Part shown: positions 1 to 28,411 of the stretch, in pieces
How positions within the stretch are numbered: position 1 is the first letter of the stretch
How the letters are laid out: every line of letters starts with the position of its first letter
Origin: a virus
Length of the DNA stretch: 28,411 nt
UHGV virus genome: UHGV-0191955
Direction: 5' to 3' (one strand)
Program-made: the position numbers and the translations under genes
Notes under the pieces: model-generated
Told to the model about the DNA's origin: nothing
The model's database searches: none
Seen by the model: only the letters and a program-made list of their open reading frames with translations

Positions 1-864
1 ATGAATTATATGCTTGAAATAAAGCTCTTCTACGATTGGCTCGAAACGCATGAACTTTCCGCCATGGGGATTTCTCTGTGGCACGCGCTGATGCAGGTGG
101 CATCGCGAAGCGGATGGCGCGAGGAGTTGCAAATCTCGCTTTCGACGCTTATCGGTCGTACTTCGTTATCGAGAACGACGATCTATAAAGAACGCGAGAA
201 TCTAAAAAGATACGGGCTGATCGATTATCGCGGTTTAGGCGGACGTTGTGCCGGAATTTACGTGATAAAGAGTTTCGAGTCCCGTGTCGTGTCCGTCTCG
301 CGAACGCAAACCGGGACACGAATGAAAGAGTTCGAAGAACTTATGTATTCGGATGCGTCCGTCATGCGGACACAAGCCGGGACACAAATAGGGAACATAT
401 ATAGACTGAACTATACGAATGCTGGAAAAGAAATACAAGAAACTGAAGTCGCAGGCACGTCTGTTCCGGTATCTATGAACACCTTTTTCGCAAAAAGAAA
501 AAAAGTTGCGCACAAAAAAGAAAAATCTATTTCCCCTCTTTTCGATGCAGAGAAGTGGTTGGAACGGATAGATGAGGCATGGCGCAGCGTGATGCGGATA
601 TGGTTGGAATATAAGCGCAGTCGTCGCGAGCGCTACAAAAGTGAGATGTCGGCTCGCAAGTGCTTGACGCAACTTCAGCATCTCTCGAATAGCGACATAC
701 AGACCGCACGGCAGATCATCGACCGCAGTATCGCCAACAACTGGGCAGGACTGTTCCCGTTGCAACCGGCACAGCCTGCGCGAGGACAGCATCCCGGACA
801 GATCATCCATCCTGCGACCGACGAACGTACCCGGCGATTGTTGGAAAAACTTGACCGCAGATGA
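1..864 (+). CDS. putative phage replication initiation / replisome-organizer protein
   Basis: 287-aa ORF with ATG at position 1 (could be 5'-truncated by the window edge). Its stop overlaps the next start (ATGA at 861-864). It sits directly upstream of a DnaC-like loader, the usual replication-module pairing. No catalytic motif recognised. Confidence 0.5.
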   Translation: MNYMLEIKLFYDWLETHELSAMGISLWHALMQVASRSGWREELQISLSTLIGRTSLSRTTIYKERENLKRYGLIDYRGLGGRCAGIYVIKSFESRVVSVSRTQTGTRMKEFEELMYSDASVMRTQAGTQIGNIYRLNYTNAGKEIQETEVAGTSVPVSMNTFFAKRKKVAHKKEKSISPLFDAEKWLERIDEAWRSVMRIWLEYKRSRRERYKSEMSARKCLTQLQHLSNSDIQTARQIIDRSIANNWAGLFPLQPAQPARGQHPGQIIHPATDERTRRLLEKLDRR

Positions 865-1571
865 AATATGGGACAATGACCTCTTTGCGCAAATACCGAC
901 GAACCTATTTTCACACGACAAAAACGACACCCCGTATGAACCGCATCGCATCGCTTATCGACCGCATGGTCGCAGACAAACGCCTCGTCGTCCGTTCGCC
1001 GCATGACCTCTCGTGGGGCGACAAGGACTATTGCGAGGGGCTGTTCTGCGAAATCTTCCGGCGGGTCGATACTTCGATCGTGCGCTACCGCCACCTGCCC
1101 GAGTATGCCGGGATCATCGACTGGATGACCTCGACCGAAGGGCGCGGACTGCTGCTCTACGGCGATTGCGGACGCGGCAAGAGCATCATTCTTACGGGCG
1201 TCGTTCCCGTGCTGCTGGCGATGAAGGAGCGGATGACGGTCGCCATTCACGCCGACGAACTCTCCAAGCCTTACGACTTCGCCCTGCGGACAGCCGGATA
1301 CGATGTGCATACGACCAACCTCGACTACCTGACCCGCACGGCCTATCCAATTATCGACGAGTTGGGCGTCGAGTCGCTCGTGAACGACTACGGCGAGAAG
1401 TACGAGGGCTTCAATCGCGTCATCAACGCTGCCGAACGCTATCTGCGGCCGTTGTTCATCTCGACGAACCTCACCCGAGAACAACTGCTTCGCCGTTACG
1501 GAGAGCGGACTTTCGACCGATTGACGCGCTTGTGCCGTCCGGTGAAGTTCGAGGGCGAGAGCTTGCGCTGA
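861..1571 (+). CDS. DnaC/IstB-like AAA+ helicase loader ATPase
   Basis: Walker A 'GDCGRGKS' and Walker B 'IIDELGVE' read directly from the translation. Translationally coupled to the upstream gene. Confidence 0.75.
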   Translation: MKYGTMTSLRKYRRTYFHTTKTTPRMNRIASLIDRMVADKRLVVRSPHDLSWGDKDYCEGLFCEIFRRVDTSIVRYRHLPEYAGIIDWMTSTEGRGLLLYGDCGRGKSIILTGVVPVLLAMKERMTVAIHADELSKPYDFALRTAGYDVHTTNLDYLTRTAYPIIDELGVESLVNDYGEKYEGFNRVINAAERYLRPLFISTNLTREQLLRRYGERTFDRLTRLCRPVKFEGESLR

Positions 1572-1593
1572 CAATCGAAAAACAGAACGAGAT

Positions 1594-1869
1594 ATGAAAC
1601 TGCAACGAATCATTCATCATTTGGAAGACGGCCGCCGCAAGTATGTGACCCATAACGGCGAGATGGAGAAATGGACGGAGGTCGAGATCGAAAACCTCCG
1701 CCGCAATACGGAACAGTACGGTCCGGCAGCCTATACCGCCGACTTCGCCAAGTACGGCATCTCCGCTCGCGAACTTCGCGAACGCTATCCCGATGCGAAG
1801 ATCATCCGTATCGTCGGTTTCGAGACCGAGGATCACGACCTGCCGTTGAACCCCGAAATCATCTTCTGA
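1594..1869 (+). CDS. hypothetical protein (91 aa)
   Basis: ATG-initiated ORF, co-directional, codon usage matches neighbours. No recognisable motif. Confidence 0.5.
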   Translation: MKLQRIIHHLEDGRRKYVTHNGEMEKWTEVEIENLRRNTEQYGPAAYTADFAKYGISARELRERYPDAKIIRIVGFETEDHDLPLNPEIIF

Positions 1870-1871
1870 CG

Positions 1872-2171
1872 ATGCCGAAGCTCAAGAAAACCGTCCGCCG
1901 TCCGTGGCTGCCGGAGCATAAACCGCAGTCGGGACGCCGCCACGCCAATACGGAGTTCTACCGATCCGCCGCGTGGCGGAAACTGCGCCTCGTCAAATTG
2001 GAGCAGCAGCCTCTGTGCGAAGAGTGCCTGAAACACGACCGGCATACTCCGGCACAGATGGTCGACCATATCGTCCCGATCAATCGGGGCGGGGCGCCGC
2101 TCGACTTGCAGAACCTGCAATCCCTCTGCAACTCCTGCCACAACCGTAAGAGCGCTCGGGAGCGAAGATAA
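1872..2171 (+). CDS. HNH endonuclease
   Basis: ATG at 1872 inside the longer 1671..2171 frame. HNH signature 'DHIVPINRGG...NLQSLCNSCHNRK' with a Cys pair upstream ('CEEC'). Position upstream of the terminase genes is typical for HNH-assisted packaging. Confidence 0.85.
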   Translation: MPKLKKTVRRPWLPEHKPQSGRRHANTEFYRSAAWRKLRLVKLEQQPLCEECLKHDRHTPAQMVDHIVPINRGGAPLDLQNLQSLCNSCHNRKSARERR

Positions 2172-2326
2172 CACGATGTCGAACCTCTAAAACGAATGCC
2201 TATGATGTAAAGCGAGCAGGCGGTACGAAGACCTTGAATCGATGTTGTAAATCGAATATGGGAGAGATTGGCTGTTGGAAAAAATCTTTTCGTATCGCCT
2301 GCATTTTTATCATAGACCTGACGACT

Positions 2327-3262
2327 ATGCGAACGACCCTTAACCTGAATGAAATCATCTCCGAATGGATTTCGGAGTGCGACATACTCCCCGCCACCAA
2401 ACGGGACTACCGACGCAAAATCGCGCTGTGGTTCCGATGGCTGTCGGCGCACGATGTCGATACCCGTTCGCCGGAGCGTCGGCACGTCTTGGAGTACAAG
2501 CAGCAGCTGCAAGCCGAAGGCAAGAGCGTCTATACCGTGAACAGCCTCGTTACGATTCTCAAGCTGTTTTACGGCTTCTGCGAGCGACAGGGCTACTACG
2601 ACAATATCGCTGCCGGGATCCGCAGCAGCAAACGCCATACGGAGTACAGCAAACTGCCGCTGACGGCAGAGCAGGCGTTCCGGCTGTTGGACAGCATCGA
2701 TACTTCGACCGCCATCGGGCGCCGCGACCGGCTGATGATTTCGCTGATGCTCTTCAACGGGCTTCGCACCTGCGAGGCGGAGCGTATCGACATCGGCGAC
2801 TTCGCCGAGCACGAGGGGCAACCGATCCTCCGTATCCAGCGCAAGGGACGCACGGACAAGAACGAGATCGTCGTGCTGCATCCCGACACGGTCGCGTGGC
2901 TGGAGGAGTATATCGCCGATAGGGACTTCGACAGCGACACTCCGCTCTTCGTATCCCACAAGGCGCAATGCGACAACCGGCTCGTGCGGCAGACGATCGG
3001 GCGGATCATCAAACAACGCCTCGCCCGCATCGGCATCTCGCATCCGAAGATTTCGGCGCATTCGCTGCGGCACACGTTCGGGGCGCTGATGGTCGAACAG
3101 GGCATAGACATCGAGACGATCAAGGATATGATGGGACACTCCGATACGAAGACCACGCGCATCTATATCGAGATGGCGCAGCAGCGACGGCTGCTCCATC
3201 ACTCGCCGTCGATGACCATAGGCGATGCGATATTGAACAGCGGCGGCAAACCGCACCGATGA
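2327..3262 (+). CDS. int: tyrosine site-specific recombinase / phage integrase
   Basis: C-terminal catalytic region 'HSLRHTFGALMVEQGIDIETIKDMMGHSDTKTTRIYIEM' carries the R..H..R..Y tyrosine-recombinase box. N-terminal core-binding-like region present. Start placed at the internal ATG (2327) rather than the ORF-track start at 2234. Confidence 0.9.
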   Translation: MRTTLNLNEIISEWISECDILPATKRDYRRKIALWFRWLSAHDVDTRSPERRHVLEYKQQLQAEGKSVYTVNSLVTILKLFYGFCERQGYYDNIAAGIRSSKRHTEYSKLPLTAEQAFRLLDSIDTSTAIGRRDRLMISLMLFNGLRTCEAERIDIGDFAEHEGQPILRIQRKGRTDKNEIVVLHPDTVAWLEEYIADRDFDSDTPLFVSHKAQCDNRLVRQTIGRIIKQRLARIGISHPKISAHSLRHTFGALMVEQGIDIETIKDMMGHSDTKTTRIYIEMAQQRRLLHHSPSMTIGDAILNSGGKPHR

Positions 3263-3694
3263 TTGAAGTACAGTGAATTAATGAATTACGCTATATGTTT
3301 GACGGACAAAACATTGCGACTTTTCGTAACTCGCTGAAACCCGACAGTGGGTATCAAAGAGTTGCGTGATCGAGGTACGCTCCCGACCGAAGACGGGGTG
3401 GGGTCGAAAATCCTTCGGACCTTGCGAAAAGCAATCGCGCCCCAAGTCTTCTGTACGCGCGTGCAGAATTGAAAAATAGGGATATCAAACTACCGTTTAA
3501 CATCCCTACCAACCATTAGACGAGTATCTGAAGTATGAACACAATGAAATCGATCAAACCTCAGATTGTCATCGAGATTTCGATTCATCGCCATACTTTA
3601 GATACTATGGTTTTAAATTTTTGTAAATTTTCCATAGTATAAAAAATATTTATGGTTTCTGCCATATAGCATTGTTGCAAAGATAGGAAATTTA

Positions 3695-4171
3695 ATGAAA
3701 GGTCGCAAGAAAATACCTGACGAATTGAAATCCTTACGGGGTACGGCCCAGCCGTGTCGGATGACCGGCGGTGCTGTTTCTACCGGAACCGCTGTCGCGG
3801 CATTGCCGCGCTCCGGACTGAAAGGTACGGCGAAGAAGGTGTTCGAGGTTGTGGCGACGGAGTTGATCCACAAATGCCTGCTCGACGTCGTCGGCGTGGA
3901 CTTAGTCGTCGCCTACGCTCGCGAGATGGGACTGTACCACGACATGATGCGCGAAACCGAAAAGGAGGGATACACCATCGAAGTAATGACGAAACATGGC
4001 TCGGCGACGGTCGTCAACCCCAAGCGCAAGGTCGCGGAATCGGCACTCGCCAATGCCAAGGCGCTGGCGGCCGAGTTCGGATTGACGCCTGCCAGTCGCA
4101 GCCGCGTGGCGGCTTTGCTTTCGGATAATACCCCGAAAGACGACTTCGCCGAGTTCGAGGAGATAAAGTAG
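3695..4171 (+). CDS. phage terminase small subunit (P27-like)
   Basis: 158-aa protein immediately upstream of the terminase large subunit. C-terminal 'AAEFGLTPASRSRVAALL' resembles the P27-family small subunit. Confidence 0.7.
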   Translation: MKGRKKIPDELKSLRGTAQPCRMTGGAVSTGTAVAALPRSGLKGTAKKVFEVVATELIHKCLLDVVGVDLVVAYAREMGLYHDMMRETEKEGYTIEVMTKHGSATVVNPKRKVAESALANAKALAAEFGLTPASRSRVAALLSDNTPKDDFAEFEEIK

Positions 4172-4182
4172 ACTATCGCAAT

Positions 4183-5850
4183 ATGGCTGCTGTCAAGAAA
4201 TATCCCGCCGAACTTTATGCCGAGCAGGTCCGCTCCGGCGAGATTCTCGTCTGCGAGTATGTCCGCCTCGCCGTCGAGCGTTACTACGCCGATCTCGACC
4301 GTGCGCTCGACAAAGGCTGGTACTTCGATAAGAAAGCCGCGATGCGCGCTATCCACTTCATCGAAAAACTCAAACATACCAAAGGCGAGTGGGCGGGCCA
4401 GCGGTTCCGACTGGAGCTGTGGCAGCAGTTCGTGTTGTGGAATATCTTCGGGTGGAAGAATGCCGATGGCACGCGCCGGTTCCGATACGCTTATATCGAG
4501 ATCGCCCGCAAGAACGGCAAAACCGCACTGTCTGCCGGCATCGGGCTGTATATGCTCTTCGCCGACGGCGAGAGCCGCCCGGAGGTTTACTCGGCCGCGA
4601 CGGTCAAGGATCAGGCGAAAATCTGTTTTTCGGATGCTGTGGAGATCGTCAAGGCGACCGATCTGAAAAACTACCTTACGCCATACCGCAACTCGATCGT
4701 CTATGAACTCAAAGGCGGTACGATGAAGCCTCTCTCGTCCGATTACGGCACGCACGACGGTCTGAACCCGAGTTGCGGCATCATCGACGAGTTCCACGCC
4801 CACAAGGACAGCGGAATGTTCGACGTCATCAAGTCGGCTTTCGGCGCACGGCGGCAACCGCTGATGTTCATCATCACGACGGCGGGCTTCGACAAGTCGG
4901 GAGTCTGCTATGCCTATCGGGAGAACGTCATCAAAGTGCTGCGCGGCGTGAACGAGGACGATTCGTTGTTCGGCATCATCTACACGCTCGACGATAAATC
5001 GGAGTGGGACGACCCGAAGATGTGGATCAAGGCCAATCCCAACCTCGGCGTGAGTTTGAGCGCCGACTACCTCGCCGACCAAGTGAAAGATGCCAAGAAC
5101 CGTCCCGAAGCCGTCCGCAACGTGATGACGAAGAACGTCGATCTATGGGTCGATGCCGAGCGGACGTGGATACTCGACGACGTTTGGCAAAAGTGCATCG
5201 GTACGACCGACCCTGCCGACTTGAAAGGCTGCGCCTGCTGGGGCGGATTGGACCTCTCGAACGTGTCGGACATTACGGCCTACGTGCTGCTCTTCCACGA
5301 AAACGACCGTTTCCAATTGCTGCCGCACTTTTGGATCCCCGAAGAGAAGATGCTGGAGAAGATCCGCAAGGAGAATATCAACTACGACAAGTGGGTGGCA
5401 GAGGGTTATGTAACCGTTACGCCGGGCAATGTCATCGACTACGACTTCGTCAAGACGGATATCCTGCGTATCGTAGCCGATTACGACTTGCGGACATCGG
5501 CTTACGACCGCTGGAACTCTTCGCAGACGATCATCGACTTGCAGAACGAGGGTATGGAGTGCAACCCCTTCGGACAGGGCTACGGCTCGATGTCGGCACC
5601 GACCAAGGAGTTCGAGAAACTGGTTCTGACCGGAAAGATCGAACACTTCGGCAATCCGGTCTTGCGGTGGATGCTCGCATCGACGCTCGTCAAGACCGAT
5701 CCTGCGGGCAATATCAAACCCGACAAGGAGAAATCGACGCAGAAGATCGACGGCATCGTAGCCTCGATCATGGCACTCGGGGAGTGGATGACCGCACAGG
5801 CCAACGATGAAAGTAACCCGTATGAAAACAGAGGATTATTGACCTTATAA
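4183..5850 (+). CDS. phage terminase large subunit
   Basis: 555 aa. N-terminal ATPase region 'EWAGQRFRLELWQQFVLWNIFGW...YIEIARKNGKTAL' and a C-terminal nuclease-like region match the Terminase_1 architecture. Sits between the small subunit and portal. Confidence 0.85.
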   Translation: MAAVKKYPAELYAEQVRSGEILVCEYVRLAVERYYADLDRALDKGWYFDKKAAMRAIHFIEKLKHTKGEWAGQRFRLELWQQFVLWNIFGWKNADGTRRFRYAYIEIARKNGKTALSAGIGLYMLFADGESRPEVYSAATVKDQAKICFSDAVEIVKATDLKNYLTPYRNSIVYELKGGTMKPLSSDYGTHDGLNPSCGIIDEFHAHKDSGMFDVIKSAFGARRQPLMFIITTAGFDKSGVCYAYRENVIKVLRGVNEDDSLFGIIYTLDDKSEWDDPKMWIKANPNLGVSLSADYLADQVKDAKNRPEAVRNVMTKNVDLWVDAERTWILDDVWQKCIGTTDPADLKGCACWGGLDLSNVSDITAYVLLFHENDRFQLLPHFWIPEEKMLEKIRKENINYDKWVAEGYVTVTPGNVIDYDFVKTDILRIVADYDLRTSAYDRWNSSQTIIDLQNEGMECNPFGQGYGSMSAPTKEFEKLVLTGKIEHFGNPVLRWMLASTLVKTDPAGNIKPDKEKSTQKIDGIVASIMALGEWMTAQANDESNPYENRGLLTL

Positions 5851-5862
5851 CACAATACGATT

Positions 5863-6162
5863 ATGAGCAGCAGAAAAATGAATCGAAAACAATACAAGCG
5901 TTATCATTCGCCGGTCATCGCCGCCGAGCGCGAGAAAGTCGAGGCGGAACTGTCGGCGATGAATCCGCTCGAACCCGAAGTGCGGCATTTTCTTTCGTTC
6001 GAGGGCTTCGCGGAACTTTATCTCCGTATGCGCGACCTTTATCCGACGCAGCTGGAGGCTTACGAACGGTTGGAGGATTTCTACATCACTATCACCGGCA
6101 AGCGCAGATACTCCGAATTCAGTTCATTCAGGAGGGTGTTGAAGAGGAAACAACCACAATAA
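5863..6162 (+). CDS. hypothetical protein (99 aa)
   Basis: GC-rich ORF co-directional after the terminase. No motif recognised. Confidence 0.4.
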   Translation: MSSRKMNRKQYKRYHSPVIAAEREKVEAELSAMNPLEPEVRHFLSFEGFAELYLRMRDLYPTQLEAYERLEDFYITITGKRRYSEFSSFRRVLKRKQPQ

Positions 6163-6219
6163 TTTTGTAATATTACTAAAAATCATTACCTTTATTAGCA
6201 TTTTATAAAACTTTTCAGT

Positions 6220-6804
6220 ATGAAAGATTGGATTATTGCTAATAAAGAATGGTTATTTAGTGGTATAGGCGTTTCTGTTATAGGTTCGATTTATGCTTTC
6301 TTTCGGTGGATACACAAAGGGGCGGTCAAAGATAAACCGCAAATGCAAGTGCAAAATCAAGTTGTTAATGTGAATGTTGGAATGCAAGCCAAAAACCAAG
6401 AACAACCTGTGAAAAATCATTATATAGATATTAAATCGAAAGTGCGCATATTATTTATTGACGATGAGCGGTTTAATATGATCAATATCTTGAAAAAGGC
6501 TGGCTGGAAAAATATTGAATACAAAAAGGATCTTTCCGATTTAGATGATAACGCTGTATTATCGGCAAATGTCATATTTGTAGATATCAATGGAGTTGGA
6601 TGTAGTTTGTTTAGGAACCAAGGATTAGGTTTAGCGGCTGCGATTAAAAACAAACATAAAGATAAACGTGTCATAATTTACTCGGCTGAACCTAATGGCG
6701 ATCGATTTGATAATGCTTTACGTCAGGTCGATGCTTGTTTGCCTAAAAATGCTGAACCTATAGAATTTATGAATCTGATAGAAGAATACGCCGATAAGTT
6801 ATGA
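6220..6804 (+). CDS. membrane-anchored receiver (REC) domain protein with no output domain
   Basis: AT-rich gene. N-terminal hydrophobic helix 'WLFSGIGVSVIGSIYAFFRWI', Q/N-rich linker, then receiver-domain landmarks in the right order: 'VRILFIDDE' (acidic pair), 'VIFVDINGVG' (candidate phospho-acceptor Asp), 'RVIIYSAEP' (Ser/Thr position), 'CLPKNAEP' (conserved Lys). Stop overlaps the next start (ATGA). Confidence 0.7.
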   Translation: MKDWIIANKEWLFSGIGVSVIGSIYAFFRWIHKGAVKDKPQMQVQNQVVNVNVGMQAKNQEQPVKNHYIDIKSKVRILFIDDERFNMINILKKAGWKNIEYKKDLSDLDDNAVLSANVIFVDINGVGCSLFRNQGLGLAAAIKNKHKDKRVIIYSAEPNGDRFDNALRQVDACLPKNAEPIEFMNLIEEYADKL

Positions 6805-7838
6805 ATTTAAAAATTGTTTCTCAACAAGGTGAATTAATCTGCGATTCATTGCCATATTATGAGTGCACTCATTGTATTTTGACTAATCAAAGTCATGGAT
6901 ATGCCAATATTAAATGCCAGAGAGACAGGGAAAATAAAAGAATAGCGTATCATAAAAATGAGCATGGAGAATTGTTTGCATGTAGTCGAAATGCTAAAAC
7001 CACGAAATTATTTAAGGACGAAGTGAATTCGACTGTGTATTGCTTGAAATCATTAATTGCATTATCTGGCGAAGTTCGGCAATATACAATGGCGGAAACA
7101 TCTAATAGGGTAAACCGTATTATACACAATCTTAAAAGTATTAATGCGCATGCCATGCAAGAGTTATATGCATTGGTTCCGCAGGAGCAATTAATCAAAA
7201 ATGTTAGGGAGAATTCCAAAATTGTAGAAAGTGCGATAAAAAAGGATGTTCGTCAAGCGGCTTTAACGTTCTTTCGTATGGCAAAGTTCAATCTTAGTAT
7301 AAAAGCTGAATTTTCTATATATGAGAAACTTTTACAAGGTGGAGAAAAATTGAAACTTGAAAAAAGGAATCATAATATTCGAGATGTTATAATGATTGTT
7401 TTATACATGTTTTTCAATGATTTTAATGAAAAGGATGTATATATTGATATTGAAGAATATTATGAAAAAGTATATGTAGATTTTGAGTCAGTCCAAGTTG
7501 CGATTTATCATATAATTGAGAATGCTGCTAAATATATCGCGCCTAAAACGAATGCCAATATTACGTTTAAGATAGAGAAGCATACTCAATATATCATATT
7601 TGCAATGACCAGTCTATATATTAATCAAGACGAAGAATTTGAGATATTTAATGAAGGTTATTCTGGTATTGTGGCAAAGCAACTGAAAAAAGCAGGGAAA
7701 GGCATTGGAATGTATCGGGCAAAACGTTTGATTGAGTTGAATAATGGAACATTAACAGTTGAAGCAGGAGAGGCAATCAAAATAAATGGGATAGATTATG
7801 CAAATAATAAATTTATCATTGCTTTACCTATAAGTTAG
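6801..7838 (+). CDS. cytoplasmic histidine kinase with Cys-rich N-terminal region
   Basis: AT-rich gene. H-box-like 'RIIHNLKSINAHAM', N-box 'IYHIIENAAKYIAP', G2 box 'GKGIGMYRAKRLIELNNGTLTVEAG' typical of an HATPase_c fold. No transmembrane segment. N-terminal 'CDSLPYYECTHC...C' cluster could bind metal. Confidence 0.7.
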   Translation: MNLKIVSQQGELICDSLPYYECTHCILTNQSHGYANIKCQRDRENKRIAYHKNEHGELFACSRNAKTTKLFKDEVNSTVYCLKSLIALSGEVRQYTMAETSNRVNRIIHNLKSINAHAMQELYALVPQEQLIKNVRENSKIVESAIKKDVRQAALTFFRMAKFNLSIKAEFSIYEKLLQGGEKLKLEKRNHNIRDVIMIVLYMFFNDFNEKDVYIDIEEYYEKVYVDFESVQVAIYHIIENAAKYIAPKTNANITFKIEKHTQYIIFAMTSLYINQDEEFEIFNEGYSGIVAKQLKKAGKGIGMYRAKRLIELNNGTLTVEAGEAIKINGIDYANNKFIIALPIS

Positions 7839-7901
7839 ACATTGTCTTATCCATATCTCGAACCGCTTCGCTATGTTTGTCCCGAATAAAGGCAAGCGAT
7901 A

Positions 7902-9119
7902 GTGAAGTGGTTTCCTTTTTTGCATAGGGGCGAGCGGCGCGACATTTCATCGGCCGAATTCGAGGCAGCAGTGAATAAAGTCATTACCGCCGACACAGTC
8001 GCCGATGCCACGCACCAGCCGTATATCACCGAGGAGGGTGCATTGAACCTTACAGCGGTTTGGGCTTGCGTGCGAATTCTCTCAGAGACGGTCGGAACGC
8101 TCCCGTTGCATCTCTATCGCCGTACTGCTCGCGGTCGCGAGCGACAGTACGACCACCTCTGCCACCGACTCGTACAGGCTCCCAACTCCTATTCCACTCG
8201 TTTCGACCTAATGCACCATCTGATGGTTTCGTGCGCTTTGTGGGGCAACGGCTATGTCCACATCTTTCGGGACAAATGCTACCGCCCTGTTCGGCTGAAG
8301 TTCATTCATCCTGCCCGTATCGAGCCGCTCCTTACCGACAACGACGAACTCTTCTACCGATCGGACACGGGCGAACTGCTTTCGAACGAAGACGTCATCC
8401 ACCTGCGCGGGCTCTCGACTAACGGCTACAAGGGTAAAAGTCCGATCGCCGTCCATCGCGACAACCTCGCACTCTCTGTCTCTGCGCAACTCTACGGTAA
8501 ACGGTTCTTCGATCAGGGCGGCAATATGTCGGGCGTCTTCAAATATCCCTCGACGCTCAAGCCCGAAGCCTACCAGCGTCTCAAGAAAGACCTCATCGCC
8601 CAATCGGTCGGTTTGCACAACGCCCACGTCCCGCTGCTGTTGGAGGGCGGTATGACCTACGAACGCATCTCCATTCCTCCCGAAGATGCCCAATTCATCG
8701 CTACGCGCAAGTTCCAAAAGACCGAAATCGCCACCATCTACGGCATCCCGCCGCATATGATCGCCGACTTGGAACGTGCCACGAACAACAACATCGAGCA
8801 TCAGGGTATGGAGTTCGTGCAGTATTGCCTGATGCCGTACCTCGTCCGCATCGAGGAGGAGTTCAACCGTAAACTGCTCCGCGAGGACGAGTTCGGGGAG
8901 TATTACTTCCTCTTCGGCCTGAACGGACTGCTGCGCGGCGATGCCAAGACCCGCTCGGAATACTACAAGAATATGAATATCGTCGGCGCGATGTCTGCCA
9001 ACGAGATCCGCTCCCTCGAAGATATGAACTCCTACGATGGAGGCGACGAATACTTCGTACAAATGAACATGCAGCCGGTAACGACTGCCATAAAACCTGA
9101 AACGAATGGAACCGAATAA
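7902..9119 (+). CDS. phage portal protein (HK97 family)
   Basis: 405 aa, GTG start. N-terminal 'LNLTAVWACVRILSETVGTLPLHLYRR' is portal-like. Lies between terminase and prohead protease. Confidence 0.85.
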   Translation: MKWFPFLHRGERRDISSAEFEAAVNKVITADTVADATHQPYITEEGALNLTAVWACVRILSETVGTLPLHLYRRTARGRERQYDHLCHRLVQAPNSYSTRFDLMHHLMVSCALWGNGYVHIFRDKCYRPVRLKFIHPARIEPLLTDNDELFYRSDTGELLSNEDVIHLRGLSTNGYKGKSPIAVHRDNLALSVSAQLYGKRFFDQGGNMSGVFKYPSTLKPEAYQRLKKDLIAQSVGLHNAHVPLLLEGGMTYERISIPPEDAQFIATRKFQKTEIATIYGIPPHMIADLERATNNNIEHQGMEFVQYCLMPYLVRIEEEFNRKLLREDEFGEYYFLFGLNGLLRGDAKTRSEYYKNMNIVGAMSANEIRSLEDMNSYDGGDEYFVQMNMQPVTTAIKPETNGTE

Positions 9120-9747
9120 TGAAATAGAGATCCGGAGCCTTATCGGCGATCTGCATATCGAGAGCCGCGAGGAGGGAACCGTCAGCCGGACGATCGTCGG
9201 CTATGCCGCGAAGTTCGAGAGTTGGAGCGACCCTATTATGGGGTGGTTCCGGGAGAAGATCGCGCGGGGCGCATTCGACGGGTGCGACCTGTCGGACGTC
9301 ATCATGTGCTTCAACCACAATACCGATTCGATCCTCGCACGCACGACGAGCGGTACGCTGCGATTGGAGGTGGACGACGTAGGTCTGCGCTTCGCGTTCG
9401 AGGCTCCGAATACGACTTCGGGGAGCGATATGCTGGAGTTGGTACGCCGGGGCGACGTCTCGAAATGTTCGTTTCGCTTCGGCGTCGAGCAGGACGAGTG
9501 GCAGTATGCCGACGAGCAGAACGGTCTCGCGATGGACGAGCGGACGATACTCCGGTTCTCGCGTGTGGTAGATGTGTCGCTCGTGGTATTTCCTGCCTAT
9601 CCCGAAACCGAAGCCTCGGTGCGGTATCTCGAAGAGCGGAAAGCCGAGTGGTTATCATCAAATAAAACGGAAGCATCGAATCATTCTTATAAAATAAAAT
9701 CTCGAAACCGTTTGTGTGATTTTCTTAAAGTTGCAAATAGGCACTAA
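9106..9747 (+). CDS. HK97-family prohead protease
   Basis: 213 aa. 'VGYAAKFESWSD...GAFDG' and 'KCSFRFGV' resemble prohead (S78-type) proteases. Follows the portal and overlaps its 3' end. Confidence 0.8.
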   Translation: MEPNNEIEIRSLIGDLHIESREEGTVSRTIVGYAAKFESWSDPIMGWFREKIARGAFDGCDLSDVIMCFNHNTDSILARTTSGTLRLEVDDVGLRFAFEAPNTTSGSDMLELVRRGDVSKCSFRFGVEQDEWQYADEQNGLAMDERTILRFSRVVDVSLVVFPAYPETEASVRYLEERKAEWLSSNKTEASNHSYKIKSRNRLCDFLKVANRH

Positions 9748-9766
9748 CCGAAATTTCCATATCTTT

Positions 9767-9796
9767 GTAACAGCCGATGATTTCATCGGCTGTTAC
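9767..9796 (+). terminator. perfect 14-bp stem hairpin (GTAACAGCCGATGA-TT-TCATCGGCTGTTAC), candidate terminator
   Basis: Read directly from the sequence. Located just after the protease stop and before the AT-rich R-M island. Confidence 0.5.
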
Positions 9797-9826
9797 TTGT
9801 TATACAAATTAAGTAAATAAAGCATA

Positions 9827-10405
9827 ATGAAACTACGAATTCCAAACTCGGAAGTTCAAGAACTTCTAACCGACAAGTCTTTTGAGTATCCTAAATACGC
9901 GACTCAAATTATGAACTTGGCGAATCAAAATGCACAAGGTACTCGTCCGAATATTGTAGGTCAAATGAGCGACCTGATTCAAGAATTCGGAGCGGGATCG
10001 ATGATTGAATGGGATGCTTGGTATAAGAACGGTCACCCGGAAGCGATTAAGACTGCAACCGAACGAGTATATCGGATGATTGAATTATTTAAAGAGAGTA
10101 TTCAGACCATCGATAAGGATATGGTCCGAAAATGGATCGAAGAGCTTGTTGTTGTCAAAACTTATTGCGGATTAAAATTCCAAGAGGCCATTCTCCGTAA
10201 AATTGCAGAAGAAAAGCAGTCGGACTACAGATTGGCGACCCCAGAAGAAGAAGCACAAGGTATAGATGGATTCATTGGAAATTCCCCGGTTAGTATCAAG
10301 CCGATCACGTATCGGATTATGAATGAACTACCGGAGCACATCGATGTGCCGATTATTTACTATGACAAGAAGAAATCAGAAATAGTGGTTGAATATAATT
10401 TTTGA
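9827..10405 (+). CDS. candidate restriction endonuclease, N-terminal fragment
   Basis: AT-rich ORF convergent with the methyltransferase. Ends at a TGA placed in frame by a T5 run (10399-10403). No catalytic motif recognised, so the nuclease call is by context only. Confidence 0.35.
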   Translation: MKLRIPNSEVQELLTDKSFEYPKYATQIMNLANQNAQGTRPNIVGQMSDLIQEFGAGSMIEWDAWYKNGHPEAIKTATERVYRMIELFKESIQTIDKDMVRKWIEELVVVKTYCGLKFQEAILRKIAEEKQSDYRLATPEEEAQGIDGFIGNSPVSIKPITYRIMNELPEHIDVPIIYYDKKKSEIVVEYNF

Positions 10406-10409
10406 TATT

Positions 10410-11030
10410 ATGCCATATACTGGAGGACCATTGAATACATTAAATGGGAAAATGGGTATTTCTGCTCCGGAGAATAGTGTACCTGTTATGAAATTAATTC
10501 GCATACATCATCCTAAAAGTAAAGAGGAATTAGTCGAATTAATAAAATGGCATTCTGAAAACAAGTGTGAATGCGGTATTATTAGTAGAGGAACGGTTGA
10601 ACAATTTGGGAAAAATTTATATGAAGCTCAAAAAGCATTTTGGGGAGAATATAAATTTTCATTAGCAATATGCATCCAATGGGAATATGATTTATTTGTT
10701 TTACAATCATTAAAAGGTTCTTTGGTTGAAGATGCTGCTATTAGGACTTTAGAGACCCAATTAGAGCCTGAATATGCTTTTTCAGAAGCAACCGGTTATA
10801 TGGATGAAGAATTGCGAATTGATATTATTTGCAAATATAACAATAGCATTATTGCCGGCATTCAGGTCAAACCTTTAACATTTTTAATGATGAGACGAGA
10901 AATTATTACTTATAATGCTATGGCTAATCAAAAATGGGATAAACCTGTATATTATTTATATTATGACGAAAATGAAAATTTCGTAAATATTGAAGAAGTA
11001 AAGTCTCATTTAAAATCATCGATTCTTTAA
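10410..11030 (+). CDS. candidate restriction endonuclease, C-terminal fragment
   Basis: Begins 4 nt after the previous stop. Removing one T from the T5 run fuses both ORFs into a single ~399-aa frame. Its stop overlaps the methyltransferase stop on the opposite strand. Confidence 0.35.
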   Translation: MPYTGGPLNTLNGKMGISAPENSVPVMKLIRIHHPKSKEELVELIKWHSENKCECGIISRGTVEQFGKNLYEAQKAFWGEYKFSLAICIQWEYDLFVLQSLKGSLVEDAAIRTLETQLEPEYAFSEATGYMDEELRIDIICKYNNSIIAGIQVKPLTFLMMRREIITYNAMANQKWDKPVYYLYYDENENFVNIEEVKSHLKSSIL

Positions 11031-12172
11031 AATGTTAATGCAATCTGCGTTCGGGAAGGAATAGAAATAATACGCTTTCTATTCCCTACTTTTATTTCAG
11101 CAGTGACCGGAATAGTGTCCGCATATTCAGCAGTAATCATGTGATTGTTCCCTCTTATTGCAGATAAATAGACGAACCGCATATCTGTTTCTTGTGAAGT
11201 CATGACCGGCATCTGGAGATGCTCGTTGAAATGTTTGATCTCTTTATTTTGCGTTCGTTGCGAAACGAATTCTTTATGTGCTGCTATTCGATTAGCAATA
11301 ACTTCGTTCATTTGGTCAACCGATGATGAATGAATATTATCGGCTATAATATCTATAAACTTATCATCAATTTCATAACCAATACTATTGCGATTGCTCA
11401 TGATAGATGCAATCGTAGTTGTACCGGTTCCTAAAAAAGGATCCATTACCGTATCTCCTTGCAACGAATACATATTGATTAGACGGTATGGAACTTCCAA
11501 TGGATAGGCTGCACTCCTGTCTCGACTTTCTGCTGATATTTTTTGTTTGGTACCTTTTATATTGTCCCACAAATCGGAAAACCACACATTGCGTTCCTCC
11601 CAAAAGAACGAACTCTCACGGCGTTTCTGTTTGTCTATTGCAGATTTGAATTCGCGTTTACCTCCTTTGCGAAAAATCAAAATCCATTCGTGTTCCAATG
11701 TTACATATGCTCCTGCAGGAAGCATTCCGGACCCCATAAATTTATTTGGAGCATTCGTTTGCTTCCTCCAAATAATGTTTGGAAGATTTACATACCCGTG
11801 AGCGGTGAAATAGTTAATTATACGGGAATGATTGGAGTATAAAGCAAAATTGCCATTGAATGTTCGCGTCGCATCACCGACATTGATACAGACGATTCCA
11901 CCCGGGACAAGGACACGTGTCACCTCATCCCATACTTTATCCAGCTCTTGATGCATTAATTCAAAAGCCGCATCCGGCTGGTTTTCATCAAGGGCATTTG
12001 CAATACAAGGATTTTGTTTGCTTAATATCTCATCCCACATTTGAATCATGGGATATGGCGGAGATGTAACGACTAACTCGACCGAGTTGTCATTAATTTC
12101 TTTCATCTGTTGGGCAGCCCCAGTATATATGCTATGCGTTGTCTTCATAATTTCAAAGCAAAGATAATTCAT
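11027..12172 (-). CDS. DNA methyltransferase, beta-class N4-cytosine/N6-adenine type
   Basis: Motif IV 'VVTSPPYP' near the N-terminus and AdoMet-binding motif I 'VMDPFLGTGTT' near the C-terminus, the circular permutation typical of beta-class amino-methyltransferases. AT-rich. Alternative ATG at 12148. Confidence 0.88.
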   Translation of the reverse strand: MNYLCFEIMKTTHSIYTGAAQQMKEINDNSVELVVTSPPYPMIQMWDEILSKQNPCIANALDENQPDAAFELMHQELDKVWDEVTRVLVPGGIVCINVGDATRTFNGNFALYSNHSRIINYFTAHGYVNLPNIIWRKQTNAPNKFMGSGMLPAGAYVTLEHEWILIFRKGGKREFKSAIDKQKRRESSFFWEERNVWFSDLWDNIKGTKQKISAESRDRSAAYPLEVPYRLINMYSLQGDTVMDPFLGTGTTTIASIMSNRNSIGYEIDDKFIDIIADNIHSSSVDQMNEVIANRIAAHKEFVSQRTQNKEIKHFNEHLQMPVMTSQETDMRFVYLSAIRGNNHMITAEYADTIPVTAEIKVGNRKRIISIPSRTQIALTF

Positions 12173-12284
12173 TTCCTCCTATAATCCTCCATTATTCAAC
12201 TTTATTCTAAAATTGCGACAAAGTTTCCTTTTAGAGGCTGTTCGGTGGATTAAGTTTGCTCCCGAAGAATCAATAACGAGATTT

Positions 12285-13484
12285 ATGAGCAAACTGAAAA
12301 CCCTTAAAGAGAGCCGTGCTGCCGTGTTCGCAAAGATCGACGAGTTGCGTACCGCGACCGACGGTCGCGAGATGACCTCCGAGGAGCAGGAGAGGTGGAA
12401 CACGCTGCTTGCGGAGTACGAGCAGGCCGACCGAGCTGTCGAAGCCGAGGAGCGCTACGTCGATATCGAGCGCCGGCAAGCCGAGCAGCAGTATGTTCGA
12501 CAGACTTCCGGCGAGCAGCCCGACGAACGTCGTGCCGAGGAGTACCGCACCGCTTTCCGCGACTACCTGCTGCGCGGCGCAGCGGATATTTCGCCCGAGC
12601 ACCGGACACTCTTCGAGCAGCGCGCCGGCATCACGGGTTTGTCGGGCGGCGTGATCGTCCCTTCGTCGCTGGCCGACAGCATCGAGGTTGCGCTGAAAGC
12701 CTACGGCGGGATGTTCGAGGCGGGTTCCATTCTCACCACGAGTAAGGGCGGCGACCTGATTATGCCGACGGTAAACGATACCGATGCGAGGGCTACGGTC
12801 GTTGCCGAATACCAGCAGTCGACCAAGTCCGCACCGTCGTTCGGCTCCGAAACGCTCAAAGCCTATACCTACCGCACGCCCATCGTTCCCGTGTCGTTGG
12901 AGCTGTTGCAGGACTCGGCATTCGACCTCGAATCGCTGCTCTCGGGTCTGCTGGCCGAGTCGTTCGGACGGGGCATCAACTACGACCTTACGCGCGGCGA
13001 CGGCAAGGGCAAACCCAAGGGCATCGTCGAGTGGGCGCACGCCTGTGCTACTAACCCCTCTGCTGCAGGCATCTCGCTCGATGCTCTGATCGAGCTCGTC
13101 AAGGGCGTGGATTCCTCCTATGCCCGACACGGGCGGTTCATGTTCAACCGCAATACGCTCTACTCGCTCGTCAAGATCAAGGATACGACGGGACGCTACA
13201 TCTGGCAGGAGGGTGCGAAGGACGGCACGCCGCCGACCTTGTTCGGCAAGGCGTATATCCTGAACGACGACCTCGACGATGCCGCAGCGGGCAAGACTTC
13301 GGTGTTGTTCGGCGACTTCTCGAAGTTCAAGATCCGTATGGTCCGATCGTTCCGCGTGATCCGCCTGAACGAGCTGCTCGCCGAGTACCTTTCGATCGGG
13401 CTGTTCGGCTTCGCCCGCACGGACGGCATCCTGTTGGACGCCGGTACGCACCCCGTCCATAAGTTGGTGCATAAATCGGTGTAA
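12285..13484 (+). CDS. major capsid protein (HK97 fold) with N-terminal coiled-coil delta domain
   Basis: ATG at 12285 preferred over the TTG at 12213. N-terminal charged coiled-coil 'EEQERWNTLLAEYEQADRAVEAEERY', then a capsid-like body. Position after the protease. Confidence 0.8.
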   Translation: MSKLKTLKESRAAVFAKIDELRTATDGREMTSEEQERWNTLLAEYEQADRAVEAEERYVDIERRQAEQQYVRQTSGEQPDERRAEEYRTAFRDYLLRGAADISPEHRTLFEQRAGITGLSGGVIVPSSLADSIEVALKAYGGMFEAGSILTTSKGGDLIMPTVNDTDARATVVAEYQQSTKSAPSFGSETLKAYTYRTPIVPVSLELLQDSAFDLESLLSGLLAESFGRGINYDLTRGDGKGKPKGIVEWAHACATNPSAAGISLDALIELVKGVDSSYARHGRFMFNRNTLYSLVKIKDTTGRYIWQEGAKDGTPPTLFGKAYILNDDLDDAAAGKTSVLFGDFSKFKIRMVRSFRVIRLNELLAEYLSIGLFGFARTDGILLDAGTHPVHKLVHKSV

Positions 13485-13487
13485 GGT

Positions 13488-14024
13488 ATGACGGTAATCG
13501 AGATGCGGGAGCCGCCGATCGCGCTGGAACTCGCCAAGCAGCACCTGCGGGTAGGCAGCGCCGCCCATGACGATACTTTGATCGCTGCGAAACTCGACAT
13601 GGCCGTTGCCGTGGCGGAGGATATGACCGGACGGATCATTCGGGAGAAGAGGGTACGGTTCGACGTACCGATCCCTTCCGACGCTCCCATCGTCCGTCTG
13701 CCCGTCCCTACGACGTGCATCGAGCGGCTCTCCGTCTCTCGAACCATCATTCCCGAATCCGACTACACGCTCTTGAAGGACGACTACGACCCGATGCTGA
13801 TTGCCGAACCGCAGTACAGCGGACAGCCCGCAACGGTTACGGCCGTCGTCGGCTACGATCGCGATAATATACCTCCGGCAATCAAGGCGGCTATTCTCTT
13901 GATCTTGGGCACGCTCTACGACAACGAATCGGACAACCTCGTCGGCCGCTCCGTCTCGGAGCTGTCGCTTACGGCCGAGAAACTCCTGCTTCCGTGGCGG
14001 GTAACCCCTTACGGCGATGTTTGA
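13488..14024 (+). CDS. head-tail connector (gp6-like) protein
   Basis: N-terminal 'LELAKQHLRVGSAAHDDTLIAAKLDMAVAVAEDMTGR' is characteristic of gp6-like head-tail connector proteins. Directly downstream of the capsid gene. Confidence 0.75.
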   Translation: MTVIEMREPPIALELAKQHLRVGSAAHDDTLIAAKLDMAVAVAEDMTGRIIREKRVRFDVPIPSDAPIVRLPVPTTCIERLSVSRTIIPESDYTLLKDDYDPMLIAEPQYSGQPATVTAVVGYDRDNIPPAIKAAILLILGTLYDNESDNLVGRSVSELSLTAEKLLLPWRVTPYGDV

Positions 14025-14334
14025 CACGCGAATCGAAATTCTCGAATACACCGAGGAGCGGGACGAGTACAACGACCTCACGAAAACGCTCCGGCGCGTC
14101 GCCGTCTGCTACGCCCAGCGTACCGAGAACGGCGGTCGGGAGAACCTCTACGCTGGACGCATCGCCCACGAGAACGAAACGGTCTATACGATCCGTTGGC
14201 AACCCGACCTGCGTCCCGATATGGTCGTTCGCGACGAGGGGTATCTGCGGAAGATAATTTCGATCCACGAGGATGGACGCCGATGGCGCCTGCACCTCAA
14301 ATGCCGGAAGAGCGATGCTGACGATCGAGGTTGA
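14017..14334 (+). CDS. head closure / head-tail joining protein
   Basis: 105 aa, overlaps the previous gene by 8 nt. 'TIRWQPDLRPDMVVRDEGYLRKIISIHEDGRRWRLHL' resembles the head-tail joining family. Confidence 0.65.
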   Translation: MFDTRIEILEYTEERDEYNDLTKTLRRVAVCYAQRTENGGRENLYAGRIAHENETVYTIRWQPDLRPDMVVRDEGYLRKIISIHEDGRRWRLHLKCRKSDADDRG

Positions 14335-14839
14335 AGATTATGCCGCAGCCAAGCGGATTCTGGACGAACTGCCGAACACGATGCAGAAGCGGATGCTGCT
14401 TGTAGCTCTGCGCGCTTCGGCCAAACCGATGTTGCAATCGGCACGGAGCAAAGTCCCCGTCCGCACGGGCAAGCTGAAGAAGCAGCTGCGCACGGTGCGC
14501 TACAAGGACCGCAACGCTTCGAAGTCGGAGGTGGCCATCGCCGTGAAGCCGGTCTTCGAACGCACGAAGAAAAAAGGCGTCGTAAACGAATACTACGGCA
14601 AGTTCATCCACGAGGGAACTGCCGACCCTCGCACCTCGAAAAAGGGCAAACTGCTGGTATTCGACGATGCGCAGGGCAAAAAGGTCTTCGTCCGCAACGT
14701 CAGGGGCATCCGGCCGACACCTTATTTGGAGCAGGCTTATACGGAAAACTCCGAACGCACGGCGACGATCTTCGGCGACGAGTTGGCTGCGGCAGTCGAG
14801 AAGTTCGTGAATAAAAACTTCGCACCGGTATCGAAATGA
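14315..14839 (+). CDS. HK97 gp10-like tail component
   Basis: ATG at 14315 inside the longer ORF. 'VPVRTGKLKKQL' is typical of the gp10 family. Stop overlaps the next start. Confidence 0.6.
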   Translation: MLTIEVEDYAAAKRILDELPNTMQKRMLLVALRASAKPMLQSARSKVPVRTGKLKKQLRTVRYKDRNASKSEVAIAVKPVFERTKKKGVVNEYYGKFIHEGTADPRTSKKGKLLVFDDAQGKKVFVRNVRGIRPTPYLEQAYTENSERTATIFGDELAAAVEKFVNKNFAPVSK

Positions 14840-15192
14840 CGGATTTCAAGAAGCAGCTGATCGTGCTTTTGGAGCGTGAGATTCCAGAATTGGCGGATAG
14901 GATCCAAGCCGGGGCGGTCGATGCCCGGACGCCTGCGCCTTTCGCCGCGTTCTCCGTTCCGGAGGAGACGCCCGTAAGGACGTTGCACGGCATCGCCGGC
15001 TACCGGACGATGTTCGAGGTCGCGGTCTACGACAGCAAGTTCTCCGGTGCGGAACACCTCAAGCGTCGGGCGATCGCCGCCTTGGAGGGTGCGGAGTTCG
15101 ACGGCAAACGCAGCCGCTTCGTCTCTTCGGCGACGGAATACTACGCGGACTACGACCTGCACGGTGCGACGATGTCATTCAGAATCATATAA
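14836..15192 (+). CDS. hypothetical tail-completion protein
   Basis: 118-aa ORF in the conserved slot between gp10-like and tail tube genes. Function by position only. Confidence 0.45.
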   Translation: MTDFKKQLIVLLEREIPELADRIQAGAVDARTPAPFAAFSVPEETPVRTLHGIAGYRTMFEVAVYDSKFSGAEHLKRRAIAALEGAEFDGKRSRFVSSATEYYADYDLHGATMSFRII

Positions 15193-15209
15193 CTACAAAA
15201 CGATAACTT

Positions 15210-15650
15210 ATGCCTGAAACTTACGGAAACAAACAGGTCGTCCAAGGCGAGGACATCATCCTCTTGGTGGACGATAAGACGACGCTCCACGCCACGACGC
15301 ACACGCTGAAGGTGGACTTGGAGATGAAGGAGCTGCGCACGAAGGATACCGACGGCAAGGAGAAGTGGCCGGGCGATGTCTCGTGGTCGGTGGACGGCGA
15401 CGGGCTGGTGGTCATCGACGATTCGATCGAGAACAGCCATACCGCCGAGGAGGTTCTCGACCTGGTACTTAGGAAAAAACTCGTCGATGTGGTCGTCAAG
15501 TCGCCGCTCACGGGACTCGCGAAGATGTACACGGGCAAAGCCTACATCACGACCTTTTCGCTCTCGACGCCTGCGGGCGACAACGCCTCTTACAGTTATT
15601 CGCTTACCGGCAGCGGCAACCTGACGCCGGCAGACAAACCTGAATCCTGA
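15210..15650 (+). CDS. putative major tail (tube) protein
   Basis: 146 aa, acidic, beta-rich-looking. Position immediately upstream of the chaperone frameshift pair. Confidence 0.5.
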   Translation: MPETYGNKQVVQGEDIILLVDDKTTLHATTHTLKVDLEMKELRTKDTDGKEKWPGDVSWSVDGDGLVVIDDSIENSHTAEEVLDLVLRKKLVDVVVKSPLTGLAKMYTGKAYITTFSLSTPAGDNASYSYSLTGSGNLTPADKPES

Positions 15651-15655
15651 CCGCT

Positions 15656-16015
15656 ATGAAAGAGATTATCATTCAAGGCTCTCCGCGTCCGATCCACTTC
15701 GGATTGCGCGCCATCGACGAATTCGTCAAGCAGCGCGGTGCGGAGTTCGGGCAGACGGTCGCTTCGACTGATGCCCTCGGATCGTTGGACAGCATCGTCG
15801 CGCTGACCGCTACGGGACTCAACGAGGGCGCACGGCGTGCCGGCAGCGACCGCCGCTACACCGAAGACGAAGTGTGGGACATCTTCGACGAGGATCCGTC
15901 GCTCATCCTCGCCGTCTCGGGACTCTTCGTCGAGAGCATCGCGCCGCTGACGGATAAGTTGGGCGACCTCTCAAAAAACGGGAAACGCCCGACGACGGGG
16001 AGCCGCAAGCGGTAA
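15656..16015 (+). CDS. tail assembly chaperone (G-like, zero-frame product)
   Basis: 119-aa ORF containing slippery heptamer A_AAA_AAC at 15973-15979. The -1 frame is open from that point to 16338. Confidence 0.6.
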   Translation: MKEIIIQGSPRPIHFGLRAIDEFVKQRGAEFGQTVASTDALGSLDSIVALTATGLNEGARRAGSDRRYTEDEVWDIFDEDPSLILAVSGLFVESIAPLTDKLGDLSKNGKRPTTGSRKR

Positions 16016-16338
16016 CCTACGAGCGATGGTTCGCCATCGCCGTCGGGCAGATGGGACTGGCACCCGAAGCCTTCGAACGGCTGACGCCCGCAGAGTTCAT
16101 CTACGCGTGGCTCGGCTGGGCGAAACACGAGGGCGACAGGCAGCGGCAGGCATGGGAACGCGAACGGTGGGCGGTATGGGTTGCGACCTGCATCCAGCTC
16201 GACCGCAAAGACCGCCGCCCGATGACCGAGATGTTCCCGCTGCCGTGGGAGGGGCTGACGGCTCCCTCCAAACAAGAACCGACCATGCAGGAACGCATGG
16301 AACGAATCGAAGAAATGAAACGATGTATCCGAAAATAA
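15656..16338 (+). CDS. tail assembly chaperone GT-like fusion product via -1 frameshift
   Basis: The -1 frame (ORF-track 16051..16338) has no stop across the overlap with the G-like ORF and would join at the A_AAA_AAC heptamer. This is the canonical G/GT arrangement of tailed phages. Confidence 0.5.
15973..15979 (+). other. candidate -1 programmed ribosomal frameshift slippery site (A_AAA_AAC)
   Basis: Heptamer fits the X_XXY_YYZ rule in the zero frame of the chaperone gene, with the downstream -1 frame open. Confidence 0.5.
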
Positions 16339-16832
16339 CCCTGATTATCCTGACGATCGCCGCTGCCGGCTGCTCTCCGCTCCGAAGTACGCGATCCGAG
16401 CGGCACGAGACGCTCGCTATCACCGACTCGACCCTTACGATGCTGTTCCGGCAGGAGTTCGAGCGGCAGATCGGAACGCTCCGCCGGACCGTCGTGGAGT
16501 TTTATCCGCCGGCGGAATATCCGGAACCGAGCGACGAACGACTGCCGAATCCGACCGATACGCTCCGCGCCGTTCTTCCGCCTCCGAAGATTCCGGCGAC
16601 GAGTGCTTCCCGACAGCCGGTCAAACGCATCTCCTATACCGAGGTATCGATGCAGAATGACCGAACTATCCTTATCGACAGCATTTCGCATAGCCGCATC
16701 AACACGGCAGCCCGCAACGACGTGCAGGAGCAGACCGACGAGCAACCATCCTCCGGTGTCGCGTGGCTCAAATGGGCGACGGCGCTCGTCGCACTGACGC
16801 TTCTGCTGCTCTTATTCCTCAAACTCCGATAA
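16323..16832 (+). CDS. putative lipoprotein with C-terminal membrane anchor
   Basis: ATG at 16323. Signal peptide with lipobox-like 'TIAAAGCS' and a C-terminal hydrophobic helix 'WATALVALTLLLLLFL'. The Arg-rich N-terminal extension in the ORF track was discarded. Confidence 0.55.
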   Translation: MYPKITLIILTIAAAGCSPLRSTRSERHETLAITDSTLTMLFRQEFERQIGTLRRTVVEFYPPAEYPEPSDERLPNPTDTLRAVLPPPKIPATSASRQPVKRISYTEVSMQNDRTILIDSISHSRINTAARNDVQEQTDEQPSSGVAWLKWATALVALTLLLLLFLKLR

Positions 16833-16842
16833 CCGAACCCAT

Positions 16843-17625
16843 ATGGCAAGATTGAAAACTCCGATTTCATACTATGGCGGCAAGCAGATGCTTTTGAAGC
16901 ATATCCTGCCGCTGATTCCCGAACATACGCTCTACACGGAAGCCTTCTGCGGCGGCTGCGCCGTGCTGTTCGCCAAGCCGCCCGCGCAGTGCGAAGTCAT
17001 CAACGACACGAACACCGAATTGGTGAACTTCTACCGCGTGGCGCAGACCCAGTATGCGGCACTCAAGGCGATGATCGACGCGACGCTCCACAGCCGCGAG
17101 ATACACGCGCACGCACGGCATATCAACGAGCATCCGTCGTTCTTCACGCCCGTCGAGCGGGCTTGGGCTGTATGGGTCTGCACGAAGTTGGGCTTCGCCT
17201 CGATGATCGACGGAACGTTCGGCTACGACCGCAGCGGTACGACGACGCTGAAACTCCGCAATGCGAAAGAGGCCTTCACCGAGGAGTTGTGCGGACGCCT
17301 CGGCCGCGTTACGGTCGAGTGCGAGGACGGCATCGATGTCATCCGCCGCTACGACTGTCCCGAGGCGTTCCACTTCGTCGATCCGCCCTATGTCGGCAGC
17401 GACTGCGGACACTACAACGGTACGTTCGACGAGGAGGATTTTTCGAGGCTGCTCGACACGCTTGCAACGGTCGAAGGGAAGTTCATGCTCACGATGTTTC
17501 CGCACGAGAAGATCGAACGCCTCGCCGCCCGGCACGGCTGGACGATCCATCGGCTCGACCGCACCATCACCGCCTCGAAAGTTTCCCGCCGCCGGCAGGA
17601 GGAGTGGATTACGACGAACTACTGA
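16843..17625 (+). CDS. Dam-like N6-adenine DNA methyltransferase (D12 class)
   Basis: 'ISYYGGK' N-terminal motif, 'EAFCGGCAV' AdoMet motif and catalytic 'DPPY' in 'FVDPPYVGS'. No adjacent nuclease. Confidence 0.85.
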   Translation: MARLKTPISYYGGKQMLLKHILPLIPEHTLYTEAFCGGCAVLFAKPPAQCEVINDTNTELVNFYRVAQTQYAALKAMIDATLHSREIHAHARHINEHPSFFTPVERAWAVWVCTKLGFASMIDGTFGYDRSGTTTLKLRNAKEAFTEELCGRLGRVTVECEDGIDVIRRYDCPEAFHFVDPPYVGSDCGHYNGTFDEEDFSRLLDTLATVEGKFMLTMFPHEKIERLAARHGWTIHRLDRTITASKVSRRRQEEWITTNY

Positions 17626-17632
17626 TACCGAC

Positions 17633-18408
17633 GTGGGTACATTCGCTTACGATAACCCCGCTTACATCGCTTCGTGCTCGTTCGGCAAGGATTCGATCGC
17701 TACGATCCTCCTTGCCCTCGAATATGGCGAGCCGCTCGATGCCGCTGTCTTTTCGGAGGTGATGTTCGACCATCGGCGCAATATCAGCGGCGAGATGCCC
17801 GAACACATCGAGTGGATCTATTCGACGGCGATTCCGCGTCTTGCCGCCTTGGGCGTACGGGTCGATGTCGTCCGTTCGGAGAAAGACTATCTTACGTTAT
17901 TCCATACGGTCATAGGGAGCAGTACGCATAAGGGTATGCTGCGCGGCTGGCTCATCGGCGGCAAGTGCTGCGCCAATCGCGACCTCAAAATCCGGCCTAT
18001 ACATCGCTATTATGCCCGTTATCGAGAGCAAGGCATCGTGCAGTACGTCGGCATCGCGGCCGACGAACCGAGACGCCTCGCGCGGATGCAGGAAAAGGGT
18101 ATAACCGTAAAACGAGTCTGCTCGCCAAGTACGGGTACACCGAGGCGGACGCCCGACGCAAGTGCGAAGAATACGGTCTGCTGTCGCCTCTCTACCGCAC
18201 CTCGCATCGGGGCGGTTGCTGGTTCTGCCCCAACTGTCGCATTCCGGTCTTCGCCGAACTGCGCCGCCGCCATCCTGAATTGTGGCGTGAACTGCAACTG
18301 CTCTCGAAGGTCGGAAATAAGTCCTCCGAAGGTTTCAAATACGGGCTGACTTTCGAGGAGGTCGAGCGGCGGATGGATCTCTTCGAACACTCACCGACGC
18401 CATTCTAA
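17633..18408 (+). pseudogene. PAPS-reductase-like (PP-loop) protein, frameshifted
   Basis: N-terminal part in one frame carries PP-loop-like 'CSFGKDS' and 'GIAADEPRRLARM'. C-terminal part in the -1 frame carries 'HRGGCWFCPNC'. The frame switch falls near 18092-18115 in an A4/G3 run. Start assigned to the GTG at 17633. Confidence 0.55.
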
Positions 18409-18410
18409 AC

Positions 18411-18509
18411 AACTGAAAATAAATACGATAATAGTCGCCGAATAACTTGCGTGTTCCGAATAACGATGTTATGTTTGTCATGCAATAAACAACTAAAATA
18501 GAGCGAATT
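18411..18509 (+). promoter_or_regulatory. repeated promoter element, copy A
   Basis: ~100-bp element shared by five loci. TTG at 18447-18449 and TATGTTTG at 18470-18477 with 20-nt spacing. Ends at the ATG of the downstream ORF. Confidence 0.65.
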
Positions 18510-18813
18510 ATGAAAAAGACAGTCATCGTGAAAGGCGAGCGTCGCAAGGTAGAATTCGAGTATCGAGTAATCGATAAATTGGTTAGTTGCCAAAAAGCAA
18601 ACGATGGGATAAGCAGGGGGATGGCTTCCGGTCGAAACCTATTACCACGAAGCCGTTGCCATTATCGACGGTGTAGAATATCCGAGCGTTCGACGCTGGC
18701 ATACCAATGGCGGCAGGTATTCGGAACAGTTCTTTTACAACGGACATTTCTATGATTCGTATAAGAAAATGATCGAGCGCATTCTCGAATCGGCAGACGA
18801 AAGTAACTCTTGA
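18510..18813 (+). CDS. small cassette protein A, apparently frameshifted
   Basis: ORF 18510..18755 reads 'MKKTVIVKGERRKVEFEYRVIDKLV...'. After a G5 run (18616-18620) the +1 frame gives a protein-like 'WLPVETYYHEAVAIIDGVEYPS...ERILESADESNS' to a stop at 18811-18813, while the original frame turns Arg-rich and low-complexity. Confidence 0.45.
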
Positions 18814-18833
18814 ACCTCGATGGAAGCAGATGG

Positions 18834-18863
18834 AAAAACAGGCTCCGTACGGAGCCTGTTTCG
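18834..18863 (+). terminator. perfect palindrome terminator hairpin
   Basis: AAAAACAGGCTCCGT/ACGGAGCCTGTTT: an A-tract, a perfect GC-rich palindrome, then a T-tract, a bidirectional intrinsic-terminator shape, directly after cassette A. Confidence 0.6.
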
Positions 18864-18886
18864 ATCTTTCGCTGTAAGCGTAAATA

Positions 18887-18997
18887 ACTGAAAATAAATA
18901 TGATAATAGTTACCGGATAACTTGTGTGTTCCGAATAACGATGTTATGTTTGCAGTACGATAAACAACTGAATAATAGACGATTAAAACACCCGAAC
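18887..18997 (+). promoter_or_regulatory. repeated promoter element, copy B
   Basis: Same element as copy A with substitutions; contains CTTG...TATGTTTG; followed by ATG at 18998. Confidence 0.65.
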
Positions 18998-19420
18998 ATG
19001 ACAAGTGCACAGGCAAAACAGATCGCATCGAACTATATGCGGCAGCAGAGCGATTATGTATTTTCGGCGGTAACGGTTAAAAGCCTCGCTCCGGCGAACG
19101 GACCAGTCAAGGTGTGGCTCACCACCGAAGACGACTACGGGGACGAACTGATCGTCGAGGTCGAGATGGACCCGCAGTCGAATGAGATCCGCTGGAAGAA
19201 GATCTGCAACACGGGACGCCTATCCGAATATCTGAAGCCGGCTACTCGGATCGATAAACTTTCGGCGGGGCAGCGCTTCCGGCTGCAAGGCGACTGCGTG
19301 GTTTACGAGTTCGTGGACAATGTAAAGGACCGCAGCAATATTCCCTATATCATCCGACGGGCGGACCGATCCGGTTGCGTATCGAGAGTCGGATGGCAGG
19401 AAGTTTTTCCTATCGAGTAA
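18998..19420 (+). CDS. small cassette protein B (140 aa)
   Basis: ATG immediately after promoter copy B. No motif recognised. Confidence 0.55.
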   Translation: MTSAQAKQIASNYMRQQSDYVFSAVTVKSLAPANGPVKVWLTTEDDYGDELIVEVEMDPQSNEIRWKKICNTGRLSEYLKPATRIDKLSAGQRFRLQGDCVVYEFVDNVKDRSNIPYIIRRADRSGCVSRVGWQEVFPIE

Positions 19421-19429
19421 CCGATAACC

Positions 19430-19456
19430 GCGCACCTTGCCGAAAGGCAGGTGCGC
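19430..19456 (+). terminator. stem-loop with GAAA tetraloop
   Basis: GCGCACCTTGCC-GAAA-GGCAGGTGCGC, one bulged T, located after cassette B. Confidence 0.4.
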
Positions 19457-19472
19457 ATAAAACGATACGACG

Positions 19473-19703
19473 ATGAAACTCCGCCGAACGAAAACCGGAA
19501 CTTACACGATTGCTGGTATTACCGCAACTCAATATCGCACCCTTGCGGCAGTGCTTATGACCGCCGATGAGCGTTGCTTCGACGAACAGGACGAGGACGG
19601 CAACTATTACAGCAACGACGATTTCGTCTGCTCGCTCGATGGCGATGAACGGGTGGCTTTGCGACAGGTGTGCGACGCACTTCGGCAACGTGTAAAATAT
19701 TGA
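19473..19703 (+). CDS. small acidic protein (76 aa)
   Basis: ATG ORF between cassettes B and C. Not preceded by the repeated promoter element. Confidence 0.45.
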   Translation: MKLRRTKTGTYTIAGITATQYRTLAAVLMTADERCFDEQDEDGNYYSNDDFVCSLDGDERVALRQVCDALRQRVKY

Positions 19704-19796
19704 AAATAAATGCGATAATAATTAATGGAAAACTTGCGTGTCCCGAATTATGATGCCATCTTTGCAGTGCAATAAACAACTAATATAGAGTGTATT
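19698..19796 (+). promoter_or_regulatory. repeated promoter element, copy C
   Basis: TATTGAAAATAAATGCGATAATA...CTTGCGTG...TTTGCAGTGCAATAAACAACTAATAT. The -7 box is degenerate here (TCTTTG). Confidence 0.55.
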
Positions 19797-20126
19797 ATGA
19801 GTACAAGAGCAAGAATCGGAGTAAGACTTCCAGACGGAAAAATCAAAAGCGTCCATATATGGCGGGACGGACATCCCGATACGTTGGGCGAAACGTTGTC
19901 AGCGCACTACAATACATTGGAATCGGCAATGGCACTGGTCGAACGAGGCAATATAATCGATGTGGAAGCGCGTCTCGAAGAGTGCCGGTTCGAGAAATCG
20001 AATGAACGGTACGATACCGAGCCTCGGGTTTATAAAACGGTTGCCGCCTACGAACGAGAAATCGGAGGAGGATATATGTTACAAATATCTCTATCGGGAC
20101 GGCAAGTGGGAATACCGGGCGGTTGA
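19797..20126 (+). CDS. small cassette protein C (109 aa)
   Basis: ATG immediately after promoter copy C. No motif recognised. Confidence 0.55.
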   Translation: MSTRARIGVRLPDGKIKSVHIWRDGHPDTLGETLSAHYNTLESAMALVERGNIIDVEARLEECRFEKSNERYDTEPRVYKTVAAYEREIGGGYMLQISLSGRQVGIPGG

Positions 20127-20202
20127 TTGGTAACCGACTTCCGATCGTAAGGAACGAATGCTCCGAGCCTCCGACGGGAGGCTTCCCCTCGTTTCGTCCA
20201 TT

Positions 20203-20247
20203 CAGTTGTTTATTGCGACCGGAGCCGTGCATCGTGTACGGCTCCGG
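20203..20247 (+). terminator. CAGTTGTTTATTGC box plus 10-bp GC hairpin (CCGGAGCCGT/ACGGCTCCGG), copy 1
   Basis: Perfect stem followed by TTT. The 14-mer is the reverse complement of GCAATAAACAACTG found in the cassette leaders. Confidence 0.5.
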
Positions 20248-20321
20248 TTTCCGTTCAAAGGCGGGACATTGTTTCTGCAACGGATCTTCGGCAGCATGTA
20301 TATTTACCATATGGAATAGGC

Positions 20322-20440
20322 TTGATAAATAGTTGGTATTCTTTGAATTAAGTTACCGATAAACTTGCGTGTCCCGAATAATGATGTTATGTTTGCAGTG
20401 CAATAAACGATTGAACTGCAATCTATTAAACGACTCGATT
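20322..20440 (+). promoter_or_regulatory. repeated promoter element, copy D
   Basis: 5' half diverged; retains CTTGCGTGTCCCGAATAATGATGTTATGTTTGCAGTGCAATAAACGATTG; followed by ATG at 20441. Confidence 0.6.
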
Positions 20441-20659
20441 ATGAATACTGCGAATCGAAAAAGAACGGAAATCGACGCCGAACTCGACCGGTTGGAGGTC
20501 GAATTCGAGAAGAACCGCAAGGAGATGCAACGCCTTGCCGACGAGAACAGACGTGCCGGCAACCGCTATGGCGAATTATCGAATGCGAATCACGACATCA
20601 ACAACCGGATCCTCACATTGCTCGCAGAGCGTTGGGAATCGGAAGAGACGACCGATTGA
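20441..20659 (+). CDS. small coiled-coil cassette protein D (72 aa)
   Basis: ATG after promoter copy D. Charged, heptad-like sequence 'IDAELDRLEVEFEKNRKEMQRLADENRR'. Confidence 0.5.
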   Translation: MNTANRKRTEIDAELDRLEVEFEKNRKEMQRLADENRRAGNRYGELSNANHDINNRILTLLAERWESEETTD

Positions 20660-20675
20660 CGAAACGAGAGACGGA

Positions 20676-20703
20676 CCCCGCCGAGAAATATTCCTCGGCG
20701 GGG
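20676..20703 (+). terminator. 10-bp perfect stem hairpin (CCCCGCCGAG/CTCGGCGGGG)
   Basis: Read directly; lies after cassette D. Confidence 0.45.
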
Positions 20704-20734
20704 TAAAACCCGAAACCGGAAAACACATAAAGAG

Positions 20735-20926
20735 ATGAAAACGATGAATGCAAAGGTAGGCGACAAGATTCGCATTATCCATCTTCGCGACGAGGACAGC
20801 CGTTACGACGGCAAGGAGGGAACGATCGAGTTCATCGACTCGCTCGGACAACTGCACGGCACATGGGGCGGGTTGGCAGTCATTCCCGAAGTCGATCGGT
20901 TCGTAATTATCGAGAAAGCGGAATAA
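20735..20926 (+). CDS. small protein (63 aa)
   Basis: ATG ORF without the repeated promoter element. Alternative ATG at 20744. Confidence 0.45.
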   Translation: MKTMNAKVGDKIRIIHLRDEDSRYDGKEGTIEFIDSLGQLHGTWGGLAVIPEVDRFVIIEKAE

Positions 20927-20977
20927 TCGCCTGCAACGATAATGCTCGGTTCCGCCATCTTTTTATAGCATCTAATC

Positions 20978-21076
20978 TATTGAAAATAAATACGATAATA
21001 GTCGCCGAACAACTTGCATGTTCCGAATAACGATGTTATGTTTGCAGTACGATAAACAACTAAAAAAGAGCGAATT
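20978..21076 (+). promoter_or_regulatory. repeated promoter element, copy E
   Basis: Closest copy to A. Contains CTTGCATG...TATGTTTG; followed by ATG at 21077. Confidence 0.65.
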
Positions 21077-21364
21077 ATGAGAACGAACATCGAACGGTTT
21101 TTAGAGAGATTCCCGAAGAATGCCACGAATTGGGCGCAGGCGACGGACGAGGTGCGCGATATGGCTCACAAGGCTCGCGAATTGTTGGAAGAGTACGAAG
21201 GCGTAATCGTCGAACCGGTAAATTTCCGGACTATCGAGACCCCGGCCGAGTGGAATACCGAAGGTCGCGAGTTCATCCTGACGAATTTCGATCGCATGGC
21301 GGATAGGACCAAAGAGCGTTTCTACGACTACTTCCGCGAGTGGTTCGAAGGCGAAGAGGAATAG
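21077..21364 (+). CDS. small acidic cassette protein E (95 aa)
   Basis: ATG immediately after promoter copy E. No motif recognised. Confidence 0.55.
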   Translation: MRTNIERFLERFPKNATNWAQATDEVRDMAHKARELLEEYEGVIVEPVNFRTIETPAEWNTEGREFILTNFDRMADRTKERFYDYFREWFEGEEE

Positions 21365-21372
21365 ACCGACGC

Positions 21373-21409
21373 ACGGATGCTCCCCGTTCAAGCTGCGGGG
21401 AGCATCCGT
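21373..21409 (+). terminator. 14-bp perfect stem hairpin (ACGGATGCTCCCCG/CGGGGAGCATCCGT)
   Basis: Read directly; 9-nt loop; directly after cassette E. Confidence 0.5.
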
Positions 21410-21471
21410 CCTAACCCCGGAGTAGGGTTGCACACGTCGTCTCTTTCGATAGGAAATCTATCGTGCTCCAT

Positions 21472-21515
21472 CAGTTGTTTATTGCAGCCGGAGCCGCATC
21501 ATGTGCGGCTCCGGC
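21472..21515 (+). terminator. CAGTTGTTTATTGC box plus 12-bp GC hairpin (GCCGGAGCCGCA/TGCGGCTCCGGC), copy 2
   Basis: Second copy of the element at 20203-20247, with the same 14-mer and a related stem. Confidence 0.5.
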
Positions 21516-21589
21516 AATCTCATTATAGAGGGACTTTGTTTCAGCGATGAGGCCTTTTGCCATTTTACCTTTATTCCCGCGACAAAGGT

Positions 21590-24454
21590 ATGGCGATTTT
21601 TGGTCTGAAATATTACGCAGACCTTCGCTCGAAGTACAAGGGCGTCTTGTGGCGCGTAGAGATTTCGGAGCGGGGGTACGCAGGTCCGTCGGAGGAGATG
21701 ACCTTCGACGGCGGTGCACCGTTGCAGATCACGTGGGAGAAACGGGGCGACGAGTTCTACGTGCCGGTCAAGGCTTCGGAGGCGACCATCAACATCCTCT
21801 GCAAGGAGAATTTCCATTACCTGGCTCTGTTCACTTCCGATCCCCGTTATTTTCGCGTCTCGATTTTCCGCAATCGGCAGCTCTATTGGCGGGGCTACGT
21901 CACCTCCGACCTCTACTCCGAGAACTTCACGGCTCCGCCTTATACCGTCACGATCAAGGCCGTGGACGGCTTCAATCTCTTGTCGAGCATTCCGTTCCGC
22001 GACCTCTTACATATCGGCATCGCGGGCAGACGATCGCTGTGGGAACTGCTCTCCTCCTGCATCGACCTGTTGGAGTTGGACCTCGATACGGCGGACTGGA
22101 TGGATCTGTATGCCGAAGGGATGGACGAGAACGCCTCTCCGCTTCGTCAAACCTATATCGACCTCGAACGGCTCTACTACGTCTACGAGCAGCCTACCTA
22201 TCGCGACATCCTCGAACTGTGCCTGCGTCCGTTCGCCGGGCAAATCTTCCAGTCGAACGGAGCCCTGCATATCCGCCGCGCCGTGTCGCTCTACCGAACT
22301 GCCCGTCCCGTGAATTTCTACCGCGTCGGCACGGAGTATCCCGTCGGACGGATCGTTACGGGCAGCGGGCTGCGGCTCGTGATCCATACCGGTGCGCAGG
22401 TCGTCGCGTCGGCGGCACGCGAGCGCATCGACGGTATGTGGACGGGCGACCTGCACATCGAGGGAAGTTCGACGCTCGACATCGTCCCTGCGCTGCGCAA
22501 GGTCTCGGTCGATGTAAAGAACAAGAGCCTCGACAACCTGATCGCCCGCATCGGGTTCTACGATCCCGACGCTTGGATGGATCCGCACGGCTTCGTCTCC
22601 GTGAAGAGCGGGGAGGAACTCTATTTCAGCGGCGAGGATGCCTATCGGAGTGAGGAGGTCGTAACTCGGGGGTTTCCCGTCGAGCAGTGCAACTTCCCGC
22701 TCGTATGGGAGTTCGGGTTGCAGACCTACCATCGGGAGTGGGGACTGGGCATTTACCGCCCGAACGAAAGCGTCGATGTCGCGGTGCATTACGGCGTCCG
22801 CATCGTCGGCGAAAAGGCGACATACAGCCTCACCGAGAGCGGCTCGTGGGTGCAGTCTTCCGACGGGGAGATCGCGAGTACGGTCAAGACCGGCAACGAG
22901 CAGAATATGAAGATCGAGATCGACGGCATCCCCTGCGACGGCGAGTGGCGGTTCTTCATCCGGCAGACGCTCATCGGCAAGATCACGACCTATACCGACC
23001 GTTTCGGCAATCCGAGCGGCCGCACCTCGGGCTATCAGGAGAGCGCCGCGTTCCGCAAGATGACGCTCTCGATCGATGCGGGCGACAGCTACGACAAGGG
23101 ATTGCGCTACGAATCGCTCGTCGATCCCGCGAACAATGTCGATATGTCCGTAACGCTTCCCGTGAGCGATATTCCCGCCATTCCGAACGACCGGCTGCTC
23201 TATGCGCTCTACTACCTCGATGTCGCCGGCAATCCCACGCGCATCTGGCATACGAAAGGTCGGAACGACTACGACACGCTGGTCGGTCATATCGTGCAGG
23301 GAGCATTGCGGTACAAGCAGCTGCCGAGCCGGCGCATCACGGGCGAGATCTTCACGGGGCAGCATATCGATATGAATACGGTGGTTCGGGACGACAAGTT
23401 CCTGAACGCCGCCTATTACCTGAACTCCATCGAACTGAATGCCCTCGACGACTCCTACAACAGCGAACTCACGGAGATGCCGCATCTGCTCGCGACGGAG
23501 AGACCGCCGGAGGGCGACGACTGCATAGCGGTCGCAACGCTGTCCTTCACGGTCGGCAAGGCGATCCGCTGCCTGAACCGGCTGCTGCTCCAGTCCGCCG
23601 ATAAAAAGACGGTCTATGCCTTCGACACCGCTACGCGGCAGGTGCGGGAGATCTACCGCAGCACGACGTCCTTCGAGATGTACGAAGCGGACGAGGGATT
23701 CGTCGCGGTGGATGGGAAAGAGGTCCGCTACCTCGACTATCGCGGTACGGTCGAACGGATATATACCCCGCCGGAGGAGTACCGCAACGTCGCGACCTAC
23801 ATGGACGGGTATATCCATATCCTGAAATCTTACCGGCAGTATATCGGTCCGCGGGGCGGCAATGCCGGCGGACGCAGCGCCCGCACGGCAGAGGACGAGG
23901 ATCCGAACTACCGCACCTATCGTTACCTCTCGCGCCCGGAGTGCAAGTACGTTTCGCCCGACGCCTCGACCGGCTATCGCGGACGGGGATATGCCTACGA
24001 GGGTACGCCGATGTCGGGTGCGATCCTCGCCCTGCGGCGCACGGAAAATACGATCGTCGTGAACACCTCGCATGGCGCCTATCTGCACGACAAACGGTTC
24101 CACCAGCCCTGCAAGATGCTGCAATTCGCTGCGGGCGAGCAGATCGTCACCGTCTCCGACAACTATATCGGCATCAACGCCGACGATATGCTGTGGTTCT
24201 ACCGGCGGGATTCGATTACCGAGCGGACGCTGCTCCGGCGGTTGGGACGCTGGGCGGATCATGCCGACCATACGATGAGCGAGGTCGTGCACTCCTACGA
24301 CGACGGCATCTTCATCCGGAACTTCCGCGACGACACGACGACCGACGTTCGGAACGTCGCCGGCTGGGGCGAGACCATCATGGGATTATTCTTCATCTAC
24401 GGCGACCTCTATATCGTGCGCGAACGGGCGATTTACAAATTCATTCCTGAATAA
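21590..24454 (+). CDS. large hypothetical protein (~954 aa), possibly virion-associated
   Basis: Long GC-rich ORF with phage-like codon usage. ATG at 21590 preferred over the TTG at 21557. No motif recognised. The long minus-strand ORF opposite it is treated as antisense noise. Confidence 0.55.
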   Translation: MAIFGLKYYADLRSKYKGVLWRVEISERGYAGPSEEMTFDGGAPLQITWEKRGDEFYVPVKASEATINILCKENFHYLALFTSDPRYFRVSIFRNRQLYWRGYVTSDLYSENFTAPPYTVTIKAVDGFNLLSSIPFRDLLHIGIAGRRSLWELLSSCIDLLELDLDTADWMDLYAEGMDENASPLRQTYIDLERLYYVYEQPTYRDILELCLRPFAGQIFQSNGALHIRRAVSLYRTARPVNFYRVGTEYPVGRIVTGSGLRLVIHTGAQVVASAARERIDGMWTGDLHIEGSSTLDIVPALRKVSVDVKNKSLDNLIARIGFYDPDAWMDPHGFVSVKSGEELYFSGEDAYRSEEVVTRGFPVEQCNFPLVWEFGLQTYHREWGLGIYRPNESVDVAVHYGVRIVGEKATYSLTESGSWVQSSDGEIASTVKTGNEQNMKIEIDGIPCDGEWRFFIRQTLIGKITTYTDRFGNPSGRTSGYQESAAFRKMTLSIDAGDSYDKGLRYESLVDPANNVDMSVTLPVSDIPAIPNDRLLYALYYLDVAGNPTRIWHTKGRNDYDTLVGHIVQGALRYKQLPSRRITGEIFTGQHIDMNTVVRDDKFLNAAYYLNSIELNALDDSYNSELTEMPHLLATERPPEGDDCIAVATLSFTVGKAIRCLNRLLLQSADKKTVYAFDTATRQVREIYRSTTSFEMYEADEGFVAVDGKEVRYLDYRGTVERIYTPPEEYRNVATYMDGYIHILKSYRQYIGPRGGNAGGRSARTAEDEDPNYRTYRYLSRPECKYVSPDASTGYRGRGYAYEGTPMSGAILALRRTENTIVVNTSHGAYLHDKRFHQPCKMLQFAAGEQIVTVSDNYIGINADDMLWFYRRDSITERTLLRRLGRWADHADHTMSEVVHSYDDGIFIRNFRDDTTTDVRNVAGWGETIMGLFFIYGDLYIVRERAIYKFIPE

Positions 24455-24464
24455 GTGCGAAACT

Positions 24465-24839
24465 ATGGAAACACTATCCATCATTCTGAACTTCATTCTC
24501 GCCAGCGGACTGGCGGGAACGATCCTTTTTTTCAACGCAAAGAAGCGCAAGGAGAACGCGGACGCCGACTCCGCCGAATTAGCAAACACGGAGAAGGTCG
24601 TGGCGATCCAGTCCGAGCAGATCACGCGGCTGGACGGGCGCGTGGAGAAACTCGAAGAGAAGGTCGGCAAACTCGAAATCATCATCGAGCACAAGGACGT
24701 GGAGATCGACCGCAGCCGCATCGTCATCCGGCAGGCGTACAAATGCGAAACGCCGCCCGAACATTGTCCGGTCTTGCTCAAAAGAGCCGAGTTGGAACGC
24801 AGGCGCAAAGAGAGCGACGAAAATAACCGAAAATCATAA
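24465..24839 (+). CDS. membrane protein with N-terminal helix and coiled coil (holin/spanin-like architecture)
   Basis: Hydrophobic helix 'LSIILNFILASGLAGTILFF' followed by heptad-like 'RLDGRVEKLEEKVGKLEIIIEHKD'. A functional call is not possible from sequence alone. Confidence 0.45.
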   Translation: METLSIILNFILASGLAGTILFFNAKKRKENADADSAELANTEKVVAIQSEQITRLDGRVEKLEEKVGKLEIIIEHKDVEIDRSRIVIRQAYKCETPPEHCPVLLKRAELERRRKESDENNRKS

Positions 24840-24970
24840 AGCAATGAGCAGAGGATTGAGTAATTGTAACCGACGCCGCGGAGCGAGAGCAGAACCCGCT
24901 TGCGGGCTCTGCCGAGCCGCAAGGAGGAAACGATTGCTACAATGACATTCCAGAACGAATAACAGATATT

Positions 24971-25393
24971 ATGAACGAGAAAACTTTGCCGAGAGGGATG
25001 CGCAATCGCAACCCGGGCAATATCCGCCGATCGGCGACGAAGTATCTGGGCGAAGTTGCGCCCTCGCGCGATGCCGCATTCAAGCAGTTCGAGACGATGG
25101 CGTGGGGCTACCGCGCGATGTTCGTGCTGCTGGACTCCTACTCCCGTAAAGGTTATCGGACAATCCGGCAAATGATCTCGCGCTACGCTCCGCCCATCGA
25201 GAACCATACCGAGAACTATATTCGTTGCGTGTCCGAATGGTCGGGCATCTGCGCCGACGAACCATTGGATACGCAGGCGGGCGAAACGATGATCCCTATC
25301 GTGGCGGCTATGTCGCGCATGGAAAACGGCTGTCCGACGGTACTATCGGACGTCGAGGCAGGCTGGACGCTTTATCTGCAACACAAACCCTAA
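24971..25393 (+). CDS. hypothetical protein (140 aa)
   Basis: ATG ORF directly upstream of the tape measure gene. Contains 'NRNPGNIRRS'. Function not recognised. Confidence 0.45.
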   Translation: MNEKTLPRGMRNRNPGNIRRSATKYLGEVAPSRDAAFKQFETMAWGYRAMFVLLDSYSRKGYRTIRQMISRYAPPIENHTENYIRCVSEWSGICADEPLDTQAGETMIPIVAAMSRMENGCPTVLSDVEAGWTLYLQHKP

Positions 25394-25399
25394 ACAGCC

Positions 25400-27757
25400 A
25401 TGTCCCGGAGAATCGCCGATTTACTTATAAAGATCGGAGCCGACTCGTATGAGTTCCAGCAGAAGGCGCAGCAGGTCGAGAAAGGGCTCGGCTCGCTCGA
25501 AAAGAAGCTGACCTCCGTCGGCAAGTCGCTCTCGTTGAAACTCTCCGCGCCCCTTGCGGCATTGGGCGGCGTGTCGCTGCACCTGGCCGATGTGCAGGCC
25601 AAAGCCGAAGCGAAGGTGCAGCAGGCGCTCAAGGTTACGAATCAGGCCGTCGGTTACAACTTCCGGCAGTTGGCCGACTACGCTTCGGAGTTGCAGGGCA
25701 AGACGATTTTCGGCGACGAGACGATCCTCGACAAATCCACCGCCCGCCTGTTGGCTTTTACCAATATCACGGGCGAAAACTTCAAGCGCACGCAGGCGTT
25801 GGCATTGGACCTCGCCACGGCGTTGGAGATGGATTTAGGTTCGGCGTCGTTGCAATTGGGCAAGGCGCTCTCCGATCCCACGACGAAGCTCTCGTCGCTG
25901 TCGCGTGCCGGCATCACCTTCTCCAAGGAGCAGACGGAAGTAATCAAGAAACTCGCCGAGACGGGCGACATAGCCAAGGCACAGGCGATGATCCTCGACG
26001 AATTGGAGCGCAAGTTCGGCGGGCAGGCCGAAGCCGCCGCACGGACGGGACTCGGAGCCGTGCAGCAACTCAAGAATGCGTGGGGCGACTTCCTCGAACG
26101 GATCGGTGCGGCCATCATGCCTTTCGCGACGAAGATAGCAGGTGCGCTCTCGACAGTCGTACAGATGCTGCAATCGATGTCGCCGGCGATGATGCAGACG
26201 ATCGTCGTTGTAGCGGGGCTGGTCGCAGCGGTCGGTCCCCTTTCGCTCGGAATCGGTGCCGTGATCAAGGTGCTGCCGATGCTGGCGGCGGGATTTACGG
26301 CATTGCTGTCGCCCGTCGGGTTGATTATGGCGGCGGTCCTCGCGCTCGGTGCGGCGTTCGCCTATGCCCGCATCCAAAAGCAGAAGATGATCGACGAGAT
26401 GGCCGAGGTCGAATCGCTCGACGAGCTCGAACGCAAGTTGCAGGAGAATATCGCCGAGCAGAAAGAGATCATCGCCACGACGACCAAGACACGGATGGTT
26501 CCGAATTTCGGGGGATTAGTCGCCGGTTTTACTTTGCAGAAAGTACCCGACGAATCGAAACTCGCACCCCTGCGTAAGGAGTACGACCTGCTGACGGCTG
26601 CTATCGAGAAGAAACGCGAAACGGAGAAGAAGGCGGCCGAGGCGCAGGCCGAACTGGACAAGGTAATGGACGAAGCACGCAAGCAGACCGAGGAGTTGAT
26701 GAAGTCCATCGCCGGAACCAACGCGCAGACGGAACAAAGCACGGGCATCATCGGTAAATTGCAGGCGCGGATCGAGGCTCTCGAAAAGAAGAAACTGCTG
26801 CCCGAATCGACCGTCGAGGATATCGCCGCGGCGAACGCCGAGATCGAGAAGCTGCAAAAAGAGCTGGAGCGGATCAGGAATATCAAGCCCGAAGACCTGG
26901 AACCCGTCGTCAAGATGGACGGTATTTTGCCCGAAGGCTTCGAGTTAGAGTTGCCGGCGCCGAAACTCAAAATGGGCGATCTGAAACCCGTAGCATTGCA
27001 ATATGCGCAGCAGATGCAGACGATATTCGGCGCGGTGCGCGAAGGGTTGTACGGCTGGGCGGACGACAACAGCGCATACTTGCAGGAGCACGTCGCCGAT
27101 ACGGTCTCGATGGTTGAGAATTACACGACGGCACTGACGGCGAAGGGCTGGTCGTTCTCGGCAGCATTGGAGCATGTCCACGCCACGATTGCGGAGGTGA
27201 TGACGCGCTTCGATCAGCAGGTGTCGAAGTTTATGGCCGACAGCATCGTCGCAGCGGCGGAGGCTATCGGGCAGATCATTGCCGGCGATTTGGGATTCGG
27301 AGGGCTGATGAAAGCGATCCTGACGCAGTTCGCCTCTTTTCTGAAAAATATCGGCTCGCAACTCATCGAGTTCGGCGTGATGATCATCGCCTTCAAGTCT
27401 GCACTGAAATCCGTCCTCGCCAATCCGTGGGCGGCGATCGCCATCGGAGCAGCGATGGTCGCAGCGGCAACCGTGATGACGGCGCTCATCAACAAGAATG
27501 CGGAGAAGAGTGTGCCGGCATTGGCCAACGGCGGTCTGGCATACGGTCCCACCTATGCGATGGTCGGAGACAACCCCAATGCCGGCACGGATCCCGAAGT
27601 CATCGCACCGCTGTCGAAGTTGCAGGCGATGCTCCCGACGGGTGGCAGCCCGCAGAATCTACGAATAACCCTCGGCGGTCAATTGACTGCCAAGGGTCGG
27701 GACTTGGTGTATGTTCTCGGAAAAGAGAACTTCAAGTCACAGGTGTTGGGTGGATGA
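25400..27757 (+). CDS. tail tape measure protein
   Basis: 785 aa. Ala/Leu/Gln-rich coiled-coil N-terminus, conserved tape-measure core 'LGKALSDPTTKLSSLSRAGITFSKEQTEVIKKLAETGDIAKAQAMILDELERKFGG', central hydrophobic segments, and a Gly/Ala-rich C-terminus. Confidence 0.85.
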   Translation: MSRRIADLLIKIGADSYEFQQKAQQVEKGLGSLEKKLTSVGKSLSLKLSAPLAALGGVSLHLADVQAKAEAKVQQALKVTNQAVGYNFRQLADYASELQGKTIFGDETILDKSTARLLAFTNITGENFKRTQALALDLATALEMDLGSASLQLGKALSDPTTKLSSLSRAGITFSKEQTEVIKKLAETGDIAKAQAMILDELERKFGGQAEAAARTGLGAVQQLKNAWGDFLERIGAAIMPFATKIAGALSTVVQMLQSMSPAMMQTIVVVAGLVAAVGPLSLGIGAVIKVLPMLAAGFTALLSPVGLIMAAVLALGAAFAYARIQKQKMIDEMAEVESLDELERKLQENIAEQKEIIATTTKTRMVPNFGGLVAGFTLQKVPDESKLAPLRKEYDLLTAAIEKKRETEKKAAEAQAELDKVMDEARKQTEELMKSIAGTNAQTEQSTGIIGKLQARIEALEKKKLLPESTVEDIAAANAEIEKLQKELERIRNIKPEDLEPVVKMDGILPEGFELELPAPKLKMGDLKPVALQYAQQMQTIFGAVREGLYGWADDNSAYLQEHVADTVSMVENYTTALTAKGWSFSAALEHVHATIAEVMTRFDQQVSKFMADSIVAAAEAIGQIIAGDLGFGGLMKAILTQFASFLKNIGSQLIEFGVMIIAFKSALKSVLANPWAAIAIGAAMVAAATVMTALINKNAEKSVPALANGGLAYGPTYAMVGDNPNAGTDPEVIAPLSKLQAMLPTGGSPQNLRITLGGQLTAKGRDLVYVLGKENFKSQVLGG

Positions 27758-27766
27758 TGCGATGAT

Positions 27767-28411
27767 TTATTCCGAAAATAATTTTTCAAATTCAGTAAAA
27801 TCATTTACGATAAGCCCACGAGGGTTGTTTTGCTCCCATTTTAATAGATTGGGTTCTGTTTTTCCGGTATTTCTCGAGTTAATATCTCTACATATATATT
27901 CACTATATTTCTGGAAACTCTCAATTTGTTTAAGATCAGGATAGCTGGCAAAAAATCGCATATTTGTTTCCCAATCCCGCATCGATCTTATACCGGTAGC
28001 GAATCCGTTATTTGCTAATTGGATATTAACATTTGCAGTATGGGATAGATTTTGAATTTCCGGAAATCTATTAATAATATGTCTTCCTAATATCAAACAA
28101 TGAGGAATTCCGCAAAATGCAAAATTATTTTTCTGTTTCCATGCATTAAACAGAAAATATTCGATATGCGGCATCTCGTCGATCGGATAAATTTCGGCGT
28201 AAAAACAATTGCTGAAATGATCTCGAATTAAAAAATTGACAATGTGACGTTTGCCGGTTCTCTCATAATTATTCCAATTAATATCGAATTTTTTTAGTTG
28301 ATATTTGATCTCTCCATTTTTTAACAAATAATAATTTTGAGAAATCGACATATTTAATTGATGTACTTGATTGGGGTAGTCGCTTTTGTATTTAAAATGA
28401 TAGCCGATCAT
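27767..28411 (-). CDS. hypothetical protein, AT-rich, possibly 5'-partial at window edge
   Basis: 214 codons on the minus strand running to the last base of the window, convergent with the tape measure gene. Sharp drop in GC. No motif recognised. Confidence 0.5.
   Translation of the reverse strand: MIGYHFKYKSDYPNQVHQLNMSISQNYYLLKNGEIKYQLKKFDINWNNYERTGKRHIVNFLIRDHFSNCFYAEIYPIDEMPHIEYFLFNAWKQKNNFAFCGIPHCLILGRHIINRFPEIQNLSHTANVNIQLANNGFATGIRSMRDWETNMRFFASYPDLKQIESFQKYSEYICRDINSRNTGKTEPNLLKWEQNNPRGLIVNDFTEFEKLFSE

Follow-up and report, generated by a model that had tools for sequence, protein, structure and literature searches.

Introduction

What do two small signalling genes do in the middle of a phage packaging and head operon? 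The question is raised by genes A and B of a gut prophage of Alistipes type. Together they make up an AT-rich insert among its head genes, within a stretch of 28,411 nucleotides that was analysed as a whole (hereafter the window). A preliminary description had read this insert as a horizontally acquired moron encoding a receiver protein anchored in the membrane together with a soluble histidine kinase, with a loose likeness to phosphorelay-based anti-phage systems such as Detocs. Here, the origin of the insert, the anatomy of its two proteins and the contexts in which the pair occurs elsewhere are brought together to ask which function best accounts for them.

Results

A foreign cassette in a variable slot of the head operon

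The insert separates terL and orf99 from the portal gene, and the prohead protease gene is a further flanking gene (Table 1). Its GC content is 0.321 over positions 6148-7835 against 0.556 for the window minus its two islands, and third-position GC follows the same trend, with 0.30 in A and 0.26 in B versus 0.77 in terL and 0.71 in the portal gene. The AT-rich island first perceived in a GC-rich head module is thus borne out by both measures. Homology with sister phages bearing other cargo ends at about 6146-6148 and restarts at 7836 or 7903, and it is from these breaks that the extent of the cassette (~6148-7835) was deduced. A family search with orf99 returned no match.

Table 1. Coordinates of the cassette, its genes and domains, and the genes bordering the slot
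Feature	Position	Strand	Details and evidence
Large terminase (terL)	4183..5850		Flanks the slot on the left
orf99, conserved backbone gene, 99 aa	5863..6162	+	Left edge of the slot, outside the cassette; in 37 related loci
Cargo cassette (moron), terL/orf99-portal slot	6148..7835	.	Homology breakpoints versus five sister phages (L018, L019, L021, L022, L024); GC
Candidate Bacteroidota -7 promoter box TAATTTTG (TAnnTTTG)	6160..6167	+	53 nt 5' of the A start; overlaps the orf99 stop codon
Gene A, PDC-M43A, membrane-anchored receiver protein, 194 aa	6220..6804	+	PADLOC PDLC04646; AF2 model; Foldseek receiver matches
A predicted transmembrane helix, ~residues 12-31	6253..6312	+	Hydropathy, conservation, positive-inside rule, AF2 helix 15-32
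Strand-like motif QVVNVNVG in the disordered A linker	6358..6381	+	Family consensus N-[VI]-[IV]-[TN]-[IV]-N-N-[GN]
A receiver (REC) domain, residues 75-194	6442..6801	+	Conservation; Foldseek; Pfam
ATGA overlap, A stop and B start, translational coupling	6801..6804	+	Sequence; tight spacing in other contexts
Gene B, PDC-M43B, soluble histidine-kinase-like sensor, 345 aa	6801..7838	+	PADLOC PDLC04647; AF2 pLDDT 92; Foldseek
B N-terminal beta-rich Cys4 domain, residues 1-62 (C22, C25, C39, C61)	6801..6986	+	Conservation; presumed sensor, metal-binding
B DHp helical hairpin, residues 68-179, H109-N110	7002..7337	+	His codon 7125-7127; AF2, Foldseek, conservation
B CA (ATP-binding) domain, residues 188-343	7362..7829	+	N box and G2 box intact; G1 replaced
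Portal gene	7902..9119	+	Right edge of the slot; Pfam Phage_portal 7e-102

Across 79 related phage loci, the terL-portal gap ranges from 358 bp (empty) to ~3.7 kb (3697 bp). In relatives, the slot holds Gabija (1.8e-157 and 4.1e-133), a type VI retron reverse transcriptase (3.3e-74), an RmrA protein (1.3e-56), and also a type II restriction-modification (R-M) system or a PDC-M63B-like gene. Close relatives thus have either nothing or different genes at this place, which makes the cassette a moron in a variable slot, and the sharp breakpoints and the other cargo uphold the acquisition first suggested from composition. A survey for recurrence of the pair in such slots had been proposed at the outset: the slot does carry variable defence cargo, and the A/B pair itself occupies just one of the 79 sister loci. 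A second moron, a type II R-M system, lies in the window two genes downstream of the cassette, and the prophage lineage displays two interchangeable defence slots in its head operon, one from terL to portal and the other from protease to capsid. In P2/P4-type phage hotspots, which Rousset et al. in 2022 are said to have described, a fixed slot similarly receives interchangeable defence systems. The likeness lies in a slot between conserved phage genes with exchangeable defence cargo in relatives; the difference is that the slots seen here are inside the head-morphogenesis operon of a Bacteroidota (Alistipes-type) siphophage lineage.

TAnnTTTG boxes are about twice as frequent as expected in the window (20 versus 9.4), and the one upstream of A is a putative promoter purely by its match to the known Bacteroidetes consensus. 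A sigma-70 promoter scan remained at chance level, and a terminator scan found no intrinsic terminator 3' of B. The prophage is common among human metagenomes: ~105 recorded contigs carry the exact window proteins, and 196 blocks of the collection list B. In INPHARED, the phage had no megablast match and B no tblastn match.

An obligate gene pair belonging to PDC-M43

The two overlapping reading frames, coupled by an ATGA as first noted (Table 1), are found in the order A then B and in tight coupling in all 12 contexts inspected. In nine contexts of metagenomic or genomic origin the two genes are spaced by -53 to +2 nt, and in three plasmid loci they overlap by 8 nt. A and B are obligately paired, and no third gene is conserved beside them across the 12 contexts. 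The number of homologs, above 400 for A and ~470 clusters (50% identity) for the B family at E<=1e-30, indicates that both are real genes and not chance open reading frames.

Comparison with defence profiles, suggested in the preliminary description, gave full-length matches to two PADLOC models: A to PDC-M43A (1.3e-66; residues 3-191 on profile positions 2-198 of 203) and B to PDC-M43B (2.6e-109; residues 3-343 on positions 5-342 of 347). The genes lie side by side on one strand, A first and B second, which corresponds to the cassette definition FAM_00604>>FAM_02649. Judged by sequence, the cassette is a member of the PADLOC candidate PDC-M43 and does not differ from it; since this family is already catalogued, the pair is less novel than first thought. 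The 'guilt-by-embedding' approach had singled out PDC-M43 as a candidate because its cassettes lie within BREX, DISARM or type I R-M loci (Table S8), and it stands outside the seven systems validated in that work (Payne, Hughes, Fineran and Jackson 2024; bioRxiv 10.1101/2024.01.29.577857). The main text of Payne et al. contains none of the terms 'histidine kinase', 'response regulator', 'two-component' or 'HATPase', while PDC-M43 is named by none of the papers in the library searched. Searching for phosphotransfer anti-phage pairs returned the Detocs preprint and unrelated papers only, and the A/B pair is not described in Kaur et al. 2020. A figure legend of DefensePredictor (PMC13092281) includes an unvalidated HATPase+REC prediction, with no established link to the PDC-M43 family. 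What is new here for PDC-M43 is its location in a prophage head operon, the anatomy of its domains and residues, its topology, the absent G1 Asp and the linker motif.

Protein A is a membrane-anchored receiver

The N-terminal helix of A is hydrophobic, with a family median KD19 of 1.89, and is preceded by a conserved N8/W11/F13/S14/G15/G17 motif. Positively charged residues (K+R) amount to 0.63 before the helix versus 4.2 after it, and the positive-inside rule is satisfied in 98% of 119 A homologs. This topology signal predicts a single-pass protein with the N-terminus out and the receiver domain in the cytoplasm. Matches to Pfam YxzE ('putative bacteriocin') in seven A-family members were attributed to generic transmembrane composition, because ten A-family N-termini gave on scanning scattered sub-threshold matches to unrelated transmembrane segments. 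An apparent '272-aa variant' of A (L009) was also discarded as a mis-called start codon, the true homolog having ~192 aa. The linker motif (NVITINNG-like) recurs in 81 of 117 homologs, against 2.3 expected from shuffled linkers.

The receiver quintet D81, D82, D122 (codon 6583-6585), S155 and K176 is invariant in the A family, across phyla. The top Foldseek matches of the A model are receiver domains without exception (NtrX, QseB, NarL, CheY and Spo0F; TM ~0.7, E of 4e-6 to 1e-4), and A is thus predicted to adopt a (beta-alpha)5 receiver fold with a complete Asp/Asp/Asp/Ser/Lys quintet. Against Pfam Response_reg (PF00072), the window protein scores 14.1 bits, below the gathering cutoff of 30.2 (E=0.054), and 33 of 82 family members match this model at E<=0.01, the best at 3.7e-6. 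A PDB sequence search with the A profile retrieved no receivers, only de novo TIM barrels; we consider these an uninformative artefact of beta-alpha repeats, the receiver identity being settled by the fold search. Given the weak Response_reg match of the window protein and the lack of receivers among the PDB matches of the A profile, the receiver assignment draws on the fold, on the conserved residues and on those 33 members. The D+2/T+2 pair is N124/E157 as in CheY, which presumably favours a fast and reversible switch.

Domain searches, the AF2 model and Foldseek revealed no DNA-binding, PNP, nuclease, hydrolase or other output domain in A. Hydropathy, structure and conservation therefore agree with the initial portrait of the first protein as a transmembrane helix plus a receiver, and the absence of a DNA-binding domain sustains the view of the pair as something other than a transcriptional two-component system. 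A normal housekeeping system of this type, present in the prophage by chance, would fit the source annotations of the homologs ('response regulator', 'transcriptional regulator', 'histidine kinase'). However, the lack of any DNA-binding or other output domain, the foreign composition and the patchy, mobile-element-linked distribution, with a single occurrence in 79 sister phage loci, make this explanation highly improbable.

Protein B has a kinase fold with a non-canonical G1 box

The B model matches WalK, HK853, CusS and YycG at 1e-14 to 1e-11, the fold alignments with HK853 and WalK spanning ~250 columns. No hydrophobic segment is found in B (maximum KD19 of 0.73). In a BFVD fold search, the only matches were distantly related kinases of viruses, the majority of them giant viruses. 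The DHp helices comprise residues 82-125 and 135-179. H109 is present in 100% and N110 in 99% of 211 B members, and H109 would be the phospho-acceptor. The two residues proposed at the outset for mutagenesis, the His of 'IIHNLKS' (H109) and the Asp of 'VIFVDINGVG' (D122 of A), are thus both invariant.

The four cysteines of the N-terminal domain are conserved at 97-99% among close homologs and at ~80% among the 211 members. The domain is probably metal-binding (metal-stabilised), and it gave no match in Pfam or in a PDB sequence search at E<=10. Of the second protein as initially described, the soluble histidine kinase and the conserved N-terminal cysteines hold, but the N-terminal histidines are not conserved.

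In the ATP-binding domain, N241, K244 and Y245 of the N box and G299, G301 and G303 of the G2 box are conserved in 100% of the 211 members, and residues 180-323 match NCBIfam histidine-kinase models at 1e-9 to 1e-5. By contrast, the G1 box 'DxGxG' is replaced by M269-x-S271, both M and S being present in 100% of the members, at a position aligned with the DxGxG of SrrB, YycG, VicK and 7z8n. The G1 Asp contacts adenine in GHKL ATPases. Given its replacement and a Pfam HATPase_c score of 24.6, under the gathering threshold of 26.4, ATP-dependent autophosphorylation of B is not assured. The expected Pfam domains therefore both stay below their gathering scores (Response_reg for A and HATPase_c for B), while the folds support both and family members support the former.

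The pair travels with R-M operons and mobile elements

Outside this prophage, the pair is found in Bacteroidota and Pseudomonadota. It is inserted in type I R-M operons (L011/L012 and L014-L016; HsdS-A-B-HsdR), an independent sighting of the kind of embedding by which PDC-M43 had been defined. It also occurs in a CTnDOT-like integrative and conjugative element (ICE), in an integrase island with a Xre-RES toxin-antitoxin system and Fic, and on plasmids of Shewanella, E. coli and Burkholderia, where its neighbours include HigB/HigA, NACHT, DUF3800 and DUF262 genes. None of 5,426 complete E. coli genomes contains the homolog carried by the E. coli plasmid. Two further contexts (L013 and L100) are not obviously related to defence.

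The proximity of HigBA and Xre-RES, together with the mobile-element location and the overlap of the two genes, would also suit an addiction or toxin-antitoxin-like module, where A would be a latent membrane toxin restrained by B. A cell that lost B or the whole element would be killed by the freed A, and any effect on phages would be secondary. Devoid of the G1 Asp, B might chiefly serve as a phosphatase or phosphotransferase that fixes A in one state. Such a module is nevertheless distinctly unlikely in our view, as the larger 'antitoxin' would follow a small 'toxin', a complete sensor domain is conserved, and the pair is embedded in R-M operons and a phage defence hotspot. Toxin-antitoxin and abortive infection (Abi) roles are not mutually exclusive and can coexist.

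Discussion

We consider it fairly probable that the cassette is a prophage-carried PDC-M43, which the lysogen would express as a minimal phosphotransfer switch for immunity or exclusion. A defence function is suggested by the context, since the pair matches PDC-M43, sits in R-M operons and mobile elements, and occupies a slot holding proven defence systems in relatives. The proteins themselves speak in the same direction, with a catalytically complete receiver, a kinase fold with invariant residues, a maintained membrane signal and the precedent of Detocs. Under this proposal, B, cytoplasmic and probably dimeric, would sense an infection cue through its Cys4 N-terminal domain and control, through H109, whether D122 in the receiver of A is phosphorylated. 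A single helix of N-out/C-in topology would anchor A in the inner membrane. As A has no other domain, its output is proposed to be self-association: phosphorylated receivers would gather the conserved transmembrane helices, and perhaps also the NVITINNG-like linker strand, and the gathered helices would perturb the membrane so that infection is aborted or superinfection is blocked. The phosphotransfer from B to A, the active phosphorylation state, the trigger, the membrane target and the anti-phage outcome are all putative steps. Arguing against them, A has a single transmembrane helix, an ectodomain of ~11 residues and no recognised effector domain, and its helix could be an anchor only. On the side of B, the invariant M269 in place of the G1 Asp and the sub-threshold HATPase_c score may weigh against a kinase, as may the contexts of L013 and L100 against a general link to defence.

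The proposed switch does not need to kill the cell. In a superinfection exclusion system without abortive infection, the switched, membrane-tethered A would block DNA entry or another membrane step and leave the cell unharmed. Such an outcome would agree with a prophage-borne location in a slot shared with other anti-phage cargo, with a single transmembrane helix lacking a toxic domain and with the CheY-like N124/E157 pair. Yet a cytoplasmic sensor kinase is badly placed to act ahead of DNA entry, and the logic of prophage exclusion is less natural for a pair that plasmids and chromosomal type I R-M operons carry as well, which renders exclusion alone unlikely. A role outside defence has to be weighed as well. 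Single-domain receivers commonly act by protein-protein interaction, A is without an evident effector, and the Cys4 domain of B could sense redox or metal. The pair might hence monitor the redox or metal status of the host and tune lysogeny, induction or a host membrane process through recruited partners. We regard this as improbable, given that sister phages place bona fide defence systems and not regulators in the slot. Moreover, the spread of the pair over prophage, ICE, plasmids, R-M operons and phyla makes reliance on one particular partner in the host or phage less plausible.

Returning to the immune switch, its relation to Detocs deserves attention. [quoted passage not shown] 2023; bioRxiv 10.1101/2023.01.24.525353). 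PDC-M43 resembles Detocs by the association of a histidine-kinase sensor with a receiver protein whose non-receiver part would be a non-transcriptional effector, and both likely share the same logic, from phage cue to His~P, Asp~P and effector. We set them apart by the published description of their architecture. Detocs is a three-gene operon (dtcA-dtcB-dtcC), its detection needs all three genes, and DtcC carries an N-terminal receiver and a C-terminal cell-killing effector, which is a PNP in 80% of cases and a nuclease or transmembrane effector otherwise (bioRxiv 10.1101/2023.01.24.525353). With two genes, PDC-M43 does not qualify as Detocs, and the domain order of A is opposite to that of DtcC, with the transmembrane helix N-terminal and the receiver C-terminal, which is in keeping with the loose likeness claimed initially. 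In addition, DtcB is a standalone buffer receiver, whereas PDC-M43 has no second receiver gene in the window, related loci or the 12 contexts. Instead of the N-terminal TPR repeats of DtcA, B has a 62-residue Cys4 domain and no TPR match, and its non-canonical G1 box counts as another difference from the Detocs kinase. Detocs loses its defence when the His of the kinase or the Asp of the receiver is mutated; the counterparts in PDC-M43 would be H109 and D122. When A and B are searched against PADLOC-DB at E<=1, PDC-M43 models alone score, in a release that may lack Detocs models.

Comparison with other systems underlines the unusual layout of the pair. Its DHp and CA fold and its receiver quintet are common to classical two-component systems (HK853/RR468, WalK, CheY-type). 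Unlike these, A/B has no DNA-binding or enzymatic output, a mobile-element-linked spread and a Met in place of the G1 Asp, and the usual arrangement is reversed, the receiver being membrane-tethered and the kinase soluble. In the transmembrane effectors of CBASS and Pycsar (such as Cap15 and PycTM), transmembrane helices are joined to a small cytoplasmic domain that receives the signal, and their activation is thought to oligomerise them and disrupt the membrane, leading to abortive infection. In A, the signal would be Asp phosphorylation and not a cyclic nucleotide, and there is one transmembrane helix. A bolder reading, which we hold as tentative and rather doubtful, is that PDC-M43 embodies a new two-component output, neither transcriptional nor enzymatic, with a membrane-tethered receiver that oligomerises on phosphorylation, a soluble kinase with a non-canonical nucleotide pocket and a new Cys4 sensor of phage cues. 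The conserved transmembrane helix and the short Asn-rich strand motif of A would build up a structure that perturbs the membrane. Among self-contained phosphotransfer immune systems, PDC-M43 would then be the smallest known, and phages, ICEs and plasmids would have spread it across Bacteroidota and Pseudomonadota.

If the pair defends, it would constitute a second and much simpler phosphotransfer immunity after Detocs, made of two small proteins without a buffer receiver and with a transmembrane helix as all that is left of an effector. It would also be tractable for studying how a receiver may act directly on a membrane and how a soluble immune kinase may sense infection. Besides, the absent G1 Asp in a kinase family of 470 clusters may point to another mode of ATP binding, another nucleotide or no kinase activity. 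Finally, the two head-operon slots offer a natural library for defence discovery in Bacteroidota and for the study of phage-phage competition in Alistipes.

A defence-like cassette in the head operon

The preliminary description of an AT-rich island encoding a membrane-anchored receiver protein (A) and a soluble histidine-kinase-like protein (B) was correct in both coordinates and content, as judged from the ORFs, the base composition and the alignment edges, and its overall reading is supported; the feature is real. The stop codon of A and the start codon of B share ATGA at 6801-6804 (window ORFs). The GC content of 6148-7835 is 0.32 versus 0.556 for the window minus its two AT-rich islands, and GC3 is 0.30 in A and 0.26 in B versus 0.77 in terL (large terminase gene) and 0.71 in the portal gene. 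In sister phages with other cargo, the alignment to the window stops at ~6146-6148 and restarts at 7836 or 7903, which delimits a sharp-edged insert of ~1.7 kb.

Features of the window (nucleotide positions) and predicted domains of protein B (residues)
Feature	Position	Strand	Remark
HNH endonuclease	1671..2171		just 5' of small terminase, with integrase
Tyrosine integrase	2234..3262		directly 5' of small terminase
Large terminase (terL)	4183..5850		left flank of A+B
Conserved 99-aa ORF (orf99)	5863..6162		left flank, between terL and A
A	6220..6804	+	ORF, 194 aa
B	6801..7838	+	ORF, 345 aa
Portal	7902..9119		right flank of A+B
Prohead protease	9106..9747		after portal
MjaI-family restriction endonuclease	9827..10405		3.9e-65
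Diverged MjaI-like ORF	10389..11030		2.7e-5
N6/N4 DNA methylase	11027..12172	opposite to MjaI genes
D12-class (Dam-like) adenine methyltransferase	16843..17625		in tail-gene region
B, beta-rich domain	residues 1-62		predicted model
B, DHp helical hairpin	residues 68-179		predicted model
B, alpha/beta CA domain	residues 188-343		predicted model

The window represents a temperate phage with an Alistipes-type host. Its integrase lies 5' of terS, after which comes an HK97-like head module; Alistipes is the name carried by homologs, and a 70%-identical version lies inside a 2.6-Mb Alistipes contig. Seventy-nine related phage loci (L017-L095) were gathered from IMG/VR via the portal gene. Their terL-portal gap ranges from 358 bp (orf99 only) to about 3.7 kb, and the one locus with A+B is identical to the window. 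Other relatives carry in this slot GajA and GajB (1.8e-157 and 4.1e-133), a retron type VI reverse transcriptase (3.3e-74), a type II methylase with an endonuclease, RmrA (1.3e-56) with a 210-aa partner, or a PDC-M63B-like gene. The protease-capsid gap varies from 2 bp to 4.6 kb, and its occupants are PDC-S31 or one of at least five different type II R-M pairs; the window has an MjaI-family R-M system there. This varied cargo defines two defence hotspots in the head operon of the lineage, and the different filling of the terL-portal slot, together with its GC content, bears out the view of A+B as an acquired moron. Several slot ORFs of 180-520 aa gave no PADLOC match (e.g. L066:3705-5264, L073:661-1974 and L084:3059-3868 in three of the relatives) and are candidate new defence genes.

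The second AT-rich island (9750-12210, GC 0.37), between the prohead protease and major capsid genes, is a type II R-M moron made of the MjaI-family endonuclease gene, the diverged MjaI-like ORF and the N6/N4 methylase. The D12-class methyltransferase could represent one more moron or serve in anti-restriction. Other AT-rich regions (GC 0.30-0.43) are located at 18400-19000 and 27767-28411 (- strand); the latter encodes a 214-aa ORF at the window end with no Pfam match, which may be additional cargo. Candidate Bacteroidota-type -7 promoter boxes (TAnnTTTG) are present on the + strand at 6160-6167, 7872-7879 and 9760-9767, i.e. 53, 30 and 67 nt 5' of the starts of A, portal and the MjaI endonuclease gene, respectively. 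The window contains 20 such sites versus 9.4 expected, and their placement suggests a promoter of its own for each moron and for the gene following it.

An already catalogued candidate family

In PADLOC-DB, A and B match PDC-M43A (1.3e-66) and PDC-M43B (2.6e-109) over their full length, and no other system scored for either at E<=1; on every sequence criterion, the cassette is assigned to this phage-defence candidate. PDC-M43 corresponds to cassette CAS_00151 (FAM_00604>>FAM_02649), one of 145 candidates from cassettes embedded in BREX, DISARM or type I R-M loci, and lies outside the seven systems tested in that study, whose main text does not contain the terms 'histidine kinase', 'response regulator', 'two-component' or 'HATPase' (Payne et al. 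2024, bioRxiv 10.1101/2024.01.29.577857). No paper of the literature searched names PDC-M43. A profile search of 1.84 billion representatives returned about 470 B-family clusters at E<=1e-30, the best 150 being uniformly about 340-360 aa. The nr database contains exact copies of A (DAY94827.1) and B (DAY94798.1), both from Caudoviricetes sp., and a kinase identical to B occurs in 196 blocks of a public collection.

The pairing is obligate. In the contexts compared, A invariably precedes B: the two are spaced by -53 to +2 nt in nine contexts from metagenomes and genomes, overlap by 8 nt in three plasmid pairs, and have no conserved third gene beside them. Outside the phage lineage, the pair separates HsdS from HsdR in type I R-M operons (L011/L012, L014-L016), is cargo of a CTnDOT-like ICE of Bacteroides xylanisolvens (L005), and lies directly 3' of an integrase and ahead of Xre-RES and Fic genes in one locus. 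In a flavobacterium (L096), it is flanked by duplicated gene pairs (4013-6343 and 10973-13303) encoding a 553-aa TPR protein and a 221-aa protein. On Shewanella, E. coli and Burkholderia plasmids, it adjoins HigB/HigA, NACHT, DUF3800 and DUF262 genes; two further contexts were uninformative. The ICE also carries, 5 kb from the PDC-M43 pair, a second cassette (16531-21032) in which a DNA methylase accompanies a Response_reg protein of 309 aa and an HATPase_c_3/HATPase_c protein of 860 aa; this cassette may be another receiver/ATPase-based defence-like module.

A membrane-anchored receiver

The preliminary description of A as a single N-terminal transmembrane helix joined to a receiver without other output matches the hydropathy, topology and fold evidence. 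Pfam Response_reg reaches only a sub-threshold score with the window protein (E=0.054), but the case is far better at family level, with matches at E<=0.01 in 33 of 82 homologs and five signature residues (D81, D82, D122, S155 and K176) that are invariant, proteobacterial homologs included. The AlphaFold model contains a (beta-alpha)5 domain (residues 77-193, pLDDT about 85-94). The PDB structures that match it best are without exception receiver domains, among them NtrX, QseB, NarL, PorX, CheY and Spo0F (E from 4e-6 to 1e-4; TM about 0.7 on the target). DNA-binding or enzymatic domains were not found in A. The nr entry is named 'Pilus assembly protein TadZ N-terminal', probably reflecting a remote receiver-like match; this name is misleading since the receiver catalytic residues are complete and the TadZ ATPase part is absent.

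A conserved N8/W11/F13/S14/G15/G17 motif precedes the hydrophobic helix (about residues 12-31), whose hydropathy over 19 residues peaks at 1.40 in the window protein, the median among 119 homologs being 1.89. The mean K+R count across the family is 0.63 ahead of the helix and 4.2 in the 15 positions that follow it. This asymmetry, shared by 98% of homologs, predicts that A lies N-out/C-in, its receiver being cytoplasmic. The linker between helix and receiver (34-56 residues) is disordered and N/K/S/T-rich. It is unconserved except for a strand-like motif (QVVNVNVG in the window, 6358-6381, residues 47-54; family consensus N-[VI]-[IV]-[TN]-[IV]-N-N-[GN], i.e. NVITINNG), found in 81 of 117 homologs versus 2.3 expected from shuffled linkers. 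Its alternation of hydrophobic residues and Asn suggests a resemblance to a short beta-zipper or amyloid-like core.

A soluble kinase with an altered G1 box

No hydrophobic segment was found in B, and its fold is that of a histidine kinase, in agreement with the initial view of a kinase devoid of membrane segment. The confident model (pLDDT 92) retrieves WalK, HK853, CusS and YycG with Foldseek (E 1e-14 to 1e-11, about 250 columns), and kinase CA domains are matched in NCBIfam and PDB profile searches. Conservation among 211 members reaches 99-100% at H109-N110, in the N box (N241, K244, Y245) and in the G2 box (G299, G301, G303). The N-terminal cysteines (C22, C25, C39 and C61) are kept in 97-99% of close homologs and about 80% family-wide; their domain, for which no Pfam or PDB sequence relative was found, is presumably a metal-stabilised sensor.

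In HMMER alignments to SrrB, YycG, VicK and 7z8n, the G1 'DxGxG' faces the invariant M269-x-S271 (window 7605-7613), which lies in the model at the structural G1 position, the end of the second CA-hairpin strand. The adenine-contacting Asp of GHKL ATPases is therefore missing across the B family, and an acidic [ED]285-G-[YF]-S-G289 motif occupies the usual place of the F box. ATP binding may be non-canonical, another nucleotide may be used, or B may act mainly as a phosphotransferase/phosphatase. This missing Asp is the main internal caveat of a phosphotransfer mechanism; in an alternative wiring, acetyl phosphate would phosphorylate A, with B restraining it as a phosphatase.

A proposed phosphotransfer switch and its precedent

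As best supported by the evidence, A-B would be a two-gene switch that uses phosphotransfer for defence or exclusion. B would detect a cue via its Cys4 domain and H109 would set the phosphorylation state of D122 in A. Since its receiver is accompanied by nothing but a transmembrane helix and a linker, A would act at the membrane by receiver-driven self-association. The analysis shows the folds, the catalytic residues, the topology signal, the obligate pairing and the setting among defence genes or mobile elements; phosphotransfer and its polarity, the triggering cue, the membrane as target and an anti-phage outcome are what we infer. A reading in which the receiver domain itself acts directly on the membrane as effector, under the control of a kinase whose nucleotide pocket is altered, is a tentative proposal that we regard as rather improbable. 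Rival explanations are that the pair excludes superinfecting phages without killing the cell, that it forms a toxin-antitoxin-like addiction module, or that it signals in a non-defence role. Like classical two-component systems, A retains the receiver chemistry; however, it lacks their output domain, the membrane kinase and soluble regulator of these systems are inverted in A-B, and the G1 box of B departs from the canonical one. A housekeeping two-component system is effectively excluded because composition, distribution and the missing output domain are all against it.

The working logic of A-B, as deduced from the genes, appears similar to that of Detocs, the three-gene dtcA-dtcB-dtcC phosphotransfer defence system (Rousset et al. 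2023, bioRxiv 10.1101/2023.01.24.525353). As anticipated in the preliminary description, gene number and domain order differ. A-B has two genes instead of three and no DtcB buffer receiver, B is devoid of the TPR sensor of the Detocs kinase, and A shows a reversed domain order with a bare transmembrane helix as its only candidate effector; on these four architectural points, A-B falls outside Detocs. The A-B family is already listed as a defence candidate, and phosphotransfer-based defence has a precedent in Detocs.

What the first reader, a model, noticed from the sequence alone, without database searches (positions are those of the whole stretch)
9750..12200. Prophage-borne restriction-modification cassette in the head module, with the nuclease gene split at a T5 tract
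A second AT-rich island sits between the prohead protease and major capsid genes. It carries a beta-class SPPY methyltransferase on the minus strand, convergent with two plus-strand ORFs whose stop overlaps the methyltransferase stop (TTTAA at 11027-11030). The two plus-strand ORFs are 4 nt apart, and removing one T from the run at 10399-10403 joins them into one ~399-aa frame. So the partner gene is either a frameshift-inactivated nuclease (leaving an active orphan methylase), a sequencing indel, or genuinely two subunits. The nuclease assignment is by context only. An SPPY motif is more typical of N4-cytosine than N6-adenine enzymes, but that is not decisive.
Basis: partly seen in the sequence, partly recalled or inferred. 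Interest (0 to 1): 0.55.

Follow-up and report, generated by a model that had tools for sequence, protein, structure and literature searches.

The report
Prophage restriction cassette with two nucleases
The "split" nuclease is really two complete, separately conserved restriction-nuclease genes that share one protective methylase, forming an intact CTAG-type restriction-modification cassette carried as cargo in the head-gene region of a gut Alistipes prophage; the two-nuclease layout is unusual, but it is not a broken gene.

Summary
The sequence features are real: an AT-rich island, a minus-strand SPPY methyltransferase, and two plus-strand ORFs 4 nt apart at a T5 run. The frameshift reading is wrong.

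- **ORF1 (R1, 9827-10405)** is a full-length MjaI-family restriction endonuclease.
- **ORF2 (R2, 10410-11030)** is a second, very divergent MjaI-family nuclease with a large family of stand-alone ~203-aa homologues.
- **The junction** is identical in six independent sequences. A related phage has T4 at this spot and the same two genes.
- **Homologues** at 55-67% identity in Bacteroidota chromosomes keep separate genes, with varying stop codons, spacers and frame relations.
- **No R1-R2 fusion** turned up anywhere.

R1 and the methyltransferase are 52-53% identical to the pair on plasmid pFZ1. That pair is the characterised MthZI system (CTAG, m4C).

Nearly identical methylases serve R1 alone, R2 alone, R1+R2, or R1 plus a third paralogue. 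The nucleases therefore look autonomous and isospecific rather than obligate subunits. R2 is a gene-sized module: sister phages carry a small unrelated gene in exactly its place.

The cassette sits in a cargo hotspot between the protease and capsid genes. The phage itself has no CTAG site.

Verdict: an intact system, and an architectural variant of a known kind. Moderate interest.

The parts
9651..12200 (.). Whole low-GC cargo island between the prohead protease core and the capsid promoter region
   Evidence: GC profile. Homology to sister phages with an empty site or other cargo stops at about 9642-9651 and resumes at about 12197-12247.
9651..9747 (+). Low-GC 3' tail of the protease gene (last ~32 codons), the left edge of the exchanged segment
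   Evidence: GC 0.30 against 0.59 for the rest of the gene. The C-terminal tail differs according to cargo type among relatives.
9760..9767 (+). TATCTTTG, a Bacteroidetes-type -7 promoter box candidate for the R1-R2 operon
   Evidence: Pattern match. It is conserved (TATCTTTG or TATATTTG) directly next to the palindrome in all six cassette-bearing lineages. Its function is inferred.
9767..9796 (.). Perfect 14+14 nt palindrome (GTAACAGCCGATGA TT TCATCGGCTGTTAC): an operator-like or 5'-UTR hairpin, or a weak terminator
   Evidence: It is found only in phages with this cassette. The stem is kept by compensatory changes in L021, L023 and L049.
9827..10405 (+). R1: full-length MjaI/MthZI-family type II restriction endonuclease (192 aa)
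   Evidence: - Pfam RE_MjaI 219 bits, covering 1-164 of 164 profile positions.
- PADLOC REase_II 220 bits.
- 52% identical to the pFZ1 nuclease.
- 2977 homologues found; the best 120 listed are nearly all about 192-208 aa.
- dN/dS 0.05.
10399..10403 (+). T5 run: the last base of AAT (Asn), TTT (Phe) and the first base of the TGA stop of R1. It is not a lesion. It is also the left breakpoint of the R2 module swap.
   Evidence: - Identical in six sequences, the window and five independent assemblies.
- L049 has AAC TTT TGA with the same gene pair.
- Homology to L046 and L035 ends at 10403.
10410..11030 (+). R2: second, highly divergent MjaI-family PD-(D/E)XK nuclease (206 aa); a swappable module
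   Evidence: - Pfam RE_MjaI 24.6 bits, above the 22.7 cutoff.
- 510 homologues found; 109 of the 120 listed are 200-206 aa (range 183-241), with a conserved N-terminus from residue 1.
- Invariant E92, D138, Q152, K154.
- dN/dS 0.08-0.13.
- GC3 0.21, against 0.40 for R1.
- Replaced by a 124-aa gene in L046, L035 and L023.
11027..12148 (-). M: beta-class SPPY N4/N6 DNA methyltransferase (373 aa), orthologue of M.MthZI (CTAG)
   Evidence: - PF01555 134 bits.
- PADLOC MTase_II 495 bits.
- 53% identity over 329 aa to the pFZ1 methylase.
- Nearest solved structure 2zie, followed by N4-cytosine methyltransferases.
- Stop codon overlaps the R2 stop (TTAA, 11027-11030).
12159..12166 (-). TATCTTTG -7 box candidate for M, 11 nt upstream of ATG 12148
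   Evidence: TTATCTTTG is conserved 6-14 nt upstream of the M start in all lineages. This favours the 373-aa start over the 381-aa ORF.
12251..12258 (+). TAAGTTTG -7 box candidate for the major capsid gene. It belongs to the phage backbone, just right of the cargo slot.
   Evidence: GATTAAGTTTG is conserved upstream of the capsid ATG in relatives with an empty site, with this cassette, or with other cargo.

Best explanation
This is an intact type II restriction-modification cassette of the MthZI/MjaI family, with predicted target CTAG protected by N4-methylcytosine. It is carried as cargo by a temperate HK97-like Alistipes prophage.

**Components.** The cassette has one methyltransferase (M) and two separate, paralogous but very divergent MjaI-family nucleases, R1 and R2. 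R1 and R2 are transcribed together from a promoter just upstream of R1. M is transcribed convergently from its own promoter.

**How the nucleases relate.** R1 and R2 are most likely autonomous enzymes. Each can work with this methylase on its own, presumably as a homodimer on a palindromic site, and both are held in check by the same methylation. R2 is a gene-sized module sitting in a slot between the R1 stop and the M stop. Other cassettes fill that slot with a small unrelated gene, with a third MjaI paralogue, or with nothing.

**Role in the phage.** The cassette occupies a cargo hotspot between the protease gene and the capsid gene's own promoter, which is why it is tolerated inside the head module. 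In a lysogen it should restrict incoming CTAG-bearing DNA and stabilise the prophage. The phage genome has no CTAG, so it is immune to both nucleases whether or not it is methylated.

**Shown:** gene integrity, family membership, orthology to the pFZ1 pair, modularity, and site absence.

**Inferred:** CTAG specificity here, activity of R2, independence of the two nucleases, and the promoters.
For: **Not a frameshift**
- Junction DNA is identical in six sequences, the window and five independent assemblies.
- The T4 variant L049 has the same two genes. Stops TGA/TAG/TAA, spacers of 1-256 nt and all three frame relations occur among homologues.
- Bacteroidota chromosomal loci have separate R1 (193 aa), R2 (203-204 aa) and a convergent M.
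- No two-domain fusion exists among 285 clusters.

**Family and specificity**
- R1 matches Pfam RE_MjaI at 219 bits over the full profile; R2 scores 24.6 bits, above the cutoff.
- R1 is 52% and M 53% identical to the only R-M pair on plasmid pFZ1, with the same convergent geometry.
- MthZI, MjaI and BfaI methylases are reported as beta-class SPPY m4C CTAG enzymes (PMC5867850, PMC11033074, PMC7708080).
- MjaI alone is active when cloned (PMC2615612).

**R2 looks like a real nuclease**
- Invariant E...D...QxK residues.
- dN/dS 0.08-0.13.

**Autonomy**
- 11 loci have R2 plus an orthologous M and no R1, with no R1 remnant in 10 of them.
- 24 loci have R1 plus M and no R2.
- M proteins 85-98% identical serve different architectures. 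The same R2+M occurs with or without R1, and the same R1+M with or without R2.

**Module swap**
- Homology to L046 and L035 breaks exactly at 10403/10404 and 11033/11034.
- The same swap is seen between L021 and L023.
- R2 GC3 is 0.21, against 0.40 for R1 and 0.37 for M.

**Hotspot**
- Sister phages have an empty site, or XhoI-, PstI-, Bpu10I- or EcoRII-type R-M systems, AbiE, NERD or DUF2971 proteins at the same position.
- A conserved capsid -7 box lies just downstream.

**Site absence**
- CTAG occurs 0 times in 28.4 kb, against 21.9 expected.
Against: - No biochemical or methylome data exist for this cassette. CTAG specificity rests on about 52-53% identity to a characterised system.
- R2's relation to the family is weak by sequence: 22% identity to R1, hhalign probability 8%.
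- R2 has Q where the canonical motif has D/E (QxK); R1 has S (SxK). Activity is therefore not guaranteed.
- The R1 structural model is poor (pTM 0.52) and its fold search is inconclusive.
- Tight R1-R2 spacing (1-18 nt in most loci) is also what a heteromeric enzyme would show. Heteromers could form even if each protein can act alone.
- No benefit of carrying two isospecific nucleases has been demonstrated.
- CTAG depletion is seen in the whole phage family and around all the loci examined, so it does not by itself identify this cassette's target.
- The chromosomal homologues have an HTH controller gene that this cassette lacks. Regulation here is unknown.
Confidence: 0.7

Rival explanations
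1. R1 and R2 are two subunits of one heteromeric restriction enzyme, either type IIT-like as in BbvCI and Bpu10I or an alpha2beta2 enzyme like BslI. Both would be needed for double-strand cleavage in this cassette.
For: - The two genes are adjacent, co-directional and usually 1-18 nt apart in many diverged loci.
- Both keep putative catalytic residues and both are under purifying selection.
- Heteromeric type II enzymes are known (PMC4081073).
Against: - Each nuclease occurs alone with an orthologous methylase at 72-98% identity.
- R1+M works as a pair in the characterised MthZI and MjaI systems (PMC2615612).
- Sister phages replace R2 with an unrelated small gene while keeping R1 and M.
- The gene order is reversed in L080.
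- No R1-R2 fusion proteins exist.
- There is a single methylase and a palindromic family target, whereas the asymmetric type IIT systems have two methylases.
Confidence: 0.15
2. R2 is not an active restriction enzyme. It could be a degenerate or repurposed MjaI-like paralogue, for example a DNA-binding regulator, a decoy, or a modulator of R1 activity.
For: - R2 has a non-canonical QxK in place of (D/E)xK.
- Its match to RE_MjaI is only marginal, and its PADLOC REase hit is weak at 16.5 bits.
- The slot it occupies can also hold a small non-nuclease gene.
- This cassette has no controller protein.
Against: - R2 plus an orthologous M forms a complete two-gene convergent system in 11 genomes with no other nuclease nearby.
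- A methylase-R2 fusion occurs in two MAGs.
- E92, D138, Q152 and K154 are invariant across the family.
- The fold matches restriction enzymes of the BsaWI/NgoMIV group, which from my own knowledge also use a variant SxK-type motif.
- R1 itself has SxK and belongs to an enzyme family that is active.
Confidence: 0.1
3. Programmed +1 ribosomal frameshifting at UUU UGA, an RF2-like geometry, produces some R1-R2 fusion protein in this phage lineage.
For: A +1 slip of tRNA-Phe on U UUU U GA would read GAU AUU AUG and continue into R2. The 4-nt spacer and the +1 frame relation are kept in the three phage lineages: the window, L021 and L049.
Against: - Any Phe UUU codon followed by a stop codon has this geometry.
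- Outside the phage lineage the spacer and frame relation vary, with all three frames seen and spacers up to 256 nt.
- The same R1 3' end precedes an unrelated gene in L046.
- No stimulatory element was identified.
- No natural fusions were found.
Confidence: 0.03
4. One reading: a single ~399-aa nuclease gene was inactivated by a 1-nt insertion in a T run, or by a sequencing indel, leaving an orphan methylase.
For: Deleting one T does join the two frames.
Against: - Both ORFs are full-length members of separate families whose termini match the ORF ends.
- The junction is identical in independent assemblies.
- The T4 variant has the same two genes.
- Homologues are always separate, and no ~399-aa relative exists.
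- dN/dS is well below 1 in both genes.
Confidence: 0.01

Closest known systems
MthZI restriction-modification system of Methanothermobacter plasmid pFZ1 (CTAG, m4C), with its relatives MjaI, MaeI and BfaI
   Same: - R1 is 52% and M 53% identical to the pFZ1 pair.
- The convergent R-then-M layout with overlapping 3' ends is the same.
- The methylase is a beta-class SPPY enzyme of about 355-373 aa (PMC5867850).
   Different: - pFZ1 has one nuclease; this cassette has a second, very divergent paralogue (R2, 19% identical to R.MthZI) inserted between R1 and M.
- The host is a bacterial prophage rather than an archaeal plasmid.
- Specificity has not been measured here.
Chromosomal C-R1-R2-M loci of Bacteroidota (e.g. 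Mucilaginibacter angelicae JBHLTS010000018, Paludibacter OY782858)
   Same: The same three genes occur in the same order and orientation, at 55-67% identity, with overlapping R2 and M stops.
   Different: - Those loci start with an HTH_3 controller gene overlapping R1. The phage cassette has none; it has a conserved palindrome next to a -7 box instead.
- None of these systems has been characterised experimentally, as far as my literature searches found.
Heteromeric type II enzymes: BbvCI and Bpu10I (type IIT), BslI (alpha2beta2)
   Same: They also have two adjacent nuclease genes of the same fold in one R-M operon (PMC4081073).
   Different: - In those systems both subunits are required. The asymmetric ones have two methylases.
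- Here each nuclease is found alone with the same methylase and the predicted site is palindromic.
Prophage and satellite hotspots of antiviral systems (P2/P4 hotspots, PMC9122126), and phage morons
   Same: A fixed position flanked by conserved core genes carries alternative defence cargo in related phages: four other R-M types, AbiE, NERD, DUF2971, or nothing.
   Different: - The hotspot lies inside the head morphogenesis module, between the prohead protease and the major capsid gene, upstream of a conserved capsid promoter box.
- The phage family is an Alistipes (Bacteroidota) siphovirus-like prophage.
Alternative gene cassettes at one R-M locus (DpnI/DpnII in Streptococcus pneumoniae; hrgA replacing hpyIIIR in Helicobacter pylori). 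Recalled from my own knowledge, not tested here.
   Same: Gene-sized replacement occurs within an otherwise conserved R-M locus.
   Different: Here the replaced unit is an extra nuclease between a retained R and a retained M. The alternatives are R2, a third paralogue, a small phrog_2113-like gene, or nothing.

Membership tests
Type II R-M system of the MjaI/MthZI (CTAG) family | Nuclease with the RE_MjaI (PF09568) domain | tested here: met
   R1 scores 219 bits with full profile coverage. R2 scores 24.6 bits against a cutoff of 22.7. R1 is 52% identical to the pFZ1 nuclease.
Type II R-M system of the MjaI/MthZI (CTAG) family | Adjacent beta-class N4-cytosine methyltransferase (SPPY motif before FxGxG) orthologous to M.MthZI or M.MjaI | tested here: met
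   PF01555 match, with SPPY at residues ~29-32 of the 373-aa protein and DPFLGTGTT later in the sequence. 53% identity over 329 aa to the pFZ1 methylase. Literature description in PMC5867850.
Type II R-M system of the MjaI/MthZI (CTAG) family | Cleavage at C^TAG and protection by m4C at CTAG | not testable with these tools
   Only indirect evidence is available: orthology and complete absence of CTAG from the phage, which is a family-wide trait.
Heteromeric (type IIT-like) restriction enzyme | Two different subunits, both required, always encoded together | tested here: not met
   By comparative proxy: R1+M and R2+M occur separately with methylases 72-98% identical. R2 is replaced in sister phages. 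There are no fusions. A biochemical test was not possible.
Heteromeric (type IIT-like) restriction enzyme | Asymmetric target served by two methyltransferases or a two-domain methylase | tested here: not met
   There is one single-domain methylase in the island. The family target is the palindrome CTAG.
Frameshifted pseudogene with orphan methylase | Intact orthologues are single ORFs spanning both halves, the halves lack independent termini, and selection is relaxed | tested here: not met
   There are no ~399-aa orthologues. The termini match the family termini. dN/dS is 0.05-0.13.
C-protein-controlled R-M system | Small HTH controller gene upstream of, and co-transcribed with, the nuclease gene | tested here: not met
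   Only 79 nt lie between the protease stop and the R1 start, with no ORF there. Controller genes are present in the chromosomal homologues L006 and L007.
Prophage defence/cargo hotspot | The same position between conserved core genes holds alternative unrelated cargo, or is empty, in related phages | tested here: met
   About 40 related viral loci were examined. The site is empty in L022, L031, L043, L047 and L048. Five R-M types, AbiE, NERD and DUF2971 occur at the site in others.
Integrated prophage | Integrase gene, phage structural module, and bacterial flanking genes on long contigs | tested here: met
   Contigs carrying the element reach 484 kb. Integrase genes are present. A Glyco_hydro_2 gene lies beyond the right-end integrase. 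An identical-length protease is annotated in Alistipes.

The most novel reading that the evidence does not exclude
MjaI-family CTAG systems may form a previously undescribed 'nuclease-stacking' platform. One conserved m4C methylase is paired with a hot-swappable slot between the convergent R and M genes. That slot holds one to three highly diverged paralogous nucleases (R1, R1', R2, r3) or a small phrog_2113-type protein.

Under this reading, stacking is adaptive. It could defeat nuclease-specific anti-restriction proteins or base modifications, or work through mixed oligomers.

In this phage family the stacked cassette would be one weapon in warfare between sibling prophages. The phage genome has purged the prototype target sites of every R-M family that circulates at its own hotspot: CTAG, CTCGAG, CTGCAG and CCWGG.
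Probability: 0.3. Interest if true: 0.6.

Novelty: new variant of a known kind. Interest (0 to 1): 0.4.

Why it matters
**For annotation.** A 4-nt gap at a homopolymer between two short ORFs looked like a broken gene but is a genuine two-gene arrangement. The methylase should not be called an orphan, and the nucleases should not be merged or flagged as pseudogenes.

**For restriction-modification biology.** About half of the sampled R1 systems with a convergent orthologous methylase carry an extra paralogous nuclease, and three loci carry three nucleases. Near-identical methylases serve different nuclease sets. This is a natural experiment on isospecific but structurally diverged nucleases, and possibly a source of new CTAG-cutting enzymes.

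**For gut phage biology.**
- It defines a defence-cargo hotspot inside the head module of a widespread Alistipes prophage family.
- It suggests why the hotspot is tolerated: the capsid gene has its own conserved promoter box.
- It shows extreme avoidance of the target sites of the R-M families that these phages themselves spread.

Tried and rejected
1. **Population frameshift variants of R1.** Cluster members of 134 and 164 aa suggested truncated R1 alleles. The DNA of those contigs is identical to the window over 9740-10480, so these are only different start-codon choices by gene callers.
2. **Profile-profile comparison of the R1 and R2 families.** It gave only 8% probability (E 0.004), because both alignments are shallow. 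Homology rests on the Pfam hits, the catalytic motifs falling in register, and the fold.
3. **R1 structure model.** It was too poor (pTM 0.52) for a meaningful fold search. Only weak Hjc and ThaI-type hits appeared.
4. **Sequence search of solved structures with R1.** It found nothing.
5. **CTAG depletion around R2 loci as a test of R2 specificity.** CTAG is the most depleted 4-mer palindrome in every architecture class (O/E 0.2-0.34), so the test does not discriminate.
6. **Annotated phage and plasmid collections.** There was no DNA match for the island in phages and no R2 match in plasmids. R1 did hit pFZ1, which proved useful.
7. **Literature searches.** Searches for two-nuclease MjaI or BfaI systems found no description. 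The original MthZI paper (PMC334282) is not held.
8. **Small middle gene of the L046-type cassette.** It has no Pfam, PADLOC or PDB match, only phrog_2113 of unknown function.
9. **Host CTAG content.** Only 5.4 kb of flanking DNA could be reached (1 site against 3.4 expected), too little to judge.


Full report
**1. What is in the sequence.** The window carries an HK97-type head module: portal (7902-9119), Peptidase_S78 prohead protease (9106-9747) and major capsid protein (ATG 12285). Between protease and capsid, GC drops from about 0.57-0.63 to 0.30-0.43. Three ORFs fill the island:
- R1, 9827-10405, plus strand, 192 aa.
- R2, ATG 10410-11030, plus strand, 206 aa.
- M, 11027-12148 or 12172, minus strand, 373 or 381 aa.

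R1 ends ...AAT TTT TGA, which creates the T5 run at 10399-10403. Four bases later R2 starts, in the +1 frame relative to R1. The R2 and M stop codons overlap on TTAA (11027-11030).

**2. The two ORFs are two genes, not one broken gene.** R1 matches Pfam RE_MjaI over the whole profile (219 bits, 1-164 of 164). R2 matches the same family weakly but above the curated cutoff (24.6 against 22.7 bits). The two are only about 22% identical over 106 residues.

Each has its own large family:
- R1 has 2977 relatives; the 120 best listed are nearly all about 192-208 aa.
- R2 has 510 relatives; 109 of the 120 listed are 200-206 aa (range 183-241).
- The R2 family is conserved from residue 1 (MxYTGGxLNxLNGK), and the R1 family ends where R1 ends.

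Further evidence against a frameshift:
- The exact R1 protein occurs in 324 blocks of the assembly collection, always followed by the 206-aa and 373-aa genes.
- The DNA of 9740-10480 is identical in the window and five independent assemblies.
- In sister phage L049 the Asn codon is AAC, so the run is T4, yet the same two genes are present. L021 uses a TAG stop.
- In diverged loci the R1 stop is TGA, TAG or TAA, the spacer is 1-256 nt, and all three frame relations occur.
- A search of 1.84 billion representative proteins with an R2 profile found 285 clusters and no protein with two MjaI domains.
- Between phage lineages dN/dS is 0.05 for R1 and 0.08-0.13 for R2, similar to the capsid and protease genes.

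**3. What family it belongs to, and the likely target.** A tblastn search of R1 against annotated plasmids hit only Methanothermobacter plasmid pFZ1 and two near-identical plasmids. pFZ1 carries a single R-M pair, convergent with overlapping ends. R1 is 52% identical to its nuclease. M is 53% identical to its 355-aa methylase over 329 residues, E 2e-128.

- From my own knowledge, pFZ1 is the plasmid of strain Z-245, which encodes MthZI.
- The papers held describe M.MthZI as an experimentally characterised m4C CTAG methylase located next to its nuclease on a plasmid.
- They describe M.MjaI and M.BfaI as beta-class SPPY m4C CTAG enzymes of 303-364 aa (PMC5867850, PMC7708080, PMC11033074).
- MjaI alone is active when cloned (PMC2615612).
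- PADLOC calls R1 a type II REase (220 bits) and M a type II MTase (495 bits).

The nearest solved structure to M is the Thermus putative methylase 2zie, followed by N4-cytosine methyltransferases.

**4. R2 looks like a working nuclease.**
- The R2 family has invariant E92, D138, Q152 and K154.
- In the AlphaFold model (pLDDT 81.6, pTM 0.76) these fall on a helix, at the start of a strand, and on the next strand. That is the PD-(D/E)XK layout.
- R1 has the equivalent E105, D147, S156 and K158.
- The R1 model was poor and its fold search uninformative.

**5. Two autonomous nucleases rather than two subunits.** I fetched 49 genome loci through R2 and 80 metagenome loci through R1, and classified neighbours with family HMMs. 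Among the 61 loci with a methylase orthologous to M, the counts were as follows. They are not de-replicated, and sampling is biased by the queries.

| Architecture | Loci |
|---|---|
| R1-R2-M | 14 |
| R1-M, directly convergent | 12 |
| R1-[~120-aa gene]-M | 12 |
| R1-[r3]-M | 12 |
| R2-M without R1 | 11 |

- r3 is a 250-280-aa protein that also passes the RE_MjaI threshold at 30-32 bits.
- Three loci carry three nucleases in tandem, R1-R1'-r3 (L167, L171, L174).
- L080 has the order R2-R1-M.
- Both R1 and R2 also occur downstream of a different ~430-aa methylase. Two MAGs encode that methylase fused to R2.
- Ten of the 11 R2-M loci have no trace of R1, and R1-only loci have no trace of R2.

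Methylases that are nearly identical serve different nuclease sets:
- L066 (R2 only) against L072 (R1+R2): M 88% and R2 87% identical.
- L065 against L124: M 85% and R2 89% identical.
- L119 (R1+R2) against L120 (R1 plus small gene): M 98% and R1 99% identical.

Methylases that similar almost certainly share specificity. Each nuclease must therefore be kept harmless by the same methylation, and each can be gained or lost without change in the others. This argues for independent, isospecific (or subset-specific) enzymes. It argues against an obligate heteromer, although mixed oligomers cannot be excluded without biochemistry.

**6. R2 is a gene-sized swappable module.**
- Sister phages L046 and L035 are about 93-94% identical to the window on both sides. 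Homology stops at 10403, the first base of the R1 stop at the end of the T5 run, and resumes at 11034, just inside the M 3' end.
- In between they carry a 124-aa gene instead of R2.
- The same exchange separates L021 (R2) from L023 (a 113-127-aa homologue of that small gene) in a lineage about 73% identical to the window.
- The small protein recurs in the '~120-aa gene' class of loci. It matches only phrog_2113, of unknown function.
- R2 is compositionally distinct even within the island: GC3 is 0.21, against 0.40 for R1, 0.37 for M and 0.80 for the capsid gene.

**7. Why a cassette can sit in the head module.** Forty or so related viral contigs show the protease-capsid junction to be a cargo hotspot.

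| Cargo at the junction | Loci |
|---|---|
| Empty (about 90 nt between the genes) | L022, L031, L043, L047, L048 |
| XhoI-type R-M | L015, L042 |
| PstI/BsuBI-type R-M | L016, L044 |
| Bpu10I-like nuclease plus m5C methylase | L032 |
| EcoRII-type R-M plus Vsr | L036 |
| AbiE toxin-antitoxin | L014, L019, L020, L049 |
| NERD protein | L025, L049 |
| DUF2971 protein | L050 |

- A Bacteroidetes-type -7 box (TAAGTTTG, 12251-12258) lies about 27 nt upstream of the capsid ATG. It is conserved in relatives with any cargo or none. The slot appears to lie at a transcription-unit boundary.
- Within the cassette, TATCTTTG boxes are conserved upstream of R1 (9760-9767) and 11 nt upstream of the 373-aa start of M (12159-12166, minus strand).
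- Directly abutting the R1 box is a perfect 14+14 palindrome (9767-9796). It is found only in cassette-bearing phages and keeps its stem through compensatory changes.
- Chromosomal homologues instead begin with an HTH controller gene, which the phage cassette lacks.

The promoter and operator roles are inferences from position and conservation.

**8. Host, lifestyle and site avoidance.**
- The element is integrated in contigs of up to 484 kb. It has integrase genes and is followed by a glycoside hydrolase gene.
- A protease of the same 90%-identity cluster is annotated in Alistipes. GenBank already names both nucleases 'MjaI restriction endonuclease' in a Caudoviricetes MAG.
- The 28.4-kb window contains no CTAG at all. 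A maximal-order Markov model expects 21.9, giving a Poisson probability of about 3e-10. Dinucleotide shuffles gave 54 ± 7 matches counted on both strands.
- Sister phages are equally CTAG-poor whether or not they carry the cassette. Avoidance therefore predates this cassette and does not on its own prove its specificity.
- It does mean that the phage is intrinsically immune to CTAG cutters. The methylase would be needed only for the host chromosome.

**9. Assessment.** The 'split nuclease with orphan methylase' interpretation is not. The system is an intact member of a known R-M family in a known kind of genomic setting. Its layout is unusual: two (elsewhere up to three) highly diverged paralogous nucleases share one methylase, in a modular slot. 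I did not find this layout described in the searchable literature. I rate it a new variant of a known kind, with moderate interest. The main open question is what stacking isospecific nucleases achieves.

Noticed in passing
window 6220-7838: The first AT-rich island, between the terminase and portal genes, encodes two proteins that match the PADLOC candidate defence system PDC-M43 A and B (222 and 363 bits). The second protein has a weak HATPase_c hit. In sister prophage L001 the same slot holds a 210-aa protein plus an HTH_3/Peptidase_M78 protein instead. This is a second cargo hotspot.
   Followed up: partly
whole window; sister loci L015, L016, L036: Besides CTAG (0 against 21.9 expected), the phage strongly avoids three other sites:
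- CTCGAG: 1 against 18.8, the most depleted of all 64 six-base palindromes.
- CTGCAG: 2 against 11.1, rank 3.
- CCWGG: 4 against 19.3.

These are the prototype targets of the XhoI-, PstI- and EcoRII-type systems that sister phages carry at the same hotspot. This suggests restriction between sibling prophages. GGCC, AGCT and CATG are also depleted.
   Followed up: partly
L046 4322-4696; L023 4392-4733; L114, L120, L123, L137, L138: A conserved ~113-124-aa protein occupies the slot between R1 and M in place of R2, in sister phages and in many metagenomic R1-M loci. It has a helix-turn-helix-like N-terminal half as judged by eye. It has no Pfam, PADLOC or PDB match, only phrog_2113 of unknown function. 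It might be a regulator that replaces the missing controller protein.
   Followed up: partly
L127 4591-5343; L140 5216-6058; L171 4628-6026; L167; L174: A third class of MjaI-family paralogue (r3, 250-280 aa, RE_MjaI 30-32 bits) sits between R1 and M in 12 metagenome loci. Three loci have three nucleases in tandem, R1-R1'-r3, ahead of one methylase.
   Followed up: partly
L092 1125-2990; L094 3741-5606: A 621-aa ORF fuses a ~430-aa-type N6_N4 methylase to an R2-type nuclease, in two MAGs from one study. It is either a natural single-chain R-M enzyme or an assembly frameshift. Unfused M(430)-R2 and M(430)-R1 pairs are common.
   Followed up: partly
window 9767-9796 and equivalents in L035, L021, L023: The central loop of the conserved palindrome is flipped between close relatives: GATGATTTCATC in the window and L046 against GATGAAATCATC in L035, and GGATATTC in L021 against GAATATCC in L023. 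It looks as though the hairpin tip inverts.
   Followed up: no
window 16843-17625: A Dam-like methyltransferase (MethyltransfD12; PADLOC MTase_II 116 bits) sits in the tail-gene region with no adjacent nuclease. GATC is not depleted in the phage (160 against 177 expected). It is probably an orphan, anti-restriction-type methylase.
   Followed up: no
L001 15353-16517, compared with window ~15190-15210: Some otherwise near-identical prophages carry an AbiEii/DUF6922 toxin-antitoxin pair inserted between the head-completion genes and the major tail gene. The window lacks it. This is a third variable slot in the structural module.
   Followed up: no
window 9651-9747: The last ~32 codons of the protease gene are low-GC (0.30) and co-vary with the type of cargo downstream. 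Recombination that swaps cargo evidently also swaps the protease C-terminal tail.
   Followed up: partly
cluster of R2 (P0141 and P0137; P0147): A minority of contigs carry R2 variants split into 160-aa and 46-aa pieces, or with an altered C-terminus. Unlike the R1 short calls, these may be real frameshift alleles. They were not examined at the DNA level.
   Followed up: no

Follow-up and report, generated by a model that had tools for sequence, protein, structure and literature searches.

The genes for the tail assembly chaperones G and GT normally lie directly upstream of the tape measure protein (TMP) gene in tailed phages. This adjacency is among the most dependable landmarks of tailed-phage annotation and is often used to call both genes. 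In the stretch of 28,411 nt analysed here (UHGV virus genome UHGV-0191955; hereafter the window), 9061 nt separate the end of the chaperone frame T at 16338 from the start of TMP at 25400, which raises the question of how such a gap arose. The separation of about 9 kb had been proposed from the letters of the DNA, and our analysis agrees, with all listed genes within the gap: a lipoprotein, Dam, a PAPS-reductase-like gene, a repeat array, a 954-aa ORF (p954), a 124-aa protein and a 140-aa protein (p140; Table 1). We propose that the window represents the late part of an HK97-like, temperate siphovirus residing as a prophage in Alistipes (Rikenellaceae), and that its gap is probably a composite produced by the rearrangement of whole late-gene blocks rather than an island inserted at the junction.

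Table 1. Features of the window around the chaperone and tape measure genes, with their positions, strands and supporting features
Feature	Position	Strand	Evidence
Major tail (tube) protein	15210..15650	+	PF06199 Phage_tail_2, E 2e-15; phrog_1407, E 4e-23
Tail assembly chaperone G	15656..16015	+	directly 3' of the tube protein gene; 39–95% identity in relatives
Slippery heptamer A_AAA_AAC, -1 frameshift to GT	15973..15979	+	in X_XXY_YYZ register with the G frame
T part of the GT frameshift product (-1 frame)	15958..16338	+	open frame; phrog_16333, E 1.7e-8; conserved in relatives
Lipoprotein with C-terminal membrane anchor, candidate unimolecular spanin	16323..16832	+	start overlaps the end of T
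Dam-family N6-adenine DNA methyltransferase	16843..17625	+	PF02086, 1.2e-20; phrog_56, 1e-62; TIGR00571, 2e-19
PAPS-reductase-like gene, variable cargo	17633..18408	+	phrog_424: N-terminal part 1e-18, C-terminal part 1.3e-8
Cassette array	18404..21522	+	five repeated elements of ~100–116 nt, each with a Bacteroidetes-type promoter, then small ORFs
Cassette small ORFs	18510-18755, 18998-19420, 19473-19703, 19797-20126, 20432-20659, 20735-20926, 21077-21364	+	
Promoter-like motif GGGACTTTGTTTC...TACCTTTA upstream of p954	21530..21573	+	1 match in window versus 0 expected
p954	21590..24454	+	N-terminal domain, central beta-sandwich, C-terminal beta-propeller
Small membrane protein, 124 aa, N-terminal transmembrane segment and coiled coil	24465..24839	+	features read in the sequence
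p140, predicted Enc34-type (PHA02564) peptidoglycan hydrolase domain, 140 aa	24971..25393	+	stop 6 nt before the TMP start
Tape measure protein TMP, 785 aa	25400..27757	+	phrog_27166 "tail length tape measure protein", E 9.6e-56
Low-GC 214-aa gene	27767..28411	-	between TMP and the following tail gene, a hotspot for cargo

At the upstream end of the gap, the chaperone pair is recognised by its arrangement, with both ORFs directly after the major tail protein gene and an in-phase slippery heptamer that leads into the -1 frame 12 codons ahead of the G stop. Pfam, NCBIfam and PHROG searches returned no family match for G; neither Pfam nor NCBIfam assigned the pair to a named chaperone family, and T matches only the PHROG family given in Table 1, which has no assigned function. 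At the downstream end, the TMP call proved right and its proposed failure can be set aside: the protein matches eight further TMP PHROGs and, in tblastn, the annotated TMPs of Rhodobacter, Flavobacterium and Gordonia phages. The 214-aa gene that follows on the opposite strand had no family match in profile searches; at its position, one relative carries an NgoFVII-like PLD nuclease and another AbiJ. Downstream of this gene in L107, a contig encoding an identical p954, lie p712, p77, p233 (DUF285), an integrase gene and tRNA-Lys, in line with prophage status.

The gap could also be an artefact, due either to chimerism or misassembly of the contig or to a wrong TMP call, as the array repeats could in principle mislead short-read assemblers and the GC shifts within the window are abrupt. 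However, nine contigs assembled independently in ENA and Logan, five of them 50–200 kb long, encode an identical p954 with the same neighbours, and the order is repeated in 24 related contigs including a HiFi-assembled chromosome. Given these nine contigs and the strong TMP call, we consider an artefact hardly credible. As far as sequence data can refute it, the TMP matches, the related contigs and the contigs with identical p954 do so.

The gap itself is of mixed composition. About 5 kb, encoding the lipoprotein, Dam, p954, the membrane/coiled-coil protein and the predicted muramidase p140, are conserved in relatives down to 44% protein identity, and about 4 kb, comprising the frameshifted PAPS-reductase-like gene and the promoter-bearing cassette array, are variable. 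A large inserted accessory region, one of three alternatives offered in the original prediction, thus holds for the variable 4 kb but not for the conserved remainder. Dam, which is 73–99% identical in the loci of all three gene orders (A, B and C, see below) that cover its position, is a core gene of the lineage. The PAPS-reductase-like gene is missing in many relatives and in the window is broken by a 1-nt deletion near 18094 compared to two related loci; the same truncated ORF is present in the independent assemblies L107 and L108.

The five repeat copies of the array span 18404-21100 and fall into the families D1 and D2. Their promoter reads TTG-N20-TAtgTTTG, which is of the Bacteroidetes type, and a 35-nt core occurs four times versus zero expected. 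Six hairpins with dG values of -19 to -31 kcal/mol (z -4.9 to -7.3) separate the cassettes from p954. For the cassette ORFs, no known function was found except matches to DUF4314 and phrog_1987, and the cassette content differs between relatives. The window as a whole shows several abrupt GC shifts; the GC content of the array is 0.47–0.51 versus about 0.60. Taken alone, this region looks like one accessory island (cargo genes or morons) that entered a phage of canonical order between GT and TMP: the array and the PAPS-reductase-like gene vary between relatives, the array is lower in GC, each cassette carries a host-type promoter and a hairpin in the manner of a moron, and the gap length ranges from 6 to 13 kb among relatives (6078 to 13031 nt from T to TMP in those with the same order). 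Yet conserved core genes make up over half of the 9 kb, among them those for a probable tail-tip structural protein and a predicted muramidase.

The suggestion that the 954-aa protein could be a structural component is supported by homology. Profile searches matched p954 to phrog_30639 (2.7e-19) and to phrog_23570 "virion structural protein" (1.1e-10), and tblastn recovered gp59 of Cellulophaga phage phi18:1 (2e-10) and gp20 of Salinibacter phage M8CR30-2. Residues 1-240 match these two MS/MS-verified virion proteins, which are both encoded directly downstream of TMP, and the N-terminal domain is of a kind found at this position in other Bacteroidota siphophages. These homologues support p954 as a tail-tip structural component. 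The AlphaFold2 model (mean pLDDT 63) is confident for residues 320-495 and 640-954. Its propeller has matches in the PDB, and full-length matches in BFVD include a structural protein of Cellulophaga phi12:1. For the N-terminal domain, where a Dit (distal tail protein) fold may be present, the model is of low confidence, with a pLDDT of only 50–80 for residues 1-130, and the fold searches were dominated by the C-terminal propeller. The bipartite promoter-like motif ahead of p954 also precedes its homologues in all three gene orders.

Three of the conserved genes may act in lysis, as judged from topology and position. By inspection, the lipoprotein combines an N-terminal lipoprotein signal, MYPKITLIILTIAAAGC directly before SPL (cleavage context AAGC/SPL), with a C-terminal hydrophobic helix, ...WATALVALTLLLLLFLKLR, and both are kept in the C-type locus L021. 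This is the topology of a unimolecular spanin of the T1 gp11 type, and the protein probably is one. Spanin genes are expected in a lysis cassette beside the endolysin; in the window, the lipoprotein gene instead follows T, 8 kb from p140. In L021, by contrast, its start overlaps the p140 stop (ATGA) in lysis-cassette style. The small membrane protein, a candidate holin or i-spanin-like lysis protein, has weak family matches in Pfam and PHROG but is encoded between p954 and p140 in all A-, B- and C-type loci covering the region (59–98% identity).

p140 matches PDB 7q47 "Endolysin" (E 7e-12) and the N-terminus of Gp29 in 9vvp_L (E 1.6e-16), as well as phrog_873 "endolysin" (3.3e-42). The Glu of its MENG motif aligns with the Glu of HETG in 9vvp_L, this alignment, and not one to Glu131 of 7q47, being the basis of the catalytic assignment. 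We therefore predict p140 to be a muramidase of the PHA02564/Enc34 family, for which enzymological work is available (PMC8943055). A C-terminal transmembrane domain as in the Enc34 enzyme is absent, since the 140-aa protein ends right after the catalytic domain. The position of p140 beside the membrane protein and lipoprotein genes in C-type relatives is suggestive of a role in lysis. On the other hand, p140-like domains occur also inside tape measure and ejection proteins such as Gp29 of 9vvp, so that p140, being encoded beside TMP, could be a virion-associated lysin.

Related prophages, found on Alistipes/Rikenellaceae MAG contigs, show three gene orders. Order A, that of the window (T-lipoprotein-Dam-cargo-p954-membrane protein-p140-TMP), is present in 24 contigs (18 from IMG/VR and six MAG contigs, one contig being the HiFi chromosome OZ007033) with p954 identities of 44–97%. 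Dam, p954, the membrane protein and p140 are encoded in all of them and the lipoprotein in most, in keeping with the suggestion that this lineage places conserved genes at the junction. Order B was found in at least 13 contigs (10 IMG/VR, three MAG) and is probable in two more. Here the head-tail genes, lipoprotein, Dam and cassettes occupy one strand and p954-TMP-p233 the other; T is followed by the lipoprotein gene, TMP follows the muramidase gene on the opposite strand, and an integrase gene and tRNA-Asp lie upstream of p954. Some B contigs are as near to the window (about 95% nucleotide identity) as the nearest A contig, and some are 95–97% identical. In order C, T and TMP are only 9–12 nt apart in three relatives, the arrangement expected of G/GT genes. 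The C contig 2841319695_000004 carries int-p954-membrane protein-p140-lipoprotein-Dam-cassette on the strand opposite to the head-tail genes.

Had all relatives shared the order of the window, this would have counted against the original prediction. They do not, a variation that the prediction did not anticipate: sister prophages have either the TMP segment inverted or T abutting TMP, and for this reason block inversions explain the gap better than an insertion at the junction. Relatives with canonical order carry the same genes as one block elsewhere in the genome, and an insertion cannot place TMP on the opposite strand as in order B. We therefore regard a single inserted island, which finds no support among the relatives, as unlikely and the gap as an unusual, probably lineage-specific gene order.

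Gene identities, the three orders and the exact junctions were read directly, including all four junction pairs for the C/B and B/A conversions. From these we infer both the inversions and their direction. In the canonical relatives, p954, membrane protein, muramidase, lipoprotein, Dam and cassettes would form one opposite-strand operon beside the integrase gene. Inverting the TMP-to-lipoprotein block once, with breakpoints between T and TMP and between p140 and the lipoprotein, would convert order C into order B. Inverting the p954-to-p233 block in turn, with breakpoints between the cassettes and the end of p233 and between the p954 start and int, would convert B into A; all genes would then be co-directional again, with T and TMP 9 kb apart. 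Two nested inversions would hence connect all three orders. The gap of the window would consist of a spanin-like lipoprotein gene, the core gene dam, cargo that varies (the degenerate PAPS-reductase-like gene plus arrayed, self-contained promoter/small ORF/hairpin units) and an autonomous late operon, in which the conserved promoter-like motif would drive p954, the small membrane protein, the Enc34-type muramidase and TMP. If the transcription units of the late region that we infer are correct, TMP would owe its expression to the p954 operon rather than to read-through from G/GT, and tail assembly would still work, with G and GT reaching TMP by diffusion.

The history could also have run differently. 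In a neighbour-joining tree of p954, the deep clades all have order A, B appears solely in the clade of the window and C is nested, so that A could be ancestral in the family. Alternatively, modules could have been exchanged by recombination, and further differences between close A and B genomes speak for such exchange rather than a clean flip: their integrases share only 51% identity, they use different tRNA sites, and an alcohol dehydrogenase gene is present in the B contigs closest to the window (93–97% p954 identity) and absent from A. The junctions, which show neither convincing inverted repeats nor microhomology (see below), likewise weigh against the inversions.

Bacteroidales are rich in recombinase-driven inversions, and the ~10.5-kb p954-TMP-p233 segment might be an actively or recurrently inverting element driven by a tyrosine recombinase, with A and B as two states of one phage. 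Both orders occur among genomes about 95% identical, a tyrosine recombinase gene (the integrase) abuts the segment in both states, and a second, XerC/D-like recombinase is encoded at 2234-3262. If this were true, a widespread Alistipes prophage would switch its TMP and tail-tip genes between co-directional and convergent with the head-tail operon, and would thus contain a giant inverton through which virion production or the exchange of modules is controlled. However, a search for inverted repeats of at least 9 nt was negative for the A-type junctions, and one at 10 nt turned up just two short, isolated inverted matches for the B-type junctions, which we take as chance; microhomology was likewise not found at the junctions. 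The lack of flanking inverted repeats argues against a programmed switch. The A and B junctions also differ in sequence, namely in the alcohol dehydrogenase gene, an ORF6N-like gene seen in one B contig and 70-nt spacers, and the divergent integrases and tRNA sites likewise do not fit two states of one phage. The common start of the B contigs reflects provirus trimming directly after the stop codon of the previous gene and not assembly ambiguity. Finally, the A and B forms of the 95–97% group come from different samples, and no sample with both states of the same phage was seen among the assembled contigs. Overall, we consider active inversion very unlikely and return to rearranged late-gene blocks as the preferred explanation.

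These findings imply that the linkage of chaperones and TMP can be broken in an abundant human-gut Alistipes prophage family that is common in metagenomes. Within this family of 44–97% protein identity, chaperone and TMP genes are 6–13 kb apart or on opposite strands, which serves as a warning that annotation relying on synteny will overlook or mislabel such genes. It also argues that the chaperones can serve a TMP whose gene belongs to another, distant operon. The three gene orders provide a natural series for studying late-region rearrangement in phages, and likely roles emerge for "hypothetical" proteins of Bacteroidales phages: a tail-tip protein, an Enc34-type lysin and a spanin-like lipoprotein.

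The closest point of reference is the lambda/HK97-type tail module (tube, G, GT by -1 frameshift, TMP, distal proteins), for example gp55-gp59 of Cellulophaga phi18:1. The window shares with it the PF06199 tube protein, G/GT with an in-phase slippery heptamer, TMP and the gp59-like N-terminal domain, but in scrambled order: GT is followed by the lipoprotein gene and separated from TMP by 9061 nt, the gp59-like protein is encoded upstream and not downstream of TMP, and TMP follows the muramidase gene. In B-type relatives, GT and TMP even lie on opposite strands. The Enc34-type lysis cassette comprises holin, PHA02564 endolysin and spanins (PMC8943055). p140 belongs to the same catalytic-domain family, and in C-type relatives its gene is located between those of the small membrane protein and the lipoprotein with start-stop overlap. 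The window differs in that this set is split, with the lipoprotein after T and the membrane protein and p140 before TMP, in that p140 ends without a transmembrane domain, and in that the lipoprotein, unlike Rz1, has a C-terminal anchor as well and so looks like a unimolecular spanin.

Lambdoid morons are promoter-bearing cargo units, and PeSL cassettes are reportedly found in T4-type phages. As in moron and PeSL arrays, a repeated promoter element precedes and a hairpin follows the small ORFs, and the content varies among close relatives; unlike in these, the promoter is of the Bacteroidetes type (TTG-N20-TAnnTTTG) and the array sits inside the tail gene region. The array of the C-type relatives is more conventional, as it shares an operon with the integrase and the probable lysis genes, opposite in strand to the head-tail genes. 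Mu G and P1 C tail-fibre segments and the invertons of Bacteroidales are known examples of invertible DNA. Like Mu G and P1 C, the tail-gene segment described here occurs in both orientations among close relatives and beside a recombinase gene, but it measures ~10.5 kb and includes TMP, has no convincing flanking inverted repeats and no interchangeable junctions, and its neighbouring recombinase is the prophage integrase. Mycobacteriophage Marvin is said to be a siphovirus whose structural-gene synteny is broken by displaced tail genes, with minor tail genes relocated to the other arm of the genome and the chaperone-TMP junction kept. Tail genes are displaced in both cases, but among the Alistipes prophages it is the chaperone-TMP junction that is disrupted, and a single family contains three different orders.

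The separation of the tail assembly chaperone frameshift pair (G/GT) from the tape measure protein (TMP) gene that had been noticed in this prophage is real and measures 9061 nt. The window holds a complete HK97-like morphogenesis module, which comprises, besides the genes from small terminase to tube protein in the table, those for adaptor, head closure, neck and tail completion. Reading frame T stays open from 15958 onward, and a canonical A_AAA_AAC heptamer lies in the correct phase at 15973-15979, 12 codons 5' of the G stop. The product of 25400-27757 (785 aa) has matches in nine tape measure PHROGs (best E 9.6e-56) and among annotated TMPs of cultured phages. Thus, both the frameshift pair and the TMP call hold, and with them the gap. 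Misassembly as the source of this order is excluded, since nine independently assembled contigs, of which five are 50-200 kb long, carry the identical 954-aa protein (p954; proteins are named by length in aa) with the same surroundings.

Table. Late-region features of the window (L-numbers denote related contigs)
Feature	Position	Remarks
Small terminase	3695-4171	
Large terminase	4183-5850	
Portal	7902-9119	
S78 protease	9106-9747	
Major capsid protein	12213-13484	
Tube protein	15210-15650	
G	15656-16015	followed by T in the -1 frame
Lipoprotein-like product	16323-16832	signal ending AAGC/SPL; hydrophobic anchor at C-terminus
Dam-family methylase	16843-17625	
PAPS-reductase-like gene	17633-18408	1-nt deletion near 18094 relative to L002 and L030
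Cassette array	18404-21522	five copies of a roughly 100-116-nt element
p954	21590-24454	
Protein with transmembrane segment and coiled coil	24465-24839	
p140	24971-25393	stop 6 nt 5' of TMP start

The gap begins with the lipoprotein gene, whose start overlaps the end of T in the window. At the deletion in the PAPS-reductase-like gene, the window reads GCAGGA-AAAGGG versus GCAGGACAAAGGG in the two relatives. As the truncated 238-aa ORF is called in the same form in the independent assemblies L107 and L108, the gene is a genuine pseudogene and a sequencing error can be discounted. Each copy of the array element is followed by one or two small ORFs without a known function and contains TTG-N20-TAtgTTTG, the Bacteroidetes promoter pattern; the core of the element occurs four times versus zero expected. 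Six strong hairpins 3' of array ORFs, folded one by one, reach dG values of -19 to -31 kcal/mol and z values of -4.9 to -7.3. A scan for sigma-70 promoters and T-tract terminators performed no better than on shuffled sequence. A strong hairpin together with the first half of the promoter-like motif of p954 (GGGACWTTGTTTC) is present twice, at 20202-20290 5' of cassette 4 and at 21471-21545 5' of p954. This duplication suggests that cassettes 4 and 5 were added at that spot through insertion or recombination.

The original prediction had considered p954 a possible unrecognized structural component, and homology supports this. In sequence searches p954 had no match in Pfam, NCBIfam or the PDB. 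Its residues 1-240 match phrog_23570 ('virion structural protein') and, by tblastn, gp59 of Cellulophaga phage phi18:1 and gp20 of Salinibacter phage M8CR30-2, both encoded directly 3' of the tape measure gene; the annotation of phi18:1 gp59 rests on MS/MS proteomics of virions. An AlphaFold2 model (mean pLDDT 63, confident at 320-495 and 640-954) has a beta-propeller at the C-terminus. Foldseek against the PDB returned only generic WD40-like propellers and thus indicates the C-terminal fold, not a function. Over its full length the model has fold matches to phage proteins, among them a structural protein of Cellulophaga phi12:1. The available homologs are too alike in the N-terminal domain to inform a second structure prediction. 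Taken together, p954 is predicted to be a tail-tip component, belonging to a class of protein usually encoded after TMP. The neighboring p140 is homologous to the N-terminus of the 1295-aa Gp29 (9vvp, E 1.6e-16), with a Glu aligned in the printed alignment; muralytic activity is proven for the family of p140, which has a lysozyme-like fold (PMC8943055).

Window positions 12000-28411 had no megablast match among 50,697 phage records, and none of the cultured phages is a close relative. Many relatives exist in IMG/VR and GTDB genomes, with Alistipes and other Rikenellaceae/Bacteroidales as hosts. Alistipes timonensis JC136 (L079, NZ_FNRI01000001.1) is a cultured type strain with a decayed copy of the prophage, in which p954 and integrase matches are fragmented and the layout is truncated; it is a possible experimental handle but probably defective. 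A tblastn synteny map agreed with the idea that this lineage keeps conserved genes in the gap, but their order is not uniform and falls into three types. In order A, that of the window, T is followed by the lipoprotein gene, Dam, variable cargo, p954, the membrane protein, p140 and TMP, and further 3' by a cargo hotspot, p712, p77, p233 (DUF285), a reverse integrase and a tRNA gene. It was seen in 18 contigs of IMG/VR and in 6 of MAGs, including a HiFi chromosome, at p954 identities of 44-97% and T-TMP distances of 6078 to 13031 nt; L107, which carries the exact p954 of the window, shows its downstream part with tRNA-Lys. In order B (10 IMG/VR and 3 to 5 MAG contigs) the block p954-TMP-p233 runs opposite to the head-tail genes, the lipoprotein gene, Dam and the cassettes, and integrase and tRNA-Asp lie 5' of p954. 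At about 95% nt identity, some B contigs equal the nearest A contig in closeness to the window. In order C (three contigs) T and TMP are spaced by 9-12 nt. In contig 2841319695_000004, integrase, p954, membrane protein, p140, lipoprotein, Dam and cassette form a single opposite-strand operon in which the p140 stop and the start of the lipoprotein gene share an ATGA. Such a layout would look like the expected lysis cassette of membrane protein, putative endolysin and candidate unimolecular spanin. A hypothetical fourth order, with TMP to p233, p954, the lysis genes, Dam, cassettes and integrase in one direction, was not confirmed: its candidate, L080, runs from p954 through membrane protein, p140, lipoprotein and Dam to a cassette and a reverse integrase, but the 10 kb upstream contain unrelated low-GC minus-strand genes.

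That inversions link the three orders is well supported. One inversion with breakpoints between T and TMP and between p140 and the lipoprotein gene would convert C to B, and a second, with breakpoints where the cassette array ends and where p954 starts, would convert B to A; every junction lies at a gene boundary. The two inversions would explain all features of the window: they would bring the lipoprotein gene next to T and p140 next to TMP, split the putative lysis cassette, place the tail-tip gene 5' of TMP and leave inside the tail region a cargo that C-type relatives keep away from the head-tail genes, in the operon of the opposite strand next to the integrase. Two lines of evidence on the direction of rearrangement disagree. 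Adjacency of T and TMP can be argued to be ancestral from the wider siphovirus pattern; in the p954 tree, A occurs in all deep clades with C nested among them, and the tree does not decide between C to B to A and the opposite course. Recombinational module exchange has also occurred, since close A and B genomes have integrases only 51% identical and different tRNA sites, and an alcohol dehydrogenase cassette is present in those B contigs that are nearest to the window (93-97% p954 identity). The integration module of the A-type contig L107 (20032-21858) has a 434-aa integrase beside tRNA-Lys(CTT), and those of B-type prophages (L063 7640-9321; L037 593-2297) have the integrase beside tRNA-Asp(GTC). 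The zinc-dependent dehydrogenase gene (L027 11196-12239, also L063-L065; PF08240/PF00107; phrog_2640, 2e-71) is the final unit after the array in the closest B-types and is missing from the window and A-type relatives.

The p954-TMP-p233 rearrangement is most probably not a programmed switch. Neither inverted repeats nor microhomology turned up convincingly at the inversion junctions: the A-type junctions have no inverted 9-mer in common, and the B-type junctions share only two isolated 10-mers. Junction sequences are unlike between A and B. B contigs do share a start 70 nt 5' of p954. In MAG L063 an ORF6N-like gene precedes p954, and the contigs begin exactly behind its stop codon, a coincidence that points to provirus trimming rather than to assembly ambiguity at an inversion site.

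A bipartite motif, GRGACWWWGTNTC then CTACCTTTAC, precedes p954 in A, B and C genomes, which points to p954 heading a late operon of its own, one that would also carry TMP in A and B. Since six hairpins separate Dam from p954, transcription of the G/GT operon probably does not extend to TMP. As the chaperones act on TMP at the protein level, the mechanism would require neither adjacency nor co-transcription. Public data hold hundreds of clustered sequences of the family (by member counts), and persistence across 44-97% protein identity suggests that orders A and B are both functional.

Further features were seen in the window and its relatives. A low-GC island (9827-12172; about 0.33-0.41 versus about 0.58) between the prohead protease and major capsid genes encodes two MjaI-like restriction endonuclease homologs (PF09568, 3.9e-65 and 2.7e-5) together with a minus-strand N6_N4 DNA methylase (PF01555, 1e-38), a predicted restriction-modification system inserted within the head module. 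A second (6220-7838; about 0.33-0.36), between the large terminase and portal genes, encodes two proteins, an unknown one of 194 aa and another of 345 aa that matches HATPase_c weakly (3.7e-5); this island may be a defense or accessory insert. A XerC/D-like tyrosine recombinase (2234-3262; PF00589, 3.7e-29, plus Phage_int_SAM_1) has an HNH endonuclease gene (1671-2171) on one side and the small terminase gene on the other. It is not the integrase of the prophage, which is located at the opposite end of the element. The hotspot directly 3' of TMP holds a low-GC 214-aa unknown gene in the window (27767-28411), an NgoFVII-like PLD nuclease in L028 (12454-13554) and an AbiJ-type abortive-infection gene in L027 (6241-7935), all on the minus strand.

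In conclusion, the parts of this prophage are ordinary and their order is out of the ordinary. The literature searched contained no description of this Alistipes phage group or gene order, nor of a phage family with the chaperone-TMP junction broken in this way. The findings call for caution in synteny-based annotation and provide a natural series of late-region rearrangements; displaced tail genes are also known from mycobacteriophage Marvin.

Follow-up and report, generated by a model that had tools for sequence, protein, structure and literature searches.

The region between 18404 and 21515 of the viral genome UHGV-0191955 is probably a moron-like array of independent promoter cassettes, set in the structural-gene region and shuffled by homologous recombination between its repeats. 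Here seven small genes are served by five direct copies of a predicted promoter element of 85–116 nt. The window, by which we mean the whole 28 411 nt of DNA analyzed, has genes for an integrase, an HK97-like head module, a major tail protein and a tape measure protein; judged from sequence, the phage is of the temperate siphophage type, about 36 kb in size, with Alistipes (Bacteroidota) as its host. The host is assigned from the presence of the element in prophages on Alistipes MAG contigs.

The GC content is lower in this region, 42–53% against 58–62%; over 18401–21600 it is 43–53%, compared with 56–63% in the flanking structural genes. Together with the variability of the region among relatives, this agrees with the initial annotation of an accessory gene set. 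That annotation placed the array between the genes for the tail chaperone and the tape measure protein. The tape measure gene does lie downstream, beyond a 965-aa structural gene and two small genes, but no chaperone was identified, and the genes directly upstream encode a DNA methyltransferase and a PAPS reductase.

Anatomy of the repeated element

The predicted promoter elements are as follows.

18404–18509, + strand: copy 1 (c1); PAPS-reductase stop codon at 18406–18408, −33 TTG at 18447–18449, −7 box TATGTTTG at 18470–18477, leader ATAAACAACT at 18485–18494
18879–18997, + strand: copy 2 (c2); long-leader subtype, −7 box at 18945–18952
19691–19796, + strand: copy 3 (c3); variant −7 box CATCTTTG at 19757–19764
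20324–20440, + strand: copy 4 (c4); AT-rich 5′ part diverged, −7 box at 20388–20395, long leader
20962–21076, + strand: copy 5 (c5); −7 box at 21037–21044

Repeat search, multiple alignment and nhmmer all recover the five near-identical elements of the initial annotation, with nhmmer E-values for the individual copies of 1e-27 to 1e-33. The five are 76–89% identical, with a mean column identity of 76%, and c1 and c5 share 89% over 116 nt. The similarity is long and not of low complexity, and the copies are all direct repeats in one orientation, spaced by 475–812 nt.

A TTG, within CTTG, lies exactly 20 nt upstream of the −7 box in all five copies. The box is TATGTTTG in c1, c2, c4 and c5, just as initially annotated for four copies, and is replaced by the variant in c3. 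The motif CTTG-20 nt-TAnnTTTG is preceded by TGAAAATAAAT, and from the promoter boxes to the ATG there runs a conserved A-rich leader that lacks a Shine-Dalgarno sequence. The leader 11-mer RATAAACRAYT occurs seven times, where 0.2 occurrences are expected, and the spacer holds two copies of the direct repeat CCGAATAAC, 18 nt apart. The five start codons (at 18510, 18998, 19797, 20441 and 21077) were correctly placed in the initial annotation, but they follow ...AAACAACT by 15 or 28 nt, rather than lying 20–35 nt beyond the element. The consensus for the Bacteroidota σABfr factor is TTTG / TAnnTTTG, with leaders that are A-rich and have no Shine-Dalgarno sequence (PMC7366714). By comparison of sequence the element fits this −33/−7 consensus, as had been proposed, and the host belongs to the same phylum. 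It is from consensus matches that we infer promoter activity of the elements and termination by the hairpins described below; transcription is predicted to start near the G/A of GCAATAAAC. Generic scans for sigma-70 promoters and for terminators are of no help in this region.

Some features count against a promoter. The −33 box is CTTG and not TTTG; at −7, c3 reads CA for TA, and among 77 copies compared TTTG is replaced by TTAG in some distant ones. The most informative columns over these copies include ACTTG and AT.TTTG, and conservation is also high outside the boxes, at GTTCCGAA, GATG and ATAAAC..ACT. The conserved spacer (GTTCCGAA, GATG) and leader exceed the needs of a plain sigma-factor promoter, so that an extra bound factor or recent homogenization must be invoked.

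The cargo genes

The genes of the array, with the features of their products, are the following.

18510–18813, + strand: cargo gene A; intact orthologue of 101 aa in two relatives (L006 and L008), pN 0.16 and pS 0.71 against L005
18998–19420, + strand: cargo gene 2a; 140 aa, AF2 model with two domains, alpha+beta and then beta-barrel
19473–19703, + strand: cargo gene 2b; 76 aa, without its own promoter element, its stop codon being a TGA inside element 3
19797–20133, + strand: cargo gene C; product of 110 aa in relatives, belonging to the large unannotated family phrog_1987
20441–20659, + strand: cargo gene 4a; 72 aa, coiled-coil-like
20735–20926, + strand: cargo gene 4b; 63 aa, DUF4314 (E 1.5e-9), no hairpin behind it
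21077–21364, + strand: cargo gene 5; 95 aa, acidic, AF2 model a helical bundle with pLDDT 88

Two of the genes are broken in the window. Gene A has lost one nucleotide at about 18597 and another at about 18617, and because of these frameshifts its mechanical open reading frame ends at 18755; in gene C a single inserted nucleotide at about 20064 shifts the frame. Orthologues are present in homologous phages and are under purifying selection, with pN of 0.16–0.26 against pS of 0.66–0.80 in the comparison with L005, where synonymous sites are saturated. The wide gap between pN and pS marks the cargo as real genes.

All-versus-all blastp puts the cargo proteins into separate families, bearing out their description as unrelated small proteins. 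No match of known function was found among Pfam, PHROG, NCBIfam, PADLOC or PDB sequences, and Foldseek gave no fold match at E ≤ 0.001 for the models of genes 5 and 2a. Nor was likeness to known anti-defence proteins found, either by sequence in these five collections or by Foldseek. These searches gave no support to the anti-defence or host-takeover role suggested in the initial annotation. The cargo probably has a role in host interaction or anti-defence, putative as this assignment is. The compact pan-repertoire comprises ∼15–20 conserved small proteins, of which the members in the window are soluble. These would be well suited to screening for phage-host interaction or anti-defence in Alistipes and other Rikenellaceae, a group about which very little is known.

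Hairpins and a second repeat

Strong hairpins (z −3.3 to −6.0) lie behind five of the seven genes, i.e. A, 2a, C, 4a and 5. Some belong to a second repeat of ∼88 nt that we call the T-element, present in two copies, each with an inverted leader motif and its own hairpin.

18836–18861, + strand: hairpin after gene A; z −3.3, followed by a U-rich tail
19430–19456, + strand: hairpin between genes 2a and 2b; z −5.1, without a U-tract
20197–20284, + strand: T-element copy 1; inverted leader motif CAGTTGTTTATTGC at 20203–20216, hairpin at 20218–20248 (z −5.0), GGGACATTGTTTC
20675–20704, + strand: hairpin between genes 4a and 4b; z −5.6
21373–21409, + strand: hairpin after gene 5; z −5.9
21465–21550, + strand: T-element copy 2; inverted leader motif at 21472–21485, hairpin at 21487–21515 (z −6.0)

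Most of the hairpins lack a U-tract and they are not homologous to each other. Folding z-scores reveal no hairpin behind genes 2b and 4b, neither of which has a promoter element either. The claim that each cassette is followed by a hairpin thus applies to A, 2a, C, 4a and 5 but fails for 2b and 4b; cassettes 2 and 4 are therefore each made up of two genes with a hairpin in between. In many relatives the similarity to the window ends at 21515–21520, at T-element copy 2, a position that marks the breakpoint in genome arrangement. The two inverted copies of the leader motif with their hairpins had been missed in the initial annotation, as had the role of the repeats in recombination.

Gain, loss and shuffling of cassettes among relatives

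We found 77 distinct copies of the element in about 25 related viral contigs and Alistipes MAG prophages, in arrays of one to seven. Relatives that are ∼95% identical in the flanks differ in cassette content, with cassette 1 or 3 missing, differences for which loss and gain are indistinguishable in each event. Cassette 1 is absent from L001 and L009, where the junction is at the 5′ edge of the element, and from L010, where a chimeric c1/c2 element is left. In L006 cassette 3 is missing and a c3/c4 chimera is found, and L004 lacks both cassettes 1 and 3. The breakpoints thus fall inside elements, at positions that differ among phages. Among more distant relatives the cassettes have been shuffled into at least 12 different orders in 27 loci.

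Within one genome, paralogous copies of the element share 79% identity on average and 90% at most, whereas copies in front of the same cargo in different genomes are 60–76% identical; seven columns of the element are diagnostic of lineage. Since copies are closer within a genome than between genomes, the elements evolve in concert. Between the window and L005 the elements are 60–79% identical while the synonymous sites of the neighboring genes are saturated (pS 0.66–0.80), and they are conserved across phages whose tape measure proteins share only 55–67% identity.

A model for the array

We propose that each module begins with an AT-rich stretch, often supplying the stop codon of the preceding gene. 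This would be followed by a σABfr-type promoter (CTTG-20 nt-TAnnTTTG), the conserved spacer and then the A-rich leader, up to the start codon. The hairpins would act as terminators, attenuators or 3′ stabilizers; any timing assigned to expression of the cassettes is putative. Because the modules are direct repeats of ∼75–90% identity, homologous recombination between them would delete, add or reorder cassettes and homogenize the modules, and small accessory genes would in this way be sampled in what amounts to a hyperplastic region.

Could the main role of the element be to serve a dedicated phage regulator, be it a repressor, an activator or an RNA-binding protein, as operator or target? The five cassettes would then be one regulon, with CCGAATAAC in the spacer and ATAAACAACT in the leader as the binding sites and the sigma-factor boxes secondary. 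The conservation outside the boxes over the 77 copies would suit this, as would the internal direct repeat, the twofold inverted recurrence of the leader motif and the helix-turn-helix (HTH) protein encoded at 1–864. Yet no regulator could be assigned to the element, which is confined to the array and not near any candidate regulator gene, and concerted evolution could account for the conservation. We regard such control as possible but somewhat unlikely, and it would add a layer to recombining promoter cassettes more than replace them. It is a good deal more doubtful that the leader acts in RNA, with the 5′ end of the mRNA of cassettes 3 and 5 pairing with the inverted motif before the T-element hairpin, so that a closed ‘panhandle’ stabilizes the transcript or controls translation. 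At both cassettes there is perfect complementarity over 13–14 nt, pairing has a predicted probability of about 1.0 when the transcript is modelled as running from the putative start as far as the hairpin, and every close relative retains the arrangement. But it is restricted to the clade of the window, being absent from L005, L017–L020 and more distant arrays, and to two of the five cassettes. Moreover both arms are invariant so that there is no covariation to draw on, the start site is a predicted one, and the inverted motif could be a rearrangement scar.

An array of unrelated small cargo genes with a non-coding element recurring between them, and with cassettes that vary from one array to the next, is also reminiscent of integrons, and a tyrosine recombinase is encoded at 2234–3262. 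We nonetheless consider it highly improbable that the elements are sites of site-specific recombination, akin to integron attC or a miniature mobile element, at which a recombinase or transposase moves the cassettes. There is no intI beside the array; the only integrase in the window is 15 kb away and adjoins the packaging genes, as expected for prophage integration. In contrast to attC sites the elements show no single-strand folding (z about 0 in four of the five copies), and they have neither terminal inverted repeats nor target duplications. All copies are direct repeats in the same orientation, and the variable junctions that generate chimeric copies are not those of a fixed site. The elements also carry a predicted promoter, whereas integron cassettes are mostly promoterless. 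Just as little can be said for the view that one ancestral gene was duplicated in tandem together with its promoter and left the array as a remnant, with the conserved DNA a frozen accident of no present function. The direct repeats are indeed at roughly regular spacing, but the cargo proteins have no detectable mutual similarity, conservation of the elements far exceeds that of the saturated synonymous sites next to them and extends across phages with diverged tape measure proteins, and the invariant positions of the elements coincide with the promoter boxes.

Comparison with known systems

The closest analogue of these recombining cassettes is provided by T4-type myoviruses, whose hyperplastic regions contain PeSL (promoter-early stem-loop) cassettes (Arbiol et al. 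2010, PMC2839356; Comeau et al. 2014, PMC4122927). In a PeSL, stop codons of the upstream gene in an AT-rich region are followed by promoter boxes and the start codon of the next gene (PMC2839356). The same order is found in the present repeated composite intergenic modules; in both systems small ORFan genes stand behind the modules, close relatives differ by indels that map to the modules, and the genes are shuffled by recombination between modules. There are clear differences. The promoter here is of the putative σABfr −33/−7 type without a Shine-Dalgarno sequence, rather than sigma-70 −35/−10, and is found in a temperate siphophage of ∼36 kb rather than in large lytic myoviruses. One array of 1–7 copies is present, compared with about 50 PeSLs per genome, and the stem-loop, in PeSLs a constituent of the repeated motif that lies in or overlaps the promoter, is here outside the conserved motif, as separate non-homologous hairpins 3′ of the cargo, the elements themselves not folding. 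Demonstrated promoter and terminator activity, early expression and mini-circles also belong to the PeSL picture, and any counterpart of these in the array would be putative.

The array also resembles morons, so far as the definition quoted in PMC2629481 goes, for which the P22-like ‘ant moron’ is an example. Like those, these are extra genes inserted into a morphogenetic cluster and variable among related phages, and their base composition is unlike that of the surrounding genome. Morons have a promoter and terminator of their own that allow expression independent of the late operon; the array has predicted consensus promoters and hairpins that may allow the same. Within the same limits, classical morons are single units with unrelated promoters, whereas several units here share one homologous promoter module that itself would drive the variability.

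Dense clusters of small early genes with multiple similar strong promoters are also found elsewhere, as in the host-takeover module of SPO1, where the genes have no known function and stand singly or in pairs behind a promoter. SPO1 is however a lytic Bacillus phage with the module in its terminal redundancy, unlike the temperate Alistipes phage.

With the array, the mobile gene-shuffling regulatory cassette of T4-type coliphages would have a counterpart in temperate phages whose host phylum is dominant in the gut and has a different grammar of transcription and translation. More speculatively, and rather doubtfully, temperate phages of gut Bacteroidota may possess an integrase-independent platform for gene capture, in which one module of σABfr promoter, regulator-binding spacer and leader is both expression programme and recombination handle for counter-defence genes. 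Every captured small gene would then come under the same expression programme, with a leader able to pair with a matching 3′ motif. Counter-defence genes would be exchanged between co-infecting or resident prophages by homologous recombination, and the hairpin at 21487–21515 would be a hotspot at which the whole tail module flips orientation. On the practical side, the copies amount to a natural set of about 77 variants that could serve as expression parts, each with a leader and a putative strong promoter of the Bacteroidota type. Boxes of the form TAnnTTTG are also found in front of the other low-GC islands of the window, at 6160 and 9760.

The phage and the position of the array

Reverse-complementing positions 8175-36585 of IMG/VR contig UViG_3300029052_000259 gives the window, whose sequence is shared at 100% identity by three loci (L002, L003 and L011). 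Its gene content is that of a temperate phage of the siphophage type, with the cassette array placed among the following features.

1671-2171, HNH endonuclease
2234-3262, tyrosine integrase
3695-4171, TerS
4183-5850, TerL
7902-9119, portal
9106-9747, prohead protease
12213-13484, major capsid protein
13488-15192, connector proteins
15210-15650, major tail protein
16843-17625, DNA methyltransferase
about 17646-18408, PAPS reductase
18404-21550, cassette array
21590-24454, structural protein of 965 aa
24971-25393, lysozyme-like protein
25400-27757, tape measure protein

The GC content of the array is 42-53%, compared with 56-64% for the core genes. The element pattern is also found in prophages within Alistipes MAG contigs of 78-282 kb, and the host is therefore a member of the Bacteroidota with matching GC. 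A blastn search against 50,697 GenBank phage records gave zero matches, and the TerL of the closest cultured phage is only about 42% identical; thus the phage has no annotated relative. Three copies of the element are present in JAFLVG010000039.1 (L049, 1348 nt), a contig binned as 'Clostridiales bacterium' that is probably a mis-binned piece of a phage from the same group as the window.

The putative promoter element

A repeat search of the window returned one family of ~101 nt in five copies and another of 116 nt in four copies, both at array positions. The five occurrences of the element (c1-c5) described in the initial annotation are borne out by a MAFFT alignment, with a mean column identity of 76% and long invariant runs, and by nhmmer E values of 1e-27 to 1e-33 per copy; the five ATG positions that it assigned are also right. 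Each element has an AT-rich 5′ part, -33 and -7 boxes, a spacer with direct repeats (CCGAATAAC) and an A-rich leader that runs up to the ATG. The 11-mer RATAAACRAYT of the leader occurs seven times, against an expectation of 0.2.

The consensus for the Bacteroidota sigma factor sigma-ABfr is TTTG near -33 and TAnnTTTG at -7, and the mRNAs of this phylum have A-enriched leaders without a Shine-Dalgarno sequence (PMC7366714). The -7 box is exact in four of the five copies, just as had been claimed, where it reads TATGTTTG; copy 3 has CATCTTTG at this position. The TTG is placed exactly 20 nt upstream. Because the -33 box is CTTG, separated by a 20-nt spacer, the elements are not matched by the strict pattern TTTG-N17-22-TAnnTTTG. 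Generic sigma-70 and terminator scans are uninformative in this phylum.

We compiled 77 distinct copies from ~25 related contigs in which the tape measure protein shares 55-100% identity with that of the window. The most informative columns are ACTTG, AT.TTTG and, in the leader, ATAAAC..ACT, along with GTTCCGAA and GATG in the spacer and TAA...TTGAAAATAAA upstream; the upstream TAA or TGA often terminates the gene before it. In L005, a divergent relative, the elements are 60-79% identical to those of the window while the synonymous sites of neighbouring genes are saturated (pS 0.66-0.80), and thus the elements are constrained or homogenised. Taken with their position and the match to the consensus, this conservation makes it plausible that the elements act as promoters. 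No single-strand folding of the elements was found, and they are not a known RNA family, as 17500-22000 has zero matches in an E-value scan with Rfam. A 5′ hairpin within the leader of cassette 4 itself is possible at 20393-20421 (TTGCAGTGCAAT / ATTGAACTGCAA; z -2.6 as DNA), with one stem mismatch in relatives.

Hairpins and the T-element

The initial annotation placed a hairpin behind every cassette, and this holds in part. Genes A, 2a, C, 4a and 5 each have a strong hairpin behind them (z -3.3 to -6.0), but 2b and 4b have none; the two-gene cassettes 2 and 4 have theirs between the genes. The array is therefore one of five promoters and seven genes. There is also a second repeat that had gone unnoticed, here termed the T-element, with copies at 20197-20284 and 21465-21550. 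Each comprises an inverted leader motif (CAGTTGTTTATTGC), a GC hairpin of 12-15 bp and then GGGACWTTGTTTC. If transcripts begin at the inferred +1, the leader is predicted to pair with the inverted motif beside the terminal hairpin with a probability of about 1.0. The inverted motif is not conserved beyond the clade of the window, and may be the scar of a rearrangement.

The hairpin at 21487-21515 is a breakpoint of genome arrangement among close relatives, as seen at 21487-21590 of the window on comparing L012, L015, L016, L020-L025, L038, L050 and L052 with L011, L013, L014, L017-L019 and L027-L039. In one arrangement the array is followed on the same strand by the tail module, with the 965-aa gene, the tape measure gene and on to the fibres. 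In the other, which includes Alistipes MAG prophages, similarity ends at 21515-21520 and gives way to a Zn-alcohol-dehydrogenase gene, with the tail module on the opposite strand. Ordering the loci by tape measure identity to the window leaves the two arrangements interspersed. Inverted repeats flanking the tail module, which might explain the two arrangements, were sought and none was found. Three 'type II' contigs begin at the identical nucleotide; this start sequence was internal to no contig, all three matches being contig ends.

Cassette indels, shuffling and concerted evolution of the elements

Close relatives, whose flanks are about 95% identical, differ in their cassettes. Cassette 1 is missing from L001 and L009, where the junction falls on the 5′ edge of the element, and also from L010, where one element is c1-like in its 5′ two-thirds and c2-like in its 3′ third. 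L006 is without cassette 3 and bears a c3/c4 chimera, and L004 lacks cassettes 1 and 3 together. The breakpoints thus differ within the repeat, as is typical of homologous and not of site-specific recombination. Distant relatives have between one and seven elements each, in at least 12 distinct cassette orders, of which three are shown here.

Cassette order in the window and two relatives (cassettes separated by semicolons; F-numbers are other cargo families)
Window: A; 2a 2b; C; 4a 4b; 5
L017: 4a F24 4b; F12; F6 4b; C; 2a 2b; 5 F15; 4a F16
L005: 2a; F30 F31 4b; DUF4259; A; F34; C F35; 5 F36

Inside the window the mean identity between elements is 79%, rising to 88-90% when the copies ahead of A, 2a and 5 are compared with one another, while elements ahead of the same cargo in different genomes are 60-76% identical. 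Copies within a genome are thus closer than same-cargo copies across genomes, and there are seven lineage-diagnostic columns in the alignment; the pattern is one of concerted evolution of the elements.

It is well supported that this is a real array of shuffling promoter cassettes. We think it likely, with a good measure of confidence, that the best explanation is a moron-like array shuffled by homologous recombination between the repeats. Readings as an integron with attC sites, as a MITE or as single-strand promoters were rejected for the lack of folding in the elements and the variable junctions, and in comparison with known systems the array is not integron-like. The closer likeness, nearly point for point, is to the promoter-early stem-loop (PeSL) cassettes of T4-type phages, in which an AT-rich tract with an upstream stop codon leads through promoter boxes to a small ORFan and its start codon, with indels that map to the repeated motifs (PMC2839356; PMC4122927). 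The stem-loop of the array differs in lying outside the repeated motif, and the phage of the window is not T4-like. By analogy, the shuffled array would work like the PeSL cassettes, here in a Bacteroidota phage that is temperate and uses sigma-ABfr grammar.

The gap between the methyltransferase and PAPS reductase genes (17625-17646) is another variable hotspot, with ~1 kb extra in L001, ~2 kb in L006 and a replacement in L004.

The cargo proteins

The seven cargo proteins are mutually unrelated and hydrophilic, with a neutral to acidic pI except for the basic protein A (pI 9.2). An absence of coding conservation in the small ORFs would have refuted the initial annotation; they are under purifying selection, with pN of 0.16-0.26 in four families, and this refutation therefore fails. 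Relative to all relatives the window has frameshifting 1-nt indels at 18094 in the PAPS reductase gene, at 18597 and 18617 in gene A (two deletions) and at 20064 in gene C; either the prophage copy is decaying and these are pseudogenes, or the assembly is in error.

No function was assigned to the cargo from Pfam, PHROGs, NCBIfam, PADLOC, PDB sequences or a 40-member profile of family C, nor from two AF2 models compared with PDB and BFVD by Foldseek; PADLOC gave zero matches over the array. Protein 4b is DUF4314, and searches of the literature for this family, and for promoters that recur within phages of Bacteroides, brought up nothing of relevance. Protein C is phrog_1987, with 838 representatives in a library of 1.84 billion proteins and no relatives found in Pfam or PDB. 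The model of gene 5 is a helical bundle (pLDDT 88) for which Foldseek returned no structural neighbours, and the sole match to that of 2a (pLDDT 80) is non-significant and PepSY-like (YpmB, E 0.09).

Homologues of C and 5 are adjacent in Mucinivorans hirudinis (HG934468.1; L056, 9365-10482), where they come after a D12 methyltransferase within an element that also bears an integrase; the locus has one weakly element-like promoter only. This is another genus of the Rikenellaceae, and thus the cargo set travels beyond the phage group of the window. The proximity of C and 5 to DNA-modification genes gives a weak hint of an anti-restriction role.

Other low-GC islands

The interval between TerL and portal contains a low-GC island (6220-7838, 29-39% GC) carrying the two genes of a candidate defence system, PADLOC PDC-M43 A and B (E 1e-66 and 3e-109), with a TAATTTTG box ahead of it at 6160. 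A second low-GC island (9827-12172) lies between the prohead protease and major capsid genes, accompanied by a TATCTTTG box at 9760. It contains a type II restriction enzyme (9827-10405; PADLOC REase_II, E 6e-66) and, on the minus strand, a DNA methyltransferase (11027-12172), and looks like a restriction-modification moron within the head module.

Follow-up and report, generated by a model that had tools for sequence, protein, structure and literature searches.

The question raised by this locus is whether the five near-identical promoter elements that it carries are read by one common regulator and, if so, through which part of their sequence. The window analyzed here is a whole stretch of 28,411 nucleotides of the virus genome UHGV-0191955. 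A sequence-only reading had proposed that a 9-mer, CCGAATAAC or a variant of it, recurs on both sides of the CTTG -33 box in every copy and that these direct repeats, together with a short palindrome, form the operator through which a single regulator controls all five promoters.

Probable Bacteroidota-type promoter-leader cassettes

The ~100-nt element is present in the window as five near-identical direct copies, all on the + strand (as are all the window features given below), and every copy runs up to the ATG of one small ORF. The -33 TTG starts at 18447, 18922, 19734, 20365, and 21014 in copies A to E, respectively. Cassette A (18409..18509) extends from the stop codon of a PAPS-reductase-like gene to the ATG of gene A and comprises the upstream 9-mer (18438-18446), the TTG (18447-18449) within the conserved block ACTTGCGTGTTCCGAA (18445-18460), the downstream 9-mer (18456-18464), the -7 box GATGT+TATGTTTG (18465-18477), and the leader box GCAATAAACAAC (18482-18493). 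Cassette B (18881..18997), whose long leader reaches the ATG at 18998, has the upstream variant CCGGATAAC (18913-18921), the TTG (18922-18924), a TTGTGTG variant of the block (18920-18935), the downstream 9-mer (18931-18939), the -7 region (18940-18952), and the leader box (18957-18968). Cassette C (19693..19796) has no recognizable upstream 9-mer, the corresponding positions 19725-19733 reading ATGGAAAAC; its TTG (19734-19736), block (19732-19747), and downstream variant CCGAATTAT (19743-19751) are followed by the -7 variant GATGCCATCTTTG (19752-19764) and the leader box (19769-19780). Cassette D (20330..20440), in which the AT-rich upstream part differs (TTTGAATTAAG), contains the upstream variant CCGATAAAC (20356-20364), the TTG (20365-20367), the block (20363-20378), the downstream variant CCGAATAAT (20374-20382), the -7 region (20383-20395), and the leader box GCAATAAACGAT (20400-20411). 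Cassette E (20975..21076), the last of the array in the window and in its close relatives, has the upstream variant CCGAACAAC (21005-21013), the TTG (21014-21016), a TTGCATG variant of the block (21012-21027), the downstream 9-mer (21023-21031), the -7 region (21032-21044), and the leader box (21049-21060).

Bayley and colleagues are said, in 2000, to have placed the -33 TTG/TTTG ~19 to 21 nt upstream of the -7 element. Copies A, B, D, and E present a TTG, a 20-nt gap, and TATGTTTG, the -7 box of copy C being CATCTTTG; the -33 motif of these elements is CTTG, not TTTG. The published Bacteroides promoter consensus combines a -33 site with the -7 site TANNTTTGY (PMC12632263). The promoter assignment is thereby borne out as one of the Bacteroidota type (-33 TTG, 20-nt spacer, and -7 TAnnTTTG box), and the five cassettes account for 5 of only 10 such promoter-like sites across the 28-kb window. 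The motifs support an interpretation of the five elements as promoter-leader cassettes of the -33/-7 type, with a predicted transcript start and predicted activity; all that we say of promoter activity, start sites, and timing (in the lysogen, early, or late) we infer. Each cassette consists, in order, of an AT-rich UP-like stretch; the -33 TTG inside a conserved 16-nt block, ACTTGCGTGTTCCrAA; a variable patch of 4 nt; a TG-extended -7 box, GATGnnAynTTTG, lying 20 nt after the TTG and fitting the Bacteroidota TAnnTTTG; and a transcript start predicted within CAGTGCAATAAA, at a conserved ATAAA, from which an A-rich leader of 30 to 45 nt leads to the ATG. Host RNA polymerase with the primary sigma factor would initiate at every cassette independently, and each small accessory gene of the island, which has the tail-chaperone/methyltransferase genes on one side and the downstream tail genes on the other, would form its own hairpin-bounded transcription unit.

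The cassette genes and their phage context

The genes served by these cassettes fall into 14 families, essentially all of which lack a known function. Gene A (18510..18813), an orphan of 101 aa in relatives, is broken in the window by two window-specific 1-nt deletions near 18597 and 18617. Gene B (18998-19420; 140 aa) and gene B2 (19473-19703; 76 aa, acidic, and without a promoter of its own) have no family match. Gene C (19797..20133; 110 aa in relatives) belongs to phrog_1987, of unknown function, and contains a window-specific 1-nt insertion near 20064. Gene D (20441-20659), a 72-aa coiled-coil orphan, is the most widespread of the cassette genes; it is followed by gene D2 (20735-20926), which encodes a DUF4314 protein, and gene E (21077..21364), an acidic orphan of 95 aa. 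The left border of the island (16843..18408) is conserved and consists of a D12-class N6-adenine DNA methyltransferase gene (16843-17625) and the PAPS-reductase-like gene (17630-18408), the latter with a window-specific 1-nt deletion near 18094. To the right, this phage has a gene (21557..24454) for a 965-aa protein that matches virion structural protein PHROGs. Wherever a flanking gene could be recognized in homologous loci, the methyltransferase/(PAPS reductase) genes precede the array, and the tail gene g965 follows it where the locus reaches that far. The window phage further encodes terminase, portal, protease, capsid, major tail, tape measure, and integrase proteins, and the carriers are temperate siphovirus-like phages or prophages of Alistipes (Bacteroidota).

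Conservation across homologous arrays

Homologous loci were fetched with core-derived patterns, and extra copies were collected with a profile built from the window copies. The profile search of the fetched loci gave 141 hits (125 distinct) in 58 loci, nearly all from Alistipes phages and prophages, and the genome loci with more than one pattern match were all Alistipes MAGs. The homologous arrays are co-oriented and contain 2 to 7 copies spaced by 450 to 1,300 bp. Conservation was assessed on 45 non-redundant representatives, <85% identical to each other. Among these, the TTG is kept in all 45, and the -7 box agrees with TAnnTTTG(Y) at A in 44, at TT in 44 to 45, and at G in 43. The gap from TTG to TA is exactly 20 nt in all but one of the 125 distinct copies, and indels between TTG and TTTG are likewise absent from all but one copy. 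Information reaches 1.71 bits per position over the 16-nt block, 1.50 over the -7 region, and 1.82 over ATAAA, as opposed to 0.7 to 0.8 in the patches adjoining the conserved blocks, values to be read with the caveat that retrieval by core patterns and a window profile inflates the apparent conservation of the core. The same bias would favor the 9-mers too, yet these came out variable.

It could be argued that the resemblance among the elements is a mere trace of recent tandem duplication or gene conversion, with no sequence-specific function anywhere in the element. The copies within one phage are indeed 75 to 90% identical over ~100 nt, and the recombination documented below would homogenize them. 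However, conservation is sharply block-wise, with invariant columns beside near-random ones; the conserved columns fall on the known -33/-7 positions at canonical spacing; and the blocks are kept in divergent loci where the cassette genes are merely 66 to 81% identical to those of the window, which argues that they are under selection and are not merely recent copies. We accordingly regard a duplication trace as scarcely credible.

The paired 9-mers are unlikely to form an operator

Exact copies of CCGAATAAC start at 18438, 18456, 18931, and 21023. The sites at 18913, 20374, and 21005 differ from it by one mismatch and those at 20356 and 19743 by two. Paired 9-mers, 18 bp apart from start to start, thus flank the CTTG in four of the five copies; the claim that they do so in every copy fails for C, where the upstream position has four mismatches to the 9-mer. 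Similarly, the palindrome ATAAC-GAT-GTTAT is perfect in A (18460-18472), B, and E but degraded in D (4/5 pairs) and lost in C. A related 9-mer, CCGATAACC, does precede the hairpin at 19430-19456, as had been noted, but this site (19421-19429), which overlaps the end of gene B, is indistinguishable from chance. The 9-mer is enriched in the window, with 20 occurrences (≤1 mismatch) where shuffled sequence gives 8.5 ± 2.9 and 0 of 100 shuffles reach 20. This count does not constitute independent evidence because the five copies of a single repeated 100-nt element contribute 9 of the 20 matches. The 11 matches outside the elements are near expectation, and apart from these no further copy of the 9-mer, the block, or the element was seen elsewhere in the window; all three are also absent from the regulatory region that precedes the replication genes in close relatives, which speaks against an operator.

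In the 45 representatives, the upstream 9-mer yields 0.70 bits per position over its first 7 nt, against 0.68 for the AT-rich flank and likewise 0.68 for the leader, so that it is no more conserved than background except for the AC adjoining the TTG. Of the downstream 9-mer, only CCrAA is conserved (1.49 bits), and this is the 3' end of the contiguous 16-nt block that starts at AC-TTG; the TAAC half is variable (0.79 bits). The 5-bp palindrome is intact in only 2 of the 45, and a match (≤2 mismatches) to an element's own downstream 9-mer is found in its upstream region in only 8. Drift of the upstream 9-mer (CCTGATAAC, GCTGAATAAC, GTCGAATAAC, and CCTAACAAC) is seen even in phages >90% identical to the window, in which the downstream one stays fixed. 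Further, a spacing of 18 bp is not an integral number of helical turns and would place the two sites on different faces of the helix.

The operator model retains some points in its favor: its layout is real in A, B, and E and approximate in D; a multi-HTH protein encoded by close relatives could, in principle, recognize direct repeats; and of 37 divergent homologues, 13 match the 9-mer (≤2 mismatches) at the upstream position, where letter shuffles give 0.9, although this mostly reflects conserved columns (the A at -6 and the AC at -2/-1). With the repeats and palindrome largely not conserved in homologous elements, an outcome that the sequence-only reading had itself named, for the repeats, as refuting its proposal, we consider it very unlikely that two CCGAATAAC-like direct repeats and a palindrome serve one regulator at all five promoters. 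The paired 9-mers are confined to this phage lineage; the upstream one is fast-evolving sequence beside the conserved AC-TTG, and the downstream one is half block (CCrAA) and half variable spacer.

A 16-nt block as a candidate site for a shared factor

Common control of all five promoters nevertheless stays plausible because sequence common to the elements extends past the basal boxes. Contact of sigma with the -33 site needs less than the 16-nt block, and no other part of the element is a credible place for a shared trans-acting factor. Hence, we tentatively put forward, as a possibility that we hold to be somewhat unlikely, that a phage- or host-encoded factor acts through ACTTGCGTGTTCCrAA, overlapping the -33 site, and not through the 9-mers. 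It could be a repressor silencing the island in one phase of the life cycle or an activator working with RNA polymerase at -33, in the manner of a factor at a MotA box. The block is the longest conserved stretch of the element, at 1.71 bits over 16 nt with A28, T30, T31, G32, C33, T37, and A43 invariant in the 45 representatives; its conservation goes well beyond the TTG/TTTG -33 consensus; and within the window it is restricted to the five cassettes, the other promoter-like sites lacking it. Strong promoters can conserve spacer-proximal sequence for RNA polymerase contacts alone, which argues against the need for such a factor. However, 13 conserved nucleotides (CGTGTTCCrAA and the preceding AC) lie outside the known Bacteroidota sigma-A consensus, so that a model with host polymerase only leaves the best-conserved block unexplained.

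A candidate for the factor is a 522-aa protein, encoded by near-identical relatives, that combines an N-terminal HTH_28 domain with about six more HTH repeats resembling sigma region 4, an architecture that could allow it to read tandem sites. Its gene (L183:2982-4550) is located beyond the window, just ahead of the replication genes. Against this candidate, it is found in the two closest relatives only (L183 and L184), the promoter family being much wider, although the matching regions of distant relatives mostly fall outside the fetched loci. The block itself is asymmetric, without a clear dyad or internal repeat. Moreover, both block and element are absent from the 4 to 6 kb that precede the replication genes in L183 and L184 and from the other fetched replication-region loci of related contigs (L185-L187), so that no autoregulatory site is seen in the parts of these genomes that were fetched.

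The middle promoters of phage T4 offer a parallel for the block reading, in that they combine a phage-specific MotA box at about -30 with a good downstream -10-type element ahead of many small genes. The cassettes share the conserved phage-specific box at about -30, the good downstream element, and the many small genes, but their box retains the host -33 TTG, and activator dependence would be purely hypothetical; no MotA or AsiA homologue was identified. Another parallel is with the repeated motifs of mycobacteriophages, namely, the 13-bp stoperators of cluster A and the start-associated sequences (SAS/ESAS) of cluster K (PMC3203893), which are likewise short, present in one orientation in many copies before unrelated genes, and kept across related phages, suggesting a common factor. 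Stoperators are, however, dispersed through the genome, including the interior of operons, and bind the phage repressor, and SAS motifs are located at translation starts, whereas the repeat here is a whole promoter in one island, with neither 9-mers nor block found elsewhere in the sequence searched. A repressor operator of the lambda, Aca, or stoperator type was rejected for the 9-mer pair and palindrome: the recognition sequence is not conserved in homologous promoters, and no further block or element sites occur in the window or in the fetched replication-region loci L183-L187, which cover part of each genome.

Cassettes as recombination points

A factor acting at the block is compatible with the cassettes doubling as recombination points, for which comparison of close relatives provides evidence. 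In the first cassette of locus L009, sequence identical to window cassette A gives way at the -7 box to sequence identical to cassette B, and the locus lacks gene A; in L006, a cassette is of C type up to GCAATAAACAA and of D type after it, and gene C is missing. Such chimeric cassettes with the intervening gene missing imply that the cassettes also serve as recombination points. More generally, gene A is present in 5 close relatives and missing in at least 8, gene C is missing in 3, and gene order is altered in four loci (L005, L016, L049, and L017). Each -7 subtype occurs with each leader type, and each upstream type occurs with each -7 subtype, so that all four combinations are represented in both cases. 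Owing to the close similarity of the ~100-nt cassettes, homologous recombination between them removes, adds, and rearranges the genes that they flank, and the cassettes are swap points for gene gain and loss in a hypervariable island of orphan genes; the comparison shows these events without their direction (deletion or insertion). Thus, the five elements probably constitute one portable promoter-leader cassette family whose members are both host-polymerase promoters and recombination points.

Hairpins and complementary boxes in gene 3' flanks

The hairpins of the island all sit in the 3' flanks of genes, and no hairpin immediately precedes cassette A, C, or E. Within the conserved 100 nt, there is no integral stem-loop beyond a weak, non-conserved AT-rich 5-bp palindrome. 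A predicted terminator-like hairpin, AAACAGGCTCCG-TA-CGGAGCCTGTTT (18836..18862), lies between gene A and cassette B; a hairpin (19430-19456) separates B from B2; and a further hairpin (20676-20703) lies between D and D2. Gene C has in its 3' flank an anti-leader box, CAGTTGTTTATTGC (20203-20216), which reproduces the leader box exactly in reverse complement and is directly followed by a GC-rich terminator-like hairpin (20217-20249). The 3' flank of gene E (21373..21515; fold z-score, -7.7) is structured: hairpins occupy 21373-21409 and sequence 3' of it, the anti-leader box at 21472-21485 is single-stranded, and a terminator-like hairpin covers 21486-21515.

The box at 20203-20216 and its inverted partner at 20400-20411 flank promoter D, an arrangement for which an inverton of the Bacteroidales type was considered. 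This was rejected, as the 141 element hits all share one direction within their respective loci and the orientation of all cassette genes is unchanged.

An alternative, which we hold to be improbable, is that the island is a two-layer regulon, in which a phage-family factor (an activator with host sigma or a repressor) reads the 16-nt block and the anti-leader box CAGUUGUUUAUUGC pairs with the shared leader GCAAUAAACAACUG. The box would be exposed as a single strand, with hairpins on either side, where the transcripts of genes C and E end, and the pairing might join 5' and 3' ends in cis or involve a 3'-UTR-derived small RNA in trans. If this were true, the pairing would govern stability or translation across the entire set of orphan genes, possibly anti-defense genes.

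Relation to mobile promoter cassettes of other phages

The probable cassette family has close described counterparts in two further kinds of phage element. The promoter-early stem-loop (PeSL) elements are mobile regulatory cassettes of T4-type phages (Arbiol et al. 2010, PMC2839356; Comeau et al. 2014, PMC4122927). Like them, the cassettes are conserved intergenic units of ~100 bp with a strong host-type promoter, an AT-rich region upstream, and a translation start region, clustered in a hyperplastic region, each ahead of an orphan gene; here too, close relatives differ by loss or gain of the flanked gene, leaving one chimeric cassette with the crossover inside the element (compare Figs. 3 and 5 of PMC2839356). 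They differ in several respects. The host is a member of the Bacteroidota, and the promoter is hence of the -33/-7 and not the sigma-70 -35/-10 kind; the carrier is a temperate siphovirus-like element with an integrase instead of a lytic T4-like myovirus; the GC-rich stem-loop is not integral, hairpins being found at some junctions only, in gene 3' flanks; and there is an extra 16-nt block at -33, with one lineage also possessing a 3' box complementary to the leader. The relation to PeSL is one of analogy, not sequence homology. The second counterpart is the moron, a unit of promoter, gene, and terminator inserted between late genes of temperate phages, as described by Hendrix and colleagues (summarized in PMC2839356). 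The cassettes resemble morons as independent units with non-essential genes inside the tail-gene region of a temperate phage, with hairpins 3' of genes. However, classical morons have unrelated promoters and no conserved flanks, whereas in this island one common cassette supplies the homology for exchange.

Five probable promoter-leader cassettes and their homologues

Positions 18409-21076 contain five direct, co-oriented copies (cassettes A to E) of an element of ~100 nt, each of which runs up to the ATG of a small plus-strand ORF (genes A to E; ATGs at 18510, 18998, 19797, 20441, and 21077). In these elements a TTG is followed, after 20 nt, by TATGTTTG (copy C reads CATCTTTG instead), with an AT-rich stretch on the upstream side and an A-rich leader of 30-45 nt on the downstream side. 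Bacteroidota promoters combine a -33 site with a -7 site of the form TANNTTTGY (PMC12632263), and the sequences of the five elements follow this grammar, with the -33 and -7 boxes at canonical spacing. This promoter-like anatomy supports the earlier interpretation of the elements as promoters. A scan for Escherichia coli-type sigma-70 promoters and terminators returned counts close to the shuffle expectation and is uninformative for this host. We also considered, and set aside, a minus-strand ECF-type promoter (GGAAC...), the putative -10 of which would fall in the variable upstream region and the genes around which are all on the plus strand. Control through methylation by the D12 methyltransferase encoded next to the array was likewise set aside: GATC does not occur in the core, and the conserved GATG is no known Dam-type site.

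A second search, anchored on GATGnnATnTTTGnnnTnnnATAAAC, which includes neither of the 9-mers discussed below, was followed by a profile search of all retrieved loci. The latter recovered 141 elements in 58 loci, 125 of them distinct, in arrays that are always co-oriented and hold 2-7 copies each. In pattern scans, members of the family turned up both in viral contigs of IMG/VR and in genomes; all genome loci matching the pattern more than once came from Alistipes MAGs. A megablast of 16800-25400 against 50,697 GenBank phage records gave no match; there is no annotated relative in that set. Constraint, computed as mean information per position in 45 representatives less than 85% identical, is distributed in blocks: it is high in the 16-nt block AC-TTG-CGTGTTCC-rAA (1.71 bits), the -7 region GATGnnAynTTTG (1.50 bits), and an ATAAA at the predicted start (1.82 bits), and low in the AT-rich upstream region and the rest of the leader (0.68 bits each). 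With its 125 natural variants, the family provides a promoter-leader module that is well defined and under strong constraint and that could be used to drive expression in Alistipes and its relatives. Although gut Bacteroidota have abundant phages, the transcription signals of these phages are, to our knowledge, almost uncharacterized.

The paired 9-mers and the case for a common regulator

The sequence-only reading had proposed that CCGAATAAC-like 9-mers on either side of the -33 TTG form a paired operator for one regulator. The sites do lie where it placed them: exact copies start at 18438, 18456, 18931, and 21023, forms with one mismatch at 18913, 20374, and 21005, and forms with two mismatches at 20356 and 19743. 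The paired sites flank CTTG with starts 18 bp apart, except that copy C has no upstream 9-mer, the corresponding position reading ATGGAAAAC. Similarly, the palindrome ATAAC-GAT-GTTAT is perfect in A, B, and E but is imperfect in D and lost in C. Across the window there are 20 matches to the 9-mer versus 8.5 +/- 2.9 expected; the 11 outside the elements are near expectation, and the enrichment is accounted for by the presence of five copies of one long repeat.

Comparison with the homologues points away from such an operator. In the 45 representatives, the initial 7 nt of the upstream 9-mer carry 0.70 bits per position, which equals background, and the TAAC half of the downstream one carries 0.79; just 2 of them retain an intact 5-bp palindrome, and in only 8 does a copy's own downstream 9-mer recur upstream with at most two mismatches. 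Even phages sharing more than 90% identity with the window differ in the upstream 9-mer, whereas their downstream one is fixed. All that is conserved of the 9-mers is CCrAA, the tail of the contiguous 16-nt block that starts at AC-TTG. As retrieval was biased toward window-like sequence, and hence toward the 9-mers, their variability is a conservative result. The repeats are thus largely not conserved in homologous elements, an outcome that the sequence-only reading had itself named as refuting the proposal, and the paired operator is not supported. Reading a single sequence may lead one to take lineage-specific repeats within a repeated promoter for an operator; comparison of homologues reveals which promoter positions are truly constrained.

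If a common factor does act on the cassettes, the 16-nt block, rather than the 9-mer pair, is its credible site, with 13 nt beyond the TTG being strongly constrained. The T4 MotA box may be a mechanistic analogue of such a site. The block is long and invariant, it is confined to these promoters within the window, and close relatives encode, just outside the region corresponding to the window, a 522-amino-acid protein with about seven helix-turn-helix (HTH) units that might bind it. However, the block is asymmetric, the regulatory region of close relatives has no further copy of it (neither element nor block was found near the relatives' regulatory genes), and homologues of the multi-HTH candidate were found only in the two closest contigs. 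We regard binding of a common factor to the block as less likely than not. The cassette genes themselves do not qualify as the regulator: searches of Pfam and PHROGs assigned a DNA-binding domain to none of their products, several of which are acidic or coiled-coil proteins.

The repeat family, its promoter-like anatomy and block-wise constraint, the fixed slot, the variable genes, and the chimeric junctions are established by the sequences. As the most likely mechanism, we propose that the RNA polymerase of the host, carrying its primary sigma factor, would start at each cassette, making each orphan gene its own unit. Hairpins at 18836-18862, 19430-19456, 20217-20249, 20676-20703, 21373-21409, and 21486-21515 might limit read-through between units, and the common ~100 nt would render the units exchangeable.

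Gene turnover and recombination between cassettes

The array occupies one genomic slot, and its gene content varies between phages. On its upstream side lie, in this order, the tail chaperones, ~500 nt of other sequence, the D12 methyltransferase, and in some cases a PAPS-reductase-like gene; tail genes follow it. Gene A is present in the window and in the related loci L126, L006, L003, and L131 and absent from L008, L009, L087, L001, L002, L007, L181, and L144; gene C is absent from L006, L001, and L007. In distant arrays (L005, L016, L049, and L017) the shared genes are reordered and accompanied by other orphan genes. The cassette genes form 14 families, the sole database matches being to DUF4314, to phrog_1987 (function unknown), and, marginally, to DUF4259. 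Separately, 1-base indels specific to the window disrupt three genes: the PAPS-reductase-like gene (near 18094), gene A (near 18597 and again near 18617), and gene C (near 20064). The intact proteins of relatives have 259, 101, and 110 amino acids, respectively. The indels reflect either errors of sequencing or assembly (one lies in an A run) or early prophage decay.

Two chimeric junctions were resolved base by base. The first cassette of L009 is identical to cassette A of the window through GATGTTATGTTTG and to B from CAGTACGAT onward, and a cassette of L006 is identical to C through GCAATAAACAA and to D from TTGAACTGC onward. The crossovers sit at different places of the conserved core, which, on the sequence of these junctions, points to homologous rather than site-specific exchange between cassettes. 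Further, each of the four possible pairings of a -7 subtype (TTATG or CCATC) with a leader type occurs, as does each of the four between upstream type and -7 subtype. Integron attC-like sites were rejected, as the leader box and its reverse complement, the anti-leader box, do not fit RYYYAAC/GTTRRRY and the crossover places differ. An inverton was likewise rejected: inverted repeats flank promoter D plus genes C and E, but no locus is inverted, and no inversion between leader and anti-leader boxes was seen.

The elements thus represent, in Alistipes phages, a new and well-populated case in which repeated promoter cassettes also function as modules for recombination. Cassette-mediated shuffling has been described for lytic T4-type phages of Proteobacteria, where it involves promoter-early stem-loop (PeSL) cassettes (PMC2839356; PMC4122927). 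These show the same recombination behavior and are the closest functional analogue; however, an integral stem-loop, one of the criteria for a PeSL, is lacking in the Alistipes phage family. The type of promoter, the type of phage, and the phylum of the host are different as well, making the family an analogue rather than a member by descent. Cassette shuffling also occurs here, in temperate phages of another phylum with another promoter grammar, and it helps explain the turnover of orphan accessory gene islands. The units fit the concept of morons, but all share one cassette. The stoperators and SAS motifs of mycobacteriophages likewise place one motif before many genes but differ from the elements in size, distribution, and position.

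The anti-leader boxes

Downstream of genes C and E, in their 3' flanks, the conserved 5' leader box recurs as its exact reverse complement, CAGTTGTTTATTGC, directly 5' of a GC-rich terminator-like hairpin (box plus hairpin at 20203-20249 after gene C and at 21472-21515 after gene E). This anti-leader box is conserved in about 10 relatives and is kept even in the divergent L005 (near 9802), the hairpin of which has a wholly unrelated sequence, but several divergent arrays lack it. Folding of the gene E flank (z-score, -7.7) predicts a single-stranded box between hairpins. Computed pairing with every cassette leader gives -12 to -20 kcal/mol, about equal for all, and specificity for the leader of its own cassette was accordingly rejected. 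The box could serve in pairing between the 5' and 3' ends of the mRNA, as the seed of a 3'-UTR-derived or small RNA acting on the common leader, or as a protein site present in both orientations. A two-layer regulon, combining a -33 box factor with an anti-leader RNA, appears quite improbable to us. Over 16000-22000, Rfam gave no match at E<=1; tRNA and tmRNA genes were not found.

The phage and other features of the window

The window belongs to a temperate, siphovirus-like phage or prophage, with genes for replication O/DnaC-like proteins, an HNH protein, a tyrosine integrase, small and large terminase subunits, portal, protease, major capsid, major tail, and tape measure proteins, and a lysozyme-like protein. 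Its gene order in 15656-27757 is unusual, with the tape measure gene (25400-27757) ~9 kb downstream of two ORFs (15656-16338) without family match, named tail chaperones from position only. Between them lie the accessory island and genes for a 965-amino-acid structural protein, a small membrane protein, and the lysozyme-like protein. Read by eye, the ORF at ~16323-16832, between the tail chaperone genes and the methyltransferase, combines an N-terminal lipoprotein-type signal (MYPKITLIILTIAAAGCS...) with a C-terminal transmembrane helix, the layout of a putative unimolecular spanin.

A low-GC island at 9827-12172 (35-39% versus ~58%), between the head protease and major capsid genes, has two ORFs for MjaI-like restriction endonucleases, at 9827-10405 and 10389-11030, and a minus-strand DNA methyltransferase gene (11027-12172); the head module thus seems to have received an inserted restriction-modification system. 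A second such island (6139-7838; ~35%) separates the terminase genes from the portal gene and includes a promoter-like site of the Bacteroidota type at 6139, an unknown 194-amino-acid ORF, and a 345-amino-acid ORF with a weak HATPase_c/kinase-like match. Outside the window, the relative L183 (IMGVR_UViG_3300029098_000117), the replication protein of which is 98% identical to that of the window, carries three further genes at 625-4550, immediately before those for replication. A bAvd-like gene and a gene for a reverse transcriptase together suggest a diversity-generating retroelement, and the gene for the 522-amino-acid multi-HTH protein (2982-4550) adjoins them; L184 has the same genes. The window ends in a low-GC minus-strand ORF without family match (27767-28411). 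Finally, a partly AT-rich noncoding stretch of ~420 nt (3280-3700) separates the integrase and small terminase genes and has a minus-strand promoter-like site at 3708 (TTGCGACC...TATCTTTG).

Follow-up and report, generated by a model that had tools for sequence, protein, structure and literature searches.

We tentatively favour the reading that a 14-mer and GC-rich hairpin, found twice in a prophage of Alistipes, make up the module that bounds an array of accessory ("moron") cassettes at its 3' end. With the same reserve we take the element to be a terminator that carries an anti-leader acting at the RNA level. The stretch analysed, called the window here, is 28,411 nucleotides long and is part of an integrated prophage of about 33 kb in total. 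The prophage begins about 1.2 kb to the left of window position 1 and ends past the integrase, about 5 kb to the right of the window. When 25 kb were compared with GenBank phages by megablast, no match came back. The cassettes are small accessory genes that sit between tail genes and are gained and lost among close relatives, and the array turns over by recombination between promoter repeats. The window holds five, each with its own Bacteroidota-type promoter and a conserved leader. Searches of Pfam and PHROGs gave the cassette proteins no function beyond DUF4314 and families of unknown function. Phage morons are promoter-gene-terminator units inserted in the late operons of lambdoid and HK97-type phages, and the cassettes resemble them in being small accessory genes that lie between tail genes, have a promoter of their own and precede a hairpin. 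They differ in that up to 7 units stand in tandem and share one promoter-leader family, and in that the array end has the putative anti-leader.

All five cassette promoters are of the Bacteroidota sigma-A type, with a -33 TTG, 20 nt and a -7 TAnnTTTG, and match the TAnnTTTG/-33 consensus described for sigma-ABfr. In all five a conserved A-rich leader, consensus GCAATAAACAACTG, lies at a fixed 4 nt past the -7 box. The motif, RYRATAAA(C/G)NNYTR, keeps this distance even in the diverged promoters of distant relatives. Presumably the cassette mRNA begins right at the leader, the start being placed from the -7 box. This implies 5' UTRs of 28 or 41 nt; the usual length is 23-32 nt (PMC7366714). The cassettes are laid out as follows.

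18447-18449 and 18470-18477, plus strand: -33 TTG and -7 box TATGTTTG of promoter A
18482-18495, plus strand: leader of promoter A, GCAATAAACAACTA, 4 nt past the -7 box
18510-18755, plus strand: gene A
18957-18970, plus strand: leader of promoter B, ACGATAAACAACTG (-7 box 18945-18952)
18998-19420 and 19473-19703, plus strand: genes B and B2
19769-19782, plus strand: leader of promoter C, GCAATAAACAACTA (-7 box CATCTTTG, 19757-19764)
19797-20126, plus strand: gene C
20400-20413, plus strand: leader of promoter D, GCAATAAACGATTG (-7 box 20388-20395)
20441-20659 and 20735-20926, plus strand: genes D and D2 (the D2 protein is a DUF4314 protein)
21049-21062, plus strand: leader of promoter E, ACGATAAACAACTA (-7 box 21037-21044)
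21077-21364, plus strand: gene E

The element follows cassettes C and E, in copies that we call H1 and H2. These are its parts, with the neighbouring hairpins.

20165-20184, plus strand: first hairpin after gene C, GAGCCUCC-GACG-GGAGGCUU, from a fold of 20140-20258
20203-20216, plus strand: H1 candidate anti-leader 14-mer, CAGTTGTTTATTGC, unpaired in local folds
20219-20247, plus strand: H1 hairpin, CCGGAGCCGTGCA-TCG-TGTACGGCTCCGG, then TTTCCGTT
20263-20306, plus strand: H1 promoter-like module, GGGACATTGT box, 26 nt, TATATTTA, directly upstream of cassette promoter D
21373-21409, plus strand: hairpin directly 3' of gene E, 14-bp stem
21472-21485, plus strand: H2 candidate anti-leader 14-mer, CAGTTGTTTATTGC
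21488-21514, plus strand: H2 hairpin, CCGGAGCCGCA-TCATG-TGCGGCTCCGG
21530-21573, plus strand: H2 promoter-like module of a tail or virion gene (954 aa), GGGACTTTGT box, 26 nt, TACCTTTA

The two exact plus-strand copies of the 14-mer are where the sequence-only reading had put them. That reading also called the 14-mer the exact reverse complement of the leader, which is true only as a near-match: exact GCAATAAACAACTG occurs in none of the five promoters, and the reverse complement of the 14-mer agrees with the leaders of A and C at 13/14 positions, of B and D at 12/14 and of E at 11/14. When up to 2 mismatches are allowed, the window contains 6 matches to the 14-mer where 0.11 would be expected, and four of the six fall, on the opposite strand, in the leaders of promoters A-D. 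Both hairpins are GC-rich as claimed, but that of H1 is not perfect as DNA because it has one G.T inside. Folded as RNA, the H1 core stem has 13 bp including one G.U, a TCG loop and -28.1 kcal/mol (z = -5.9), and the H2 core stem is 11 bp perfect, 13 bp as folded, with -28.8 kcal/mol (z = -5.7). An end at 21515, given earlier for the second copy, runs one base beyond the H2 core stem.

The repeat is longer than had been described. H1 and H2 align without gaps over about 105 nt, the loop excepted, and this length also holds a conserved block, GGGACnTTGTTTCnGC, followed 26 nt on by a TAnnTTTA box. What the copies have in common is a set of discrete blocks only (CCAT plus the 14-mer, the outer stems, the GGGAC box and TAnnTTTA), separated by spacers of equal length that cannot be aligned. 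The spacing from 14-mer to hairpin to GGGAC box is constant in H1, H2 and a diverged copy, H3. We take the sharing of discrete blocks by H1 and H2 as a pattern of selection and not of recent copying.

It is important to realize that the repeat consists of two separable parts, the 14-mer and hairpin on the cassette side and a GGGAC/TAnnTTTA module on the tail-gene side. The second part, overlooked in the earlier reading, is conserved and promoter-like and belongs to the tail or virion gene (954 aa) that starts at 21590. The motif of GGGAC box, 26 nt and TAnnTTTA is conserved at the tail gene in distant relatives, there without the 14-mer, and elsewhere in this prophage it was found nowhere beyond H1 and H2. 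H1 arose by duplication of the whole junction between cassette and tail-gene promoter. The idea that 14-mer and hairpin move as a unit held up: they occur together in three different downstream contexts, in all of which the hairpin is at the 3' end of the cassette array, and L003 has lost H1 and cassette C jointly.

In a second, common prophage architecture 14-mer and hairpin are intact and the tail-gene promoter module, without a 14-mer site, lies about 12 kb away. The H2 3' edge is a synteny breakpoint between the architectures. In the second, H2 and a different integrase, apparently linked to a tRNA, flank the tail block 954..233 in inverted orientation. The cargo differs at both junctions, and next to the 954-aa gene are the integrase and what by eye reads as a tRNA-like sequence. 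This inversion is an evolutionary rearrangement and not a flip-flop. Exact-sequence look-ups with window proteins recovered the window-type architecture only. H2 was at first read as an attP or as the border of an invertible segment because in several contigs the similarity breaks off at 21514-21520 and because three IMG/VR contigs begin at one base. We reject this. H2 is internal in both architectures. The shared first base is the one right after the ORF6N stop, and we take these starts as trimming at a gene boundary. The alcohol dehydrogenase adjoining H2 is prophage cargo, with prophage context in 24/24 contigs read.

The case for a terminator begins with the stem-loops themselves, which are stable and GC-rich (z about -5.8) and lie 77-124 nt past the stop codons of C and E. 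They resemble an intrinsic (Rho-independent) terminator in their GC-rich stems of 11-13 bp, in lying downstream of a gene on the coding strand and in having a U-rich tail in the second architecture (where UAUUUUAUUUU follows the H2 hairpin). However, in the window H2 is followed by CAAUCUCA, without a U tract, and H1 only by UUUCCGUU, and the tract before the stem is U-rich, not A-rich. A terminator consensus scan called neither H1 nor H2. In favour of action on the plus strand, the stem of H3 is kept only through two G.U pairs on that strand; across stem variants the strand signal is inconsistent, and some are wobble-compatible on the minus strand only. The wobble patterns gave no verdict on the strand of action: those of the leaders are as neutral transitions would produce them, and those of the stems are mixed. 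The hairpin at 20165-20184 is possibly an earlier terminator upstream of H1. Both it and the one at 21373-21409 are predicted between stop codons and 14-mers, and transcripts might end there first. We suggest that the hairpin of the element works as plus-strand RNA, where it would terminate and stabilise the cassette transcripts and insulate the tail operon.

On this reading the transcripts of cassettes C and E would be closed by the 14-mer and then, after the same gap of 2 nt in H1 and H2, by the hairpin. The U/G-rich 14-mer just 5' of the hairpin would be an anti-leader, its partner being the 5'-terminal 12-14 nt of the cassette mRNAs. In cis this would give a 5'-3' panhandle stacked on the terminator hairpin; in trans the pairing could come from the 3' UTR or from a 3'-UTR-derived fragment. 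Either way, pairing would be expected to alter 5'-end-dependent decay, ribosome loading, or both, of cassette messages.

The earlier suggestion that a cassette transcript running through the element could pair its 5' and 3' segments was borne out in silico by folds of the C, E and D transcripts, with pairing probabilities of about 1.0 for C-H1, E-H2 and D-H2. With G.U allowed, 13 of the 14 positions pair for A, B and C, 14 for D and 12 for E, and the 14-mers alone form duplexes of -13.7 to -16.3 kcal/mol. When the whole 28.4-kb window was scanned, H1 and H2 were the two best same-strand partners for all five leaders, at -13.7 to -20.6 kcal/mol against -9.9 to -15.7 for the next best and a mean of -3.3 to -6.1. 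The inverted match exceeded 300/300 shuffles for promoters A, B and C with both H copies and for D with H1. That of D with H2 was reached by 1/300 shuffles, and that of E is weak, reached by 8/300 and 17/300. An antisense regulatory motif, as proposed earlier, is possible, and covariation adds no support for it: among natural variants, in a lineage sample with few substitutions, none was found between leader and 14-mer. The 14-mer variants T5C (H1 of L069; H3 of L004 and L089) and T12C (H2' of L089) each create an A.C mismatch with their own cassette's leader. Most variants of the leader are compatible with wobble pairing, which is no support for pairing because it is expected for transitions in an A/C-rich sequence.

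In icaR of Staphylococcus aureus the Shine-Dalgarno region is the pairing partner of the 3' UTR, and cleavage by RNase III has been shown (PMC3868564). The element is similar in that a short 3' UTR segment is complementary to the 5' UTR of its own mRNA, with a predicted panhandle that would affect translation and decay. The icaR-type criterion is complementarity of at least 10 nt between 5' and 3' UTR that is predicted to form, and here there are 12-14 pairs. The predicted target differs, being the first bases of the message, 14-27 nt before the AUG, and one predicted anti-leader fits five paralogous leaders. A second case of 5'-3' UTR pairing within one mRNA is reportedly B. subtilis hbs. The host phylum largely lacks SD-led initiation and is not known to have Hfq or ProQ. 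CpxQ and SroC are 3'-UTR-derived small RNAs of enterobacteria. In B. thetaiotaomicron, 3'-UTR-derived small RNAs that share a terminator are known as a class (PMC7366714). The element is like such RNAs in having a single-stranded seed directly 5' of its own terminator hairpin and several possible targets in trans, but those targets would be sibling phage cassettes and not host mRNAs.

A stronger version, which we regard as quite unlikely, is a built-in antisense regulon, in which the 3' ends of two cassette mRNAs supply a terminator-anchored, wobble-tolerant anti-leader for the 5'-terminal 12-14 nt of all five paralogous cassette mRNAs in cis and in trans. If true, it would set the level of a whole lysogenic-conversion gene family. 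If the pairing alone is real, one 3'-UTR motif is matched to a duplicated promoter-leader family, and the expression of several prophage accessory genes is coupled in Alistipes, a common human gut bacterium. A defined 14-nt pair would be useful because post-transcriptional control in the Bacteroidota is poorly known. If the pairing is not real, the element is an ordinary terminator-promoter junction, duplicated. For the annotation of this widespread prophage group, the promoter motif of the tail gene and the family of cassette promoters are practical marks.

The element itself was found in 4 of 185,579 species genomes, all Alistipes, and on about 15 metagenome contigs, with 1-2 copies per genome and always inside the prophage; no copies were found outside this prophage lineage. 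Relatives at 55-74% protein identity carry 4-7 cassettes with the same leader family and no same-strand anti-leader. This confinement to one lineage fits a rival that we consider rather unlikely, that the 14-mer has no function and is an inverted copy of a nearby leader, carried along with the hairpin in the duplication of the junction. It could have originated through a switch of strand or template, or through illegitimate recombination, beside the palindrome. Small inversions are indeed frequent in the region: relatives carry exact reverse complements of the loops of H1, of H2 and of the hairpin at 21373-21409 (CATCATGTG versus CACATGATG is one case), and the loop of the last is found in either orientation. 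The lack of covariation fits as well, as does a population variability of the 14-mer that is not clearly below that of its flanks. The age of the copies argues the other way. H1, H2 and H3 are old, their spacers and loops being unalignable, yet the 14-mer is kept at 14/14 between H1 and H2 and at 12/14 in H3. Its position directly 5' of the terminator hairpin is also the most accessible place for an antisense seed.

The constant spacings also fit action at the level of DNA, a proposition we find doubtful. Here a DNA-binding protein of phage or host would recognise the GCAATAAACAACTG motif, which spans +1 to +14 at the five cassette promoters, like an operator, and which in H faces the other way, upstream of the tail-gene promoter. 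A single protein would then be able to shut the cassettes and act on a late-type promoter. The fixed distance of the leader from the -7 box, distant relatives included, and the constant arrangement of 14-mer, hairpin and GGGAC box in H1, H2 and H3 agree with this, and the left end of the prophage carries an HTH-type gene. Substitutions in the H 14-mer (positions 5, 12 and 14) mirror leader polymorphisms (positions 10, 3 and 1), but by our own count this is not significant (p about 0.06-0.13). Against this reading, the site is single, non-palindromic and about 95-108 nt upstream of the putative start. The second architecture, moreover, keeps 14-mer and hairpin while its tail-gene promoter, 12 kb off, has no site, and the tail-gene promoter motif of distant relatives likewise lacks the 14-mer.

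A mobile element (miniature inverted-repeat or REP-like) or a decayed minus-strand cassette promoter is very improbable. The earlier reading had offered a small non-autonomous inverted-repeat element and a divergent promoter remnant, and the element does contain a palindrome with a conserved flank and a 14-mer that is leader-like on the minus strand. Against the first, 1-2 copies per genome, never dispersed and confined to this prophage, are not what such an element would leave, and Rfam 15 covariance models gave no match up to E = 1 in region 18300-21700. Against the second, similarity ends at 14-16 nt, and the minus strand has neither a -7 nor a -33 box, the hairpin being where the -7 box would be. 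We had also considered the reverse-complemented H as a whole inverted promoter and rejected it on the same 14-16 nt in local alignment. That idea arose from a shared GATG centre and TGTCCCG.

Bacteroidales use many invertible DNA switches, and leader and inverted 14-mer form 13/14 inverted repeats either side of genes C and E, which could bound a segment that the second tyrosine recombinase of the prophage, Xer-like and encoded at 2327-3262, flips to give on/off phase variation. We find this hardly credible: a search of IMG/VR found no inverted junction (promoter and leader joined to the reverse-complemented H flank), no H copy examined has the inverted gene orientation, and the canonical upstream flank is present in 22/22 H copies on prophage-derived metagenome contigs, as well as in those examined from IMG/VR, GTDB genomes and ENA loci.

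The 14-mer and its GC-rich hairpin form a sequence feature that is real and specific. The 14-mer is exact on the + strand at 20203-20216 (copy H1, after cassette C) and 21472-21485 (copy H2, after cassette E), as the sequence-only reading had it, and the hairpin begins 2 nt later in each case (-28.1 kcal/mol in H1 and -28.8 kcal/mol in H2, z about -5.8). That reading also placed an exact reverse complement just after the -7 box of promoters A and C, where it is off by one base (13/14 match), and close variants in B, D and E; these are present, at 12/14 in B and D, but weaker in E at 11/14. As RNA, including G.U, the 14-mer makes 13, 13, 13, 14 and 12 pairs with the leaders of A to E respectively. 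The match exceeds chance: the window holds 6 sites at up to 2 mismatches against 0.11 expected. Against either H copy, the inverted local alignments of A, B and C outscore all 300 shuffles, as does that of D with H1. One of the 300 shuffles reached the observed score for D against H2, and E fails to beat them (8 and 17 of 300). The match is in effect one coincidence event, because the H copies and the promoters are both duplicates.

The leaders belong to an array of five small cassettes, A to E, between tail genes, whose proteins have no assignable function in Pfam or PHROGs. Every cassette starts with a repeat of about 90-115 nt (repeat families D1 and D2) laid out as TTG, 20 nt, TAnnTTTG, the Bacteroidota promoter layout; TTG / TAnnTTTG is the sigma-ABfr consensus (PMC7366714). 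The conserved A-rich leader begins 4 nt after the -7 box. Among loci of related prophages (L numbers), L001, L005 and L006 lack cassette A, and L003 lacks both C and H1. These junctions fall inside promoter repeats, and recombination between the repeats explains cassette gain and loss. The promoter-leader unit forms a family, of which each phage among the relatives carries 4-7 copies (window 18404-21100; L020, L042, L084), and L014 has two cassettes only.

The anatomy of the element is for the most part unremarkable: a terminator-promoter junction that has been duplicated where a moron array ends. The alignment of H1 with H2 spans about 105 nt, in which conserved blocks alternate with spacers of equal length that cannot be aligned.

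Conserved blocks of H1 and H2
Block 1: CCAT(T)-CAGTTGTTTATTGC
Block 2: outer 9 bp of both stem arms
Block 3: GGGACnTTGTTTCnGC, 15 nt further on
Block 4: TAnnTTTA, 26 nt further on (2 matches against 0.01 expected)

Upstream of homologues (46-74% identity) of the 954-aa virion gene, which lies directly downstream of H2, we find a terminator hairpin, 6-15 nt, GGGACAAAGT, about 26 nt, TACCTTTA, about 20 nt and ATG. This order holds in most relatives examined, a few at 46-55% identity being without a clear GGGAC box. Because the last two H blocks also precede these homologues, the GGGACnTTGTTTCnGC...TAnnTTTA part appears to belong to the tail operon, as its promoter or 5' regulatory module, and is not confined to this phage. 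The arrangement GGGACAAAGT(A/C)TCC, about 26 nt, TACCTTTA occurs upstream of homologues down to about 50% identity (window 21530-21592; L020-L042 around 9934-10001). Often TACCTTTA is the inverted repeat partner of AAAGGT just before the start codon, so it could be a 5'-UTR hairpin rather than, or besides, a -7 box.

The 14-mer and hairpin do behave as a unit, both being kept in a second prophage architecture, away from the tail-operon module. Since they are separable from it, H2 in the window joins two modules, one closing the cassette array and one opening the tail operon. H1 is an old duplicate of this junction that now stands in front of cassette D, and a diverged third version, H3, sits at the H1 position in L004 and L089. 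The second architecture is very common. There the 14-mer and hairpin of H2 lead either into a U-rich tract and an alcohol dehydrogenase gene or into a convergent 380-aa gene, 3' end first. Structural genes are 94-97% identical between the two architectures (window 21514-21520 onward; L091 1-22865; L090), and one breakpoint is the 3' edge of the H2 hairpin. The tail block, from the 954-aa gene to a 233-aa DUF285 gene, is inverted between that hairpin and another integrase (49% identity), which adjoins an apparent tRNA gene read by eye; the inverted block retains its own GGAGACAAAGT...TACCTTTA module. The extra cargo is the alcohol dehydrogenase, a 162-aa ExoX-like gene, the 380-aa CoiA/Zn-ribbon gene, ORF6N and AbiJ.

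Three observations make termination of + strand RNA and stabilisation of its 3' end the best reading of the hairpin: the cassette array always ends with it, a good U tract follows it in the second architecture, and in H3 the stem survives only by virtue of two + strand G.U pairs. Local folds leave the 14-mer unpaired directly 5' of the hairpin, the same place where terminator-sharing regulatory RNAs have their seed. Should transcription start 4 nt past the -7 box, the leader would be the extreme 5' end of the mRNA. The proposal that the 5' and 3' segments of a cassette transcript can pair is upheld in silico, with a leader-14-mer probability of about 1 in full-length folds for C to H1, E to H2 and D to H2. 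In the whole window no same-strand site pairs better with any of the five leaders than the two H sites, which lie 6-9 standard deviations off the mean. H1, H2 and H3 are old paralogues yet conserved block by block, which speaks for constraint on the 14-mer. On the folds, the partner ranking and this conservation we tentatively favour an RNA-level anti-leader, which would be a plausible variant of the 5'-3' UTR or 3'-UTR antisense control already known; its nearest precedent is the interaction between the 5' and 3' UTRs of icaR (PMC3868564). Pairing with the leader could give a 5'-3' panhandle that stacks on the terminator, and besides or in place of this the anti-leader may act in trans on sibling cassettes. 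Pairing of either kind would alter 5'-end-dependent decay or ribosome loading.

We go no further than this for several reasons. There is no covariation between 14-mer and leader among natural variants: T5C (L069 H1; H3) and T12C (L089 H2') each give an A.C mismatch with their own cassette's leader, while each variant found in L089 complements, as it happens, the leader of the other cassette. Most leader variants stay compatible through wobble, but transitions in A/C-rich sequence would have that effect in any case. No anti-leader occurs in relatives that share the leader family, variability of the 14-mer within the lineage is not clearly below that of its flanks, and upstream hairpins could end transcripts before it.

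We consider it unlikely, though worth weighing against an anti-leader, that the 14-mer is a functionless inverted copy that arose beside a palindrome. Hairpin loops in this region demonstrably flip, being exact reverse complements between close relatives with stems unchanged (L001, L003, L073 and other loci).

Flipped loops
20228-20238: H1 centre, GTGCATCGTGTAC vs GTACACGATGTAC
21496-21506: H2 loop, CATCATGTG vs CACATGATG
21387-21395: loop of the 21373-21409 hairpin, gttcaagctgc vs gcagcttgaac

This looks like recurrent loop inversion, via recombination between arms or template switching. That the 14-mer is a DNA-binding site in common with the cassette promoters also seems unlikely to us; the motif's fixed promoter-proximal position and the H variants that mirror leader polymorphisms speak for it. 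The small mobile element suggested from sequence fails, as there are 1 or 2 copies per genome, always within this prophage, and no Rfam family matches; so does the divergent promoter, since similarity stops at 14-16 nt and the hairpin sits where the -7 box would be. A gene-inversion switch is rejected on present evidence because the predicted inverted junction is absent from IMG/VR and the H copies examined, among them all 22 from metagenome contigs, keep the canonical flank on their upstream side. An attachment site is rejected because the prophage ends elsewhere in both architectures.

The window is part of an integrated prophage of about 33 kb, since metagenome contigs of up to 252 kb that contain it (exact-protein look-ups) carry a host ATP-synthase operon and neighbouring host genes on the left and tyrosine integrase and glycoside hydrolase genes on the right. 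The element is present in 4 of 185,579 species genomes scanned, all Alistipes. No replication module was recognised in the prophage (window 1-28411 plus L043, L011), and PHROGs and Pfam recognise a tailed-phage gene set.

Tailed-phage genes in the window
4183-5850: large terminase
7902-9119: portal
9106-9747: head protease
12213-13484: major capsid
15210-15650: major tail protein
16843-17625: DNA methyltransferase
21590-24454: 954-aa virion protein
25400-27757: tape-measure-like protein

The left prophage end has an RteC-like ORF and an HTH/excisionase-like ORF (L043 8800-10000; by eye only). A Xer-like tyrosine recombinase (2327-3262; Phage_int_SAM_1 and Phage_integrase domains), between an HNH gene and the small terminase, is a second one besides the Arm-DNA-bind_5 integrase found at the end of the prophage. 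At 24971-25393 a 140-aa protein is encoded whose large Alistipes family (1430 relatives) goes by 'structural protein P5' in the sources. One metagenome variant (L046 16162-17692), presumably a defective copy, is missing the portal and protease region, the terminase leading directly to the methyltransferase and capsid genes. Two low-GC insertions (about 35%) split the head module. The one between terminase and portal (6220-7838) has two ORFs of 194 and 345 aa without assigned function. The one between protease and capsid (9827-12172) has two RE_MjaI-domain ORFs and an opposite-strand N6/N4 methyltransferase, likely a restriction-modification system, and L090 carries another such pair at this site.

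Follow-up and report, generated by a model that had tools for sequence, protein, structure and literature searches.

The tail-tip proteins nearest to the one described here are the Tal/hub proteins gp59 of phage 80alpha, ORF16 of lactococcal phage p2, pb3 of T5, and gp25 of mycobacteriophage Bxb1, and Mu gp44 and VgrG belong to the wider fold family of gp27-like hubs. In lysis, an N-terminal lipobox combined with a C-terminal transmembrane domain (TMD) is the defining architecture of the unimolecular spanins (u-spanins) of the phage T1 gp11 type. Lysis genes can also lie among structural genes, and in P2 they are located between the head and tail genes. LysA2b of mycobacteriophage D29 is reported to be encoded downstream of the tape measure gene (bioRxiv 10.64898/2026.08.27.747656). 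The closest described lysis enzyme is ORF39 of Hafnia phage Enc34, whose catalytic domain is PDB 7q47; an assignment of this entry to Pae87 was ruled out, as Pae87 (PF11860) corresponds to 7q4s/7q4t (Cernooka et al. 2022, PMC8943055). In Enc34, the lysis genes form one unbroken cassette (ORF38-41, with two-component spanins) located after the morphogenesis genes.

The window analysed here, a stretch of 28,411 nucleotides (UHGV-0191955), represents a temperate, HK97-like siphovirus that is integrated into the genome of a member of the Bacteroidales, probably Alistipes. Three genes directly upstream of the tape measure protein (TMP) gene are the subject of this work, and they are listed below with the features needed to interpret them.

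15656-16338, + strand: tail assembly chaperones G (119 aa) and G-T, with a -1 frameshift at A_AAA_AAC (15973-15979)
16323-16832, + strand: 169-aa gene, lipoprotein with lipobox AAAGC and a C-terminal TMD, probable unimolecular spanin
21373-21409 (14-bp stem) and 21487-21515 (12-bp stem), no strand: two perfect hairpins in the gap that precedes the hub gene
21590-24454, + strand: 954-aa gene, tail-tip hub protein (Tal / baseplate hub)
21590-22324, + strand: gp27-like N-terminal domain of the 954-aa protein (aa 1-245)
22547-23074, + strand: beta-sandwich of the 954-aa protein (about aa 320-495)
23507-24451, + strand: beta-propeller of the 954-aa protein (about aa 640-954)
24465-24839, + strand: 124-aa gene, single-pass membrane protein, putative holin-type lysis protein
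24971-25393, + strand: 140-aa gene, Enc34-type (PHA02564) peptidoglycan glycosidase, stand-alone endolysin, activity predicted
25004-25033, + strand: NRNPGNIRRS motif of the 140-aa protein (aa 12-21)
25322-25324, + strand: catalytic Glu E118 of the 140-aa protein, by alignment to Enc34 Glu131
25400-27757, + strand: TMP gene (785 aa), tape measure protein, downstream neighbour of the trio

Reality and overall reading of the three genes

An earlier note, made from the letters alone, had proposed three open reading frames on the + strand followed by the TMP gene, and all three are real genes at these coordinates. Their third-position GC (0.80, 0.74, and 0.72 for the 954-aa, 124-aa, and 140-aa genes, respectively) is like that of neighbouring real genes, and the three lie far beyond chance occurrence. 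The mechanical reading frame of the largest gene opens at TTG 21557 (965 aa), but because its homologues all start with MAxFGLKYYAE, ATG 21590 is the correct start. This protein had 213 cluster matches, with identities of 55-98% among the 120 matches listed.

We consider it likely that the trio consists of ordinary late genes, encoding a hub, a probable holin, and an endolysin, which stand in a rearranged order with a split lysis cassette. The 124-aa and 140-aa genes would make up two-thirds of this cassette, and the 169-aa lipoprotein is its probable displaced third member, a u-spanin. The functions of the trio are ordinary, and it is the gene order that is unusual: the earlier note had called the position between the cassette array and the TMP gene atypical, and this was borne out. 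The finding that it had named as one that would count against its view, clear homology to ordinary tail or lysis proteins, was made, in related phages that share the gene order.

The 954-aa protein has the fold of a tail-tip hub

The 954-aa gene product is a tail-tip hub protein, as fold comparison of its N-terminal region revealed a gp27/Mu gp44-like hub fold. This region is homologous to gp59 of Cellulophaga phage phi18:1 and gene 2 of Bacteroides phage Bacuni_F1 (25-28% identity over ~240 aa), which are also similar in size (905 and 757 aa, respectively), and the record of phi18:1 gp59 describes an MS/MS-verified virion protein. In the full-length AF2 model, the N-domain was poorly modelled and WD40 propellers swamped the Foldseek matches; for these reasons, aa 1-260 was remodelled with a diverse alignment. 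A profile search for deepening the N-domain alignment gave mostly fragments of close relatives. The hub N-terminal domain is present in 3325 representative clusters, where the conserved domain is joined to C-termini of very different kinds, a pattern also seen in tail-tip proteins, and Pfam scans of its distant carriers gave stray CBM and SprB matches only. The claim that the large protein carries no identifiable motif was correct for Pfam, NCBIfam, and PDB sequence searches, in which no match was found, but it did not survive PHROGs, phage tblastn, and fold comparison.

The 954-aa protein differs from the known Tal/hub proteins in several respects. It has no detectable sequence similarity to them or to Pfam, and its C-terminal extension is a beta-sandwich and a beta-propeller rather than a lysin or fibre domain; the C-terminal parts of phi18:1 gp59 and Bacuni_F1 gene 2 are likewise unrelated to it in sequence. 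Its gene is located upstream of the TMP gene, whereas those of the known Tal/hub proteins are located downstream, and the homologues in phi18:1, Bacuni_F1, and Salinibacter M8CR30-2 directly follow the TMP gene, the slot that hub homologues occupy in canonical Bacteroidota siphophages; this difference is positional and not mechanistic. In Bacuni_F1, the gene after the hub homologue is a homologue of the 712-aa protein that follows the TMP in the window. No Dit gene was recognised in the prophage, including beside the hub gene, which leaves the tail-tip inventory incomplete.

On the model of other hubs, the gp27-like N-domain would trimerise, closing the tail tube at its distal end and touching the TMP, and the beta-sandwich and beta-propeller would stick out from the tail tip, probably as a binding module. 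The suggestion of a receptor-binding or injection module thus holds in part, that is, for the large protein with its tail-tip hub and C-terminal beta-propeller.

The 140-aa protein belongs to the Enc34 endolysin family

Judged by its sequence, the 140-aa protein is a member of the Enc34 ORF39 (PHA02564) endolysin family. It matched phrog_873 'endolysin' (E 3e-42), the Enc34 ORF39 catalytic domain PDB 7q47 over aa 5-123 (phmmer, E 7e-12), PDB 9vvp_L, which is Gp29 (E 1.6e-16), and full Enc34 ORF39 (pairwise BLASTP, 37% identity, E 2.5e-18). For 9vvp as a structure entry, the literature search found no paper, its lone text match being an unrelated one. E118, Y83, and Y72 align to Glu131, Tyr95, and Trp79 of Enc34, so that the homologous catalytic domains have the Glu/Tyr/aromatic triad in common, and the three residues, with E118 in an ENG motif, are invariant among three aligned homologues. 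The 'NRNPGNIRRS' that had been noticed in this protein lies near its N-terminus, as listed above. In contrast to Enc34 ORF39, which has a C-terminal two-helix membrane domain, the 140-aa protein has none, and a hydropathy scan found neither a signal nor a SAR helix. The protein would be a cytoplasmic glycosidase that cuts peptidoglycan once released, a family activity that has been demonstrated for Enc34. No other recognisable peptidoglycan hydrolase is encoded in the prophage.

Stand-alone lysin homologues with 60-67% identity occupy classical lysis positions: in loci of the L048 type, the homologue lies after the tail fibres and behind a multi-TMD holin-like protein, and in L033/L034 and L043 it lies after a 124-like protein and before a secreted protein or lipoprotein. 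Among the options raised before, a lysis cassette in an unusual place is thus the best supported for the two small genes, both by the Enc34-type domain and by the occurrence of the pair in lysis contexts.

Alternatively, the whole trio could be an injection module. The 140-aa protein would then be a lysin of the virion, assembled together with the hub and TMP, that breaches the peptidoglycan at DNA entry; the 124-aa protein would help to assemble it or to target it to the membrane, and unrecognised genes elsewhere would lyse the host. The PHA02564 domain does occur in virion proteins, namely Kayfunavirus gp16 ('internal virion protein with endolysin domain'), the TMP of phrog_2276, phrog_7182, and Gp29 of PDB 9vvp (1295 aa), and the tight linkage to the TMP gene could therefore reflect a virion role; 6 nt separate the 140-aa gene from the TMP start, and the linkage is kept down to 44% hub identity. 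However, these virion domains sit in large polypeptides, whereas the 140-aa protein is encoded by a stand-alone ORF that is not part of one, and its close homologues are found in lysis contexts with no adjacent TMP gene (L103 in addition to the loci named above). The ORF shares its frame with the TMP gene in the window, but the frames differ in L007 and L009; because this relation is not conserved, a lysin-TMP fusion by stop-codon readthrough was also rejected. Moreover, no alternative endolysin or holin candidate was found in the prophage. We regard this alternative as rather improbable and prefer the reading of the 140-aa protein as the endolysin of a lysis cassette.

The 124-aa protein is a putative holin-type component

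Membrane and coiled-coil architecture had been attributed to the 124-aa protein, and the analysis agrees, with one hydrophobic helix and a heptad-rich region. The single TMD (about aa 4-23, 24474-24533) is followed by KKRK, the heptad-rich coiled-coil region, a CxxPxxxCPVL motif, and a charged C-terminal tail (RRRKESDENNRKS). In all six family members compared, the TMD has an acidic N-flank without K/R and 4-5 K/R just after it, which predicts an N-out/C-in topology with a cytoplasmic coiled coil, the positive-inside rule being the one basis of this prediction. The 124-like gene is always located directly upstream of the lysin gene, with 4-nt spacing or overlap in relatives, and the pair is also found in lysis-cassette contexts away from any TMP gene. 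As in Enc34, where ORF38 directly 5' of ORF39 has a single TMD and then a hydrophilic C-terminal region, a single-TMD protein precedes the lysin. Analogous pairs of a protein with TMD and coiled coil and an endolysin were found in Flavobacterium 11b and Salinibacter M8CR30-2. In a hydropathy scan of the prophage coding strand, only the 124-aa and 169-aa proteins bear a TMD among the small proteins.

From its small size, TMD, charged C-terminus, and position adjoining the endolysin gene, features expected of a holin, which has at least one TMD, we infer that the 124-aa protein is a holin-type component, which would permeabilise the inner membrane. It matched no holin family in Pfam, NCBIfam, or PHROG; its weak Pfam matches were all coiled-coil families, its best PHROG match was phrog_32423, whose function is not named there, and the homologue search with the family gave only close relatives among the matches listed. 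To our knowledge, single-TMD holins with N-out/C-in topology are not an established class. We speculate, with considerable doubt, that the 124-aa family and the Flavobacterium and Salinibacter analogues, which adjoin unrelated endolysins, form an undescribed holin class, characterised by one N-out/C-in helix with a coiled coil in the cytoplasm. In the prophage family studied here, such a holin would act within a split cassette, and the endolysin may have stayed linked to the hub and TMP genes because the enzyme also acts during entry. The layout of helix and coiled coil is also that of PspB, and one source names a close 124-aa homologue 'shock protein B'.

It is improbable, and slightly more so than the injection module, that the 124-aa protein is instead an inner-membrane (Rz-like) spanin subunit, with the holin being something else or dispensable. 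The N-terminal TMD, coiled coil, and conserved Cys pair do resemble those of i-spanins, weak PHROG matches point in this direction (phrog_739 at E 0.012, phrog_10152 and phrog_214 at 0.06-0.07), the architecturally similar Enc34 ORF38 is labelled 'Rz-like spanin' in RefSeq, and a lipoprotein follows the lysin in L043. However, the N-in/C-out topology of an i-spanin is at odds with the flanking charges in 6/6 family members, which predict a cytoplasmic coiled coil. An o-spanin embedded in the 124-aa gene or encoded in the spacer was rejected, since no credible lipoprotein was found: no lipoprotein ORF is embedded in or overlaps the gene, the alternative-frame ORF at 24455-24826 has no signal peptide or lipobox, and the spacer at 24840-24970, which is absent in relatives, holds none. 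In addition, the separate 169-aa protein already has a complete u-spanin architecture, and the coding-strand scan leaves no further membrane protein as the holin.

The 169-aa lipoprotein is a probable u-spanin

The third lysis function, disruption of the outer membrane, would probably come from the 169-aa lipoprotein, which shares the u-spanin layout with the T1 gp11 type and with Cellulophaga phi18:1 gp65. The latter has the same architecture and is located right after the holin and endolysin genes, whereas the 169-aa gene lies 8 kb from the other lysis genes in the window. No sequence similarity to these u-spanins was detected. Homologues of the 169-aa protein are encoded directly 3' of the lysin in L035/L103 and L101, and in L103 an ATGA overlap joins the two genes.

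Gene order and rearrangement

The order 954-124-140-TMP was found in 23 of the 80 viral loci, with the 954-aa homologue at 44-97% identity, and also in L003-L011, L098-L100, and L102. The TMP, which has internal TM helices, matched phrog_27166 TMP (E 1e-55) and is homologous to that of Bacuni_F1. In canonical relatives, the G/G-T chaperone pair lies directly upstream of the TMP gene. In the window, this pair has its slippery heptamer in the zero frame and an open -1 frame over 15958-16338, and its T part has a weak match to gene 4 of Bacuni_F1. Because the G/GT pair is located there, the 124-aa and 140-aa genes were rejected as tail chaperones; nor do they overlap around a -1 slippery heptamer as such a pair would.

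In L103, whose TMP is 61% identical to that of the window and directly follows G/GT, MTP-G-T-TMP are contiguous, and the opposite strand carries int-hub-124like-lysin-169like-Dam. This canonical junction, together with the contiguous hub-lysis block, indicates that the odd position of the trio reflects a rearrangement. L101 and L102 share 91.6% identity across hub-124-lysin, and their sequences part ~10 nt ahead of the lysin stop; beyond this point, one continues with the 169-like gene and the other with the TMP gene. The ancestral block would have been hub-holin-endolysin-spanin-methylase, still contiguous in a related phage, and the position upstream of the TMP gene would have arisen with breakpoints between the chaperone (GT) and TMP genes and between the endolysin and spanin genes. 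A search of the two junctions found no shared repeat.

In contrast to the contiguous Enc34 cassette, the lysis genes here are split, two of them standing between the hub and TMP genes. As in P2 and D29, they are scattered within or beside the tail genes, but those phages are of other lineages with unrelated proteins, and here the split is traceable to a specific rearrangement.

It is very improbable that the trio is accessory cargo (morons) that the phage could do without, like the upstream methylases and small genes. The three genes are displaced from the canonical position and come after a cargo-like stretch (Dam methylase, PAPS-reductase-like, small ORFs), but this reading, also raised in the earlier note, is contradicted by the conservation and homology data, as their GC3 is like that of core genes, their order and sequence are kept across lineages in which the flanking cargo varies or is replaced, and their structural and lytic homology is clear.

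Implications

The trio does not amount to a new kind of system, and the significance of this work lies in the functions assigned to three genes that lacked annotation and that are found again and again in very common gut Alistipes/Bacteroidales prophages. One cluster alone comprises 382 member sequences, and none of the three proteins had a qualifying Pfam or NCBIfam match. The order of the tail genes (chaperones, TMP, hub) can vary within this Bacteroidales prophage lineage, and synteny-based annotation will therefore mislabel the hub, 124-aa, and 140-aa genes. The Enc34-type endolysin, the possible new holin type, and the u-spanin-like lipoprotein are candidate parts of the lysis machinery of Bacteroidota phages, about which little is known, and such candidates are relevant to phage engineering and enzybiotics.

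A sigma-70 promoter and terminator scan was uninformative, and the promoters of Bacteroidota are of a different kind in any case. The hairpin gap at 21373-21515 separates the variable cargo from the hub-lysis block, and in relatives this junction is occupied by an integrase with ORF6N genes or, in L100, by BACON-domain genes.

Gene layout of the element

The window is an HK97-like temperate siphovirus in which, as the earlier note had it, three plus-strand ORFs stand directly upstream of the tape measure protein (TMP) gene. The best reading of the 124- and 140-aa genes is as lysis genes that stand in an unusual position, and we conclude that the 954-aa protein is a tail-tip hub (Tal or baseplate hub protein). 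What is new is the conserved non-canonical order, with the hub before TMP, and an apparently split lysis cassette.

Main features (window positions unless a locus is named)
2234-3262, plus strand: XerC/D-like recombinase, 342 aa, between HNH and terS
9827-10405 and 10389-11030: two RE_MjaI-like ORFs in low-GC island 9827-12172
11027-12172, minus strand: N6/N4 DNA methyltransferase in the same island
15656-16015, plus strand: G chaperone gene, 119 aa, with A_AAA_AAC in frame at 15973-15979
16323-16832, plus strand: 169-aa lipoprotein, signal MYPKITLIILTIAAAGC (lipobox), C-terminal TMD
16843-17625, plus strand: Dam-type methylase
about 17630-18349, plus strand: PAPS-reductase-like ORF after the Dam-type methylase
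21590-24454, plus strand: first gene of the trio, 954 aa, ORF confirmed
24465-24839, plus strand: second gene of the trio, 124 aa, ORF confirmed
24971-25393, plus strand: third gene of the trio, 140 aa, ORF confirmed
25400-27757: TMP, 785 aa, downstream neighbour of the trio
20032-21336 of locus L003, minus strand: integrase, 434 aa, Bacteroidota-type (Arm-DNA-bind_5), right end of the element

The left part carries, in order, a replication initiator, a DnaC-like loader, HNH, the XerC/D-like recombinase, terS and terL, followed by two low-GC genes, portal, protease, an apparent low-GC restriction-modification island and the major capsid protein; adaptor and neck genes then lead to the major tail protein (MTP, 15210-15650). 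Between the tail assembly chaperone pair (G/GT) and the trio lie the 169-aa lipoprotein gene, the Dam methylase, the PAPS-reductase-like gene and small ORFs. Beyond TMP, the source contig has a low-GC gene on the reverse strand, then genes for 712-aa, 77-aa and 233-aa (DUF285) proteins and the Bacteroidota-type integrase; on the left, the element extends a short way beyond the window. The third-position GC of the trio (0.72-0.80) is that of the core genes. The element thus holds two tyrosine recombinases, one internal (XerC/D-like) and one at its right end (Arm-DNA-bind_5). Judging by the names that close homologues bear, the hosts are presumptively Alistipes or Bacteroidales.

The tail-tip hub

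The 954-aa gene was taken to start at ATG 21590 because its homologues begin MAxFGLKYYAE. Sequence searches of Pfam, NCBIfam and PDB gave no match, and the first ~240 aa matched phrog_30639 and phrog_23570, the latter a 'virion structural protein'. In tblastn, the same region matched the gene directly 3' of TMP in Cellulophaga phi18:1 (gp59, whose annotation notes its detection in virions by MS/MS), Bacteroides phage Bacuni_F1 and Salinibacter M8CR30-2, and also ORF43 of Flavobacterium 11b, further along an unannotated tail region. The TMPs of Bacuni_F1 and the window are also homologous, and the Bacuni_F1 gene after the hub homologue is homologous to that of the 712-aa protein, which follows TMP in our element. 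An exhaustive profile search found the N-terminal domain in 3325 representative clusters, fused to very diverse C-termini. The full-length AF2 model (pLDDT 63) contains a confident beta-sandwich (~aa 320-495) and beta-propeller (~aa 640-954), and aa 1-260 reached pLDDT 86.6 when remodelled with a diverse alignment. The C-terminal extension is probably a binding module; we infer both the binding itself and a role of the protein as trimeric plug of the tail tip. No Dit homologue was recognised across the tail region (window 15210-28411 and L003 downstream), which leaves the tail-tip inventory incomplete. A fibre-like motif at the N-terminus is common to the 712-aa and 77-aa proteins.

The probable lysis genes

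The motif NRNPGNIRRS forms aa 12-21 of the 140-aa protein, which matches phrog_873 'endolysin' (3e-42), the N-terminus of Gp29 (PDB 9vvp, 1.6e-16) and PDB 7q47 (7e-12). The last is the catalytic domain from ORF39 of Hafnia phage Enc34 (family PHA02564), with demonstrated muralytic activity and with the catalytic Glu131 plus Tyr95 and Trp79 (PMC8943055); E118, Y83 and Y72 of our protein are the aligned counterparts and do not vary among its close homologues. A hydropathy scan found neither a signal nor a SAR helix. PHA02564-type domains occur in 767 phage records, as stand-alone endolysins in some phages and at the N-terminus of internal virion proteins (Kayfunavirus gp16) in others, so genomic context must decide the role. 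A virion-associated role would fit this second use of the domain and the conserved linkage to TMP, but we consider it unlikely, since the 140-aa protein stands alone, its reading-frame relation to TMP varies among relatives, and homologous lysins occur in contexts without TMP.

The 124-aa protein contains a single hydrophobic helix (~aa 4-23); behind it come KKRK, a stretch that resembles a coiled coil, and a charged tail. In a set of 80 viral loci with lysin relatives, 23 have the order hub-124-140-TMP, with hub identity of 44-97%. The 124/140 pair is also found without an adjacent TMP: L033/L034 carry, in order, fibre-like genes, a 124-aa TMD and coiled-coil protein, a lysin (66% identity) and a secreted protein, and L043 a 124-like protein, a lysin and then a lipoprotein. 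In L048-L094, a 1700-1900-aa fibre and a multi-TMD holin-like protein precede a lysin at 60% identity. Flavobacterium 11b and Salinibacter M8CR30-2 have analogous pairs, in which the partner of the TMD and coiled-coil protein is a GH19 lysin in the former and an M15-like one in the latter; in Enc34, ORF38, with a single TMD and a C-terminal region that is hydrophilic, lies directly 5' of ORF39. In all six members of the 124-aa family, the N-terminal flank is acidic and free of K/R, and 4-5 K/R follow the helix, which predicts an N-out/C-in topology, against an Rz-like one. From the gene contexts, the analogous pairs and this topology, we read the two proteins as a holin-type protein and an endolysin; the 124-aa family would be a putative uncharacterised holin-type family, new here. 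The coding strand of the prophage has no second lysin and no small membrane protein beyond the 124-aa and 169-aa proteins. Weak Rz-like PHROG matches and cysteines would suit an inner-membrane spanin, but this is distinctly improbable for the 124-aa protein, given the conflicting topology and the complete u-spanin candidate already present.

Homology to ordinary tail and lysis proteins, which the earlier note named as what would refute its view, was found, so by that measure the functions of the trio are ordinary. Among the options of the earlier note, oddly placed lysis genes is the best reading for the two small genes and the large one encodes a tail-tip protein, whereas accessory cargo is contradicted, as the trio is kept while adjacent cargo is replaced.

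A probable displaced third lysis gene

The 169-aa protein, with its lipobox and C-terminal TMD, has the architecture of a unimolecular (u-) spanin, and phi18:1 gp65, whose gene comes directly after those for holin and endolysin, shares this layout; judged by sequence, it is a candidate u-spanin and third, displaced lysis gene. Its gene directly follows G/GT, the usual place of TMP. The region 15656-16338 is a G/GT pair with a canonical -1 frameshift signal, the -1 frame being open over 15958-16338 and overlapping the 119-aa gene; about 9 kb separate it from TMP. L035 and L103, which are one UViG, have a canonical tail module (MTP-G-T-TMP, TMP 61% identical to ours) and, on the opposite strand, int-hub-124like-lysin-169like-Dam-Dcm, where the stop of the lysin gene and the start of the 169-like gene overlap as ATGA. 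L101 has the same block (hub-120-135-143-Dam-Dcm), with the 169-like gene directly after the lysin; L102 encodes an identical 120-aa protein but has TMP after the lysin, and the two are 91.6% identical until they diverge roughly 10 nt short of the lysin stop. From these loci, breakpoints between GT and TMP and between lysin and spanin account for the window order. In the window the 169-Dam-cargo part stands behind GT and hub-124-140 in front of TMP, and the path may have been one of inversions or of transposition; no shared repeat was found at the junctions.

In L101 (Bacteroides sp. GCA_028690125.1), positions 5200-13200 form an ~8-kb island flanked by host genes, with a frameshifted hub, 124-like, lysin, 169-like, Dam, Dcm and small genes. 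L035 has this hub-to-Dcm block too, along with some of the small genes, and the two align in interrupted segments at 66-86% nucleotide identity. The island may be what is left of a prophage, or a module that is maintained separately. In relatives, too, Dam is paired with another DNA-modification gene: in L007, L035 and L101 this is a Dcm methylase gene.

Low-GC islands and variable cargo sites

The island at 9827-12172 (35-40% GC) separates the protease and major capsid genes and seems to be a restriction-modification system that inserted into the head module. A second island (6220-7838, plus strand, about 35% GC) lies between terL and portal and holds two genes (194 and 345 aa), the 345-aa protein weakly matching phrog_857 and a 'kinase' PHROG. 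The reverse-strand low-GC gene 27767-28411, between TMP and the 712-aa tail protein gene, occupies the hub slot of canonical relatives. This slot is a variable cargo site, with a 139-aa gene in L007, four genes in L009, Peptidase_C14 (caspase-like) in L102, and an equivalent in L098. Two perfect hairpins without T-runs precede the hub gene (21373-21409, 14-bp stem; 21487-21515, 12-bp stem). At the same junction relatives carry integrase and ORF6N genes (L009-L011) or BACON-domain genes (L100), which marks it as an insertion hotspot.
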